Part shown: positions 1 through 64,000 of the stretch, piece by piece
How positions within the stretch are numbered: the stretch's first letter is position 1
Layout: every line of letters begins with the position of its first letter
Source: Sporopachydermia quercuum
Lineage: Eukaryota
NCBI GenBank assembly: GCA_001599295.1
Contig: BCGN01000008.1
Coordinates: forward strand, 310,001 to 374,000
Direction: 5' to 3'
DNA: 64,000 nt
The notes under the pieces: model-generated
Told to the model about the DNA's origin: nothing
Database searches by the model: none
What the model saw: only the letters and a program-made list of their open reading frames with translations
Translations under genes and position numbers: made by a program

Positions 1-32
1 ATTAGTAGCGAAGAAAACGATGACATTATAAT

Positions 33-540
33 TCACAATCTCACTCGAAATGAATATATAATACAATGTATAGATATATATGATAGATAGAAATCGAAAT
101 CTATAGAATTTACACTATTGAAGGTCGTTTGAAACAAGATGAGTTTCATTCGGCCCAGATCATATCGTAGCATTGAGAGATACTTCAGCTCCAATAAGTT
201 AGCTATATCCATCAAGATCTTTCACTTTTAGATAAGCAATGTAAATCTAACATATCCCAAATTCTTGAGTATTTCAACCAATCAATGTGTTTCTTAACAA
301 TATTATTATGAGGGATGATTAAGAGATGATGTTTCTCAATCGCTATAACCATCAATGATAAGATAAATCGGCAAAGTTCAGTATACGTGAATTCGATGAG
401 CACAATAAGCTCAAGAGTACCTTCGTTTCTTCACTTGACAACCTTTGTGAATCTCTACGGTTTACTACCAGAATAACTATTTCTGTCAACTTACGTAGCT
501 AAGCATGGAATTCAAGAGTTAGGATTCGCACAAACCCCAT
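33..540 (-). pseudogene. Possible degraded PHO85-cyclin (PCL)-like gene remnant
   Basis: Minus-strand fragments in different frames read FVRILT..EIVILVVNR, ELCRFILSLMVIA, WLKYSRIWDMLDL and NLLELKYLSMLRYDL, in cyclin-box order. They are interrupted by a TAG at 501-499 and by frameshifts. Similarity judged by eye only. Confidence 0.25.
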
Positions 541-1455
541 CATTGATTATTACAAGAAATAACTTGAAGTCGTTCCACTTTAAACTCCCGTCTCTACCCT
601 GACTCTCATAGACACTACTAGTCGAGTTGATTCATTACTACCGGACAGAATCACGTACTCATCAAGTCTCCTATGTTCTTTCTTTCTTCTCTTCCATTGT
701 GTTCATTCACTACGATGCCTCATTTATCGCTTGCATACTCTCAACACGTTGAAGAAGATAATGCGCTTTACGCTTCTGTATATACTTAAGATTTACAATA
801 GTTTTATCTGTAACATTTGCAATACAGTTTTAGTTCTTTATTAAGTTTTGAACTTATATTCAAGCTTAACCTAATATTAAGGTCTCGTTCCGGTATACCA
901 CAAAAAATCAAACCTTCACTACCTATCCTTATCAATCTGGTTAAGCTAAGGTACAGTTTTTTCAATATCTTTATTTTACTAACTTTAATTTAAGTTTGAA
1001 TTCTAACGGACGGTGAAGGAAACCCTGTTTATATCAATATGCGAGTTGAATATTCTACTTTCTACATCTCTTATAAACCACCGCTTCTACTATTTACTAC
1101 TTGGGGCATATATATCTTGGATTATCGGGATATCAACGAAGCAAGTGAATTATCAAATGAAAAATAGAAAGTTATAGTTGAAAATTTCGCTGTGAGAAAT
1201 GCTATAAAAAGAAATTAATATCCAAATAAAGTGAAAAAATATCTGACTGAATTGGGTAACTTTATAGATTTCTTATAATCTTTCATCCTGATTCTCAACA
1301 CTATAGTGAACTATCAGCAATACCTAACAGCAAATCGTACTCTCTCATCCCATACCTAGGTGGATTTATCATAGTCAGGCTGCGCTATACTGTACTGTAC
1401 AGCTGATAAATATCAAAATCAATTGTCAGATATATTGTCACAAGTTCTTCTCATC

Positions 1456-3054
1456 ATGTCGTCAACAGATCAGAAACCTATACCTGTTGATGTAGAGAAA
1501 ACTCTCTACGTAACCAGTGAGAACTCACTAAGTAATTCAGTTTCAAACTCAACACTAGAAAATGATTTTCTCGCTGCTGAAAATGTTGATTTGGTTGATT
1601 TAAATCATAAGGATAAAGTATTATCTGCCAAAATGTACCTAGTGAATAACGCTCTTGATGAGATTGGATTTACCTGGTATCACTTCAAAATCTTCTGTTT
1701 ATCAGGTATGGGATACGCTGTGGATTCTCAGTTAACAATGTTACAGAGTTTTACTTTAACAGCGGTGAAAAATGAATTTGGGGTTGCGTTTCCAGTATCC
1801 GGTATTATGTTATACTCAGGCTTATTAGTTGGTGCATTACTATGGGGTTTCAGTGCTGATATAATTGGTAGAAAGTTTGCATTTAATACTTCATTAATAT
1901 TTTCTGCTGTATTTGGTTTGATAGTTGGTGGTATGCCAAATTATGCTGGTTATTGTGTTATGGTTTTCTTGACTTCTGCCGGTTCCGGTGGTAATTTGGT
2001 TTTGGACACAGCCGTGTTCTTAGAATATTTACCATTTAAATATCACTGGTTAATGGTTTTCTATGCTTGCTGGTGGGGTATCGGTCAAACAATAGCCGTT
2101 CTTCTGACATGGCCTTTCTTGGCTAACTATTCTTGTGAAAGTGCTGAAAACTGTACTAAATCTAATAATATGGGTTGGAGATACACTTGGATTACAAATT
2201 GTGCCTTGGTGTTTGTTATTGCAATGGCGAGAATCACTGTCATCAAATTTGAGGAAACTCCCAAATTCTTAGTTGGTAAAGGTGAAGATGAAGAAATTGT
2301 TAGGATCTTACAAGGAGTTGCCGAAAAGTACAACCGTAAATGTTCATTGACTGTTGAAAGCTTAGTAAGATGTGGAGATACTAACAACAAAGATCTTGAG
2401 CATAATACTAGATCATTTTCTGGTATTAGGAAGATAATTAAGCATCATTTATCAATTTTATTTTCATCAAAAAAGGTAGCAAGATCAACGATTATGATTA
2501 TTGGTTCATGGACATTATTAGGTATTGCTTATCCTTTATATTATGTTTTCTTACCACAATATTTAGCATCAACGGGTGCAAAATTTGGAGAAAGCAGTAT
2601 ATCAATAACTTATAGAAATTTAACTATTACAAATTTCGTTAGTACTTTTGGCCCAATTATTGCTTCAGGACTATTATTCATACCAAAAGTTGGTCAAAGA
2701 GCTGTGATGGTTATAGGTGCATTGATTACTATGACATTTTTATTTGCTTATACAGCAGTTAGAAATCAAGCACAAAATGTTGGTTTTACCTCGGCCGTGA
2801 ACATTGCGTGCTATATATATTATGGTGTCTTGTATGCTTATACACCAGAAGTTTTACCTTCTGCTGCTAGAAATACTGGTAATTCTATTGCGATGGCTTC
2901 GACAAGATTAATGGGTTGCATGGCTACTATTATTGGTTATTATGCTGACACCACAACTTCAGTTCCAATTTACATATGCGCAGCTGTTTTCGGTGGTTGT
3001 GGTGTACTGGCTATCTTCTTACCCTTTGAACCTTCTGGAAAGAGAACTGTGTAA
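1456..3054 (+). CDS. MFS transporter (SV2/SVOP-like, sugar-porter-related fungal family), substrate unknown
   Basis: About 12 hydrophobic segments, MFS motif A (GFSADIIGRK), ETPKFL and YTPEVLPSAARNTG signatures. First ATG is at 1456; the track starts at a TTG at 1423. Confidence 0.9.
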   Translation: MSSTDQKPIPVDVEKTLYVTSENSLSNSVSNSTLENDFLAAENVDLVDLNHKDKVLSAKMYLVNNALDEIGFTWYHFKIFCLSGMGYAVDSQLTMLQSFTLTAVKNEFGVAFPVSGIMLYSGLLVGALLWGFSADIIGRKFAFNTSLIFSAVFGLIVGGMPNYAGYCVMVFLTSAGSGGNLVLDTAVFLEYLPFKYHWLMVFYACWWGIGQTIAVLLTWPFLANYSCESAENCTKSNNMGWRYTWITNCALVFVIAMARITVIKFEETPKFLVGKGEDEEIVRILQGVAEKYNRKCSLTVESLVRCGDTNNKDLEHNTRSFSGIRKIIKHHLSILFSSKKVARSTIMIIGSWTLLGIAYPLYYVFLPQYLASTGAKFGESSISITYRNLTITNFVSTFGPIIASGLLFIPKVGQRAVMVIGALITMTFLFAYTAVRNQAQNVGFTSAVNIACYIYYGVLYAYTPEVLPSAARNTGNSIAMASTRLMGCMATIIGYYADTTTSVPIYICAAVFGGCGVLAIFLPFEPSGKRTV

Positions 3055-4979
3055 AGATAGATAGTAGAAAGAAGCTTAAATTAAAATATTCATCACATTT
3101 CGCACTATCACCAGGTGTCATCTCTCTTTGTCGATAATGATGATGCTTGGTTTATTTACATTTTGTATAAATTTGTTCTATTCTGGTTGTTGTGTTTAGT
3201 TTTATTTTTATTCGTTGTTGTGTTTTTATTATAATCAATAGAAATGAATTCATTCATTCAGACTTCTTATGTTCGGTAGATACTTAGAGAATTTTCAAAA
3301 AGCTTATAACTGAAATTTTCTGATACACAGTGGGAATAAGCATCAAATTTCTCTATACTCATTGATCGCTTTATGAGCAAATTCTTTATTCAGAGCGTTG
3401 TGTAAGTAGCTCAAGCAACTTGAATTGTCAATGAAGCCATAAGATAGATGCAAGCAACGCAATGATTTGGAAACATTAATATCCTGTTCCCAATTTTCAG
3501 ATTAGAAATGAGCAGGTATCAATGATCTTTGAAACATTCAAGTACTATCACGAACTAGGAATAGTAAATATTCTGGCACACGAGTTCCAGGTGTTTTCTC
3601 TCAACTGATTGACACAGTAAACAATGAGGTATATTCACTGGTTCCGCTATGCATATAGTACTTTCACTATTATTAGATGAGATGCTCACTATCAAAAATT
3701 ACCTGATACAGTACTATTATAATTCATCTGTGTCTGATCCGCACACAGCAGGCTAATTTCGGACGAGTTGAATAACAATACAAGCAATTAGTGACTTGGC
3801 TTTTCAATTACGATACACCGATAAATACTTTTTCCTGATTTGTTATTAAACTTCGTATCTCATGCATTTCTTTAATTCTTCCTTGGATTCTAACTCGTCC
3901 TGCTTTGTCAAAGAAATTGCATTGTTCTTCTCAATTATTCATTTCGTAATTACTTTTATGGAAGTTAAGTTGAGCATAGAAATCATATCAGAACATAGCT
4001 GTACTAATTGGAACCAACATCCATGACCGGAAACTCAACAGTGGAACGAAGCAAATTGATGAGCAAAAGCTCATCAATTATGCTATCATGCTATCAACNG
4101 ATGGGAGTTAAGATACTATAAGATTTCAACTCATCAATGGAATGGCTGATAAGTAAATGAGGATTTGTAGCTCGGCCGAGAGGTATTAGAATTATATACT
4201 TAGCTGTCTCAGTTTAACGTTTGAGAATGAAAATAAGCTTTGCTTAAACTCTTTATCAAGTGAATGGTAGTAGAGGAAATGATAACGTCGAGGAAACATA
4301 CACTTCAACCTGGAAATTATCATAGAACTTTTGCTTTAATTATTAACCTGCGAAATTCTAGTATTCTAACAGTTTTTTTGTTCGAATAAGTTGTGTTTTA
4401 TTTTGATCTAGAATTAAAGGAAACCAGAATACACTTCGTGGCTTGGATTATGGTATCGATTAAGTTAGAGATTAGTACTAAACTTTGTTTGTTCTTCCTA
4501 AAAACCTCGTTTCAGAATTAAACTCAAACTTAAAGACAATTGACTTATTTAGATAAAACTCATCCGAACTAATTGTTTTCCAGAAATTATATCAATCTAT
4601 GAATATATTTCTTTAAACGGATTAATTATTCTATCCGCAGCTTAATAAAATATATATAAAGTAGACGTTATCGGTTACATCAAAAGGGGTAGAATCATCT
4701 AGACCGAATCGTCGCCTGCTATTCATTACTTGTAAAAGGTATCTAGAGAACTGACAATTCGACAGTAGGGGTAACATGGTATTGAAACGATAAATATAAA
4801 TAATGATTATTCTGCTTGAGCTGTCTTAAATTTAATTCACCAAAATAAATACAACATCTAAGGAAATATCCAGCAACTGATCAGGATTTGAGCTATTCTT
4901 GAAGCATCCAAACAACTATCAAGTCGCAACATTTACAATTTACAAAGCTTATAAACTCNCAAATTTGAAATAACTAAAA

Positions 4980-6053
4980 ATGGCTGCCACTGCTGTTGAT
5001 ACCAGGGTCGAGATTCCTGACTATAAGAAGTTTGATAATATTTCACTTCTTCCCAGTCAAAACAACGATACTTATAAATCAGTTGAGTTCAATCCTGATA
5101 TTCATTTGAACTACAAGGCTCATAGTANTAAAATTACAATGGAACAAATGGGCTACCCTTCTGATATTGGAATCAGTGAGATTGGTGGGAGTCTTCCTTT
5201 TCAATTGTTTACTAAGGAAGCAGTTGAAATCATGAGACAAGAAGTACTCCAAAAGGATATTATTGAAGCATATGGTTATGATAAAACCCCTGCTGGTAGA
5301 GACGACAATTTGGCATTTTCAGTAAGAGGATATACCCATAAAACTCCGTTTACCTATCAAGCATGGACTCATCCTTTAACAACTAAAGCAGTTAGTGACA
5401 TGGCGGGAGTGGAATTAGAAATTGTTATGGATTTTGAGGTAGCACATTGCAACATTGATTTACGTATTGATGAGGGCAAGGACGAGGAATCAACTAAATT
5501 GAAGGGTAAAGATGAAATGCCAGCAATTGTTGGTTGGCATAATGATTCTTATCCATTTGTGTGCGTCTTGATGTTATCTGATACTGAAAATATGGTTGGG
5601 GGTGAAACTTACGTCAAGAACTCCAATGGAGAAATTACAACTATTCCTGGTCCAAAGAAAGGTCATGCTTGTGTATTACAGGGCAGATATTTACTTCATT
5701 TGGCCCCCAGACCCGTTTACTACAAGGACAGATTTACTATGGTTACATCTTATCGTCCCAAGAAACCTTTTTTCAAGGACGAAACTGTTTTAACAACTGT
5801 TAGACCTGAAAACCAAAATCCTCCTTATCTTTACAGTGAGTTCTACACAGATTATGTTAAGTATAAAGTTGATTACTTATCTGAGCATTTAGACATAATT
5901 AAGAAAGAGGTTACTGAAAATTATGAGAGAGATCATAAATTTGAAAAATTTGAGACTATGAAGAAGATGCAATACGTTAGAAACGTCATTACAGCTATGT
6001 TAAAGGAAATGGTTGTCCCTGGTGAAGAGGAACAATATAAGGAATACATTTGA
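4980..6053 (+). CDS. Uncharacterised Fe(II)/2-oxoglutarate-dependent oxygenase-like protein
   Basis: 357 aa ORF with HxD in WHNDSYPFVCVLMLSD (His codon 5538), GGET strand motif, distal His (LLHLA, 5697) and a downstream Arg (DRFTMVTSYR, 5730), as in the double-stranded beta-helix fold. Confidence 0.75.
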   Translation: MAATAVDTRVEIPDYKKFDNISLLPSQNNDTYKSVEFNPDIHLNYKAHSXKITMEQMGYPSDIGISEIGGSLPFQLFTKEAVEIMRQEVLQKDIIEAYGYDKTPAGRDDNLAFSVRGYTHKTPFTYQAWTHPLTTKAVSDMAGVELEIVMDFEVAHCNIDLRIDEGKDEESTKLKGKDEMPAIVGWHNDSYPFVCVLMLSDTENMVGGETYVKNSNGEITTIPGPKKGHACVLQGRYLLHLAPRPVYYKDRFTMVTSYRPKKPFFKDETVLTTVRPENQNPPYLYSEFYTDYVKYKVDYLSEHLDIIKKEVTENYERDHKFEKFETMKKMQYVRNVITAMLKEMVVPGEEEQYKEYI

Positions 6054-6592
6054 AGGGGGAGAAGAAAAGAAAAGAAAAACCGGAGAGTAAGAACTGAATT
6101 TTATATAGTTGATCTTAAAATTTGATATTTTCATTGAAATTATATAGCTAATTAAAAAGAATATGCTCTAGTCTGTTATTTTGTCAGTAGTTTTAGAAGA
6201 AGATACTACTCAAAACATATTACTTTATCGCCAGTTTTATGAGTTAATTCAATAGAGTAACCAATATAGAAAAGAATGCTTTGCAACAATGCTTTAACTT
6301 CGCAAAGAAATATGTACTACCTGGTTATTTGTTGTGGTAATTTGAGTATTATCACAATTAAAAGTAGGATTTGAATACCACTTTTACTGATCATCCAAAA
6401 CTACCCAAGAAAATAGGTAGAATATTCTGCTACAATCAATCAAATGTTAATATGTTTAGAATTTGTATAAATAACCTCTTTCTATTAATAATCCTAACAC
6501 TCCCTTTATTCTTCCTTCCCATTCCCTTCCCTTCCATTTCCTGTATGAATAATTCTATGTAACTTCACCTATACGTTGATACTGTCGATTTC

Positions 6593-9232
6593 CTAGCTGT
6601 GATTCTCTAAACTAAACAACCTTTTAACTTCCANCGATGTCCATTCAGCATATTTGTAATATGAGTTTTCCTCAATAAAAGTTTTCAACTCTTTGTCTGA
6701 AAATAAATCAGATAGCTCCTCAAAATCATTATCAAAACTTATATCATAAAGGCCTCCTTTTTTCTTTCTTTTCTTCCCTAAGTTTTCATCGTCATCAGCA
6801 GTAACAGCAACATTATCATTGTCGTCATTGTTGTCCTCAATGTCATTATTCTCATCATCAGACTCGAATCTACTACCATTATTTTCTTTACTTCTTGATT
6901 TGCAGTTTTTCTTGGCTTTTGTTGATTTTTTATAAAATTCAGAAGTATCAGGATAGCTGTAATTTGTTAATGGTGTTTCTAATTCAATGACTGAATTACT
7001 GTTTAGTATAACATCCGTTAAAACAAGCTTTTCCCATGGAAAATTGTCAGTAGACAAATCCTCATTCGATACAATCGACCAAACTCGTTCTAGTAATCCA
7101 TTACACCTTGTTGCCAATATACAATTTATATCAAATCTTTTTATGCAATATTTCGCTATGCTAATATGGTCGATTAGCTGTTCAATGAATACAAAAGAGG
7201 ATGAATCTTTCGTAACAGCTGTACTTGATCTTAATCTCAACACTTCAAACGCTAATACGATTGAACAAGTAGCCATTGCTTCAATAATAACCTGCGAGAT
7301 TAAAAAAAAAGATGAAAATTCCCTTGAGCTAATGGTTGTTATAATATCTTTACTTAGTTGAATAGTGCTATCTTTCAATTCATAATAATCTGATTCCTCC
7401 TCATTATTTATCTTATTCATTTTAGTGCCATATTTAATTGATATTTCGTGGACATATATCTTCAAAAACTCAAACTTTAGTAGCACTCTCATATAAAGTA
7501 CTTGTTCTTGACTTAATAATGGTTGTAAATATTCAAACTTATCCCATAATGTGATAACATCATCTCTATAGTGATCAACTACTGACATTGATTCAACCTG
7601 TAAATACTCATCATTGTAATTGCTGATAGAATGTACTAATCTAATTTTATAAAGTCCAAATTGTAATCTCAGAAGCACAATGTTGTTGGAAACATTCATT
7701 TTTTTTAATTCCTCAACCGATTTTGTTTCAACATATTCATAAGGAATTGAAGTTTTGAAAGAATTGAAAGAAGAGATGAATCGTGGATGTTTATTATAGT
7801 TTCTAAGATCATGGCCAATCAACGTCCACCAGATTGCTTTATACGAGTTTAGTTTCTTATTTGGAATTCTGTGGCTATTATAAGTACTGTTCTGTTTCTT
7901 ATCACATGTTTCATTTCCACTATCATCTTCGATATCTTCCACCTCCACTTCATTATCGTCACCATAATCAGGGAGTTGATCGAGCTTTAGTGCTCTTGCA
8001 ATATTAATCATGACTCCTAACTGATTGTAGGAAACATTAGGACTCATAAACATATGACAAAAATTAGTCATTATGCAATAAATCTTCAAAGTTTCAATGG
8101 ATAAAAACCTTGCATACTGAATCTTATATAGACATTCAACTGCTGATCCTCTTAAAATAGTAGCTAAGTTTAATAAGAATTTGTAAGTAACTGGTAAGTT
8201 ACTAGCAATATCTTTCAAAGAGAAACTTATACCTGAACATAAGATCGCGTACCATAAAGCAGTAAATCTGAATATCTCTATAGGTCGATCAAAACTACTA
8301 ACATGTCTTTGCATATACCCTTGCTGACAGAACAAATTATAGTCTTTGATAAATTCTTTATAATCAATAATGCAAGAGATTAAAGGAATATGCTCAAAGG
8401 CCTTTGAAATCGTTAAATCACTAAGCTCTTTGGTGATTCTTTTCAAGAAATAGGGGGCTAGAAGTTCCCAAATTGTTCCTTCAGCATTATTTCCATTCAT
8501 AAAGGCACTCTTGACGAAATTGAATTTTTCACTGTTTAAGGTATTCCATAGAACATAATCGTGTTCGAATCTCTCTTGGAAAGAAGCAGTTATTGAATTG
8601 TCATCAGCAAGCGTTGTGATCAATCCTCTCCAAAGATTATGAGCCGAATGAATAATTAAATCTAACTCACATTTCCTGACTATTATAGAATGTGNTAATG
8701 GTCTGTTTTCATAAAGCTTCAATTTTTGTTTGAGAATTAATATTTCATTCTGTAGCTGTCGGTTGTCATTTTGTAGTTGAACAACATTTGACCTATCGTA
8801 ATACAATTCAGTCGATCTACCCTCTGTATTATCATTGATACAGCTAATACTTCTACTTCTACTCATCTCTTGACATCTGCTATTGATATTAAAATGACTA
8901 CTTGACAACTGGGAGTATAATGCTCTTGCAGCACTATTGGTAGTAGTGTGTTGGTAGTTGTACTGGGGACCAGTTTCGCTACTAGGTAGGTTACAGATAA
9001 GACCTTTGGCAATAACAATTTCTCGTGAGCAAAGATGACTGACACCCTTAGCGATACACTTGTCACAAGGGATCTGTTTGTTGCATTTGATTTTCTTCTT
9101 TTTACAAGAAACACAAGTTTTAGGAGGACGCTGTGTTGCCCGTAACGTGGTAAGAGGAATAGGGTGGGGTTTCGGATTAGGATTACTCATTGACCTTGGG
9201 ATATATTCAGATGTTGCAGTGATGCAGTCCAT
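6593..9232 (-). CDS. Zn(II)2Cys6 fungal transcription factor
   Basis: CVSCKKKKIKCNKQIPCDKCIAKGVSHLC binuclear cluster, coiled coil, middle homology region (WWTL..D), acidic C-terminus with KKRKKK. First ATG is at 9232. Confidence 0.9.
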   Translation of the reverse strand: MDCITATSEYIPRSMSNPNPKPHPIPLTTLRATQRPPKTCVSCKKKKIKCNKQIPCDKCIAKGVSHLCSREIVIAKGLICNLPSSETGPQYNYQHTTTNSAARALYSQLSSSHFNINSRCQEMSRSRSISCINDNTEGRSTELYYDRSNVVQLQNDNRQLQNEILILKQKLKLYENRPLXHSIIVRKCELDLIIHSAHNLWRGLITTLADDNSITASFQERFEHDYVLWNTLNSEKFNFVKSAFMNGNNAEGTIWELLAPYFLKRITKELSDLTISKAFEHIPLISCIIDYKEFIKDYNLFCQQGYMQRHVSSFDRPIEIFRFTALWYAILCSGISFSLKDIASNLPVTYKFLLNLATILRGSAVECLYKIQYARFLSIETLKIYCIMTNFCHMFMSPNVSYNQLGVMINIARALKLDQLPDYGDDNEVEVEDIEDDSGNETCDKKQNSTYNSHRIPNKKLNSYKAIWWTLIGHDLRNYNKHPRFISSFNSFKTSIPYEYVETKSVEELKKMNVSNNIVLLRLQFGLYKIRLVHSISNYNDEYLQVESMSVVDHYRDDVITLWDKFEYLQPLLSQEQVLYMRVLLKFEFLKIYVHEISIKYGTKMNKINNEEESDYYELKDSTIQLSKDIITTISSREFSSFFLISQVIIEAMATCSIVLAFEVLRLRSSTAVTKDSSSFVFIEQLIDHISIAKYCIKRFDINCILATRCNGLLERVWSIVSNEDLSTDNFPWEKLVLTDVILNSNSVIELETPLTNYSYPDTSEFYKKSTKAKKNCKSRSKENNGSRFESDDENNDIEDNNDDNDNVAVTADDDENLGKKRKKKGGLYDISFDNDFEELSDLFSDKELKTFIEENSYYKYAEWTSXEVKRLFSLENHS

Positions 9233-10770
9233 GTTGATCTCTTGCAATAAGTTGCTATATCACATAATAAAAAGCAATGTAATTCTGGTCGAATAGTAAC
9301 GATGTCTCAATGAAACTGCTGATAGTATATCCGCGAGAACTCATCAACCTCCGAAGTTCTAACTCTTGGACGGGTGCTCTTAGTCACAATCAAACAACCA
9401 CTGAATTTCAAATATCCTCTCGATGACCCCTCACTGATTGCTTCTGGCACAAGAAGAATGTACCCTTCTTATAATTAATCGAGCAGTATTATTAAGAGCT
9501 CAATAATTATTGATAATGATAGATAAATGATTTCGAGAGTCAATGACAAGATGGTAGGGTGCTCCAGGAAAACTCAACCTTTGCCGTTTAAGTTNGAAAA
9601 GTAGGTTAAAGTTTGTATGACTTTAGCATTTGAGTTATACCTTATTTTTATGTTGTAGCTTATCAGTAGTTTCGACCTGAAGATCCCATTAATTGGTAGA
9701 GCGGCACCTTAGAGTCAATACAACACTAACCAGGTAGCAAGATAGATGGAATAAAATTTACCGATTCTATTTTTTTTTTGAATAAATAAATTTTGGTCCC
9801 TTAATCTTATTCCAGGTACAGATGGAAACATTCAGACAATGTAACTTTTAGCTTTAACAATGTTCCATCACTTTAAACTTATTATCCATATTAGGCAAGA
9901 TTTTGACTCTCCGCTTAGTTAATTCGGTATCTAATACCTTATCTTCAACTGTATTTCGCCTCAAGGCATAAATTCTCTTAAAACTGACAACCGATCCGAT
10001 CAAATCCTGTATTTCTGCCAACTTTAGTCTTACGTTGCTTTGAACTGCGAGTCTGTTAAGGGTCTTCAGAATTGACGAAGTGTAAATTAGTATGATATAA
10101 ACTTGTCAGTTCGGTGATGCTTTTATATGCTGTTTTGAGTTGATATGGTGCATAGTCATTTGTTCATTAGACTAAAAGTAACCTATAGATTGTCGTAGAC
10201 TTTATTTGTAAGCTGTTCTAATGTACTATTTAATCGTCGATTCAATATACCGAATGAGCTTTGTATTACAAAAAAGACGACCTCGATGCCGGCAAATCTG
10301 GATGATGAGAAGGAAATTCAAAGACCATGGTCTTCTCCCTTCGTCAACTTATGCCTAACAGAAGATTTCAAACCTATAAAATAGTCCGTATAGTAAATTG
10401 TCTACTCGTCCTTTCGAGTCTCCTCAGGCACATTTAATATCAATCAAAACAAAAAATAAAATATATCTCATCATTCAATAATGTGAAAATGAAAAAACAG
10501 GGATAAACAAGAATTCTCTCAATCAATATCTCTTGCATCCTTTGATTTCACCGAGCACACTGAACGCTTCCATCCATCCTTCATATTTCCCATTCTTATC
10601 CTCCTTTCACTTCTGATCCAACCCTATTGATTAGTAGCTTCATCACAAAAATCACCTTTATTTCTTCCTGTCTTCTTATTCATCACTCCTACTTGACCTT
10701 CATACCCGTCTGATATCTCAATCTCTTCGAGTCACATGACGCTGAGTAGCACGGTCTAATTCTAATTTGT

Positions 10771-10800
10771 ATAACCGACGAATGCCATCGATAACCGAAA
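10771..10800 (+). promoter_or_regulatory. 10-bp-phased CCG array (Aro80/Zn2Cys6-type site)
   Basis: ATAACCGACG-AATGCCATCG-ATAACCGAAA, with CCG/CCA/CCG at 10775, 10785 and 10795, in the divergent TF/decarboxylase promoter. Confidence 0.4.
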
Positions 10801-11190
10801 CTTAAACTCAAAATAAAAAACCCATCAGACATTNCTCCTACTACAACTCTCTTTGAAATTATTGTGTCATGACAGCCACATTTAACATTACGAGATAATC
10901 ACAGAATATTCGAATATGACAACTGCAAGCTCATCAATGGATATTTATGTAACAACGTATAAGGAACCATTTTTCATGTCAAGTAAGCACTACCATNGAC
11001 AATACCGTCAATTACTCTTGGAGGTACCTCATATAAACACGATAACCCTTAATGTGAAGGATGTGTAACTCTATTAATTAACGACGTATCATTAAAATAG
11101 CTTAATTTTACTTCTGAAAGTAAATCTCCATTATATTATTTACACTTTAAAAGGGAATTCGAATGATCAATAATGATAACTCAATCAGAG

Positions 11191-11197
11191 TGAGTCA
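11191..11197. promoter_or_regulatory. Gcn4/AP-1-type site TGAGTCA
   Basis: Perfect consensus about 460 bp upstream of the decarboxylase ATG. Confidence 0.35.
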
Positions 11198-11657
11198 CCC
11201 AATAGCAAACAAGTCACCATTAGTTACTGAACGCTTGATCCCTAGTTTATATATAATCCGATTCAGCTACAATTGAGAAAACAATCCGTTCCTTATTCGT
11301 GGATTGTCATTGACCTTGACATTTTAATGAAACGGAAATTAAAAAAGTTATCGTTTGTAAACGGTNAGTGAAATCCATTCGTTGTATATAAGGGTGAGCT
11401 TTTGTCTTCATGAATTCTTTTTTACAGTCTTCTCCTTGTTTTATATTTTAATCTAAGAGAGAAATACTGTTTGTTTAGTATACTAAATAAGTACACAGGA
11501 TGTATGATTAGAAACTAGACGATAGCTATTGAGTATTAAATAATCTATTTGACTGAAATAGTTTCTATCGTGTTCGCTGATATAATACAAGTAGTTTACT
11601 CATTCTTGCAATGTCATATAGCAGACATATCTACCATCAAAGGAAATAATAACAACA

Positions 11658-13580
11658 ATGGTATCTGGTAATACAAAAATGAAAATAGCAGAGTATCTTA
11701 CTCTGAGAATCAAACAACTGGGTATAAATCATGTCTTCGGTGTACCTGGGGATTTCAACCTACCACTATTGGATTTCATTTCCCCAGAGCATGGTTTGAA
11801 CTGGGTTGGCAATTGTAATGAATTGAACGCATCTTATGCCGCAGATGGATATGCAAGAACCAAAGGTTTACCAGGTGTAATGGTCACTACTTTCAATGTT
11901 GGTGAGCTGTCTGCCTTAAATGGCATAGTCGGTGCCTACAATGAATATGTTCCAATTCTTCATATTGTAGGGGTACCCAACGAGTATCTTTCTCATTTCA
12001 CTTTACCTATTCATCATTCCATTGGAAGTTCAGACGGATTAGTTCAGAATGATATATCTCATAAAATTGCTGGTTTAGTATCAGTGGCTTCCGAATTATT
12101 AAAGTCAGATGATGGTTTTGATAATTGCAAGGCAATTGATTCTGTTATAACTTCTATTATGCAATTTTCACGACCTGGGTACATTTTCATCCCAACCAAT
12201 TTGATCTTGGCAGAAGTAACGGTGACCACAGATTTGAGTTCCTCATTGAAGTTGACATCTGATTTTGATAACGACAATAATACTATTAGTCTTGCCATGC
12301 ATGAAGATAAACCTGAAGGATGGAACGAAGCTCACAAGCATATCTTAGCGCTTGTTGATGATAGTGTTAAACCAGTTCTAATAGTTGATGCGTTAGCCTC
12401 TAGGTTTGACTCAAATAAACTGGTAAATATCTTTGCCGAGAAGCTGAAAATACCTATAGTATCCACAACATTAGGAAGAGGAATTNTAGATGAAGACCTA
12501 CCTTTATACAGAGGAATATATGCTGGCGCCCTATCGTCACCAAACGTGGTTCAACTTATAGGCCAAAGCGATCTAATTATACATTTGGGTCCAATGGTTA
12601 CCGATTTGAACACAGGGGCTTTCTCTTTCAAATATGCTAACAAAACTTGCTTATTTATTCACCCGGATCATGTTTCTATATCCTATAAATGCAACGGGAG
12701 TCAATCAGAGGTTGCTTACTATGAAACGCATTTCAGAGAAGTACTTTCAAGAACAGTTAATGGATTACAACCAAAGATCATTGCAAACAATTGGGACATA
12801 GAAGAAGCTCTATTGATTGAATCGCCAAAAGATCAACCCGATCACGAATTGGCAAAGGAAAATCCAGAGATTCTAACACAGATAACTAATTGCATCAGCA
12901 AGTATTTAGCACATGCAGTTAAAGAGGGTGATTCCTTTGAACGAATAATTTTTATTCAGGAATCTGGATCGATGCAATTTGCAACTCCTGACATCAAATT
13001 TCCTCCAAATACAAGCTTTATCAGTCAAGGCTATTACGCTTCTATTGGTTACTCTTTGCCAGCAGCTTTAGGTGCTTATTTGGCTGACGACAAAGCGCTA
13101 GTGTTCTTATTGATTGGTGATGGTTCAGCACAAATTTCTTTCCAGGAACTATCAAGAATCGTTCCCTTGGATTCTTCAAGAATGAAAATTGTCCTGGTCA
13201 ATAATAGTGGTTATACCATAGAGAGGGCGCTATGGATAAAAGGTTACCGTAGTTATTATAATGATATCCCCAACTGGGATTGGGTTAAACTAGTAAATGC
13301 ATTTGGCGGCGAAGCTTTGAAAGTGAACGCAGATGGTTTAGAAAAGGCACTTGCTACTCAAAATTTACTCTTCACTGAACTGGTTATTCCAATGGAACTT
13401 CAGTCGTGGAGAATTAATGCGTTAGTTTCAGAAATGAATAAAGTGAACAAAGCGTTGAAAAATCATTACGAAGTTGACAAACTGAACGAGAAACGCCTTG
13501 CTGCTGCTAATGACAACACTTTAGTCATTATGAAAAGAAGAAAATTTGAGACTACTTGGGAACGGCTGGTTCTATTGTAG
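11658..13580 (+). CDS. ThDP-dependent 2-oxoacid decarboxylase, Aro10 (phenylpyruvate decarboxylase)-like
   Basis: VFGVPGDFNL, NELNASYAADGYAR, HH pair, and GDGSAQ...NNSGYTIER ThDP motif. ESGSMQF...ISQGYYASIGYSLPAALG resembles Aro10 more than Pdc1. Confidence 0.88.
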   Translation: MVSGNTKMKIAEYLTLRIKQLGINHVFGVPGDFNLPLLDFISPEHGLNWVGNCNELNASYAADGYARTKGLPGVMVTTFNVGELSALNGIVGAYNEYVPILHIVGVPNEYLSHFTLPIHHSIGSSDGLVQNDISHKIAGLVSVASELLKSDDGFDNCKAIDSVITSIMQFSRPGYIFIPTNLILAEVTVTTDLSSSLKLTSDFDNDNNTISLAMHEDKPEGWNEAHKHILALVDDSVKPVLIVDALASRFDSNKLVNIFAEKLKIPIVSTTLGRGIXDEDLPLYRGIYAGALSSPNVVQLIGQSDLIIHLGPMVTDLNTGAFSFKYANKTCLFIHPDHVSISYKCNGSQSEVAYYETHFREVLSRTVNGLQPKIIANNWDIEEALLIESPKDQPDHELAKENPEILTQITNCISKYLAHAVKEGDSFERIIFIQESGSMQFATPDIKFPPNTSFISQGYYASIGYSLPAALGAYLADDKALVFLLIGDGSAQISFQELSRIVPLDSSRMKIVLVNNSGYTIERALWIKGYRSYYNDIPNWDWVKLVNAFGGEALKVNADGLEKALATQNLLFTELVIPMELQSWRINALVSEMNKVNKALKNHYEVDKLNEKRLAAANDNTLVIMKRRKFETTWERLVLL

Positions 13581-15108
13581 AGCTGTATTTTTCCAGGAAG
13601 ACACCACAGGTAGATGTAGAAGACATAATGACTTAATACTGTGTATTTCTTTTTTACTTTGAGTCCTCTTCTAGCTCTCTTGTTGAGGATCTATAACTAT
13701 TTCATAATGCCCACAGTGTAGTTAGCTCTTTTTCTTAAACCGAAATTATTATGAACATAATGAATTTCTATTCTAAGTTCGATTATAATGGCAATGATTC
13801 AACTATCGCCGTTTCATTAAAGTGCGTGTTCATGTGTGTGGCAGGTATCATTGTCATGGACATAGATGAAATAAAGTTATCCTGTCACGATGACAGAGTC
13901 TTAGCTCTTACGCTTGATTCTACCATTGATTAATTCAACGATTCTGACACTTCAAACAAGAACAACCTCAAATGTTTGGTATTGTTATTAAATTAAACAG
14001 AATGAAACCATTGAACGGTAATTGGATACAAGTATTCAGCTTTATTTGAGGTCCTGAAGAGATTTTATTTCCTACACATTTCTCTTATCTCTGCTTCTCT
14101 GATAGTTACAATNCACTTATCAGTTGTCACAGCTCTTGGTGCGTTCCCATGACAAATTTCAATTTGCTTGTTCTCTCTACGTCATCCAAAAACCACACTC
14201 AACACTTTCAGGCATCTGAAGATCAACTTTCCTCCTCCAAACCTTTTTAAAAGTTATATGCTAACCAACAGTCATCTACCTATAAAAGATGCTGAAGAAA
14301 AAAATTCAAATAAATGCCTTCTAGATTAGCTACAAAGTTCTCCCCTACTCCACATTTTCAACCACTTCTTACTGCACATTGTCATAACCATAATCAACTT
14401 GTATATATATTTCTTGCTGCAGCCTTTACCTTTCTGGACATTAAAGTTCCCACACTTTTCAACTCTAACTCTATTCGAGCATCCATCGCCAATACCCTAT
14501 TTATTATATAGTTTCTGCACACAATAATTACATACACTTGTAGTGACAAAGGCTGAAGGTTCGGCCCAAAAATTTAAATTACACTTCACGAATAGTAGGA
14601 ATAAAGAAATAACAGCAGCTGCTTTTTTATATTCATTTGACATATTAAACTAGTTTATCGGATAGATCATTCATCTATTTGATGGGAGTTGGCTATAGAT
14701 TTTTTCATTCAGAATTGTGCTTTGTATTATATTATTGCTCTTTTACAATAAGGTCCTATCACCATTTTATGCACTTAGACAAGGACAACAAGGGTAAATG
14801 GCTATAGATAAGAACATTGATTTATAAAAGAAGAGAGTCTGGAATTAATTGAGCAACTAGAATCCGTTTATGAAGAGCGGTGATAAAGGATTTCTTGATA
14901 GTTCGATAGTCAATTGATAGAGATAGAGTAAAGGATTATTGGTTTTGTGGGTTTGCTCCGAAGGAAGGTCAATATCAATTCAATTACTTGTTTGAACATA
15001 GAGAATAACGTGCAACGATTATCTTTGCCGCTAATTAACCTTCCGGTGCATTTACAATAGATACCAAAATATTTACAACGATTACGTTCTGTTCAAATTA
15101 TATTAATT

Positions 15109-18100
15109 ATGGCCGAACCAGACGTTTTATTGCTCAAGCTAAACACCAACGGTGAACCAGTCATCGACAGCGGGATAATTACATTACCAACACCCCCAAC
15201 AAGTGGATACTATATATTGAGATTATTGATTTCTTCAGCATCAAACGTTTCCAACAACGGCATTATTTGGACTAACGTTCCACCTATCACAAGGAAGTTC
15301 CTCAGAGAGAAATTCTATAGAAAACCGGTTGAATTCAATTTGCAAAATGACTCTTATATAGACATCCAAATTCATGTTGCAGGTGCTTTTTGCTATTATG
15401 CTTCTTATTGGCTAGACGGAGCGATCAAAACAACCAGAAAGTTCTATTTCGTTGTTTCTCCGGATTTAACCATCAACAACACGTCAATACCTCTTAACTC
15501 TCTCTCAATTGAATCTATCGTATCAAAATGGATGGGACCATTGACCAATTGGGAAGATATCTTCAAGTACATTGCTTATAAGAATTACAACATGGTTCAT
15601 TTCACTCCTCTACAAGAAAGGGGTGAATCAAATTCTCCTTATTCGATATTCGACCAATTGAAATTCGACCCTAACATTTTTGAATCGGCTGAGCAGGTAG
15701 AATCATTGGTTAAGAGCTTAGAAGCTAACCATGGCATACTATCATTAACGGATGTGGTGTTAAACCACACAGCCAATAACTCTGAATGGTTGAAAGAGCA
15801 TCCTGAAGCTGGTTATTCCAAATACACAGCTCCACATTTAACCCCTGCTGTAGAATTAGATGACGGATTACTTGCTTTTTCATCCACAATGAAACGCTTA
15901 GGTTATCCTACATTTCTCAATAATACCAACGACTTATTGAGAGTTATGGAAGGTATCAAAATCCATGTTTTGGGAGCTATCAGATTGTGGGAATTCTATG
16001 TAGTGAATGTCACTGGCTGTATTTCGGACCTAGAGAGAACATGGAATAACTGTGAAATCATGAGCAAAATTACTCCTATTGATGTTCCAGAGAGTGTAAG
16101 ATCATCATTACCTGCGATGGCTCAGTTTGTTATTGACAACGCTGCTGTTGATGAGTTTTCTATAAGCTCAAGATATGGGAAACGTATCAACTGCGAGCTC
16201 TTTGCCGCTATACTGCTGTCTATTCTACCAGAACGACTCACTAAGAATGATTCTGATGAGGTAAAAACATTCAACGACTCAATCAAACATGAAGCTACAA
16301 GAATCCTAGACGAAATCAATCTTCCTTTTTATAAAGAATACGACGACGATGTTGCAGAAATTTTAGAGCAGCTATACAATAGAATCAAATATACAAGAAT
16401 TGATGCTCATGGTCCTCAATTAGGAGAAGTTACTGATAATGTACCATTGATCGAGCCTTATTTTTCCAGAATCCCTACAGAAACAGGTATTGTCGAATTA
16501 GCAAACAACGGTTGGATCTGGAACGGTAATCCTTTGGTTGATTTTGCTTCTAAAAACTCAAAGGCTTATCTTCGGAGAGAAGTTATTAGCTGGGGAGACT
16601 GTGTTAAATTGAGATACGGATCTAAACCGGAGGATTCACCTTACTTATGGTCAAGGATGTCAGAATACGTTAGATTATGTGCAAAAATCTTCCACGGGTT
16701 CCGTATTGATAACTGCCATTCTACACCTATTCATGTTGGAGAGTATTTACTAGATGAAGCTAGACGAGTGAGACCTAACCTATACGTTGTTGCCGAGCTG
16801 TTCACAGGTTCCGAAGAAATGGATCAACTGTTTGTTGAACGATTGGGCATTTCTTCCTTGATTCGAGAAGCTATGCAGGCCTGGTCAGTTGAAGAGCTCT
16901 CACGATTGGTACACCGTCATGGTGGTAGACCTATTGGATCATTGAAATGGCTTCCGTTAGATGATTTGGCATACCCTGATGGATCTCCGACTTCAGCAAT
17001 TTCAAGATTCTCCGTATCAGAAATCAATATACCTAGGCTCGTTGGTGGTACCCCTGTTCATGCTTTATTCATGGATTGCACTCATGATAACGAAACGCCT
17101 AACCAGAAGAGAACTGTTGAAGATACTCTACCAAATGCTGCGTTAGTTGCTATGTGCTCTTGTGCTGTTGGATCTGTCTTTGGTTACGATGAATGCTATC
17201 CGCATTTACTTGATGTTGTAAAGGAGAAACGCGAATACAAATACAGCGATGAGTCAGGCTATAATGGGATTGCTGAAATTAAACGCCAATTATACGCTAT
17301 TAGAGAAGCTATTGCTCAACGTGATGGTGATTACGATGATGAGTTTGAAGGCGAAATGCACGTTCATCATGAAGGACAGTACATCACTCTTCAAAGAGTG
17401 AACGAAAACACTGGAAAAGGATTCTTCCTTATTGCCAGAACCAAATTCTCGGAGGAAGGCTATCAACGACTTTCTTCTATTTACCTTAACGGTACCAAAA
17501 CTAAGCATGAGTTTTCCTATGCTTTATTAAGAACCGGTGACAATCCTCCAGAGGGTAAACACTATATCAATGGGATACCCGTTAAAGTTGAGAAATTAGA
17601 AGACGTTTCCATTTATTTTGATCCTTCTAAGAATGAAACAGTGCTGACTTTACCAGATAATTTCCCACAAGGATCGATTGCTGTTCTGAGCACCGAAACA
17701 TTAAATGTTGATGACGATTTAGAGAAATATGTTCGTACTGGAGCTGTGGAAGCTGCTGCAAAGCTTACCATGGTTGATATCAACAGTCTTATGTTCAAAT
17801 GCGAATCAGAAGAAAGAGATGCAAGTGCAGGAACTGACGGTACCTACAATATTCCGAATTATGGTAGTTTGGTATATGCTGGTTTTCAAGGTTGGGTTTC
17901 TGTTCTAAGAGACGTCATTAAGTACAATCAACTAGGACATCCTATTTGTGAGCATCTTCGACAAGGACAGTGGGCACTTGACTATATTGTCAACAGATTA
18001 TACAAGTATGACACAGAAGGAATTGATGATATGATTAAATGGATCTCCAGCAGATTTACAGCTATTAGAAAAGTACCATTCTTCTTGCTTCCCAAATATT

Positions 18101-19680
18101 TTTCTCTTGTTGTTGGTGTTGCTTATGAAAGTATTCGTCATAAAGCTTTAAACCTACTAAATCCTGAAATTAGATCTTCTAATATGTTTATCCAATCGTT
18201 AGCTATAACAAGCTATCAAATGATTGGTTCAATGCGTAGCACATCGTTAAGACCCTTCAGCCAAACAATTAGTATGGCAGCTGGTTTACCTCATTTCTCC
18301 TATGATTATATGAGATGTTGGGGCAGAGATGTCTTTATTGCTTTCCGAGGTTTATTACTTATTCCTGGCAAATTTGATCAAGCAAAGGAACATATTCTTG
18401 GTTTTGCAGCTACATTGAAACATGGATTAATTCCTAATCTACTAGATGCTGGTAGAAATCCACGATTTAATGCTAGGGATGCAGCTTGGTTCTTTTTACA
18501 GGCTATACAAGAATACTGCAACATTGTTCCTAACGGTACTGATATTTTAGATGAAGAAGTCAAGAGAAGATTCCCATTGGATGATACGTGGATTCCTTAC
18601 GATTCTGAAGAAGCTTTTTCTTATTCTTCCACTATCAGGGATATTGTATTTGAGATCTTATCTAGACACGCTGCTGGCATTTCATATAGAGAAGCTAATG
18701 CTGGATACCAGTTAGATTCGCAAATGAAAGATGAAGGTTTCAATGTTTCTATTCATATTGATTGGGAGAATGGGCTTGCATTTGGTGGATCTCAGTTAAA
18801 TTGCGGTACTTGGATGGATAAGATGGGTGAAAGTGATAGAGCTGGTAGTAGAGGTATACCAGGAACACCTAGAGACGGTGGAGCTATTGAAATCAATGGC
18901 TTATTGAAATCAGCCTTAAGATGGGTCAATCAATTAAGAAAACAGGAGTTGTTCTCCTATGATCATGTTATTAACCAACATGGTGACGTTGTTACTCTTG
19001 AACATTGGGAACAACTGATCCAAGAGAACTTTGAGCGTTGCTATTTTGTTCCTATTGATCCTGAGGAAGATGATAAGTATGATGTTGATCCTCCCATTAT
19101 AAACAGAAGAGGCATATACAAAGATTTGTACAAGTCAGGCAAACCATATGAAGATTATCAATTGAGACCGAATTTTGCTATCGCCTTAACTGTGGCTCCT
19201 GAACTCTTTGATGTCGATCATGCTATTAGTGCAATTGTTATTGCTGATCAAAACATCAGAGGTCCAGTTGGTATGAGAACTTTAGACCCGTCAGACTTGA
19301 ACTACAGACCTTACTACAACAATTCAGAAGATAGCGATGATTTTGCTACTTCTAAAGGACGTAACTATCATCAAGGTCCTGAGTGGGTTTGGTGTACAGG
19401 TTTTTTCTTGAGAGCATTCCTCAAGTTCCATGGATTAAAAGAACAGAACTTGACACCTCGTGACACTCCAAACGAATATTCAAGTGATTTATTGCATGCT
19501 GTTTCAAGGCGCTTAGAAGGTCATCGAGAATGGATGCGTTCAAGCGTTTGGTCTGGTTTAACTGAACTCACCAATAAAGACGGTGAACTGTGCAATGATT
19601 CATGCCCAACTCAAGCTTGGAGTGGTGGCTGTTTATTAGATTTGTTCTATGACGCAACATTGAGCAAACCATCAAGTTGA
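15109..19680 (+). CDS. GDB1: Glycogen debranching enzyme
   Basis: 1523 aa with GFRIDNCHSTP, AELF, DCTHDN, RCWGRD, GTWMDKMG and YHQGPEW motifs. Confidence 0.97.
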   Translation: MAEPDVLLLKLNTNGEPVIDSGIITLPTPPTSGYYILRLLISSASNVSNNGIIWTNVPPITRKFLREKFYRKPVEFNLQNDSYIDIQIHVAGAFCYYASYWLDGAIKTTRKFYFVVSPDLTINNTSIPLNSLSIESIVSKWMGPLTNWEDIFKYIAYKNYNMVHFTPLQERGESNSPYSIFDQLKFDPNIFESAEQVESLVKSLEANHGILSLTDVVLNHTANNSEWLKEHPEAGYSKYTAPHLTPAVELDDGLLAFSSTMKRLGYPTFLNNTNDLLRVMEGIKIHVLGAIRLWEFYVVNVTGCISDLERTWNNCEIMSKITPIDVPESVRSSLPAMAQFVIDNAAVDEFSISSRYGKRINCELFAAILLSILPERLTKNDSDEVKTFNDSIKHEATRILDEINLPFYKEYDDDVAEILEQLYNRIKYTRIDAHGPQLGEVTDNVPLIEPYFSRIPTETGIVELANNGWIWNGNPLVDFASKNSKAYLRREVISWGDCVKLRYGSKPEDSPYLWSRMSEYVRLCAKIFHGFRIDNCHSTPIHVGEYLLDEARRVRPNLYVVAELFTGSEEMDQLFVERLGISSLIREAMQAWSVEELSRLVHRHGGRPIGSLKWLPLDDLAYPDGSPTSAISRFSVSEINIPRLVGGTPVHALFMDCTHDNETPNQKRTVEDTLPNAALVAMCSCAVGSVFGYDECYPHLLDVVKEKREYKYSDESGYNGIAEIKRQLYAIREAIAQRDGDYDDEFEGEMHVHHEGQYITLQRVNENTGKGFFLIARTKFSEEGYQRLSSIYLNGTKTKHEFSYALLRTGDNPPEGKHYINGIPVKVEKLEDVSIYFDPSKNETVLTLPDNFPQGSIAVLSTETLNVDDDLEKYVRTGAVEAAAKLTMVDINSLMFKCESEERDASAGTDGTYNIPNYGSLVYAGFQGWVSVLRDVIKYNQLGHPICEHLRQGQWALDYIVNRLYKYDTEGIDDMIKWISSRFTAIRKVPFFLLPKYFSLVVGVAYESIRHKALNLLNPEIRSSNMFIQSLAITSYQMIGSMRSTSLRPFSQTISMAAGLPHFSYDYMRCWGRDVFIAFRGLLLIPGKFDQAKEHILGFAATLKHGLIPNLLDAGRNPRFNARDAAWFFLQAIQEYCNIVPNGTDILDEEVKRRFPLDDTWIPYDSEEAFSYSSTIRDIVFEILSRHAAGISYREANAGYQLDSQMKDEGFNVSIHIDWENGLAFGGSQLNCGTWMDKMGESDRAGSRGIPGTPRDGGAIEINGLLKSALRWVNQLRKQELFSYDHVINQHGDVVTLEHWEQLIQENFERCYFVPIDPEEDDKYDVDPPIINRRGIYKDLYKSGKPYEDYQLRPNFAIALTVAPELFDVDHAISAIVIADQNIRGPVGMRTLDPSDLNYRPYYNNSEDSDDFATSKGRNYHQGPEWVWCTGFFLRAFLKFHGLKEQNLTPRDTPNEYSSDLLHAVSRRLEGHREWMRSSVWSGLTELTNKDGELCNDSCPTQAWSGGCLLDLFYDATLSKPSS

Positions 19681-19812
19681 AGCTAACAGGAATTACTGAG
19701 AACATGTTATCAATGTATGTAAGAAATGAGGCGGGGGATAAGAGAGAAAATAAAATAGTACTCAATATATACAAATAAAACAATGAATTTTATTACAACA
19801 AAAAGGGTTCAT

Positions 19813-20673
19813 TTACGTTGTAAAAATACCCTGCCGTGCTTTATAAACATCTATTCCTGATTTCAGTCGGATTAGATCAGTGTGAAATGTTTCTAGGCTC
19901 CACATGTGCAGTTTTGAGTTAATGGTGTTTATGGAAGTTTCTGGTAATGAGCCAGAGCTGAACCATCCTATTGATATATGTGGTTTATAGTGTTTTAATA
20001 CAGGATAATCATATTTCATGCAAAGGGTATTGAATGATGCTAAGAGGCTATTGATGGTTTCATTTTCTTTTAATTCTATAACAATGAATGACCGTGTAGA
20101 TGCTTTATTGCTCATCACCGATATGCTATTTTCTAATTGAAACTTCACACTAGTACCGCTCTCTTTAGCTATGGCTATGAATTGTTCTATGAACAGCTTT
20201 CTCACTTTTGAATCAATCATCAATGTCTCAGATAGGCTGACATGCAATGGGATTTGAACTGACAATTGTGAGAAAACTAATGATCTTATAGACACTGTCG
20301 TAAGACTATTGAGCTGCATGATAACTTTGAACATCTCATTTGCTATTCTCTCTTCTGGAATCCACTCTATATANATATGACTTGGATAAAATCCATCTTT
20401 ATGCTCAATGTTTCTCACTCGGCCTCCATGTAGCTTTGGATCATCAATAGTTTTCGGTACTGTTTTGAATAAGTCATGAAACTGGTGAGGCAAAGATGGT
20501 AATGTTGATGCCTTTGGAAGTTTTTGTTTCTTTGGCCCACCGTTAGCTGGTTTCCCTACCAGCTGTTTTTCTTGTTCCAAACACTCTTTTGAACATTTAT
20601 TTTCACCACTTTTGTCACTATCATCGCTTCCATCGCTTCCATCGCTTCCATCATATTCAACTAGACGTTTCAT
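19813..20673 (-). CDS. USB1: U6 snRNA phosphodiesterase Usb1
   Basis: DDPKLHGGRVR motif and two 2H motifs (LHVSLS, PHISIGW). Confidence 0.9.
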   Translation of the reverse strand: MKRLVEYDGSDGSDGSDDSDKSGENKCSKECLEQEKQLVGKPANGGPKKQKLPKASTLPSLPHQFHDLFKTVPKTIDDPKLHGGRVRNIEHKDGFYPSHXYIEWIPEERIANEMFKVIMQLNSLTTVSIRSLVFSQLSVQIPLHVSLSETLMIDSKVRKLFIEQFIAIAKESGTSVKFQLENSISVMSNKASTRSFIVIELKENETINSLLASFNTLCMKYDYPVLKHYKPHISIGWFSSGSLPETSINTINSKLHMWSLETFHTDLIRLKSGIDVYKARQGIFTT

Positions 20674-21277
20674 TACTGAATAATATCATATGTATGTAAC
20701 TATCGTTGCCCTTTTCATTTGCCAGGAAGGTATTAATTGAGACAGGAAACAGTTGTTTACTTTACATTTCCATTGACTTTTCAACTCTCTACGCTGCTTC
20801 TATCCTTGATGAGCAGCATTATAAGTCACAAGACTAGAATCATGACCATAAAACCAAAATTTCAAGAGATGTATGACAGTGTAGTAAATAAGTGATTATG
20901 AAATAGAAGAGAGAACGATGAGGAAGAAGAAGAGGCAAAGAAACTAGTTTATGCTATAATGCTGATTAGGTTGTATTACCTAAACGGGAAGTACTCGAAA
21001 TATTGATAAATTCAACTTTATTTTATGATTAGATAATCTGATATTTAAGGTTTAGAAACGAATTTGGGACAGAAGGGATAAATGTAAACACAAAGATAAG
21101 TTCATCATGATGAATGAAGTATGTGCTTCTGATAATGATTCTCAGATATTATACGAACAGTAGTGAAGGTGCAGTATATTGATTCTTGATTAGGAGGTCA
21201 AGGAAGAATTTGATAGAGGATATATATTAGTGAGAGTTGGTTCATAAGTTATTTTATATTGAAAGCAGATATTAGCA

Positions 21278-21864
21278 ATGGTATGTTATAGATCGCAGAC
21301 CAAGAAGCAACCAAGTAGAGAGAGTAATTGCACTAACACCTAATACAATAGGCTCAGAAAGCAAAGCAAAGATTAGAATATAGTCGAGATGAAACCGAAA
21401 TTTTACAGAAAAGAACCGTTTCAGAATTGTTGAACCAACTGAATAAAGGACAAGTGCAGAATTTAAGGGAAGCATTTTCTCTGCTAGACGATGACATTGA
21501 CGGACTAGTCACTAGGAAAGACATGGGAAATATTTTAAACAGTTTAGGTATCGAGAGCACGAAAGCGAAAATTGATTTTTATATGGAAAGACACGAAGAG
21601 GGAATAAAATTTCCTGCTTTTCTTAGTGTTATGACAAACATAATTGGAGATTTAGATACCAGACAGAATGTGTATGATGCTTTTAGCGTCTTTGGAAATA
21701 AGGAACTAAATGGCTCAGATTTGGTGATCCCAAAGTCTGAAATATTTGAAATGCTAAAGAAAGAAGGCTATCCGGAGGAAGAACTAAACAAAGTGTTCTG
21801 TAAATTCATGAAAGGTGATAAGCTGTATGCTGAAAGGTTTATTGATTCAGTAACTGATGCTTGA
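21278..21864 (+). CDS. MLC2: Myosin II regulatory light chain (spliced)
   Basis: Exons 21278-21280 (ATG only) and 21352-21864. Intron GTATGT..CACTAAC..TAG (21281-21351) keeps frame. EF-hand LREAFSLLDDDIDG and IKFPAFL. Convergent with RPO26. Confidence 0.8.
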
Positions 21865-22240
21865 CCAAAGACATGCATACTTATTACTCTTGATATTCAA
21901 CGGAAGAATGGGGATTCGGAAAGGTGAATAAAAGAGTATGAAACCAAGGATTGGTGAAATGATTGAAGTTTTCGTTGAATTCTGTTTCAAACCAATTGAT
22001 TTATTACCGGCTTAATAATTAGTAGTCCTATTAATACATAGAGAGAAATGTAGAGATATTCAACAAAGCAAAAAAACAGACCATGCTAAACCAGTCAAAA
22101 CCTGTGTACAAGTAAAAGAAAAAGAAGATATGACTGTATACAAACAGGTTTAGAATATATGACCTGTGCTCATACAAGCAATCAATCAACCAGAATACTC
22201 TATCATGTTTTCTAAGTGAACCCAATTAAAATTGAGCTTT

Positions 22241-22842
22241 TCAATTGAAGTTTTCGACAATCAGTTCATCACATCCCCAATCTTCAAAACTGCCATCAGG
22301 TAAATACCGTCTTATAATTAGGGGAATTTTCTTTTGGGATAGTTCTTTCATAGCGATCTGTAAAGGATCCGTTTCTCCTTCTAGATCAACCAACACTGGT
22401 GCGTTCATACTGATTTGTAATGCTCTTGTACCCAAAATTCTTGCTCTTTCGTATTTCGTCATATAAGGTGTCGTAGTTCTTTCTTCTTTTGCAATGGCCT
22501 GTGATCGCAAAGCTTTCTTTCGTTGTTCGTGAGATTGTGTGACATCGTTTGGACCGAATCCTCCATCAACTATAATCCGATCATCTTCTACTTTGACTCC
22601 ATTGGCATTTCCGTTCCCATTTATACCATTAACCTCTGGTTTTTGTTCTTCTTCTGGCTCTTCGTCTGAAAACGGAGCTTCTTCTTCAAAATCTTCTACG
22701 TATCCATCTCCTCTTTCGTTAAAACTATGTATCCCTTGTTAGTGACTACTCATTCAACCATATCGCTTACCATGAACCACAGCTTACACCCAACCTAACA
22801 AAAGACTACTCACGCATTGTCATCATCACCAAAATCTGACAT
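22241..22842 (-). CDS. RPO26: RNA polymerase I/II/III shared subunit RPB6 (spliced)
   Basis: Exons 22842-22814 and 22724-22241; intron GTGAGT..CACTAAC..TAG. Contains [26 protein letters not shown]. Confidence 0.96.
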
Positions 22843-23310
22843 TGTGATCACTCAACAGATGTATATTTGTATATGTATATATACTATTTCCTTTTGATAT
22901 TAATGCTTTTTACTTAACCTTCTTGTTGGCTTCCTTTTCGCAACTGCTTACGTTAAGTAGATATCTCCTCACCTCTAACTAATGACTGACTTCGTTTCTT
23001 CACAGCAAAGTGACCCTTTAAATGCAAAACAACAATCCCACTAACAAAAACTATTATTACCCACTGTCTTTTCATCGAATCCCTTATCAACGTCATCTCT
23101 ATTATTCGTTCTCTTTTGACATCTTATTTTGTTCACATCCTCACTTTTGATATTCCTTACTGAAAACATTAAAAAAATTTAATAGTCTTTCACGTGACAA
23201 AGAAGACTCACATATACCTCACAAGAGTACTCAAAGCGTAAACTCTGGAATGACTTTTAAATGAGACAGAATATATTGCGAATCCCCCCTTAATTTAATG
23301 CTAGAAGTTC

Positions 23311-23367
23311 CCGAATATTCCCGCATAAGGCGGAAGTTGTCGGAAATTGGGGTATCAAATTGCGGGG
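23311..23367. promoter_or_regulatory. Paired CCG-N7-CCG / CGG-N7-CGG sites plus a Mig1/CreA-type GC box upstream of ERT1
   Basis: CCGaatattcCCG (23311-23323), CGGaagttgtCGG (23331-23343) and AAATTGCGGGG ending at 23367. Confidence 0.5.
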
Positions 23368-23829
23368 TAACTTTATTTTACTACTTCGGTTACACTTAAA
23401 CTATTTTTTGTTTATTGTGATATTCAGTAAAAACTATTGATAATGTCAGACTACCTTTTAGCTGAGAATTCGATGAAGAGGTGATAGGATTTATGACTAT
23501 CTATAGATAGGAGATCTTCTGGTGATACAAGCGATATTGATATGAGTAATAGAGTCTGAGAAAATAAGTGTAATTCGCAAAGGAGGTTGATAGTTCTACG
23601 CCTATTACAAATACTGCAGTTTGGATATTGAGATTAAGGTAGAAGCTAAGGGATCACTGCGACTTCTTATCTGCTGTTAATTATACTGATCTATAGAGCT
23701 CGTATACTGTGATTGAAGTATAATTCAGGCAACGTCTGTTCAAATAAGAGGTATCAAATAATACAAGTGNAAATAGCTGGCAATGAAAGCGTTCGAAAGA
23801 AGCAACTACGCGTTCATTGAACATTCAAT

Positions 23830-26686
23830 ATGACTACATTATCAATAAAAAATAAAATTAACAATACCATCGTGACTGGTAGTCAACAGAATACTAGTGA
23901 AATACATGAACAAGACGCGCTGCAACAACAAAAAAGTATGAAACCGCAAGCGACGACTCAGACTCCTTCCCAACAACACTATCATCTTCAACAGGATTCA
24001 TCGTACGAACCTAGGAAGACACCAAACCAGGATACAGATATCCCAAATAATGAAACTGTGGGAAAACCTTCAACGAAAGGAACAACAACAGCAACATCAT
24101 CAACATCATCAACACTAACAGGAAATAATGCTTCATTGACTGTGCCCAAAACTCTCAACACACAAAGGCGAGAGGAGAACAAAGATGATTCTGAATCTGA
24201 AAAACTTAACGATTCAACATCAGATGACAAAGCCGTGGCAACTCAGAGGCGGAAGAGAATGAAAGTTTCAAGAGCTTGTATTCACTGCCAAAGATCTCAT
24301 ATGACTTGTGATAATAATCGGCCTTGTAATAGATGTATAGGCAAAGGTTTACAGCACTCTTGTAGAGATGGGATGAGGAAAAAGGCAAAATATCTCAGTG
24401 ACGTGCCAGATGCGTATACAGGATTGAACCTGAAACCTGCAATCTCTAAGAAACATGTTAGTAGAGAGAGCACTTCCCAAATCTCTCCGTTAATGCCAAA
24501 TTCTCTCCCAATACACTTTGATAATAACCATGGAGCTCCGATCCATCAAAACTGGAAACCTTTGGCGCCTAACGCAATGAGTCCCTCAGCATCAGACAGC
24601 AATCTATGCAATATGGGAGTTTTCAATATGCAGGCACCTGAAATGATAAAAAGCAATACTGCAGCTCCTATGATATTTCATTATCAGAATCCTAACTCCA
24701 ATAATTCAGGTGAATCTTTGGTTCCAGTACAAATGAATGAGCAAATGAGCGATCAACTGAACAACCAGGTGGCTAATCAAATGGGCAATCAAATAGGCAG
24801 TCAGATGGGCAATCAGATAAATGAACTAAATCAATCGAGTCCGATAAATCGAATAAATGAATTGGGTCAAATGGATCAAATGAGTAGTCATGTGGTCACA
24901 CGAATGAACAATCAAGCCGTTAATTCAAGGAATAACTCGATGAACCAATCCTTGTTACAGTATGAAATGAAGAGACCTTTGTATCATATGGGGAATCAAA
25001 TAAGCGATCTTGATATAAGTATGTCATCAATGAATACTCCAATGAGCCCAGGAATAGCCAATCCATTAAATTCAATGATGAGTAATAGCATAAATAATAG
25101 TATGGGCAACAATATGAGCAACAATATGAGCAACAATATGAGCAACAATATGAGCAACAATATGAGCAACAATATGAACAATAATATGAACAATAATGTG
25201 GCTGCTTCAATCAAAGATCCTTTGGTTGACCCAATGAAGGAACAGATAGGGAACTTGAATGAATTGAAACCACCTCATATGGGGCACAACCATAGTCACA
25301 ACTTTCATGACAAATCCCAGCAACAACAACGACAACAACAACGACAACAACGACAACAACAACAACAACAACAACAACATGAACAAAATATGCTCAACGA
25401 ACGTCAACATCAACATCAACAGCAGCAAGCCCAAGCACAAGAGTTCCATATGCAACAAAACAATCATCATTCACATTCTAATAGAAGCTTTATGTCATCA
25501 GCTTTGGATCTCGAATATGCTACTCTAAGTAACATTTTAGATGAGAATCTATCGGATTCATTAGTAATATCGCCTTCGCTTTCAGGTCTTTCGGAAGATG
25601 ATCTCCCAAACTCTCAAGAGCCTAGGAAAGAGAGCTTACTATCTTCAACAGTGAAAAAGAACATTCGCAAAAGATCAAAAGCTACTCAAGGAAGCTCCAT
25701 CAACCAGTACTTCTTAGGTGCTGAAATCAATCTTGACACATTCTCTTTCCCAGATGCAATGTCTAGTGCTGTAGAGGAAAACAGCCCTCAAGAAAGAAAG
25801 AAACCGGCATTATCTTTTGCTATAGGTACGGGAAAGGATGATTCTCCTAAGGAGAGTAGGGTTTTTCAGACGGATGTACTACAACATCCAGAGAAGCAAG
25901 CTGACTTTTCTATATGTCAGACAGCAGATTCTTTGACATCATCCCCACTAAACAACAGAAATATCATGAATTCAAATATCAATAATGACAGCAACTCTAT
26001 TGATCAAAGACCGCAAACTGGTGTTTTGCAGTATAGAGAACCTGCCGATATTTATTCTGGTGTCAAGGAACCGTTTTCCTATACACCAGGCTACCACTAT
26101 CTTATTGCATATTTACGGTCCAGATTCTCAAGACCTCAATTAGTTCAAATGGCAAAATGTATGGCAGAGTATCGTCCATCATTTATAGCGTGTACCAATA
26201 CTCTTAAAGAGGATGACTTGATATTTATGGAACAATGNTTTCAAAGGACTTTATTGGAGTATGAGAAGTATATTTCTATATCTGGCACGCCAACAGTTGT
26301 TTGGAGAAGAACAGGCCAGGTTGCTTATGTTGGAAAGGAGTTTTGTATATTAACTGGGTGGTCAAAAGAACGGCTACTAAATCAGCAAACTTTTATTGTT
26401 GAATTGATGGATGATAAAAGTGTACTAGAGTATTTTCAATTGTTTTCAAAGATGGCATTCGGAGACTTCCGGGGAGCTACTATGGCAGAATGTACATTAC
26501 TTACACCTAGAAATCAGAAGGTGAAAACAGCTGGAATGTGGACAGTGAAGAGGGATGTCTTTGGTATTCCCATGATGGTAATTGGGAATGTAAGTATTAA
26601 ACTTTGCGGAGGAAGTAAGGAAGGAAGAATTAAAGGAATCAAACTGTTACTAACAAATCATTCAGTTTTTACCAATTTTAATATAG
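23830..26686 (+). CDS. ERT1: Gluconeogenesis Zn2Cys6/PAS-like transcription factor Ert1/AcuK (spliced)
   Basis: RACIHCQRSHMTCDNNRPCNRC...RKKAKYL and C-terminal RPSFIACTNTLKEDDLIFMEQ. Exons 23830-26589 and 26666-26686; removing the GTAAGT..TACTAAC..CAG intron restores the conserved IGNFLPIL end. Confidence 0.9.
25108..25191 (+). repeat. 12-bp coding tandem repeat (AACAATATGAGC; NNMS)
   Basis: Five perfect and two degenerate units inside ERT1. Confidence 0.9.
25318..25377 (+). repeat. (CAA)n poly-Gln tract with CGA interruptions
   Basis: Encodes QQQQRQQQRQQRQQQQQQQQ in ERT1. Confidence 0.9.
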
Positions 26687-26859
26687 AATCTGGGTCAATA
26701 AGATATAGCCATCGGTAAAATATAGATGTTCTAAAGTAGCCTCAGCCTCTGATGAACTTGAGACTTGTAGACCAATATACTATAGCATATAATCATAGAA
26801 ATGTTATTCCTCTATCGAACTAAATTACTTGATAGTTGAATGAAAAACGTCTATATGTT

Positions 26860-27698
26860 CTATTGGGAAAGAACCGTTCGGACAAACTCTAGAAGAGAAA
26901 ATTTGTTAGCTAAGCTTATTATAATTATTTCAAAGACGTGGAGCGCTATATATAGTAAATTGTCTCTCAACATACCAATGTAATTGACAGTGCCGTCATC
27001 TGTGACAGGAACGCCTTTCAGTAGCTCATCAACTTCGGCATCAGTAAGCTTTTCCCCGATTGAAGTCAAAACTAAATACGGTTAGTAACTTCTACGTATG
27101 ATGATTGTCCGATTATTCAAACAGTCAACATACTATATCTTAGTTCACCGACACCAATGAATCCCGTGTGTTCCTTATCGAAAACTTGGAAACCACGGAC
27201 ATAATCTTCAGGTTCACCTAAAGGCTTAAAACCATCAGGTCTATTGATTATGTTGACATATGTATCGAAATCAAATTCTCCTCCTTCAATTGAAGATNCT
27301 AATGTGGATATTTCTTCTAATGTAGGATTTTGTCCAACTGCTCTCAATAAATCACCCAAAGCTTCGCTGGGTACTTTTCCGGTTCCTTTCTTATCAAACA
27401 AAGCAAAGGCGTCCTTATAAGTTTTATTAACAGGTATGGCAGACTATAATCAGTTAAATTTTCATTGTTAATAGGTGACCTTGAGCTCAAATGATACAGC
27501 TTCAACAAGTAGCGCGTCTCGATCCGAAAGATCTGGCTTTTTAATTTTGTCAATGCTTATGGACTTCACTTATTTGCATTCATCTATCAATATTTCCACC
27601 CATGATTCTATCTATCCATCCATCCATTCATCCATCCATCCATTCATCCATCCATCCATTCATCCATCCATGCGTCTTCAAACTGCAGCACATACCAT
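26860..27698 (-). CDS. MLC1: Myosin essential light chain Mlc1/Cdc4 (4 exons)
   Basis: Exons 27698-27696 (ATG), 27443-27134, 27071-26976 and 26888-26860. All donors are GTATGT and frames join to 145 aa. Motifs YKDAFALFDKKGTG, LLRAVGQNPT and GELRYILTSIGEKL. Confidence 0.92.
27608..27671. repeat. (CATC)n/(GATG)n microsatellite in MLC1 intron 1
   Basis: About 15 CATC/CATT units visible directly. Confidence 0.9.
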
Positions 27699-28483
27699 GT
27701 TTTCTTGGATACTTCACTATGTGATTCAATCCTTAAACGCGTTTCAATGAACTGTGTGTATACTCAACAATCGTTGATCTTCTTGCTTTTGAGTAATCCT
27801 TTAATGCCAAATGTCAATTCAGCTCAGTATCCCTATATTCAATTAGCATCAAATCAATGGTTGATTAGTAGAACAAGCCTGTATTTATATCACATTTCTG
27901 TCAACTCTACTCATCGATTAGAAATGTAAACAAAAGTATTCGCAAGTTGGTCACGCTTTTTGTGTAAGTAAACAAGCCACGAACATTTTATCCGTCCCAT
28001 ATAAGGGCGGACTTATGTTCAATAAAGTGAGTAGTGACAAAGTTCATTAGGGCCTTATTAAGGGAAGGATTGATTAGTACAGGACATTTGAAAGAAATGG
28101 ATGCCAAGATGAAGCTCAACAGGTAAGAGAGAGATAATGAAGAGAAACACCATGTGCGTTGGGCAGTTGGAATCTGAACAGGAAAGAAGTGAAATGAGTG
28201 AGAAAGTAGTTGGGCTGGTTTGCATTTCTTTACTTAGCTTGGTATGATAGATAGCTCGTATCCGATACAATGAAATAGGCCTAAAGTAACTTATAATAGC
28301 ATATATACAAATAATTGATACTTCTAACACTATTTACAGATCATCAAACGCTTTCCTCTAACGGTAATGGAATGCAAATGCAAATGCAAATATAACAGGA
28401 GAACAAATAGACTAACATTACACCGGGATGCAAAAAAACACACCTAACCTAACCTAACGATGCATCCCATTACTGTTTCTAAT

Positions 28484-29021
28484 CTATCTACTTTTATTGA
28501 TATCTAATACAAGAGGATTCAATCCATCTGGAACAACATAATCATCCATTTTGAATCCCTTTTCCTTCATTTTCTTTTTTAGGTAATCTATTTCATCTTG
28601 TAATGTACGTATATCGTCTTGAACAGCTTCTCTTCTCCCGGCCTCTTTCTTTCTACTTCTATATGTTTCGAACCAAATCATCGATCCAGCAACAGAAAAT
28701 ACAAACGCTTCTGAAAGCATTTCTGCACCATTTTCAATAGCCTTAGTTTCACTCAAAGGCCTGATCTTAGCTCTCCTTTCTCCTACTGCTAGTAGTCTAA
28801 GTTTCACATCAGCTCTATGCAGTCTTTGGGCAAATCCAACACATATCTTCTTAAATGCAACATGTTGTTTTGATTGACTTTTTATAATTCCCTGAAAAAA
28901 AAAGTTAGCATCTACCACTAAAAAGAACATAGCAAAACAGCTATCAACAAATATTACTTACAGCTATGGGTTTGGCAATTGTCCTCACAAATAAAGACGT
29001 TAACTTCAACGGAAGACTCAT
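28484..29021 (-). CDS. OPA3-like mitochondrial protein (spliced)
   Basis: Exons 29021-28962 (MSLPLKLTSLFVRTIAKPIA) and 28891-28484; intron GTAAGT..GCTAAC..CAG. Contains IRPLSETKAIENGAEMLSEAFVFSVA. Confidence 0.88.
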
Positions 29022-29576
29022 GCTTACCTATGCTCTCTATCTATCGCATTCTTTCTTCTTCGTCTAACAATAAAAAAGAAAAATTCCACTGACAATTCTC
29101 TTATCCAACAAAACTAATCACAGATCATCTCTCTATTGTATCAGTAATTTCTAACATGAATAATATATTTCTCCCATCAACAGTACATCTTATCTCTCTA
29201 GGTTGGTTGAATCATAGTATAAACACAGGTACACTTAGGAACGTGAATTGACACAGGCTCATGTCCCATCCCAGGTTTTGAGCTTAGAATAAATCAAGCC
29301 TCTTGCCACTGACTTACATAACGTCTCATCTTGGCAGACATAGCTAATATGGCGTCTCATTGCAAACCTTCATAACTGTACTACGAAAAGTGAAGATTGT
29401 GATGTTGGTAGTATTAGCCGAATTATTCATTTGATATTGTTATTATTATCGCTATTATTAATGTTGTTGGTAGCGTAATTAGTCTCTTATTGATGGTTAT
29501 AATTCCTTTACAATATCAGTAGTTTGCAGCTGGAGAGCAAGACTTTGAAGGCGGCCCGTGAATTGAGCTTTTCACA

Positions 29577-30651
29577 ATGGCATCTGTTAAAACAAAAGTT
29601 CAATATACTGCTCTTCTTTCAAGAGTTCTATCATTGAAAGAGGCATCTCCATTTATACTATGTATTGATTCTTTACTCCAAAGTAAAGACCCCCTGATAG
29701 ACATGTTTCTCTCAAAAGCAGCTGATGTGAGTATATTTTGATTTGAAGCAACATTCTGAAGAGAGATTTGAAATGATACCAAGATACAATTACTGACCTT
29801 TTGTTAGGATGTCAATTTCATATACTTATTGTTTGAAAGTGTAAAATCATTAGTAAATAAAAGAGTGAACCAGTTCATTCAGGCTGGTCAGTTTGTTGAT
29901 ACCAAAGATGAAATACTACTAGATTCAATTGCCAAGGAGGTAACAGCTAGAATAGATCGAACTAAGAGTAAGTATTTCTCTTTCCTGTGAACTACATTTA
30001 CCACAGTTGCAACTACAAGTTTTAGTATGTTACACTAACAGGCCTCCAACAGAAAACGTTTTGATAATTGACTCCTTCTCATTCATTCCAACAGAAAAGA
30101 TCACATCTTTCCTGGCTGTTCTAATTTCTTCAAGTATACAAGTTATTGGTATCCATCATTCCTTCTTTCCTGAACCAACTTTGCGCTCTAACCCATATTA
30201 TCCATCTACATCAGCCGTATTGTCATACATAGCATCAACTATTATCACATTGTCCCGGACACCTTTAAGTGATGAAATTGCTCAAGATGAACGTATTAGA
30301 GATATGGAAAAACTGAAGCTACCTTTGGCTAATGAGAACTCATTCCATTTAACTTTGATTCAAAAGCGAAAATCAGGAAGAAGAACATCGTGTGAGTTCG
30401 TCGTTAATAATGATACTTTGCAATACGAACTTTTGATTGAAGAAGAAAAAGATGTGGATGACAGCGAACAATTGATGAAAGGCATTACCACGTTTAATTT
30501 GTTCACNAATGATAAACAGAAATCAGCTAAAGAAAATGTTGAACTTCCCTATTTGAATGCTCAAGAGTTTCAGCAAGGGGGAGCTATTGTTTATCAGTAT
30601 GAGAGCCATGATGATTACGATGAAGAGGATCCTTATGAAGATCCTTTCTAA
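29577..30651 (+). CDS. IKI1: Elongator subunit Elp5/Iki1 (3 exons)
   Basis: Exons 29577-29726, 29808-29967 and 30053-30651. Motifs LLSRVLSLKEASPFILCIDSL, RKSGR, TFNL..KQK.AK..VELPY and DDYDEEDPYEDPF. Confidence 0.88.
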
Positions 30652-31417
30652 GAGGTGCGTTATGTATCTATAATAAACAACTTATGTATATAGATTCTTG
30701 AGTTTATTGGAGGGCCAGGAGAGGGAAAAATGTGTGGCAGTGATATGTGTTTCTTGCTGTGGATGAAGGGACTTATAATTATGACATACTACTATGACGA
30801 TCTGATGACTATTGAAGTTCATCTGCAATGTGACGCTTGTGAGTACGGGGTTTTGATGTTTTCTGAGCTGAACCAATAACAACTGAAAGCGGTATTAGCA
30901 ATTGAATATAAATAATAGCGTAGTTCATCATTAATCAACTAAGTGAGCTGTATATTACTTGGAGATATGGAAATAGAACAATATTAATAACTAATTAATC
31001 AATTAATGATTCAACTTAATTCAAATAAATGGAACGCTCAGTTGTTATTGATTTGACAATACTGCAACCATATTATACAATGTTTGAGGTGTAGTTTGAT
31101 CATATTTTTATGTAAGCTTATGCGATTGAATGATGGTTCTTGACTCTTGTCGTGAGTTGTATTTCGGTGTGTTGTGGTAGCTCATGATCGTGATATGTTG
31201 GATTATCCTCAGCTTTTCGAGTTATGTTGTTGATAGTATCAGGTAATAACATACTACTATTTTCTCAAGCGTACGACAAATGGACTGAAGGATATCACAC
31301 GATATAGACTTTTAGCTGAATGACGGTGGCCACCGATTTTGAAATGTATGAAATATCATTTTTATGTGTATACGATACATTTTTGATTGGTTCTGTCATC
31401 ATGAGCATACTCCTTTT

Positions 31418-34084
31418 CTATCTTCGCTTGGACAATTGTTCTTCAATACTCAAGATCAACTGCTTCAAACTTTCTCCCTTATCACAACAATGCATTTCTA
31501 GCCAGTCTTCAAACTCCATTCGCTTAACTGCGAGAATATCAGTGATAGGGAACTTTTCATTCTTGTCATGGTTTAAATAAGTACTGGAATTGATCAAAAG
31601 ATCAAACAAAGATGCCCAGAGCTGTTGCTGCCAGTACCGTTTAAATGGTTGTACCAATTTGAATTTTCCTGGATTTTTATTATCCTTTGTCACTTCAATA
31701 TAACTACCAAATAGCAATGTATGAAGAATACTTGCCAAGCCATAATAGTCACACTCGTATGTCCATGGCTTACCTTCTCGCATTTCAGGACAATCCTGTT
31801 GATCTGTTTTCCAGTCGCATACAAATTTCCCAAAAGGCATTATTGTCATGTCTACAGCTCTACCGAAATCTATCAGTCGTACGCCTTTAGCTGTCCAACC
31901 TTCACTGCCGTCGCGCTGATAATCAGGGCTCCAAGAAGCATCATCCTTAACCTTGGTGAATCTGACCATACAGTTATCAGGTTTCAAGTCTCCATGAAGT
32001 AAATTTGCTTGATGCAAGGCTTCAACAGCTCGAAGAAGCTCAATACAAAAGAACACCGCCAGTGTCTCCTCGACGCCTTGTTTCTGGTTCACTCGGAACA
32101 TATTCACGATATCTAGTATGGTTCCTTGTTCTGAATAGTCGAGAATCAAATATCCTTCATCTCTGTATAAATGCAAAGCATCCATTTGAATAATGGATTG
32201 TAATTCTCTTTCTTTGTTTAACGACTTAAATCTGGCGGCCAATTGACTCAAGATGTAGAATTCCCAAGCACAGGCTGGTTTTTCCACCTTGAGAGCTTTG
32301 AGAGCTCCGCGCGATGATTCTGCTAAATAAACAGTAGCGTATCCACCTTGTCCGAGTTCTTTTCTAAAACAGAATATTTCACCTGTTGAACTGAATTCTA
32401 TGACGGGCAGTTTAGCTCCCGCTGGGGAAGAAGCGGATGAGTGTTTCACGCTGTTCATTGCTTTGCTAAGACTGTTTGATAAGCTGGATTTGGTGTCATA
32501 CTGGAAAAACCCTTGGTAGGTTTCTAGTGATGGATTCAGTTGCTGGAGAAGCTTTGCTCGCAATAATTCATCTATTGGGTTTATTAACGTGATATCAGTA
32601 CTATGGGTAATTGTGTGATTAGCCTCAGCGCTATTGACAAGCTCTTCAATCTTTATATCATTAACCTCATTATTAGCTGTACCATTGACTGGCTGTCTAA
32701 TCTTTGTAGTGTCTGTATNATCATTATAATAATTAGTATTATCATCACCACTAATATCAACAAGTCCATCACCAAACACGTCGTCATCATCAGAATCATC
32801 AAAAGGATCCTGCTGAATTGGCTGATTAAACATAGAAAACACTTCATCAGTAGCTGCTTTAGTGCAAATAGTCATGGTAGGCTCTGGTGTCAAAGCTCCA
32901 GATTCCAGTCGACCGGGTGAATCCTTCAAAGGCACTGAAGCGTATTCGTTCTGTTGTGTAGATGAGTTGAAACAGTAAACTCCTCTCATTCTCGCATATA
33001 TTTCTTCAAGACTGAATTCTTGATTGTTCGGTTGGTAAAGTAGATCCAGATTCATATTAAATCTTTCAGGTTTTTTACCTGGTTGCTCAACAAGCTTATA
33101 AACATGCTGAGACGCATCAAAACCATTATTTCTATTGCTGCTTGATTGATCTCTAAAGATTGATATTTTTTCTTTTGTTTTTGTCTCTGGGTTTGCAGTA
33201 TCCATTTTTTCACCTTGCCAGGCCGTTGCAGTAAGAACGTTTTCTTTCTTCCTTCCTGCGATGGTTCCAAACTCTTCCCAACCAGAGGATGAGCTGCCAA
33301 ATGGATTGCTGGCATGTTGTTGAATATATCCATTGGGATCCGAAAATACTTGAACTTTTGTAGTTTTGCTGATTGAATCTGAATCTTTATTGCCAATACC
33401 TCTATTGTGGCTCATCTTACTTCCAGTTGACCCTAGTACAGTTCTTACAGTTCCTAAGCCTAATACTGGTGAAGAAGGTTCATTACTGTTTGGAGGATTC
33501 AATACTAGGCGAGAATTGAACTGATGGTACTTCTTCCGTAATCTTTCAACAGGGCGAGCTTCTATGGACAATCCATGTTGGTACACTTCATCAGCTTGAC
33601 GTTTTCGGCCTATTGATTCTAAAAGATTAGCATATTCCTCGTAGTAAGTAGCTAACCCTGTACCAATTTGCTTATTGGCCAAATAAACAAATATGTCCTT
33701 TGGATTGTCAGAATAACGAGCATATTGAAGCCACACTTTCAAATATCTAGGATCATTCTTATAAAAAAGTGTATCTCGGAACACTGCTGTACATTTTTCT
33801 AGTAGATATACCAAGCCACTATCAATACTATTGCCTTGAGGATAAGTATTCATAGTCCATTGGATATAGTTAAGATAAGGCTCTAAAGGGTCATCAAGTT
33901 CATCAGAATTGCGAATTTGATCCTCAAAAGCTTTCCTAGTTTCAATCATTTCTTTGGTATCATGATGAGTGATGCTGGTGTTTGAATTGAATGTCTTAGC
34001 AAGAATAGAAGCAGACCTTCCGGAAGGAAACGGTTCTATATTTTCTTTCTGACGTTCTATATCGTCAAAGTTTGTGGACGCCAT
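31418..34084 (-). CDS. BUB1: Spindle checkpoint kinase Bub1 (undivided Mad3/Bub1 'MadBub' architecture)
   Basis: KEN box (QKENIEP), TPR domain (YKNDPRYLKVW), second KEN, GLEBS (EFSLEEIYAR), and kinase with HGDLKPDN and IDFG. Confidence 0.95.
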   Translation of the reverse strand: MASTNFDDIERQKENIEPFPSGRSASILAKTFNSNTSITHHDTKEMIETRKAFEDQIRNSDELDDPLEPYLNYIQWTMNTYPQGNSIDSGLVYLLEKCTAVFRDTLFYKNDPRYLKVWLQYARYSDNPKDIFVYLANKQIGTGLATYYEEYANLLESIGRKRQADEVYQHGLSIEARPVERLRKKYHQFNSRLVLNPPNSNEPSSPVLGLGTVRTVLGSTGSKMSHNRGIGNKDSDSISKTTKVQVFSDPNGYIQQHASNPFGSSSSGWEEFGTIAGRKKENVLTATAWQGEKMDTANPETKTKEKISIFRDQSSSNRNNGFDASQHVYKLVEQPGKKPERFNMNLDLLYQPNNQEFSLEEIYARMRGVYCFNSSTQQNEYASVPLKDSPGRLESGALTPEPTMTICTKAATDEVFSMFNQPIQQDPFDDSDDDDVFGDGLVDISGDDNTNYYNDXTDTTKIRQPVNGTANNEVNDIKIEELVNSAEANHTITHSTDITLINPIDELLRAKLLQQLNPSLETYQGFFQYDTKSSLSNSLSKAMNSVKHSSASSPAGAKLPVIEFSSTGEIFCFRKELGQGGYATVYLAESSRGALKALKVEKPACAWEFYILSQLAARFKSLNKERELQSIIQMDALHLYRDEGYLILDYSEQGTILDIVNMFRVNQKQGVEETLAVFFCIELLRAVEALHQANLLHGDLKPDNCMVRFTKVKDDASWSPDYQRDGSEGWTAKGVRLIDFGRAVDMTIMPFGKFVCDWKTDQQDCPEMREGKPWTYECDYYGLASILHTLLFGSYIEVTKDNKNPGKFKLVQPFKRYWQQQLWASLFDLLINSSTYLNHDKNEKFPITDILAVKRMEFEDWLEMHCCDKGESLKQLILSIEEQLSKRR

Positions 34085-35221
34085 AGTAAGTATATAGTAA
34101 AAGGGAAATCGGTGGTTCTGAATGTTTGGATAGTTTCACCTGGTTGGTAACCATGCATTCATAAGCCAACTGTTGTTGTATAAAATATCTGTAGTCTAAT
34201 AAACGTATGAACTGGAATTGAATTGCATCCAGAAACAATGTTATGAGTTGCTGCGATTGAATAAGTGTATCAACGTATAAACGGCTGGCGTTCTTCAAAA
34301 CTGATTTCACTCACGAGCTGATCTCGAGCACAAAAACATAAATCACCAGATAACTCGCTGATGCCTATATCCTGCTTTCTCTATGTCAGCTACACTATAT
34401 CGTTGGCCCTCTTTGTTACCTTTCATTCACTACCAGTAGCAATCGAGAAAATTCTTGTGATGATTGAGATCTGATAACCAAAAACCAAGCTGAAACCAGG
34501 ATGCTATATGAGTTCAAGTCTGGATATCATAGCAGAAACGTCATCTGCTCTTCTAGAACCATTGGCGATATTAAACGCTTTACAATAAAGGATAAATCCA
34601 TTTGATTGTATGATAAAACAGTTTTACATTGTTTACATTTTACTGAAAATATAAAGTTAATGTACGTTCCTGTGGGATGAAAAACTGTAATGTTTTAATC
34701 ATTTCCGGAATTTGCAGTTTATATTTTGGTGACATAAGCATTAAATAAAAACACCTCCGATTAGGATAGAGGCTGAGCCACAATTAGCCACACAACCTTC
34801 ATTCTAGGATCAGGTATCATCACAGTCATGCTCTGGTTGGTTTTTCTATCATATTATGGCTCACCTTACTTTCTTTCTCTTTCGCAAATGCTATACATTA
34901 TATAATAATATTGACAATGTATAACAAATTAAAGTGGATGTCTGGTACTCTAATATTACATGAATTCATTGTGGCTTAATTGACTGTTTGAATGAAACAT
35001 CAAAACTATTTTTACCAATAGAATTGCCACACGAACAACAATATACTCTGTTCATCTGGCTGGTGATTGACTTCATGTTTCTCAAACAGCAGGCTCACTT
35101 ACTAAATCAACAATCAAAGTATCATATATTAGCAGTGAAAGTCAAGCACCGAAAATCTCATACTTCCTTCTTTAATTACCTTGTTCTTGTCGGCGTCTAC
35201 ACTATACATAACTCATAAACA

Positions 35222-37159
35222 ATGTCTCTAGCTATCAAATCTTCTATACCTAAGAAGAACAAAGCCAAAGTTAAGAAAGAGCAGAAACCAGCAAATTTAG
35301 CAGCCGATTCAAGTTCAGGCTTATCCGGCTCATCCGCAGCAATTATAAAAGCTGATCCTGATGAGAAATACCAAGAATTTAGTTTGACAGCTTGTTCAGC
35401 TGAAGAATTAAATGAAACTCGACATCATATTCTCAAATTTGTCTCCCGAGTACCAATAGACCCACTGAACAAGTTTTCGCGGCCTGTGAGATTACATAGG
35501 AAAGACCCGAGAAACATTCAGTTTCATTTATCTCAAAAGGAGCTTCAGGAACGGAGAAAACAGAAAGAAGAAGAACGGAAAGCTTTGGAAGCTAAAAAGA
35601 ACAATAAAGGTAAAGCAAAAGCCACTGGAAACGCTGAAGAAGAAGACGACGCAGTCACAGCCTTAGATGATGATCTCGATGTTGATGGCTCTATAGAAAG
35701 CGGTACAGACGTTGATATGAAGGATGTGGACGGATCTACTCAACAGAAACCTTCCGAGACCTCGGCAGCGCCTGCTCAGCCTCTAGAGACGGGTACAGTT
35801 GCTCCTGAACCTTCTCAGGAAATCGATCTTTCTGTTGTGGCTCCTGATGGTGGTGCAAGGAAAATAATGAAGAAAAACATCACGGGACAGCCGAAAACAA
35901 GACAAATTAAGTTTGTTGATGAAAAAGTGAAAAGACTCCGTTATGAAGAATACTATCCTTGGGTCATGGAAGATTATGATGGTCGTAACACTTGGGTTGG
36001 TAGCTATGAAGCCACCTCTTCTGAATCATATGCATTATTCATTTTTGACGCTAATGGAGGTTTCAAAATGATTCCAGTGAACAAAAATTACAAGTTCACA
36101 CAAAGGAACAAGTACGCTACTTTGACTTTAGAGGAAGCAGAACGTAAAATGGAAGAAAACAAAGGTGTCCCCAGATGGTTAATGAAACATTTAGAAGAAA
36201 CCCATGTAGACGTTCCTAAAGGTGTAGTAAGAAGACATATGAAAACTGTTGATGATGGATATAATAGATTTGAAGAAAGGAGAAAAGATGACGACCATGA
36301 GGAGTTGGATTTTGAAGAAGAGTTTGCTGATGACGAAGAAGCGCCTTTGGTTGATGGGGATGAGGAAGAAAACAAAGAAGTAGAAAAACGAATTAAGAAG
36401 GAATTGAAAGAAATAAACAATTTTGGTGAAGGAGAAGAGGATGAAGAAGTAGAAGAAGCCAAACCTGAAGAAGACGAAGAAAAACTAGATAAAGAAGGTA
36501 AAAAACTGAAGAAACTGTTGAAAAATTTCGATGCAAATGCTGCTTATGATTCTGACGATGATGACGTTAATCCTTACATTGAAGAGGAAGAAGACGAAGA
36601 AGAAGAGAATGGTGATGGTGCCAATGTTAAACAAGAAGATTATGGTAGTGGTGTGGGTAAGTTACTAAGCAAATCAAGATCATCATCACCAAGATCAACA
36701 TCTCCGGGTGCTGTTTCTAGGTTAAGGATTAAAGCTGTTATACCACCAAATGAACCAGTAGGTTTTATTGTTATCAGTGCTTCCAAGCAATTGTTATCAC
36801 GATTCCCTGCTGGTGTCTGGAATACCAATGTGAAGAAGAGAAAGCTTGAACAGGTCAGTGATACTGATGAGGGTAATAACNATAACGGTAATAATAGTAG
36901 CAATAGTAACAGCAACAACAATGGCAGTAAAGGTGGTGATGTCGGTATAAAGAAAGTAAAGATTGAAGATAGCGATAAACTTATGACTCAAGAAGATGTT
37001 ATTGCTGCTATTGGAGAAGGCGGTTTAACCACTAAGGAGCTCTTACACAAATTGAAGGCAAAGATTGCGGAATACCCTCAAAATAGGAATCTCGTCAAAT
37101 CTTTGTTTTTGAAGGTTGGTTCAATGAAGAATGGTAAGGTATATCCTAGAAAGAAGTGA
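35222..37159 (+). CDS. TFG1: TFIIF large subunit
   Basis: PVRLHRKDPR, LRYEEYYPWVMEDYDG, YATLTLEEAE, acidic linker and C-terminal winged-helix-like region. Confidence 0.93.
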   Translation: MSLAIKSSIPKKNKAKVKKEQKPANLAADSSSGLSGSSAAIIKADPDEKYQEFSLTACSAEELNETRHHILKFVSRVPIDPLNKFSRPVRLHRKDPRNIQFHLSQKELQERRKQKEEERKALEAKKNNKGKAKATGNAEEEDDAVTALDDDLDVDGSIESGTDVDMKDVDGSTQQKPSETSAAPAQPLETGTVAPEPSQEIDLSVVAPDGGARKIMKKNITGQPKTRQIKFVDEKVKRLRYEEYYPWVMEDYDGRNTWVGSYEATSSESYALFIFDANGGFKMIPVNKNYKFTQRNKYATLTLEEAERKMEENKGVPRWLMKHLEETHVDVPKGVVRRHMKTVDDGYNRFEERRKDDDHEELDFEEEFADDEEAPLVDGDEEENKEVEKRIKKELKEINNFGEGEEDEEVEEAKPEEDEEKLDKEGKKLKKLLKNFDANAAYDSDDDDVNPYIEEEEDEEEENGDGANVKQEDYGSGVGKLLSKSRSSSPRSTSPGAVSRLRIKAVIPPNEPVGFIVISASKQLLSRFPAGVWNTNVKKRKLEQVSDTDEGNNXNGNNSSNSNSNNNGSKGGDVGIKKVKIEDSDKLMTQEDVIAAIGEGGLTTKELLHKLKAKIAEYPQNRNLVKSLFLKVGSMKNGKVYPRKK

Positions 37160-37961
37160 AGGAACGGAAGGGAATGCTTGATGCGAATAGTGAAATGCTG
37201 TATTACGGAAAGAATGGTGACAGGAATATAGGTCTAGCTATTGACGATTGGAGCTTGTTAAAAGTGGAATTGAAGAACATTCTACAGTTTGTTAAATTTT
37301 GTTATGAGCTGTCTGTCAATTGAAGTTGGTAGGATCGTATAATTGATAGAAATAGTGAGAAAGGGGCGATAAATGAATAATTAATATGGACTGAAATATA
37401 AATGAAACTTAACTGTTTATGCATTTTGTTGTCTTCTAGTATTATTCTATCACTTTAGTCTTTATATATTCATGTATTACTACTTGTCTGACAGTTTTCT
37501 TTCATGATCTAAAAAGACCAAATGTGATAATAGCTATTAGAATGAAAATGATGATTCAGTAAGGANCAATATTGTGAGATGGTTTTACCCAGTTATCTAT
37601 GACTTTATTATGAAGATAAAGATACTATTGGTAAGGAAAATCAGGCTTTTCTCCTTTTTATATCAAACACTATAATAGTAGTAGTAGTTTCATCAAATTG
37701 TTATCATCGATACTAGAAATCAATCTCTATTTCATTGATTCAGAGTATATCATCATCCTACGGATGATAAAGGAGCATCAGAAAGCTAAACAAATAATTC
37801 CAATCTATTGATCACCATTCCTCTACAAATCTCCTTTCAGACTCATTGTAACATTCTAAAAACGTCAGCAAATATCGTACAATATATCCATGATCTCCTA
37901 TCTACATACTGCCTGTACTATTATGCTATAGTCACCTCTTCTGTCNCTTTTCTCCTTTCAG

Positions 37962-39602
37962 TCAAATGATTTCTTCAATAACATCATCCTCATCCATTTC
38001 CTCTATTTTTGCTCCTGACGAATCTTCAGGTGCTTCATCTCGCTTCAAAAGTTGGACTATTCGTTCACACTTTTCCATAACATTTTCGTCTTCAATACTT
38101 TTATGAAGTTCACGTATCACGGAATAAACCCCTTTCGCTCTTAAAATCTCCCTACATTCCCTGGTTGTACATAACAAGATCAACGATTCAACATGAGTGG
38201 CTAGAAGCTCAGGTAGAGGATCCCTTTCTTTATCTTCAGGTAGTAATTGTAGTTCTTCAGGTAGGTCGAACATTTCCTCGTCATCGAACTCATAAGAGCC
38301 TTTAGTCAAAGGAAGTAAAAGATAGGGCAAGAAATTGATATCATCGTCTGACAGAAAAGTGATATGAGAGTCTATATCAAACACTGAGTTTCTAATTGAC
38401 TGTTAGCAGCAATGCATATCTAATGTGTAGTGTACTGTCACAGTAGGATAAATACTTACTTGATAGTGTACGCGACGCCTTCTCTTCTAATTCTAGAGTC
38501 ATATTTCTCAGTGAAAACTAGAAGCTTGGTAATTGGAATAACTTGATCGTATTCTTGTTGTGTGACAAAATAGTCTCTGCCTTTTCGGAACTATTTCGTG
38601 TTTAAATGTTAGTAAACTGAATATAGGAACTGAATAGGGTACTGAAAATGAATGCGTATAATCAGTCAATGTAAGCTTTGGAATAATAGGAACAGCTTTT
38701 TTGTATATTATTTCAATAATGAAATCAAACATTTGCCATAGGATCAATAATTATCTCTATTATCACTACTACCTGGCGTTCACTCTACTCAATACTCAAA
38801 TCAAGTATCAGACTTACTCTTGAAACATCAGCAAAAAAGTATGCCAAATAATCAAAATTAGCAAATTTGTTTAACGATCTGTCGGCTCCTTTAACAAAGC
38901 AATCCATCAAACAGTCGGTTATTTTATTGGATCGAAACACTTTACTGTCTTGTGGCACCCATTTTTCATCCAGCAGCTTGACTATTTCATCGTTCTTTGC
39001 TAAATTAGCAAGAAGAATTGACAATAGATCTGCAAGTCTATTAGATAAGTCCTAGAAAACATCACCGGTTAGTTTCTTTTGATAATGTGCACGTTTTCAG
39101 TGTATCATTCGTGGATTAAATAAAGCTATTTCTTACCAAAATCGCTAATGCGACATCTCGAACGAATGACTGATCCTCTACCAACATATCTAGAATGGTT
39201 CGATCATTACATAAGTTTACCAAAGTAGTTGCTGCTTGTTCAACCGTTGTTTTCTATGTGGTTTTCTGTTAGTGTTTATGAATAGTCAACGACTCATATA
39301 ACCCTTCTCTCACTACATACAGATTCATCTTTCAACAGTTTTTTTAAATCCTTCACTGGTGTATAATCATCTGTTTTGAAAATGTGCACCTGAGGCCCTG
39401 TTGAGTAACCAACTAAGTTGTCCAAAGCAATCTGTCTGACAGCTGGTTGTGGTGAGTGCAGAAATCCTACTAGCTGATAAGAATTGTTAATAATGGGGAA
39501 TTTTCAATGATAATATTGCTGAATGTTGAAACTAGAAGTAGATCTAGCGCTTATGATCTCATCGCATCGCTTACTTCATACCTCTAGTAGTTCTGCTGAC
39601 AT
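37962..39602 (-). CDS. HGH1: eEF2 chaperone Hgh1 (6 exons)
   Basis: Exons 39602-39582, 39473-39321, 39253-39137, 39051-38818, 38590-38460 and 38391-37962 join to 361 aa. Motifs [38 protein letters not shown] and [16 protein letters not shown]. Confidence 0.92.
39558..39565 (-). promoter_or_regulatory. PAC element (GCGATGAG) inside HGH1 intron 1
   Basis: CTCATCGC on the + strand. An RRPE-like TGAAAATTTT lies at 39767-39776, upstream of the ATG. Confidence 0.5.
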
Positions 39603-40513
39603 GTTGCTTTGTTTATCCGATACAATTAATTTATATTTCACTCGACCTCAGTTCTAAATACTTCAATCAGTAGAATATTCGAATATTCAACTAACTATTT
39701 GCTCAATTATGGAGAAAGAGTATTGCTAGATAAGTCATAGCTGGGTAGTGAAAAGTGAAGATTGATTGAAAATTTTACACCTTAAGATAGATAAATTCGT
39801 CCCATATCAGGGAGGCGTCAATTGAGAAGAATAACGTCAATGTTTCACGTGATGTTTATATTTTAGTTAAGAATACTTGTCAAATGGCAATAGTGTCCCA
39901 TATTAGAATGTTGTTTTGTTGAGTTTATGTTCTATGCATATTACTGCGTTAGATAATGCAGTGTTAGATAACATTTACCTGACTTCCCAAAAGTAGTAAA
40001 TTGAAAAAGATTAAAGTAATAGAACTGATTTAAAGCAAAATTTCATCAAAATATTATTGTGTTTTTCTTAATTGTCCGCGGCACACCTTTTGCTTCTGAC
40101 ACTCAAATCAATCCACTCATTTCACCATACATTTCTAACTATTTCTTCCTTCTCTGCATCATTGGTGCGTTAACACGCATAATGACGCATATTTTCTCCA
40201 GAGACTTCAAACCGAAATGCGAACAACCATCGTTGTTCGAAAATGAAAGTGAATTAAATGAAATGTCAGTTATTTCAAACGTCTTTCAGGTGACAAACTA
40301 GCTCAGATTGATATACTGTCTTTCTCTTGTTAGGTTTTCTGTTTGAGTTTTGTTCTAACTGTTAGATCTGAAATACCGGTTGACACTATCTAGTAATAGC
40401 AATTGTACTTCTTCAATCACTTCTCTGAACAAGAACAGTATTATAAATAAACTATAGAACATATACACCGCCAAAGATTATAGTGATAGATGTGACAAAG
40501 TAACAATTACAAA

Positions 40514-43203
40514 ATGGTTGAGTCGGTTATCAAAAAGATAGATTACATTCGAACAGCAGGTAATTGGACTGCTGTCAAGAAAATCAGTGATGGTTACTTG
40601 AATACCCAAGCAAATGTCAATCACGATGATGAATATGGTATGTTCATATTTACAATATTAACATAGAATAGGGGAATGGTTTATTATAACTGTCTACTAA
40701 CGTTTAATCATTAGGTTATATTGTGACTGCTAGAATTGAATCACAGCTAAGTCTATCAAAGGACCCTGGAACGGCTGATGTTGATTTAAGTGCGCTTTGG
40801 CAAGCGATCAACACAGTTCAGTTTGAGAACAAAGAGTACGAATACATTCTCACTATTGTTAAAGGTCATTTAGCATTCCTAGAGAAAAATTACCAAGAGG
40901 TAATCAAGATTTTATCAACTCTAACGCCCTACGAAATTTCAAGCGATGGTGCTTATTCTCTGGATTATACACCTATTGCATCATTAAAGAGAACAGCAAT
41001 TTTAGGAGAAGCATACGAAGAGTTGAGTCAGATAACAGAATCTAAAAAGATTTATGGAAAACAGACTTCTATGATAACTGGCGATAAATCTTACCGATCA
41101 GAAGCTTTGAAATGGATTAATAGAATCTATGAGAGATTTGCTTCTCTGACTATATCTACAAATGATCCTCGATCGTTAACTGTCCTACATGATTACTTTG
41201 AACTTACTCCTGTTTCTAATGGGGAAAATAAAACTGAGTTATCTTTATTGAACGCATATATCCTATTTCTATGTTTTCTCATTGAACAAGGACGTGACGA
41301 TCTTCGTGGTGAGCTGTTGAAACGTTTCAAAGAGTTCGAGCTTGCAGTTACACCACAATTCAAATTTCCCCATGCCACTGAAAGCAATGAAATCTGCGAG
41401 ACGTATGTTGATACTTTAATGAGATGCTGGGATGTCCTGAAGAATAGCATGAATCTTGAACGGCTCAATGATCAAAGGGTTACCGAGTCAATAGCATCAT
41501 TGTTAAGAGTAACGTTTCATTCGTGTAAGATCCTCCGTCATTATATAACTATTTTAAACCATCGGAGACAATATAAAAAGGCTCTGATTGCATTTGATGT
41601 ATATAAAAAGTATAATGATCGAATTCAGATGCAAAATCAAAAAGGCGATGTTTTCGCTCGTGCTGACGATGTTTTGTTCTTCATTGAAGTGAAAAGCATT
41701 GTGTTGGAGATTCTTATATATAAAGAGCAAGATGCATGTGCTGCTCGTCAGCTATCCATTGAATTATCAAAATTGCTGAATAATTTCGACAATTACTTCC
41801 AAGTGCTGGATGACAGTGATAGTGGCAGTATGCCATTTGAAACATCTAATGGTTCTTTACAAGTGAGGAGGATTGCTTCAATTGCTTGGCAGTTGATTGC
41901 TGATGCGAATATCTTATATACGGAAAGAAAAATGACAGAATCAAGCAGAGACAGCTGTTTTGATAACGCCATCGATGGCTATAAAAGCTCTCTTTCTCTA
42001 TATTTTTGCTCTGAAACTGCTTTCAAACTGGCATTGCTACTGGCTAATATGCAAAGAGATAAAAACGTGTTAGAACTGCTACGGAGGTCGTTGAAGAAAG
42101 AAAACCATTACGATTCCTGGCACTTGCTTGGACTCTTATTTTCTGTTCCAGAAGATAACAGTGCTGCGGTGAAGATTCTCACTCAAGTTTTGAGTGACAA
42201 TAGTACGACATATGATGATCTGTCACTGAAAGACAAATATTCGTTGCTGAAAATGAAAATGACGTTGATAGCATTGAAAGAAAGTAATGAAGGTGTTTCT
42301 GCGGCTCTTAATCTTCTTCCTGAGGTTTTAAGTTTGTATAATGATTATTTTGGCTATGCATTAAACAACTCTCAAGATTACATTGTGGATAAACAACCAT
42401 TTGAACCAGGTATGATGGATGCATCGCTGCATTTCCATAGACCTAGTGTTATTGGCACTGGTGGTGACACTGCCTCTCTGAGCTCAGTAACGAAGTTCTC
42501 TCGCAATGGACTATCAAAAACTGTCACTAGGACACTCACTAAGACGTTGAAGACGACAAAGAATATAGAGAAATTGGCGGCACCTTTGAAAAGATCTCTG
42601 GATATCAAAAGAGGAGCCAATGAGCCACGGATGTCTACATCTACACGGGTCAGTCAATCGCATGCTATTGAATTCAAGAGCGGATATTCTAAGGAGAAGA
42701 AAATACTTCGCGAGCTGTGGTTATGGGTGAGTGGTTTGTATAAACGAGCAGATTTGTTGGAGGATGCTGAGCAAGCAGTTGGAGAAGCACGTGACCTAGG
42801 AGGTCCAGAATTTGAGATCCATCGAGAGCTTGGATTTATAGCATTAGGTAAACAAAATGTGTTAGCATTGCAGGAGTTTGAAATGGCATTGGAGCAATGT
42901 CCTGGTGATTTAAAAGCAACATTGGGATTGGCTAATTTATTCTTCATACAAGCTAATAAAGATGATAAATTGTCTATCAATGAAGAAGACAAACTAGCAG
43001 GACAAGCCAGAGTAAAAAACATGCTGGAAGATGCAACTAGTTCTGGTTCTGGTTACAATAGTCCTGAAGCTTGGTGGTATTTGTCGAAAGCCTATGAAGT
43101 GTTCTACAGTGATATGAAGCTGAGAGAAAGTCTCTGGAGATCAATTGAATTGGAAGAAACAAGGGCTATCAAGGATTTTTCCTTTGCTGTAAGTAATATC
43201 TAG
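40514..43203 (+). CDS. YPP1: Ypp1/TTC7-like TPR scaffold of the Stt4 PI4-kinase complex (spliced)
   Basis: Exons 40514-40637 and 40715-43203; intron GTATGT..TACTAAC..TAG. TPR-like helices, TFHS..ILRH, and C-terminal PEAWWYLSKAYE...LWRSIELEE. Confidence 0.8.
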
Positions 43204-43441
43204 TTGATAATAGTGTGAATAGTTGGTGATGTGTGTATATTATCATAAAGTGATAATGAAACAAAAAGTTAATAGTTTGTATTATTAATTAGATTATGCC
43301 GTGGTTGTCTAAATCTTAGGATAGTCATTGTATGAATTAAAAGGAAATTCTTCTCACAGTCTAGATGACATTTTGAGTATATTCATGTAAACCTATTATA
43401 TATGTGCATTCTTTTGTTCATTTTCATTCATTCCTATGTCT

Positions 43442-43916
43442 TCATGTTCGAACGACTCCATATACAAATGTCCAAGTCAGAACATAACCCAGCAATCCTT
43501 TGAACAGATCACCAATGAAAACATCATTGAGCACATTGATACAATATTTTTCAGGTTTCATATGCATAGGAATTAGATATATCAAAATGTTGACAATGAA
43601 ACTGACCAGGAGATAGAAAAGAAATCCTTGATAAGACTCAAGTCTGAGGATACCAGCAGCTGCTCCTCCTGCTAGTGAGGTTATATCACGTACCTGCCTC
43701 AATCGCTATATTTTATCGTTGTTAGATTTTGAAACAAGAAAATCGTTAAACAAATTGTAACAGTACATTTCAGCATTGTAGCTCTATATTCTCTACTCCA
43801 TTCTGCCTCTAACTTACTCGTTGATTGTGCATCACGTTTGCAGTGTGAACCGGGTATGTTTTGATCAAGGTTTCATCTTTCTCCAGAGAGAAGTAGTAGT
43901 CGTCATCTATAGGCAT
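43442..43916 (-). CDS. EMC6: ER membrane complex subunit 6 (spliced)
   Basis: Exons 43916-43818 and 43705-43442. Motifs GAAAGILRLESYQGFLFY and YVLTWTFVYGVV. Confidence 0.9.
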
Positions 43917-44580
43917 TATGAGAGTACAATATAAAGGTTATGACCTGTTTAGATTTCGCTTTCCAAGACTTCCTATGTAAATCTGGTGAGGAACAATTAG
44001 TTCGATATATTTGATGCAACCTGCTTATATGATTCCTGGTTTCCTAGTGTGTTCTTATTATCCTCTATTATACCTAAAGCTATCAACGAGAAGTTGATTT
44101 TCTGACTTATAGACAAATATTTCAATGTTACCTACCAAGCAAAATTAACAGTGCACTAGAACAATCACTGACCAATTCTTGTTTCTCATTAATATGAATG
44201 AATATCTCTGACCTTGAGGACTCGCAGATAACTCAATCACCATGCATTTCACAATGTTCTTAGGAGTTCTGAATATATCGCTATAGTGAGACGTAATGTA
44301 CAATTCCTGATTACGTGATGTTAAACTCGTTATTCCACTTTTACGCTGATTTTGGAACTTTCTGTTTTAGGAAAAACCGGCCCGTTCATTTACCAAATCA
44401 ATCATAGTAAACCAATAGGTGATATATATCTGAGAGACTTAGCAATTGAAAAGATATTACGGAGTAGGTATAGAGAAAATTATGGAGAAGACTATAATTA
44501 ATGAGTGAGTTGTCGAAAGAGGTATCTAGAAGCTTGAGGCTAGAAAGCAAAAGGAGGATCTAAACGGGAAGCTGGTTAAA

Positions 44581-45654
44581 ATGGGAGAAGAAACAGAGGA
44601 AACTAAAAATCAGCATAGCGCGAAGCTTCAGCCAGGAGGTTACGCTGGATTCGTTGCTGGTGTATTCTCTGGTATAACCAAACTGGCTGTTGGACATCCG
44701 TGAGTAGAGAAATGCTATTTAGACTGGCGATTTTCCATTAATCGTTTTAACTAACTCGCTGGTTAGATTTGACACGGTGAAAGTGAGGCTGCAAACAAGT
44801 GAAGGGCGATTCAAAGGACCTTTGGACTGTGTGTTTAAGACACTGAAGAATGAAGGTGTCAGAGGGCTTTATAAAGGAGCCACGCCACCATTGGTTGGAT
44901 GGATGATCATGGATTCAGTGTATGTAATTTATTGTGAGCTGATTCTTGCTTGAATTGTTTGAAAAGAAATATTGCAACGTCCGTCATTCCAATGAAAGAT
45001 GTAACTAACCAGTTCTTTTCATTCTGAAGCATGTTAGGATCACTACATAACTATCGTAGATGTATGATGGATTATGTATATACAGACTATGACCATTTAC
45101 CTCTTTCTGGTCATTGTATATCGGGAATGCTTGCTGGATGGACGGTCAGTTTTGTTGCAGCTCCAATTGAGCATGTGAAAGCAAGATTACAAGTTCAATA
45201 TGATGCCAGTACTAAAGTATATACTGGGCCAATCAACTGTGCTACTACACTATTGAAACAAAGCGGAATTATAGGTCTCTATAAAGGTTTATTTTCTACT
45301 ATGATTTTTAGAACATTCTTTATAGCTTGGTGGGGATCTTATGAACTGTTTACTCAATATTTTAAGAAAAATACTCGTATGAATGATCCTATGGTTAACT
45401 TTTGGGCTGGTGGATTGAGTGCTACTGTGTTCTGGATCACAGCGTATCCTTCTGATGTAGTGAAACAAACAATTATGACTGATAGCGTAACAAGTCCTAA
45501 ATATAAGACTTGGTGGCAAGCCGCAAAGAGTGTTTATCAACATAAAGGCTGGAAGGGATACTTTAGAGGATTCGTGCCAAGTTTGATTCGTTCGTTCCCG
45601 GCTAATGCGGCTGCTTTGGCATCATTTGAATTTGTAATGAGACAGCTTGCATGA
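44581..45654 (+). CDS. Mitochondrial carrier (SLC25; carnitine/amino-acid carrier-like), 3 exons
   Basis: Exons 44581-44699, 44767-44919 and 45030-45654. Three PX[DE]XX[KR] signatures (PFDTVK, PIEHVK, PSDVVK) and RSFPANA. Confidence 0.9.
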
Positions 45655-45789
45655 TGTATATATTTGAGGAATAGAAGAATAGAAAAGCTGTACGTTTACA
45701 TGATTTAGAAATTGGATGTTTATAGGGGTTTAGANATGAAGTCAAATTGAATATCCTCATAGTTAATAAATTGCTTGTTCATCATCAGG

Positions 45790-46433
45790 TTATAAAACTG
45801 TTTCCGTGTCTGTTTCTTCTGTTTTGGGATTCTCTTCCTCTGGCTCAACTGGCTCAACTGGTTCCTTTTCCCATGGTTTTTTTCTTATCTTTGCCGTTGA
45901 TTCTGATGATTGGTTCTTCAGTACTATATTAGGAATTTCCTTCACAGGAATTTCTTCACCATTGAGAATCATCTCAACTATTCGTTGATAATTGCTTGAA
46001 TATGGTGGTTGGGTTGAATTAGAACCAACTGACTCCTTTGTTTCCTTTTGCTTTCTCCATACTACGTACTTTTCTATATCAATATCTTGACCTGTTTGGA
46101 TCTTATAGAAATACGACTTCGCACTTAATATGATTTCTGGTGATTCTCCTTGAGACTCCATTATTTTTGCAACTCCAGCCTGGCAGCAGTGATAATAGCT
46201 TGTTAGTTCTCAGCTTATAGAGACTATAGGCTCTAGGGACTAAAATAAAACCATCAATTGACTTTATGATAGGAATCCATCTTGATTCTGATTGTTGATC
46301 GTATGATGGACATTCATTTGCTGTACTACATAAGCTGTAACTGAAAGCATGTAATTCAAACCGAACATACCTTGAATTCATCGCTGTCCCAGTCAAACTG
46401 GTCAAACTGTTCAAACGCCGTGTCCTGATCCAT
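45790..46433 (-). CDS. PEX39: Pex39/C6orf226-like PTS2 import factor (spliced)
   Basis: Exons 46433-46371 (FDQFDWDSDEFK) and 46179-45790. Motifs AKSYFY, PYSSNYQRIVEMILNGEEIP and RKKPWE. Confidence 0.75.
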
Positions 46434-47098
46434 TGCTTGCTTGAATGGTAAAATATATTTTCAACCCGAAAGTAATGATTAGTTATAAATGTTCAATGGA
46501 TTTCCAATGAATAAATGATGCTGGATCCCTGGAAACAAGAGANTGTTATTGTGCTTGGGCGGGATGGAGAAGAGTTAAGCCTAAATCTAGATATAATCTA
46601 AGGACAATTAAGAGTATATATAAGTTGCTTATTTGTACGGGTGTTATGCTGTTGTTAGCAAAGTGTACATTGTTTTATCTTTTCGATGCATATAAGAAGG
46701 ACCCTCAGATTCATCATGAAGTTTTGAATGACAGAGCGAACTGTACGAAAACTGAAAGTGGGACCATGATGAACGGATACTCGAAGTGCGATAAACTGGA
46801 AATTGGGGGAACACAAAAAGTACTGAGAGTAACAACAGATAAACTAATGAGTAACTAACAGTTGATACTTGGGAAGTATTGATGATAAAATTTTACAACA
46901 CTTTCTGTTAATGGATTTGAAAAGATTAAGATATATACTTCTGTTCTTTTCCGAAGGATTTATCTACCTATCAGATACATAATACATGATATATAACGCA
47001 TAATGCTAAAAATAAATTGAATGATAAGATCATAAAGATGATAGTTTTAAGTGTCTAAGTTTACTTCCAATGTGTAACTACCGAAGCAATGTCAGATC

Positions 47099-48529
47099 TC
47101 AAATTTTGCTTTGTTCTGGAATAACATATGGTTGACTTCCAGCTACATTTGCAGCTTCAACTAAAGCATCCATACCATTTGCAACACGTCCTCCGGTTAA
47201 GCTATTGATAACAGAGCTTAAAGACGGTAAATTTAAGCTACCTTTTGTATGCTGAGGTTGCGAATGTTGTTGTGGAGGAGACTTTGTAGACTGTTGCGTA
47301 TTAGAATGCGGCTGTCGGAGGTTATCGTGGTTTTGCTGTACTTGTTGTCGTTGTAGATCTGCAAGTGAACCAGTTTTTTCCAAGTGTATATCTTGAACAG
47401 GTGACTTTAAAGGGGCCAATAACACAGGAGGTAAATGTGTAGATACTTGAGGGGATGATGATGCTAATGGATAAATTGGAGGATATGCTTGGTGCAAACC
47501 CATGTTGGTTTGATTGGATGAAAATGATGACAATAGAGGAGAACCACTTCTTAAAGGAACTCCAGGTGATACATGGTGAATGATTGGATAAGTAGGTGTC
47601 AAAGTATTTGGGGTTGCAATCCCAGGCCCGCTTGACGGTGTACTAAGATTTGATCCTTGATAACTTCTATGAGGAAAAAAAGGCATATAAGAAGGTGCTG
47701 ATTGAATAAAATGTGAAATTCCTGATGAAGGTGGTGTCAATGAACTGGGTTCACTTATATCAACTTTGGGTGGGACCATAATAGGGTTCGGCCTATGTTT
47801 TGATCTGAAAGAACTACTAGGTTGGTGAAGCAGTTTGGAAGAAGGTGGTGGTAATTGTGAAGACGGACCGACTACCACAGAAACGCTTCCAGCTGTGCCG
47901 TTGGATGAAAAGGATGATATGGACCCATTTGAGCTCAAAGCCGAAGGCGAAATTTTAGATGATACTGATGAAACTGACGATATTGAGGTGTTATTAGTTG
48001 CTGCATTGCTATTGTGAAATTCCATATTTTGGCCATTTGGCGTTTTTGGTCGAGCGATATTTGGAGGTAATGTTAGTTCAGTTTTAACTATTGATGGACC
48101 ATGGTCTGGGCTCACTATTGTTTGTTTCTTTCTTTCTAGTGATGATTGTGAAGTGGATCTTTTTCTAGAATGATTTCCGTTTGATTTCAAAACTCTTCCA
48201 CTTGAATATGAAACAAGGGATTCTGATATATGCACAGTTTGTGCATGTTGCCTTAAATTATCCAGTCGAGAAAAATATTTGTCACAGAATTGGCATTTGT
48301 ATGGCTTTTCGCCGGTATGTTTTCGCACATGTCTTGCTAAATGCTCCGAGCGAGTGAATTTCATGCTGCATCCAGGAAAATCAGTACATTGAAATACTTT
48401 CGCTTTTGATTGTCGCGGAGCCTTACTTTTTTTTGATGGTGTTTTGAGCGGCTTGGTATCACAGGCCGTCGCTCCGTTCTCATTAGGTATGAGCAGGGGC
48501 GCTACAACAGTACCTGGTTGTCCAGTCAT
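47099..48529 (-). CDS. USV1: C2H2 zinc-finger transcription factor, Usv1/Rgm1 family
   Basis: [49 protein letters not shown] plus RPNPI motif. First ATG is at 48529. Confidence 0.75.
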
Positions 48530-51500
48530 TTTCAAAAAGTATGAGAAAGCTTTAACACACTTAAATATCCCTAGGCCTATAAGCTGCCTCACGTCTTGAT
48601 ATGCAATTTTTGGTTTGAAGTTGAGCTCGTATAATTAAAAGTGTTTTGCTACTTCCCGCTNCCTTCTTTTTGATTGTTATTCTTCTCGTTGATAGAATTT
48701 GTACTTGACTTCACTCTGGAGCTGAATCAAACCACTACAATTTGGATTTGAAACAGGAGTAGTTCTCCAATAGTATCAAAATCTCTTATTTGATATAATC
48801 AAAAACGAATTTTCAATTCTAGTTTTTTGAAAGTGCTTCTTGATTCTTACAACTGGATCTTTTATCGCCGGAAAGCCTTTTGTTTGTCCAACTTGCTGAT
48901 GGTTTCTGGTTTTTCTTTCCTAGCACGACAGAGCTTTGTGGAAACAGGGGTATATATTGCGCTCAAGGGAAGAAACAATATTTGATATATTGTTTTTTTC
49001 TTACATCAAATAACAATATATCAAGGTTACTGAATGTTGCGTTCACTCTGTTACAAGGGGCAGACAAACATGACAGCCATTAGCAGTAGCACAAAAAAAA
49101 GGGAGGTGGTTGAACAATCTCTAAGTTTCATCTTGTGAATGTACGTGAAAATGGTTTGTGTGGTGCTTTTTGTCTGACCCAATAAATGGGGTATACGGAA
49201 GGTTTTGAGTTTAAGGTTTTCATACTGGTACCTACATATTTTGCCTGGGCTTTCATCGATGGAAGTGACTCTTGCTTAATCAACTGCAGCGAAATGAAAG
49301 TTTGAAATAGTTGATGTTCGGAGAATATTATTAACGAGAAAAATGATGAAAAACGGTAGGTTCCTATTGAACGAACCAATGGAGTCGATTTCCTTTGGTT
49401 TAAATTTAATGAATATATGATGATGAGACACCATCGAGAAGAAAAGGAGCTATTTTCTCATTCTGTTTGGATATCTATATAGGGTTCTCCCTCTTCCAAA
49501 AGCAGCATTGATCAACCAATAGCCCAGGAACCACAAGTGAATAAAAATGTACAGTACCTTTTATTCACGATAGAGTTGAATCCCGTTATATTTAGACCAA
49601 GTTTGAACTTTATTCTAAGGTCCTTCATAGAACAAAGTTTCTTTGCAAAAAAGTTACACCTTTTTGTCGTCACAAGGCTTAATCACTAAACTGTGACATT
49701 AAAAGGATATAAGTATGCTGTGACAGGACAGGACTCAGTAATAAATATAGGAGAGTACGGATATTGTTGAGTAACAGATGTTTTTCGAGGTTTAGAAAAC
49801 TGAATAGATATCTCAAAAGGAATTTGAAGGAATAGTTTCTATGTCTGATAAATTTGTAGATGAGCAGATTTGGAACCACAAAAAAAGGGAGGGAGAAAAG
49901 TTTGCGTTGTTTCAATCCCGATATCGCATCCAGATTGTTGCCCACGACTAAGTCATTTCAGGTACCAAAGTCAAAGTCAAAGTCAGGAACAGGCAAAAGC
50001 TTGAAAAATCGCATGAAACTTCAATGAACAGGTGAATTGTTACAGTGCTAATTTGCTGACTAGTCGTACGTAATTGACATGCTCTACTAACGTCTAGACT
50101 GTTTATAAGCTCATCAACCTCTCTGTCTAACCAAAATACTAAATCTTTCTTAAGCTATATCAAGGCAAGTACCGTGATTTCATTGTAGGTTTCGTTGGGC
50201 TGCCTCTGCATTTCAGTAAACCTCTTTGTTGTACCAGGCACTAAGAAGGCAGACAACTATATCATATAAGTCATACATTACACTCACTAGTAAAAATGTT
50301 GGTTAAATGTTGAAGTTCTTCACATTGTTAATCTTATAAAAAGAAAGATAAACATAGAACTCTGGTAAATTTTTTATGTTTAATTATTATACAAAGGACA
50401 ACAACACATGATGACGCGAGTTACTAGGTTAGAGTGTCACTACTATGTATGCTTTCTGCATGTCTGGATTACAGATCCCAATGTTGTTGTATTGCAAAAT
50501 CACAAGAATTATTGAGCGGGCGTGAATGTTTATCGACATCATTCATAATTTAAAACAAACAACAACAGAATTATTATTGCACTCTTACACAGTAAACACT
50601 TCACCATATATGCTTGTATATTTAAAGATACAACAGAAAAATCACCTTTCGCTAAGATGTGAGTATCAAAATGCTTTGTTTGATTATCTGAAGAAGCAGA
50701 AATCACTTGTTTAAGGCACAGGAACTTTTGAAAAGAACTAATTAGGAGATAAACGCAACAATTATTGTGACAATTGTCACATATTATTTCCCGTCTTTGT
50801 CACGACAGTTCCAGTTCTGTCTTAAAATCCCGAAATGTTTACCATAGCATCGCCTTGGATGTGGTACAGTACATATGTAATCATATTACCATTTTAATTG
50901 TCTTCTCTACTTCAAGTTCGAAGGTGGGATAACTGGAATAGTGCCTTCTTACTGTTCGGCTTTTCAAAATCCTGATCCTAGATCGTCACAGGTAAAGTAA
51001 TATCTTATCTTGAAATTTCGTTAGATTACGATTTATTGTCATCATCTAAACCCTAGTATGAAATGCCACTCACTTTCACGAAACGGGCTTGCAACCAGTA
51101 CCTCACCTATCTATGAATGATCGACAGGTTGAATCACTAGAGAAAAATACAGTTTGAAATCTTGCAGTAAAACTGGTTTCAAACTGGATTTTTGGATCTC
51201 TTTAGTTACGATCTCAATAAATTGATAAGATTGAAATAATTTATTTATGGAAGTGAAAAGAATATGAGAACAAGTTGTAGGTGAATTGCATTCACTTTAT
51301 TAGTGGCTCCATGCATTCAACTGCACTAATCACCTGGGTGAGAAGTTATCTAAAAATTACATTCGCTTACAAATCGATGCCAGCACTTAGTATGGTCTAG
51401 AAACAAATACTATGTTTCTAAACTTCAATTTTCATGCAAGTCAATTTAGCTTTATAGTAACCTTAGTGGAGTTTTTAGCTTCAGCTTTAAAATTGACTGG

Positions 51501-52698
51501 AAAGTACTGTACGTCCAATCTTAGGTAGCACTTGCGGGAAAACATATGTGAATCTCTACTTGATTCATTTGTTATATCAGTTGAAGGTAGATGGCACTTA
51601 TTCAATGTGAAAGCAATAATAATAAAGAGATTAGTATGGAGAAAGAAGAAAAAGTGCAAGTGTAAGTATTGCGAGATTCCAAAAATGCAAAGGCGTCTTA
51701 AGAAGTATTTCTGTTTTTGCAGAAATGACTGAAAACTTGGGCTCATCAATATCTCTGAACAAAAAGAGTTCTGCTTTTAAGAAACATGATAGAAGGTTCA
51801 AAAGCTTCATTATGCATATTGGTGCATAATTATGCATGCAACCTAACTATACTTTGGGGAAAAGTAAGGATGGTTTTATTATGAACTCGAGCAAGATTTC
51901 GGTTAAAGTTGTTGATATACATTTAATTGTAAATAAACTTTAAATGACTAATTGGGGTAAATAAATTATGATCTGAATACTGACATTTATGTATATATCT
52001 ACAGCTATATCTGCCACACAAGTTGACATCAATACTTCGCAAGAGAGCCTCACAATGGAGACGACTATTGCATATATACATATATTGATATCAGAGTGAT
52101 GGGAATACAATTTGCATCACAGAGTGACGATAGATTGGAAGATTGGGATTCAACTCTTTATTGCCCACTTGAAGAGAAAAATGTAGGAGGGGAGACTGGC
52201 ATTATCCTATTCACGCTCAACAGTTTTATCCAATGAATTCCACTAGTCTGGATGTTACATCCATATTATTGTAAGCATAATATCAGAAATTGTAGCGAAT
52301 CACCGTTGTGTAGATAATGAACAAGGCAGAGAAAGCTTAACTTGAAAATTGTTTTACGAATCAGATGGTATCGAAAACATTCGAACGTACAATAGTGCAC
52401 ACTGCTGATTNCGAGATCACCTATAGATTCTCCAGAACATTTTAGTAAGTTATTGACAACGAGATGCACTGGTATCTCGACATGTCAAAAAGAATACCCA
52501 AAAGGCCAATGTGAGTATACTTTTACATAGATTGGGCTAACACTACTCTTGGTGTAAAAATTAATTGGCCATATCATATTACCATTATGGATACAACACC
52601 TAATCAATAATAAAGAAAATAATTATTATTGAGTCGATAGCTACAGATACAACTCACTAGATGAAATTAAAGGAGTAGACAATAATACGAAGTGCAGT

Positions 52699-53169
52699 TT
52701 AGTTTCCACCATGCTAGTAAGAGACCCGTTAGTAATCAGAAACACCAATTTCTTAATTGCCACCACACACACCGATAAGTACATACTTGTTCTTGGTGAG
52801 CTTCAATAGTGTCATTTTCGGCCATTTCTAACTATTATTTATGTTAGTATCTTGGTTATACTGGTGTAAATGAATAAAAATCTTTATCTCAAGTGGAGTC
52901 GCATAGTAGATTCAAGAGGTAACACTTACATCTTCAGGAGTATCTGAATCTTGAATTCTTTCACCATCATATAGAAAACGCAAACTCTTCTTTGATTTGC
53001 TCTGTCTTTCGCAGAAAGCATCAATAAGTTTCTTCAATGGTGTCGTTCTCTTGATCTTGAAAAACACTTCATTTGTTCCGTCAGACACCTTCAAGTTGAT
53101 GTGAGTAGCCGCTCCTTCAGGCTTGATATCGGGCTTAGTATCTGGTGTATCGTTGGGTGCTTCACTCAT
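52699..53169 (-). CDS. SMT3: SUMO (3 exons)
   Basis: Exons 53169-52930, 52831-52787 and 52713-52699. [26 protein letters not shown]; ends EAHQEQHGGN. Confidence 0.95.
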
Positions 53170-54092
53170 ATTGAAAACTTTCTATGGTCCGCCAATATTG
53201 TACAGTTGGAGATTTGAATCATTGGTGTATTTATTTTTTCTTCTTATCGAAGGCGTGATGTGATACTGAAGTAGAAGTATGATAGTAAATGTTCCTTTAA
53301 ACTCATAACATTTGGTTTTCTTTCTTCACACCCATTCATTTCAAGACTTATTGATTATAGATTACGTGATCTTTTATTTTGCTTCATAATAAGAAATACN
53401 TTCAACGTCAAATTCTTCTATCCTCGAAATCGGCTAATATACAACACCGCCATTTGCAATATATTCATTTTTCACTCTGAAATGGCCCTCGTTCTATTCC
53501 AAGCTCTAGTATACTAATCTCCAACTTTTCATTTTCCGCTTCCACTTTTCCACCAACTTATTTTACCCGCACTATAAACTTCATATAGAGTCTCACATAT
53601 ACCCCCTGGGCCGAAATGGAATATTAAATTGTTCTCGCGTTGTTTGGGAGATATTTCACGTGATAATTACTTACTTTTTAGGTATGTGATTATTTGTTTA
53701 CAGCCAAAAACCATCAACATCATAACAAACAGAAATATCTCGATATTGAAATTAAACGAAGCCGAACTTTGTGTTGATAGGACTCATTTTTTAAGAAAGA
53801 CCACTTTTTCATATTAACTAACTAAAGGAAATCAAGAATTAGGAAGATTATGAAAGCAACAGGCTATCAAGTGTATCATTAATAGTGTAACAACAGACCC
53901 ACCCTACTAAGAATCCCAACCTATTCACTCATTTATTCATTCGCTTTACTATTGGGATTAGGAGTAACAAGCCGTACAAACAAAGACTAGATCGCTGAGC
54001 TTGAACAGATCACGGAACAACAGTATAATATTGAAGCCGCTTTTATTTATAATTGTTACCAGTAAAGTCTTTTCAATTGAACTTCTTTGATA

Positions 54093-57000
54093 ATGCAGTC
54101 GAGTTCACAATCAATCAGCCGGATTCGTACCAACGCGTCTCCCAAGATAATCGGATCTCCATTGGGATCACCGATTGGGAGAAGATCAGAAACTGTTCAA
54201 TCAATTTCTTCATACTATTCGAATCCTGATACAAATATTGAGAAAAAACAAATCGGGCCATGGATTCTAGGAGAAATGCTTGGTACCGGTACAAGCGGTA
54301 GAGTATTATTGGCTACCCATCGCGAGACCCGTCAATTGGCTGCAGTGAAAATCGTCGATAAATCAGTATTAACATCCGACTCTCAAAGAGATTCTGCCGG
54401 CTTACCTTATGGAATTGAACGGGAAATTACTATTATGAAACTAATCTCTCATCCTAATATTCTTCAGTTGTATGATGTTTGGGAATCTCCATCTCACTTG
54501 TATTTGATATTGGAGTATGTCCANGGCGGCGAGCTTTTCGATTATCTTATTGAACATGGCCAACTACCTGAATCAACAACTGCCAAGTTTTTTCATCAGA
54601 TTGTACGCGGTGCGGCTTACGTCCACAAGTTTAATATTGCCCACAGAGATTTGAAACCTGAAAACCTGTTACTGGATGTGAATCACAGCAACATTAAGAT
54701 AGCCGATTTCGGTATGGCAGCTTTGGAGAGACCGGCAGAACTACTAGAAACAAGCTGTGGATCACCACATTATGCCTCACCAGAAATTGTGAGTGGAATG
54801 AAATATCATGGACCTGCAGCTGATACATGGTCTTGTGGAGTCATATTATATGCTTTATTGACTGGAACTCTTCCCTTTGATGTCGATGAGACAGAAGAAG
54901 GCGAGGAAGGTATTAGAACATTACTATTGAAAGTGCAATCTGGTGTTTATATTATGCCAGATTTTATTTCCGCTCAAGCTAAAGACTTGATTCGAAGAAT
55001 GCTTGAGGTTGACCCACAAAAACGTATCACATGTCAAGATGCTTTATATCACCCATTTTTCCAGAAATACCCTCAACTAATGAAGGAAATAGATAAAGAA
55101 GAAAAAATTTCTGTTAGGCAGTTAAGTAGAAAAGAATTGGATCAAGGAATTTTGACTAATTTACAAATTCTATGGCATGGTGAACCAAAATCAACAATAA
55201 TTGATAAGCTTACTTGTTCTGAAGATACCATTGAGAAGACCTTTTATTTCCTTTTACTAAAATACAAAATTCAACAGAATAATGATAGTGGAAGTAGTAG
55301 AAAATCAACTGTTCCTATTAGTCGATCGTCATCAAGTATTTTCAAACTACAACGGGAAAAATATGACAACGAATCAGTGCTCAGTGCTAACAATAGTATT
55401 AGCACATCACCATCAAGGTATAATGGAAGAGCTTCACCAACTCAAAGATCTAAGGTGTCTGCTCCCAAAGTTCAACATAAGAGCAGTGCCATCTCTCTCA
55501 ACAGTTCTATTTACAACTACTACCAACAAGGAATTGATACAAGTTTTTTTTTCAACCAAACATCTCCTTCACCACCAAGAAGAATGTGTGAACAAGAATG
55601 GCTAGTAAAAAAGAAATTTAGTACTGATTCTTTAGGGAAAAAGGTTAGTACAGAGTCCTTGAGAAAGAATGTAAATATTGCAACAAAGCAAAGGAAGCCC
55701 ATTAATAAAGTTCGATCAAGTTCTAAACGACGTATTAGTATTTGTTCAAGAAGAAACTCAAGTATATCATCTTTGATCAAGGTGAAACGTGAAGATGAGT
55801 ATATGATTAAAGGAGGGCCAAATAGACGTTCCGACCGTCATGATATTCTTGTAAAGGAAGAACCTATTGATGATACTGTTTCTATTGTAAAAGTTGAGGA
55901 TGAGGAAACCAGTAGAGTGTCAAATGAGTTTGCGCATTTCTGTGAAGANGTTTTCTTCGCTGTCAAGAAGGAAGAATACCTTCCAATTATCGATGAGACC
56001 AAAGAATCAACTGATAAGCGAGCCTTTTCAGAACCTCATAATTTAACAAGAGCAGAAGAATCAGTTGAAAATACCAGAAGAGCCGTTTCCTTTGGCCGAA
56101 ATATTGATCTAATTGGACACCATACATATAGATACTCTAAATTAGACCCTAGATCTAAAATCATTGAGAAGAGAATTACCAGTAAGGCACCTTGGACCCG
56201 GAACTCAATTTCAAAATCTAAAAGTGATAGACTACCTATTGACGATTCCGTTTATTCCTTCACCGCAAGTTTGACTAAAGAACTTGAAGAGACAGTAAAG
56301 AAAGAAGAACAAACAGCCAATCTCAATGACTTTCTTTTGAGCAAGCATCCCAATCAGTTAAGAGCAGTAGAATCAGAAGTGAAAAAAGAATTCGATGAGT
56401 TGCCGCTGATTTCAGAAGAAGCAGATGATGAACTGGAGACATCAAAAAGACACTTTAACAGAATAATGTCCCAAAATAATTCTGTTACACACAAGATTGA
56501 AAAAGATCCTTCAATTGTCAATATGTCTGACCGATTGGAACCACCAGTTGTCGTCTTCTCCAATGTCCCTGATTTGAAACATCCATTAAGAGGAAACCTT
56601 CCCCATACAGATTCTCAAGATAGTGTTATAACAGGTGATAGTTTCAATTTCTATCGTACTCTACAATTGCCTGAAATTCCTGATTCACCAATTGCACCAA
56701 TAGACCAAAACAAGCTTCAAAGAAGGATATCGATTGCCAATTCTTATGTGGAAAACAGGTCAAACGTTGAAAGGGTCCGGATTTACTCGGAAGAAGAATC
56801 ACGCAAACTTATGGAACAAGTGGAGCATATTACTAGTGAAGCTGATGGTTTTGACTATGAGACTGATAGTGATTCTAATTCAATTGTCCCTTCACTAGCA
56901 AGTACTATCAAACCAACAAGAAGGGGAACAATCAAAAAGCTACTGAAACGAGATGTCTCGGGTCGCGAGGATAGTAATAAAGGCATCAATAATGTTAATG

Positions 57001-57770
57001 AAAATCCTGACAATGAAAGCAATGTTAATCTGGGAGTGGGCACTATCTCTGAGAGAAGGAAAGCGTCAGCAGGAGCAGTTTCCCGTCAGAAGACCATGAG
57101 CATAAGGAATGTCACCCCAGAATCAAACAGAATACCTTTGAGAAATATAACCAACAGACAAGCAAGTTATAAGCCATCAGTTAAATCCGATCAGGGGAAA
57201 CCATTACCTCCAATTAGATCGCAGGCACTACAGAGACCATTAAAAGACAGTTCCCAACAACCTGAATCTTCGTCGACCCAAACGAGAGGGGATGAATTAA
57301 AGAATCACTCACTTTGGAGTAAGATCAAGGATTATCTCATTATTGGAGATCATCTACGTAGACCCAACTGGTTTGCTGGTTTGTTCTCTGATCCTGGTGA
57401 TCATGAAAAGCAGGAAATATTAATGCATACGATTCTTGAACCAGAGGAATTAGCACCTGCGTTGATATCTGTGATGAAAGATTGGAAGAAATATGGTGTA
57501 AAGTATCTTGGAAGAACTAATCGTGATGGCATTATTGTATTAGCGGGTAAAGTATCGAAAATCAATGTTCTCAAATTTAGATCAGTGTTATTTGATGTTG
57601 AAATTGATTGGTTGAGAGTCACTGGGGTTAACGGAGAGGAAATAAGAGGTAGTGGTGCTACAAAATGTGAATTGAAATTCATTAAGAAGAAAGGAAGTGC
57701 AAAGAGCTTCAATAAATTTGTTGAAGAGATTAGAGGAGTATTCATGGAAGAGAGGATATATAGTTATTAG
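54093..57770 (+). CDS. GIN4: Nim1-family septin-associated Ser/Thr kinase (Gin4/Kcc4/Hsl1-like)
   Basis: LPYGIEREI, HRDLKPENLLL, LLETSCGSPHYASPE and a C-terminal KA1-like domain. Adjacent to SMT3. First ATG is at 54093. Confidence 0.75.
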   Translation: MQSSSQSISRIRTNASPKIIGSPLGSPIGRRSETVQSISSYYSNPDTNIEKKQIGPWILGEMLGTGTSGRVLLATHRETRQLAAVKIVDKSVLTSDSQRDSAGLPYGIEREITIMKLISHPNILQLYDVWESPSHLYLILEYVXGGELFDYLIEHGQLPESTTAKFFHQIVRGAAYVHKFNIAHRDLKPENLLLDVNHSNIKIADFGMAALERPAELLETSCGSPHYASPEIVSGMKYHGPAADTWSCGVILYALLTGTLPFDVDETEEGEEGIRTLLLKVQSGVYIMPDFISAQAKDLIRRMLEVDPQKRITCQDALYHPFFQKYPQLMKEIDKEEKISVRQLSRKELDQGILTNLQILWHGEPKSTIIDKLTCSEDTIEKTFYFLLLKYKIQQNNDSGSSRKSTVPISRSSSSIFKLQREKYDNESVLSANNSISTSPSRYNGRASPTQRSKVSAPKVQHKSSAISLNSSIYNYYQQGIDTSFFFNQTSPSPPRRMCEQEWLVKKKFSTDSLGKKVSTESLRKNVNIATKQRKPINKVRSSSKRRISICSRRNSSISSLIKVKREDEYMIKGGPNRRSDRHDILVKEEPIDDTVSIVKVEDEETSRVSNEFAHFCEXVFFAVKKEEYLPIIDETKESTDKRAFSEPHNLTRAEESVENTRRAVSFGRNIDLIGHHTYRYSKLDPRSKIIEKRITSKAPWTRNSISKSKSDRLPIDDSVYSFTASLTKELEETVKKEEQTANLNDFLLSKHPNQLRAVESEVKKEFDELPLISEEADDELETSKRHFNRIMSQNNSVTHKIEKDPSIVNMSDRLEPPVVVFSNVPDLKHPLRGNLPHTDSQDSVITGDSFNFYRTLQLPEIPDSPIAPIDQNKLQRRISIANSYVENRSNVERVRIYSEEESRKLMEQVEHITSEADGFDYETDSDSNSIVPSLASTIKPTRRGTIKKLLKRDVSGREDSNKGINNVNENPDNESNVNLGVGTISERRKASAGAVSRQKTMSIRNVTPESNRIPLRNITNRQASYKPSVKSDQGKPLPPIRSQALQRPLKDSSQQPESSSTQTRGDELKNHSLWSKIKDYLIIGDHLRRPNWFAGLFSDPGDHEKQEILMHTILEPEELAPALISVMKDWKKYGVKYLGRTNRDGIIVLAGKVSKINVLKFRSVLFDVEIDWLRVTGVNGEEIRGSGATKCELKFIKKKGSAKSFNKFVEEIRGVFMEERIYSY

Positions 57771-58073
57771 ACCAAAGAACAGGGAGGGGAAAGAAAAGAG
57801 GGCGTATTGTCAAGTGCATGGAATGGTTGAATAAGCTCCGTTAATTATTATATTTATATTTATATATTGTGAAATTTTAATTTCGATAGAATATTCGCCA
57901 TTCATAACTATTTCTGGTAAACGATTGATCATAAGAGTTAACACTTCTACGCACACGTTTCAATTAATCGATGGATAAAGATACATAAATTCTATCCACT
58001 AGGTCATAAAACAGTTTGCTTTGTTACCACGCACTCATTGCACTGGTTCCCCTAATCTCGAAAGAAGGCATTT

Positions 58074-59003
58074 CTAATTGAAGCTATTCCCAACAACTGT
58101 ACTCTCTTCAATGTCATCAAAACCTTCCAAATCATTCAAATCAGCTTCGTCTAACCCACCTTCGTCGTTCAAATGTAGGCCTCTTTCGGCAGCAATCTGT
58201 TGAATCTTTTCATTCATTTTGTAATAAACAAGATAAGTAGTAAGAGTCACAGCTCCAACAGCAAGAACAATAGAAATTCCATCTACAACTCGTGTAGCAG
58301 TAGACTTTTTCTCGCCCATATCAGCCAGTCGAGAGCCTATAAATACGTGAATCAATAGTTTCGGTGACGCTATAGTACTTGCAATAAGAAATGATTTCCA
58401 ATCAACTGTGTGAATTGCAGCTAAGGAGCCATTGCTTAGAGAATACGGCAAAGGACATAGCCTTATAAGCACCAGGAATAAAAGAGCATTCTCTTCGAGG
58501 GTTAGTGCTAATGCTGAGAATTGTGTTGATCGTCTGAGAAGCTTCACAGCATAGGAATGAAGTAAAAACTTAAACGTTATAAAAGCAAAGAATGAACCAA
58601 TAACTGTCATGCCAGCAAGAATAGGGAAACCTCCAGGAAAACCATATATAATTCCACATAATGTTGACAACGCTGAATAACCAATTAACGGCGGAAACGC
58701 AACAAAGAAAAGTAAAGTAGCCATCAATAAAGATCCATACCTAAGACTTCTCCATGATTCACCTATGGTTGTTATACCTTCCAAAACTTGTTTATAGAAT
58801 ATGAGAACAAGTATTGAAAGAATTGTTGATATCACAGCCCCTACAACAACCGAAATTTGCTTCGTTCTGCTAAGTGAAAAGTAATAGCGTGACAATTGAG
58901 AGCTATATGATCTGGCTGCATGAATAGCCTGCTGCATTGGAGATCTATTTGATCTGTAATCTCCGCTTTCAGAGTCTGAGTCAGTGAGGGCGATAAATGA
59001 CAT
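58074..59003 (-). CDS. TVP38: Golgi membrane protein Tvp38 (DedA/SNARE-associated family)
   Basis: FPPLIGYS, LIRLCPLPYSLSNG and PKLLIHVFIGSRL. Confidence 0.9.
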   Translation of the reverse strand: MSFIALTDSDSESGDYRSNRSPMQQAIHAARSYSSQLSRYYFSLSRTKQISVVVGAVISTILSILVLIFYKQVLEGITTIGESWRSLRYGSLLMATLLFFVAFPPLIGYSALSTLCGIIYGFPGGFPILAGMTVIGSFFAFITFKFLLHSYAVKLLRRSTQFSALALTLEENALLFLVLIRLCPLPYSLSNGSLAAIHTVDWKSFLIASTIASPKLLIHVFIGSRLADMGEKKSTATRVVDGISIVLAVGAVTLTTYLVYYKMNEKIQQIAAERGLHLNDEGGLDEADLNDLEGFDDIEESTVVGNSFN

Positions 59004-61291
59004 TTTGATTCTTTAAAAGGAAGCTAATGTAAAATAATACCAAAAAAAAGGTGAACCTAACTACCTTCTCAAAATTGTGAACGGCCTGCAGCAACCTGAA
59101 GTTCAGTGATGAGTCTCAGTTATACTAGATAGGAACAATGAGAGAGCTGGTGAGCTAGATAATGTGAATGTAGTAAGAGTGGTAGCATCAGCGTTTCAAA
59201 TCTCCATATTAGATTAGAGTGCATTGGTGCTAAATGACAAGTATAATTATTGTCAACTAGTACTATAGAAGCCACCATTCGTAATTGTATCCCTTATTTT
59301 GTTCCGATTTTAATCTTTTTTTATCAGCAGTATGTAAAAAGAGCAAAAGGCAATACAGATGCAAGAAGCGTTACCTAATCCTATTTCTTCTTTTTTTCTT
59401 GGATTAGCCTCAGTGCAAGATCACGTGGCAGGCATAGTTTCTCTTCTTTGCCTTCTGTCTTTTACTTTTTATTTTTTTTAATTTTAACCAGATCAATGGA
59501 ATACTACAATATCTTAGTCCAAATTTAAAACTGTGCACTGTATAGTGGTTGAATTTATATATTTATTCACCATGTAAACTGCTAGAATTGAGGGGAGCAC
59601 TGAATTAATAGTTTGTGCTGATTGAGTAAAGGTGATCATCGTTGATCAGTGTATCAAATAAATAATACGTAATCTTAAAATAAGTAACCTAGTTTCATGA
59701 TATTTGAAAGAAGATTGAATAATAAGGTGATAATTATGGAAAGAAGTCCTAATAAGAAGAAATAAGGTAACTTCTTGTTTAACAAAGTTAATAAGATGGA
59801 ATAGTCCTACAGTAATGCCAGGACCGAGTATGTTGTAGTACCTGTGCATTGTACTATTTTCCTATCTACTGGCTTTCTTATCTCATCGAGTGCCAATTCT
59901 TCCTATCTTTGCATATCTGACATTTTCGTAACATATCTTAAGTCATGACATGAAGCTTATTAAATGTTGAACTTGTTTGGGACACTACAGATCTTAATCG
60001 TGGGGACCAAAATTGCTACGTTATGTCAGTAACTTTAAATGATGATGAACTAGGGAGTTGGAGAAGCAAAACAGTGGAACACATTCAGATGCAATTTTCA
60101 GTGAAATGGTCTTGAATAACGTTTCAAACAAAAATTCTCGTAATTTCCCCTTAGATATGGAAGGTATATCTACTCATAATTGATCCACAATTTCGAAGCT
60201 TCTTTTGCTCAAAATTTCAATTATCTCTAAGTTCGAGATTCCATTTCTTCTTTTAGCAATTGAACTTGGATTTTGAACGGCTTTTTTCTCATCTCTCGAG
60301 AGGTTCACAGAATATATCTTAGGAAAGCAAAATATCTTCAGTCAGATGTTTGATTCCAACACAGTGCTCTTGATTTCTGACGTAGCAATATTGTTGAGTT
60401 ATTGAGTATATATTCAGGATGTATTATTACATTAGTTCTCAAACTAATGTAGTGTTCAGAAAGTAATTCTCGCCAAGTACAGTATTTCATTTGACTCTGA
60501 CGTAATTATACATATACATGCATTACTACTTTCACTTCCAATTCTGGGTTTTTAGCCCTACAATGCCATTTTTGCATACAAAAACTGGGTAGGCGCGCCA
60601 TATGGGACTCGTTGCATTATTTTCTTCTAGTGAGAAAGAAACCTATAGCAATTCATGGATCAGTTAAATAACTGATCGAATACCAGAATTGGTATTATTA
60701 TTGAAAAATAGAGTCTCATATTTGTCTTGTAGGGTATCTTATGTACAGAATCAAAAGGAAAAGTAACTCTCCATGATGAGTTCACATTATTTTGGTTTGA
60801 TACTGATATTGTAGTGAATGAGCTGTTGATAGGACGTATCAAAAGTCAGTCAGCTGGCTATTCTAGCTATGCCTAGGTGACATAAATAATATTAGAATAA
60901 TTTGTAAAATTAGCTATACAGGGGGAAAATGAATAAACTATTTAAACTATTGTGAAAATCGAGAACGGACAAAACTAAGTAAATGCATAATGTCAGGAGA
61001 AAGAAAGTCTTTTATCGTATTAGGAAACAGTTGAATCAAATACGTAACCATCTTATAGAGTATGATTAGTTAGAAAGTCAAATGCTTGGGCCTGAAGTAT
61101 AGTTACTATAAGTATAAATGCAAGGGAATCTCCACCCTTCCTTCTTTCTTTTAGAAATTTGAATTCTCGAAAAATTGGATGTAGGAATAATTTCATAGAA
61201 CATCATCTTCATTAATAGCATATAGGTAGCTTCATAAAGTAGGTAGAATATACGTACAGACAACAATCAATTATTATAATTATCAAACACA

Positions 61292-62131
61292 ATGTCTGAA
61301 GAATTAAAGACCATTACCACCGGATTAGGTCCACTCCCAACTAAAGGACCAGCAGGGGCCAACAGTGTGTTGGATCTATTTTCATTGAAAGGTAAAGTGG
61401 CATCAGTTACTGGATCATCAACAGGTATTGGCCTCGGTGTTGCTGAAGCATTTGCTCAAGCTGGTGCTGATGTTGCTATTTGGTATTCACACACTCCTTC
61501 AGACAAGACTGCTGCTGCAATTGCTGAAAAGTATGGCGTTAAATGCAAGGCCTACAAATGTCAAATAACAATCGCTGATGAAGTTGAAGCTACCATCAAG
61601 CAAATCAAGGAAGATTTTGGTCGTATTGATATCTTCGTTGCTAACGCTGGCGTGCCATGGACTGCAGGTCCTATGATCGACACTACAGATGATAAAGAAT
61701 GGCACAAGGTTATTGACCTTGATTTTACTGGTGCATATTATTGCGCTAAACATGTTGGTAGAATCTTTAAGGAGCAAGGAAGTGGTTCCTTGATCTTTAC
61801 TGCTTCAATGTCTGGTCACATTGTTAACGTTCCTCAACTTCAGGCTGCTTACAATGCTGCTAAAGCTGGTATCATTCATTTTGCTAGATCTTTAGCTGTC
61901 GAGTGGGCTGGTTTTGCCAGAGTTAATACCATTTCTCCTGGTTATATCAAAACTGAAATTTCAAATTTCGTTCCTGACGAAATTAAGAGTAAGTGGTGGA
62001 CTTTGACTCCTATTGGTAGAGAAGGCGAAGTTCAAGAATTAGTTGGTGCTTACCTTTACTTGGCTTCTGATGCTTCTACCTACACTACAGGTGCTGATTT
62101 CCGTGTTGATGGTGGTTATGCTTGCCCATGA
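61292..62131 (+). CDS. NADPH-dependent short-chain carbonyl/sorbose reductase (SOU1/SOU2-like)
   Basis: [22 protein letters not shown] catalytic motif and VDGGY. Confidence 0.9.
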
Positions 62132-62632
62132 TTATGGTAATGACGATTATTGAATTATTTACGAGTTACATATAAAATAGAGTTTTCTTGTCTATATCAT
62201 TTATTCTTTAATTTGTATGTCTCCTGGCCTGAAATAACCTGTATTTGTAAAAATACTGAAGGGTTATTGGAGCAATTGTAGTCGTGATTGCAACGAGCGA
62301 TCTTGTAAGAGACAGATTTGGTTTCAGGCACAAGATTAATTTGTCAGAGTTTGAACCTTGTTTGTGGACAAGGTTGAGTGACTTAGTAGGATGATGTAGT
62401 CGTCCGAATGATTTGCCCAATGTCATTTTTATGATTACGTTATATTAATTAAATCTCCAGACATCAATCTGCACATAAATGCGTTAGCGACGATATTCTA
62501 AACTCTAATACTTTCATCTAATAAAAAAATTTACTCTGTGAAGACAGCTTTTCTACTCAAGAGTGTTGACGATTAATTGATGATAAACCCAGTATTGGTA
62601 ATTAGAATCCAAGTGAAATCAAATTTAATAGA

Positions 62633-63214
62633 ATGCCGGGCAGTCGAATGGAATGCGAAACAGGAAAAAAGCAACTGGCCCACGAGTCAGACTCAGATGA
62701 TGCACCAGTCGAGGAGACATTTGCCATTTCAGCGAAGAGAATAAAGCAGAAACAGAAAAGTGCTGAGAATTTGATTGCTGAAACGAGAAGACAAACAAAG
62801 GAACAAAGAAGGAAACAAGATGAACAATTGAAAAAACAGAGAGCTATTGCAAATGAAAATATAGAGAAAGCCTCTTTTTCAAGCCACAATCTCGCATCAC
62901 GATCCCCACTAGAGTCAGACTCGGAATCAGAGGAAGAATCAGTACTTCCTCAATCGTTATTAGATTCAGCAGCTATCAATTTAAATCAAGGGAAGTCTCA
63001 AAAGATAAAATTTGACGAAGGGAAGTTTCAAGAAAACAATAATATAAATATAGAACCAGTTCAAAGAATAACGAAGAAGAAACTGTCAATAAGGAAAGGT
63101 CCTGTGAGGGTAACAGTTCTTCCTCTTAATAACAAAACATTACCCCCAAAGGCTGAAAAAAAGGTAGTTGCTAGAAAGGAAAAATGGCTAAGGAGAAAAT
63201 CTATAGGTAAATAA
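62633..63214 (+). CDS. BUD21: U3 snoRNP-associated protein Bud21/Utp16
   Basis: SDDAPVEE, LPQSLL, RKGPVRVTVL..LPPK and KEKWLRR. The exact start codon is uncertain. Confidence 0.75.
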   Translation: MPGSRMECETGKKQLAHESDSDDAPVEETFAISAKRIKQKQKSAENLIAETRRQTKEQRRKQDEQLKKQRAIANENIEKASFSSHNLASRSPLESDSESEEESVLPQSLLDSAAINLNQGKSQKIKFDEGKFQENNNINIEPVQRITKKKLSIRKGPVRVTVLPLNNKTLPPKAEKKVVARKEKWLRRKSIGK

Positions 63215-63555
63215 TAGTATAAAAACATTAGTATAATAATAAATGTATTCTACAATTATTTAATATTCTATACGTATGTCATTGGTTCCCGTTTGATCGA
63301 TAACGAATGAGTTGTGAAACTCATCGTGTATTGGCTACCACAGGGAATGTTGGTTGCTTTTTACTTCTTTTTTAACAATCTTTCAACTAAGGAGTAATCG
63401 GTCTTCCTGTATTTATGAAGACCTTTTCCTATTTCTAGTAATTCCAACAATAGAATATATTCTTCAATTGTGAAATCTCCTTTTTCATTTTATGAAATCC
63501 AGCTTGCATTCTATCTAGTTTCTAACTTACGTGCATCGTATGATAACCCGATGAC

Positions 63556-63933
63556 ATGATGGAGATTCTATACTCTGCAGATATCAACAAAAAGAACAAA
63601 ACCTGGCACGATGGGAAAATCATTATCAGTAATGGGAAAGCAGTTATTAAGACAACTATTAACGAATCGCTAACAAATTTCATAACAACGACTAAATTGA
63701 AAGAACTAGAAAGCTACCAAGAAGTGAGAATCGGTTCACTATTGGTAATATTAGTTGAACATGAGTCTATATCGACAGAGGGTGAAGATAAAGGGAAGCT
63801 AGGATGGAACAAATCAGCCATCACTGAAAGGCCAAGATATCGAAAACCAAGAATAAGGATAACTGCTAGAATTCCTCTGAGAAAGTTTAAGGAAAGAATA
63901 ATGTTGTGTTTAGCATCATTAGATGCTTCATGA
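63556..63933 (+). CDS. DUF2439 (Mte1/Dbl2/ZGRF1 N-terminal) domain protein, possibly partial
   Basis: LYSADINKKNKTWHDGKI matches the LYT..KK.K.WHDG signature. Confidence 0.6.
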   Translation: MMEILYSADINKKNKTWHDGKIIISNGKAVIKTTINESLTNFITTTKLKELESYQEVRIGSLLVILVEHESISTEGEDKGKLGWNKSAITERPRYRKPRIRITARIPLRKFKERIMLCLASLDAS

Positions 63934-64000
63934 ATGGGAGAGTTTAGCTTTATGATAATTGGATTTCGCTAGAAATGTTGATAATCGGAATATCACGACG

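What the first reader, a model, noticed from the sequence alone, without database searches (positions are those of the whole stretch)
1456..13580. Candidate undescribed four-gene catabolic cluster: MFS importer, Fe/2OG oxygenase, Zn2Cys6 regulator and Aro10-like decarboxylase
Seen: four adjacent genes without coding introns, in a block with long promoter spacers (~1.9 kb before the oxygenase, 2.4 kb between TF and decarboxylase), unlike the compact intron-rich housekeeping region to the right. The TF and decarboxylase share a divergent promoter, and motifs recur across the promoters (CTCATCAA, CCGATAA/TAACCG, GATAAG). Known: transporter + enzymes + Zn-cluster TF is the usual layout of fungal nutrient-assimilation clusters. 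Inference: the cluster imports a modified amino acid or amine, oxidises it (hydroxylation or demethylation), and decarboxylates the resulting 2-oxoacid in an Ehrlich-like step. I recognise no described pathway with this gene set, and the substrate cannot be read from the sequence.
Basis: partly seen in the sequence, partly recalled or inferred. Interest (0 to 1): 0.8.

Follow-up and report, generated by a model that had tools for sequence, protein, structure and literature searches.

The report
Yeast nitrogen-scavenging oxygenase-transporter gene module
A yeast carries two copies of a regulator-oxygenase-transporter gene trio that probably imports and oxidises an unknown amino-acid-like nitrogen source, which would give a first functional lead for a widespread unstudied fungal enzyme family, while the neighbouring decarboxylase may not belong to it.

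Summary
The four intact ORFs are as described, but the supported unit is three genes. Transporter, oxygenase and Zn2Cys6 regulator recur together at a second, subtelomeric site in this genome (74/65/46% identical, GC3 outlier) with no decarboxylase. Transporter and oxygenase are also consecutive genes in four Yarrowia species, and lie two genes apart, around an HpcH aldolase, in 1 of 59 metagenome locus groups. They are unlinked in most other fungi checked. The oxygenase belongs to the uncharacterised fungal YALI0B19030 family. Its predicted fold is closest to BesD/Hal free-amino-acid oxygenases and it has a hydroxylase-type HxD motif. Published Yarrowia RNA-seq shows the oxygenase and its adjacent transporter co-induced about 10-13-fold by nitrogen limitation. 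They diverge in a gzf3 mutant (oxygenase up 20-fold, transporters down). CGATAA (GATA-type) is the top motif shared by both copies' promoters; CTCATC is enriched only in this copy. The decarboxylase is a divergent, catalytically intact Aro10-type paralogue, found beside no other oxygenase locus examined. Best reading: a nitrogen-scavenging import-and-hydroxylate module for an unknown amino-acid-like acid; the Ehrlich-like step is unproven. The scan's notes held no earlier finding on similar DNA.

The parts
1456..3054 (+). MFS transporter, 532 aa, of the Fgr2 / PB1E7.08c (SV2-related) fungal family; core member
   Evidence: Pfam MFS_1; 120 listed hits at 48-54% identity, some named FGR2 or PB1E7.08c; best PDB sequences SV2A/B; 74% paralogue at C4:16739-18343
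4980..6053 (+). Fe(II)/2-oxoglutarate oxygenase, 357 aa, YALI0B19030 family; H187-x-D189...H240, R251; BesD/Hal-like fold plus two C-terminal helices; core member
   Evidence: 65% paralogue at C4:13713-14771
6593..9232 (-). Zn2Cys6 transcription factor, 879 aa (C40-C68 cluster), convergent with the oxygenase in both copies; putative pathway regulator (inferred)
   Evidence: Pfam Zn_clus; 46% paralogue at C4:11035-13263; no outside homologue at E<=0.001 among 6039 candidates
11658..13580 (+). TPP-dependent 2-oxoacid decarboxylase, 640 aa, divergent Aro10-type paralogue (one of four PDC-family genes found in the genome); catalytic D32, E55, H119, H120, E522 and GDGS motif kept; membership in the module unproven
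4054..4079 (.). Perfect 11-bp inverted repeat with 4-bp spacer built from two CTCATCAA half-sites, about 900 bp upstream of the oxygenase; candidate binding site of a dimeric factor (inferred)
   Evidence: I12; looser GATGAG-N2-14-CTCATC occurs 17 times genome-wide vs 8 for the control
724..4793 (.). CGATAA (GATA-type) sites at 724, 1122, 3132, 3819, 4668, 4788 upstream of transporter and oxygenase
   Evidence: 6 vs 1.3 expected, p=0.004 uncorrected
9233..11657 (.). Divergent TF|decarboxylase spacer: CGATAA at 10789, 11040, 11348; CTCATCAA at 9340, 10930; five TGACTC/GAGTCA sites incl. a perfect TGAGTCA at 11191 (Gcn4-like, name recalled)
   Evidence: (TGACTC 5 vs 0.5 expected)

Best explanation
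The working unit is three genes under nitrogen catabolite control. When preferred nitrogen runs out, GATA factors (and, inferred, the adjacent Zn2Cys6 protein sensing the substrate) switch on the transporter and the oxygenase. The transporter imports a small carboxylate-bearing nitrogen compound, most likely a modified basic or aliphatic amino acid that ordinary permeases and transaminases handle poorly. The Fe/2OG enzyme holds the carboxylate on R116 and hydroxylates a side-chain C-H. Nitrogen is then released, either by collapse of a carbinolamine or by ordinary transamination. The remaining (hydroxy-)2-oxoacid is cleaved by whatever lyase the lineage has: an HpcH aldolase in L090, and unlinked or optional decarboxylases in yeasts. 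The Aro10-type gene here is a lineage-specific neighbour, dispensable for the module. Shown: gene content, duplication, linkage, fold class, metal triad; nitrogen regulation only for the Yarrowia orthologues. Inferred: substrate class, role of R116, role of the TF, downstream steps.
For: Three-gene copy at C4 without decarboxylase in C4:1-40000. Its GC3 is 0.44-0.52 vs 0.24-0.37 for the other 31 ORFs measured, and 65-79% of four-fold sites differ, so the trio evolved or moved as a block. Consecutive accessions MFS-MFS-oxygenase in Y. lipolytica (CAG83334/5/6) and three other Yarrowia species. Oxygenase-HpcH aldolase-MFS in L090/L093. N-limitation logFC +3.75 (oxygenase) and +3.27 (adjacent MFS) in PMC5478895 Data Set S1. 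Oxygenase +4.3/+4.7 log2 in the gzf3 repressor mutant, same direction as a urea transporter and a urea amidolyase (PMC5311114). CGATAA ranks first of 1565 6-mers for joint enrichment in both copies (9 vs 2.3; 7 vs 1.7). Fold: Foldseek rank 1 HalD; VIA rank 1 HalB, Z 15.2, rmsd 3.3, 203 aligned, next 13.5. Atlas look-alikes carry HalD. Weak PF10014 hits in 27 of 62 homologues. R116 in 101 of 110, E153 in 103 of 110 homologues.
Against: The pair is unlinked in most fungi checked: 1 of 59 locus groups (1 of 18 with at least 5 kb on both sides) has the transporter; not adjacent in Kuraishia, S. coipomensis, C. tropicalis (one paralogue checked), C. albicans or Geotrichum. In 18 of 59 groups the oxygenase sits beside a RING-finger gene. 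In the Yarrowia gzf3 mutant on ammonium both transporters fall (-3.4, -3.3 log2) while the oxygenase rises, and the second transporter is not in the N-limitation list. Fungal amino-acid uptake normally uses APC permeases, not SV2-like MFS (established knowledge, recalled). Identity to Hal enzymes is only 12-16%, and many other 2OG oxygenases score Z 11-13. The TF has no outside homologue, and no TF homologue lies near any outside locus. Motif p-values are uncorrected.
Confidence: 0.45

Rival explanations
1. One reading: at this locus the Aro10-type paralogue has been recruited and decarboxylates the hydroxylated 2-oxoacid in an Ehrlich-like step, co-regulated through the shared divergent promoter.
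For: Directly adjacent and divergent to the TF. It is an extra, strongly diverged paralogue (35% to its closest genomic relative) with intact catalytic residues, as expected for a specialised copy. Its spacer holds 2 CTCATCAA and 3 CGATAA sites. The query with the L090 aldolase found nothing in this genome and the HpcH family search gave only two pyruvate kinases, so a decarboxylase could fill the 2-oxoacid-lyase slot that the aldolase fills in L090.
Against: Absent from the C4 copy, from 80 of 80 loci and from the Yarrowia locus. Motif counts in its spacer alone are not significant (p=0.14 and 0.08). Gcn4-like sites suggest separate control. The Yarrowia gene I take for Aro10 (recalled) moves only +0.58 under N limitation.
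Confidence: 0.3
2. The substrate is not an amino acid but another small N-containing acid or cation (pyridine carboxylate, betaine, vitamin derivative), as in the Aspergillus hxn cluster; the oxygenase hydroxylates or N-demethylates it.
For: The transporter's best models are organic-cation, aromatic-acid and SV2 carriers, all far below cut-off. [quoted passage not shown]
Against: HxnY is a DIOX_N-type enzyme and HxnR a Cys2His2 factor; neither fits here. That paper says yeast hxn clusters never include hxnZ. The best fold match is to amino-acid enzymes.
Confidence: 0.12
3. No shared pathway: contingency genes that gather in gene-poor islands and subtelomeres and respond generically to starvation; the oxygenase has a separate, conserved cellular role.
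For: Unlinked in most fungi and in housekeeping synteny in many loci; discordant gzf3 response; about a sixth of Yarrowia genes respond to N limitation.
Against: The genome search found just two close transporter and two oxygenase genes, and both pairs are adjacent. The trio stayed together through an inversion of the transporter. Linkage recurs in Yarrowia and L090, whose oxygenases lie in other parts of the tree.
Confidence: 0.08
4. Organophosphorus scavenging: an Fgr2-type carrier imports a phosphonate or phosphate ester that the oxygenase opens.
For: C. albicans FGR2 is 64.5-fold down in pho4 without phosphate yet is a poor Pi importer (PMC11343460 passages).
Against: No CACGTG and one CACGTT in the three promoters. 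The C. albicans oxygenase orf19.7002 is absent from the Pho4/Pi lists searched. Yarrowia PHO89 is flat where the transporters change 40-fold. The Yarrowia pair follows nitrogen.
Confidence: 0.05

Closest known systems
BesD/HalA/HalB/HalD radical amino-acid halogenases and the Hydrox lysine hydroxylase (PF23169)
   Same: Best structural match in two searches; aligned range 34-276 to HalB 5-248 reaches the C-terminal lid region; an invariant Arg ends a beta-hairpin, like carboxylate-binding HalB Arg83 (PMC10041140 passages; equivalence inferred)
   Different: Fungal, not bacterial (no relative in two scans of 185,579 prokaryote genomes); HxD, so hydroxylase-type; 12-16% identity; no PF23169 hit for this protein; two extra long C-terminal helices; catabolic rather than biosynthetic context
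PF10014 2OG-Fe_Oxy_2 family (includes isoleucine dioxygenase IDO; membership of IDO recalled)
   Same: Weak hit over the HxD region (E 0.0029, 17.8 bits); best PDB sequence hits of the wide profile are BsmA-domain proteins 9dq0/8jms at E 0.14-0.17
   Different: Below the 23.1-bit cut-off; not the top fold match
Candida albicans Fgr2 / S. pombe PB1E7.08c SV2-related MFS family
   Same: Hits named FGR2 at 50-52% identity over nearly full length
   Different: FGR2 is Pho4-dependent and unlinked to the oxygenase in C. albicans; the window protein is on its own branch; the Yarrowia oxygenase-adjacent member follows nitrogen
Aspergillus nidulans hxn nicotinate cluster
   Same: Nitrogen-repressed cluster with MFS transporters, a 2OG dioxygenase and a pathway regulator
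   Different: Different oxygenase family, Cys2His2 regulator, none of the other hxn enzymes here; kinship of HxnZ to this transporter is recalled and untested
Aro10 / Ehrlich-pathway 2-oxoacid decarboxylases
   Same: Full catalytic set; shares Q440, Y460 and a C-terminal WR motif with the C5 paralogue rather than the two PDC1-like genes (Aro10 signature recalled)
   Different: Extra paralogue at 35% identity with a G-to-N change in the conserved TTFGVGE motif, an internal deletion of about 12-20 residues near the C-terminus and a C-terminal extension; ARO10 is not normally clustered with an oxygenase (recalled)
Fungal assimilation clusters of the MAL/DAL type (permease + enzyme + Zn2Cys6)
   Same: Same layout, GATA sites, subtelomeric second copy
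   Different: Enzyme family and substrate undescribed in the papers searched

Membership tests
Fe(II)/2OG oxygenase superfamily | HxD/E...H facial triad and 2OG-binding Arg | tested here: met
   H187 110/110, D189 109/110, H240 109/110, R251 109/110
Fe(II)/2OG oxygenase superfamily | Double-stranded beta-helix fold | tested here: met
   Model pLDDT 87; top rows are almost all 2OG oxygenases
YALI0B19030 family (PANTHER name PTHR41677 recalled) | Full-length homology to YALI0B19030p | tested here: met
   P0090 43% identity, E 1e-62; its cluster holds YALI0B19030p
BesD/Hal halogenases | HxG/A motif leaving a halide site | tested here: not met
   HxD in 109 of 110
BesD/Hal family (incl. hydroxylases) | PF23169 score above cut-off | tested here: not met
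   No hit for this protein; 2 of 62 and 4 of 62 homologues hit weakly, best E 5.2e-05
BesD/Hal family (incl. hydroxylases) | Closest solved fold | tested here: met
   Foldseek rank 1 7u6h; VIA rank 1 7u6i Z 15.2, rmsd 3.3, 203 aligned
BesD/Hal family (incl. hydroxylases) | Conserved carboxylate- and amine-binding residues | tested here: inconclusive
   R116, E153, H156, N158 conserved, but no residue-level superposition was available
BesD/Hal family (incl. hydroxylases) | Acts on a free amino acid | not testable with these tools
   needs assay
Fgr2/PB1E7.08c MFS family | Full-length homology to named members | tested here: met
Fgr2/PB1E7.08c MFS family | Pho4-type control / phosphate transport as in C. 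albicans Fgr2 | tested here: inconclusive
   No CACGTG, one CACGTT in the three promoters; transport not testable
hxn nicotinate cluster | Cys2His2 HxnR, DIOX_N-type HxnY and further hxn enzymes | tested here: not met
   Zn2Cys6 regulator, no DIOX_N hit, no such neighbours
Aro10-type decarboxylase | PDC-family catalytic residues and TPP motif | tested here: met
   D32, E55, H119, H120, E522, GDGS...NN
Aro10-type decarboxylase | Groups with Aro10 rather than Pdc1 | tested here: inconclusive
   Closer to the C5 paralogue (320 bits) than to the C3/C1 genes (219+64, 219+74); no named Aro10 sequence was compared, signature recalled
Aro10-type decarboxylase | Activity on aromatic/branched 2-oxoacids | not testable with these tools
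   needs assay
   0 of 80 loci with decarboxylase or TF; C4 copy has three; Yarrowia has two gene types. No close relative's genome was available.
Co-regulated assimilation cluster | Co-induction and TF dependence in this organism | not testable with these tools
   only Yarrowia orthologue data seen

The most novel reading that the evidence does not exclude
The widespread fungal YALI0B19030 family is the eukaryotic branch of the BesD/Hal amino-acid C-H oxygenases and starts an undescribed nitrogen-scavenging route for a modified amino acid. Fgr2-type MFS proteins are its carriers, which would explain why Fgr2 moves phosphate so poorly. Different fungi finish the route with interchangeable 2-oxoacid lyases (a TPP decarboxylase here, an HpcH aldolase in L090), and the regulator-oxygenase-transporter block moves horizontally between yeasts.
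Probability: 0.25. Interest if true: 0.78.

Novelty: new variant of a known kind. Interest (0 to 1): 0.56.

Why it matters
The oxygenase family is widespread in fungi (1190 representatives at 50% identity with E<=0.001, many of them fragments; named hits from yeasts, moulds and basidiomycete-labelled records) and has no function in the papers I could search. Linkage, fold and published expression together turn it into a testable hypothesis in Yarrowia lipolytica, a safe and tractable host. If right, it adds a fungal nitrogen-assimilation route and a source of free-amino-acid hydroxylases, which are sought as biocatalysts, and it suggests a real substrate class for Fgr2-type transporters. The cluster layout itself is ordinary.

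Tried and rejected
Prokaryotic relatives of the oxygenase: two genome-contig scans (16 and 79 pattern matches, none confirmed) and one viral scan found none, so no bacterial operon could name the substrate. Sequence searches of the PDB with the protein and two profiles gave nothing below E 0.1. The PF23169 genome search rang in neither this genome nor the controls and shows nothing. TF: no homologues; its AlphaFold model was poor (pLDDT 38) and was not used; the Atlas query did not complete. RNA runs: no RNA holder listed. Sulfur link (a TauD gene lies near the C4 copy and near the Candida orthologue): orf19.7002 does not change in the sulfur comparisons of PMC13170222 Table S1 (p 0.24-0.99), so rejected. 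Iron (SreA-type ATCWGATA, motif recalled): 0 sites in the window promoters, 1 at C4, so not pursued. An oxygenase (P0010) and a transporter (P0379) share a 6486-bp contig length, but P0379 is not sister to the C. tropicalis transporter and I estimate such a tie arises by chance about one time in eight; not counted. Literature searches with no paper: YALI0B19030; YALI0B19008/18986/19052/18964; PTHR41677; orf19.7002 and C3_05660C in main texts; PICST_30109, DEHA2E00110, CPAR2_806990, HPODL_02117, YALI1B24. 'BesD fungal hydroxylase amino acid homolog' listed 6 papers, none by title or abstract about this family. The library omits most subscription papers. Supplements of PMC4766638 (1,629 characters held) and PMC9317300 had no rows; one file each of PMC5007097 and PMC5311114 could not be searched. 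Scan notes: nothing by sequence, relatives or words.
Full report
Observation. The four ORFs are present, open and at the stated coordinates, with the stated domains; the oxygenase has only a sub-threshold Pfam hit. They carry no sense-strand intron signal, while 15 intron-like elements lie beyond 21 kb. The long spacers are real but not special: five ORF-free stretches of 1.8-2.3 kb occur further right. Of the motifs named, CTCATC(AA) is enriched in this copy (14 sites; better than the best 6-mer in 200 of 200 shuffles; 14 vs 4.5 against genomic non-coding DNA) and forms a perfect inverted repeat at 4054-4079. GATAAG and TAACCG are not enriched.

A second copy defines the unit. Searching the genome gave one close paralogue each for transporter (74%), oxygenase (65%) and regulator (46%), all within C4:11035-18343, about 11-18 kb from a contig end that starts with a tandem repeat. 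Regulator and oxygenase are convergent in both copies; the transporter is inverted. No decarboxylase ORF lies in C4:1-40000; the three other PDC-family genes are on C1, C3 and C5. The C4 genes have GC3 0.44-0.52 against 0.24-0.37 for the other 31 ORFs measured, and 65-79% of four-fold sites differ between copies. The two oxygenases and the two transporters are sisters in FastTree trees (support 1.0). I infer that the trio entered as a block from a related yeast or evolved long under another mutational regime; no donor was found.

Linkage outside this genome. In Y. lipolytica YALI0B18986 (MFS), YALI0B19008 (MFS) and YALI0B19030 (oxygenase) have consecutive accessions, as do their orthologues in three other Yarrowia species; the flanking genes are an unnamed gene and a RhoGAP. 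A metagenome scan confirmed 212 relatives and returned the best 80 loci, which collapse to 59 groups, 18 with at least 5 kb on both sides. One group (L090/L093) has the transporter family (33-39% identity), with an HpcH/HpaI aldolase between it and the oxygenase. None of the 80 has a decarboxylase or a homologue of the regulator. Against general linkage: accessions or tags are far apart in Kuraishia, S. coipomensis, C. tropicalis (one transporter paralogue checked) and C. albicans. Contig lengths differ in eight more genomes present in both top-120 lists (other paralogues may be unlisted). In 18 of 59 groups the oxygenase sits beside a RING-finger gene. For neighbour annotation I scanned 125 of the 149 flanking ORFs of at least 170 aa. 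So the pair is a recurring but minority arrangement.

The oxygenase. It has 377 relatives in the word search and 1190 in the profile search, includes YALI0B19030p, and has no prokaryotic relative in two scans. The triad H187, D189, H240 and R251 are nearly invariant. The model (pLDDT 87) matches BesD/Hal amino-acid halogenases and their hydroxylase best: Foldseek ranks 1, 3, 4, 9, 10 and VIA rank 1 (Z 15.2, rmsd 3.3, 203 aligned; next 13.5). Atlas look-alikes of the C4 paralogue include a cluster with HalD on 17% of members and a bacterial HalD cluster at 0.83. In HalB a beta-hairpin Arg83 binds the substrate carboxylate and the C-terminus forms a lid (PMC10041140, passages). R116 (101 of 110) ends a hairpin strand in the model and the aligned range reaches HalB's lid; the equivalence is inferred, not superposed. 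HxD makes it a hydroxylase type. It works like a BesD-type amino-acid oxygenase in fold; it is not filed as a member, because PF23169 is not reached and identity is 12-16%.

Regulation. CGATAA ranks first of 1565 6-mers for joint enrichment in both copies' promoters (9 vs 2.3; 7 vs 1.7), and C4 has 6 CGATAAG vs 0.24 expected (uncorrected; reading it as a GATA/nitrogen site is established knowledge). Published Yarrowia data agree in part. In PMC5478895 Data Set S1 (rows seen) nitrogen limitation raises the oxygenase by 3.75 and the adjacent transporter by 3.27 log units (adjusted P 1e-6 and 4e-4); the second transporter is not listed. In PMC5311114 (rows and passages seen) deleting the GATA repressor gzf3 raises the oxygenase 4.3-4.7 log2 but lowers both transporters about 3.3-3.4 log2 on ammonium; all three are lower on peptone (-5.5, -5.3 with q 0.2, -2.0). 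No inducer was supplied in either study. In C. albicans FGR2 is Pho4-dependent and a weak Pi carrier, whereas orf19.7002, identified as the oxygenase by its place next to YCK2 and JLP22, is not in the Pho4 lists searched and does not respond to sulfur source.

The decarboxylase. It keeps D32, E55, H119, H120, E522 and the TPP motif and is nearest the C5 paralogue (320 bits; 35% overall), sharing Q440, Y460 and a WR motif that I recall as Aro10-type. It is an extra, diverged copy, which fits specialisation, and no HpcH aldolase was found in this genome with two queries. A decarboxylase and an aldolase both cleave 2-oxoacids, so it may play the part the aldolase plays in L090. But it accompanies no other locus examined, its spacer alone shows no significant excess of the shared motifs, and that spacer has five Gcn4-like sites vs 0.5 expected, none before the oxygenase. 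I put its membership at about one in three.

Verdict. A real, apparently undescribed nitrogen-scavenging module of familiar layout: three genes well supported, the fourth doubtful, substrate unknown but most likely amino-acid-like. Papers seen: passages of PMC8478523, PMC9304392, PMC10041140, PMC11611013, PMC11343460 (plus abstract), PMC2636803, PMC5007097, PMC5311114, PMC5478895, PMC5516929; supplement rows of PMC13170222, PMC5007097, PMC10234403, PMC5311114, PMC5478895; none read whole. The names PTHR41677, Aro10, Gcn4, SreA, IDO-in-PF10014 and the HxnZ kinship are recalled and come from no call. bioRxiv supplements and subscription papers were not visible and could hold a description of this family. 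Interest 0.56; new variant of a known kind.

Noticed in passing
G000:C4:18776-19831 (L017:8776-9831, minus strand): Trichothecene 3-O-acetyltransferase-like (AYT1/Tri101-type) gene right after the C4 transporter, interrupted by an in-frame stop and matching only the second half of the N-terminal Pfam domain; probable pseudogene.
   Followed up: partly
G000:C4:23964-29390 (L018): Dal5-like MFS and a TauD/JLP1-like dioxygenase, with two CACGTG sites upstream of the dioxygenase; looks like a separate sulfonate-use module with host-like GC3.
   Followed up: no
G000:C8:304444-311455 (L020 and window 1-1455): 7 kb without a long ORF upstream of the transporter, holding a 106-codon fragment at 307679-307996 that resembles a BRO1/RIM20 domain (recalled, untested).
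   Followed up: no
L057/L058, L062, L076, L086, L087, L098, L099: A divergent oxygenase paralogue is convergent with an arylamine N-acetyltransferase in 7 locus groups, followed in 5 by an ORF with a Zn2Cys6-like cysteine pattern: possibly a second module for this family.
   Followed up: partly
L100:3411-4970; L054:2412-3122: Ornithine-decarboxylase-family gene directly downstream of the oxygenase in L100, glyoxalase-family gene in L054; single cases.
   Followed up: no
P0131, P0135, P0138, P0140, P0170, P0179, P0185: A long-branched yeast subclade of the oxygenase (one member named from Wickerhamomyces ciferrii) with changes at R116 and around the HxD motif in some members.
   Followed up: no
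P0053, P0078, P0107, P0488: Labels that conflict with the trees or clusters: a Naganishia record beside Meyerozyma, two basidiomycete records inside an ascomycete clade, and an 'Asgard archaeon' transporter inside the C. tropicalis cluster; contamination or transfer.
   Followed up: no
L109, L110: Two pyruvate-kinase-like genes in the genome, one about 11 kb from the start of contig C12.
   Followed up: no
Y. lipolytica YALI0D06930: This decarboxylase drops in both GATA mutants on ammonium (-4.4, -1.7 log2), the same pattern as the two oxygenase-linked transporters, but unlike them stays high on peptone.
   Followed up: no
window 49458-54080 and 59013-61279: Stretches of about 2 kb without ORFs of 100 aa; intron-like signals at 52714-52929 and 53682-53842 suggest small multi-exon genes.
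   Followed up: no
G000:C4:1-90: Contig begins with a tandem 11-bp repeat, probably the telomere unit.
   Followed up: no
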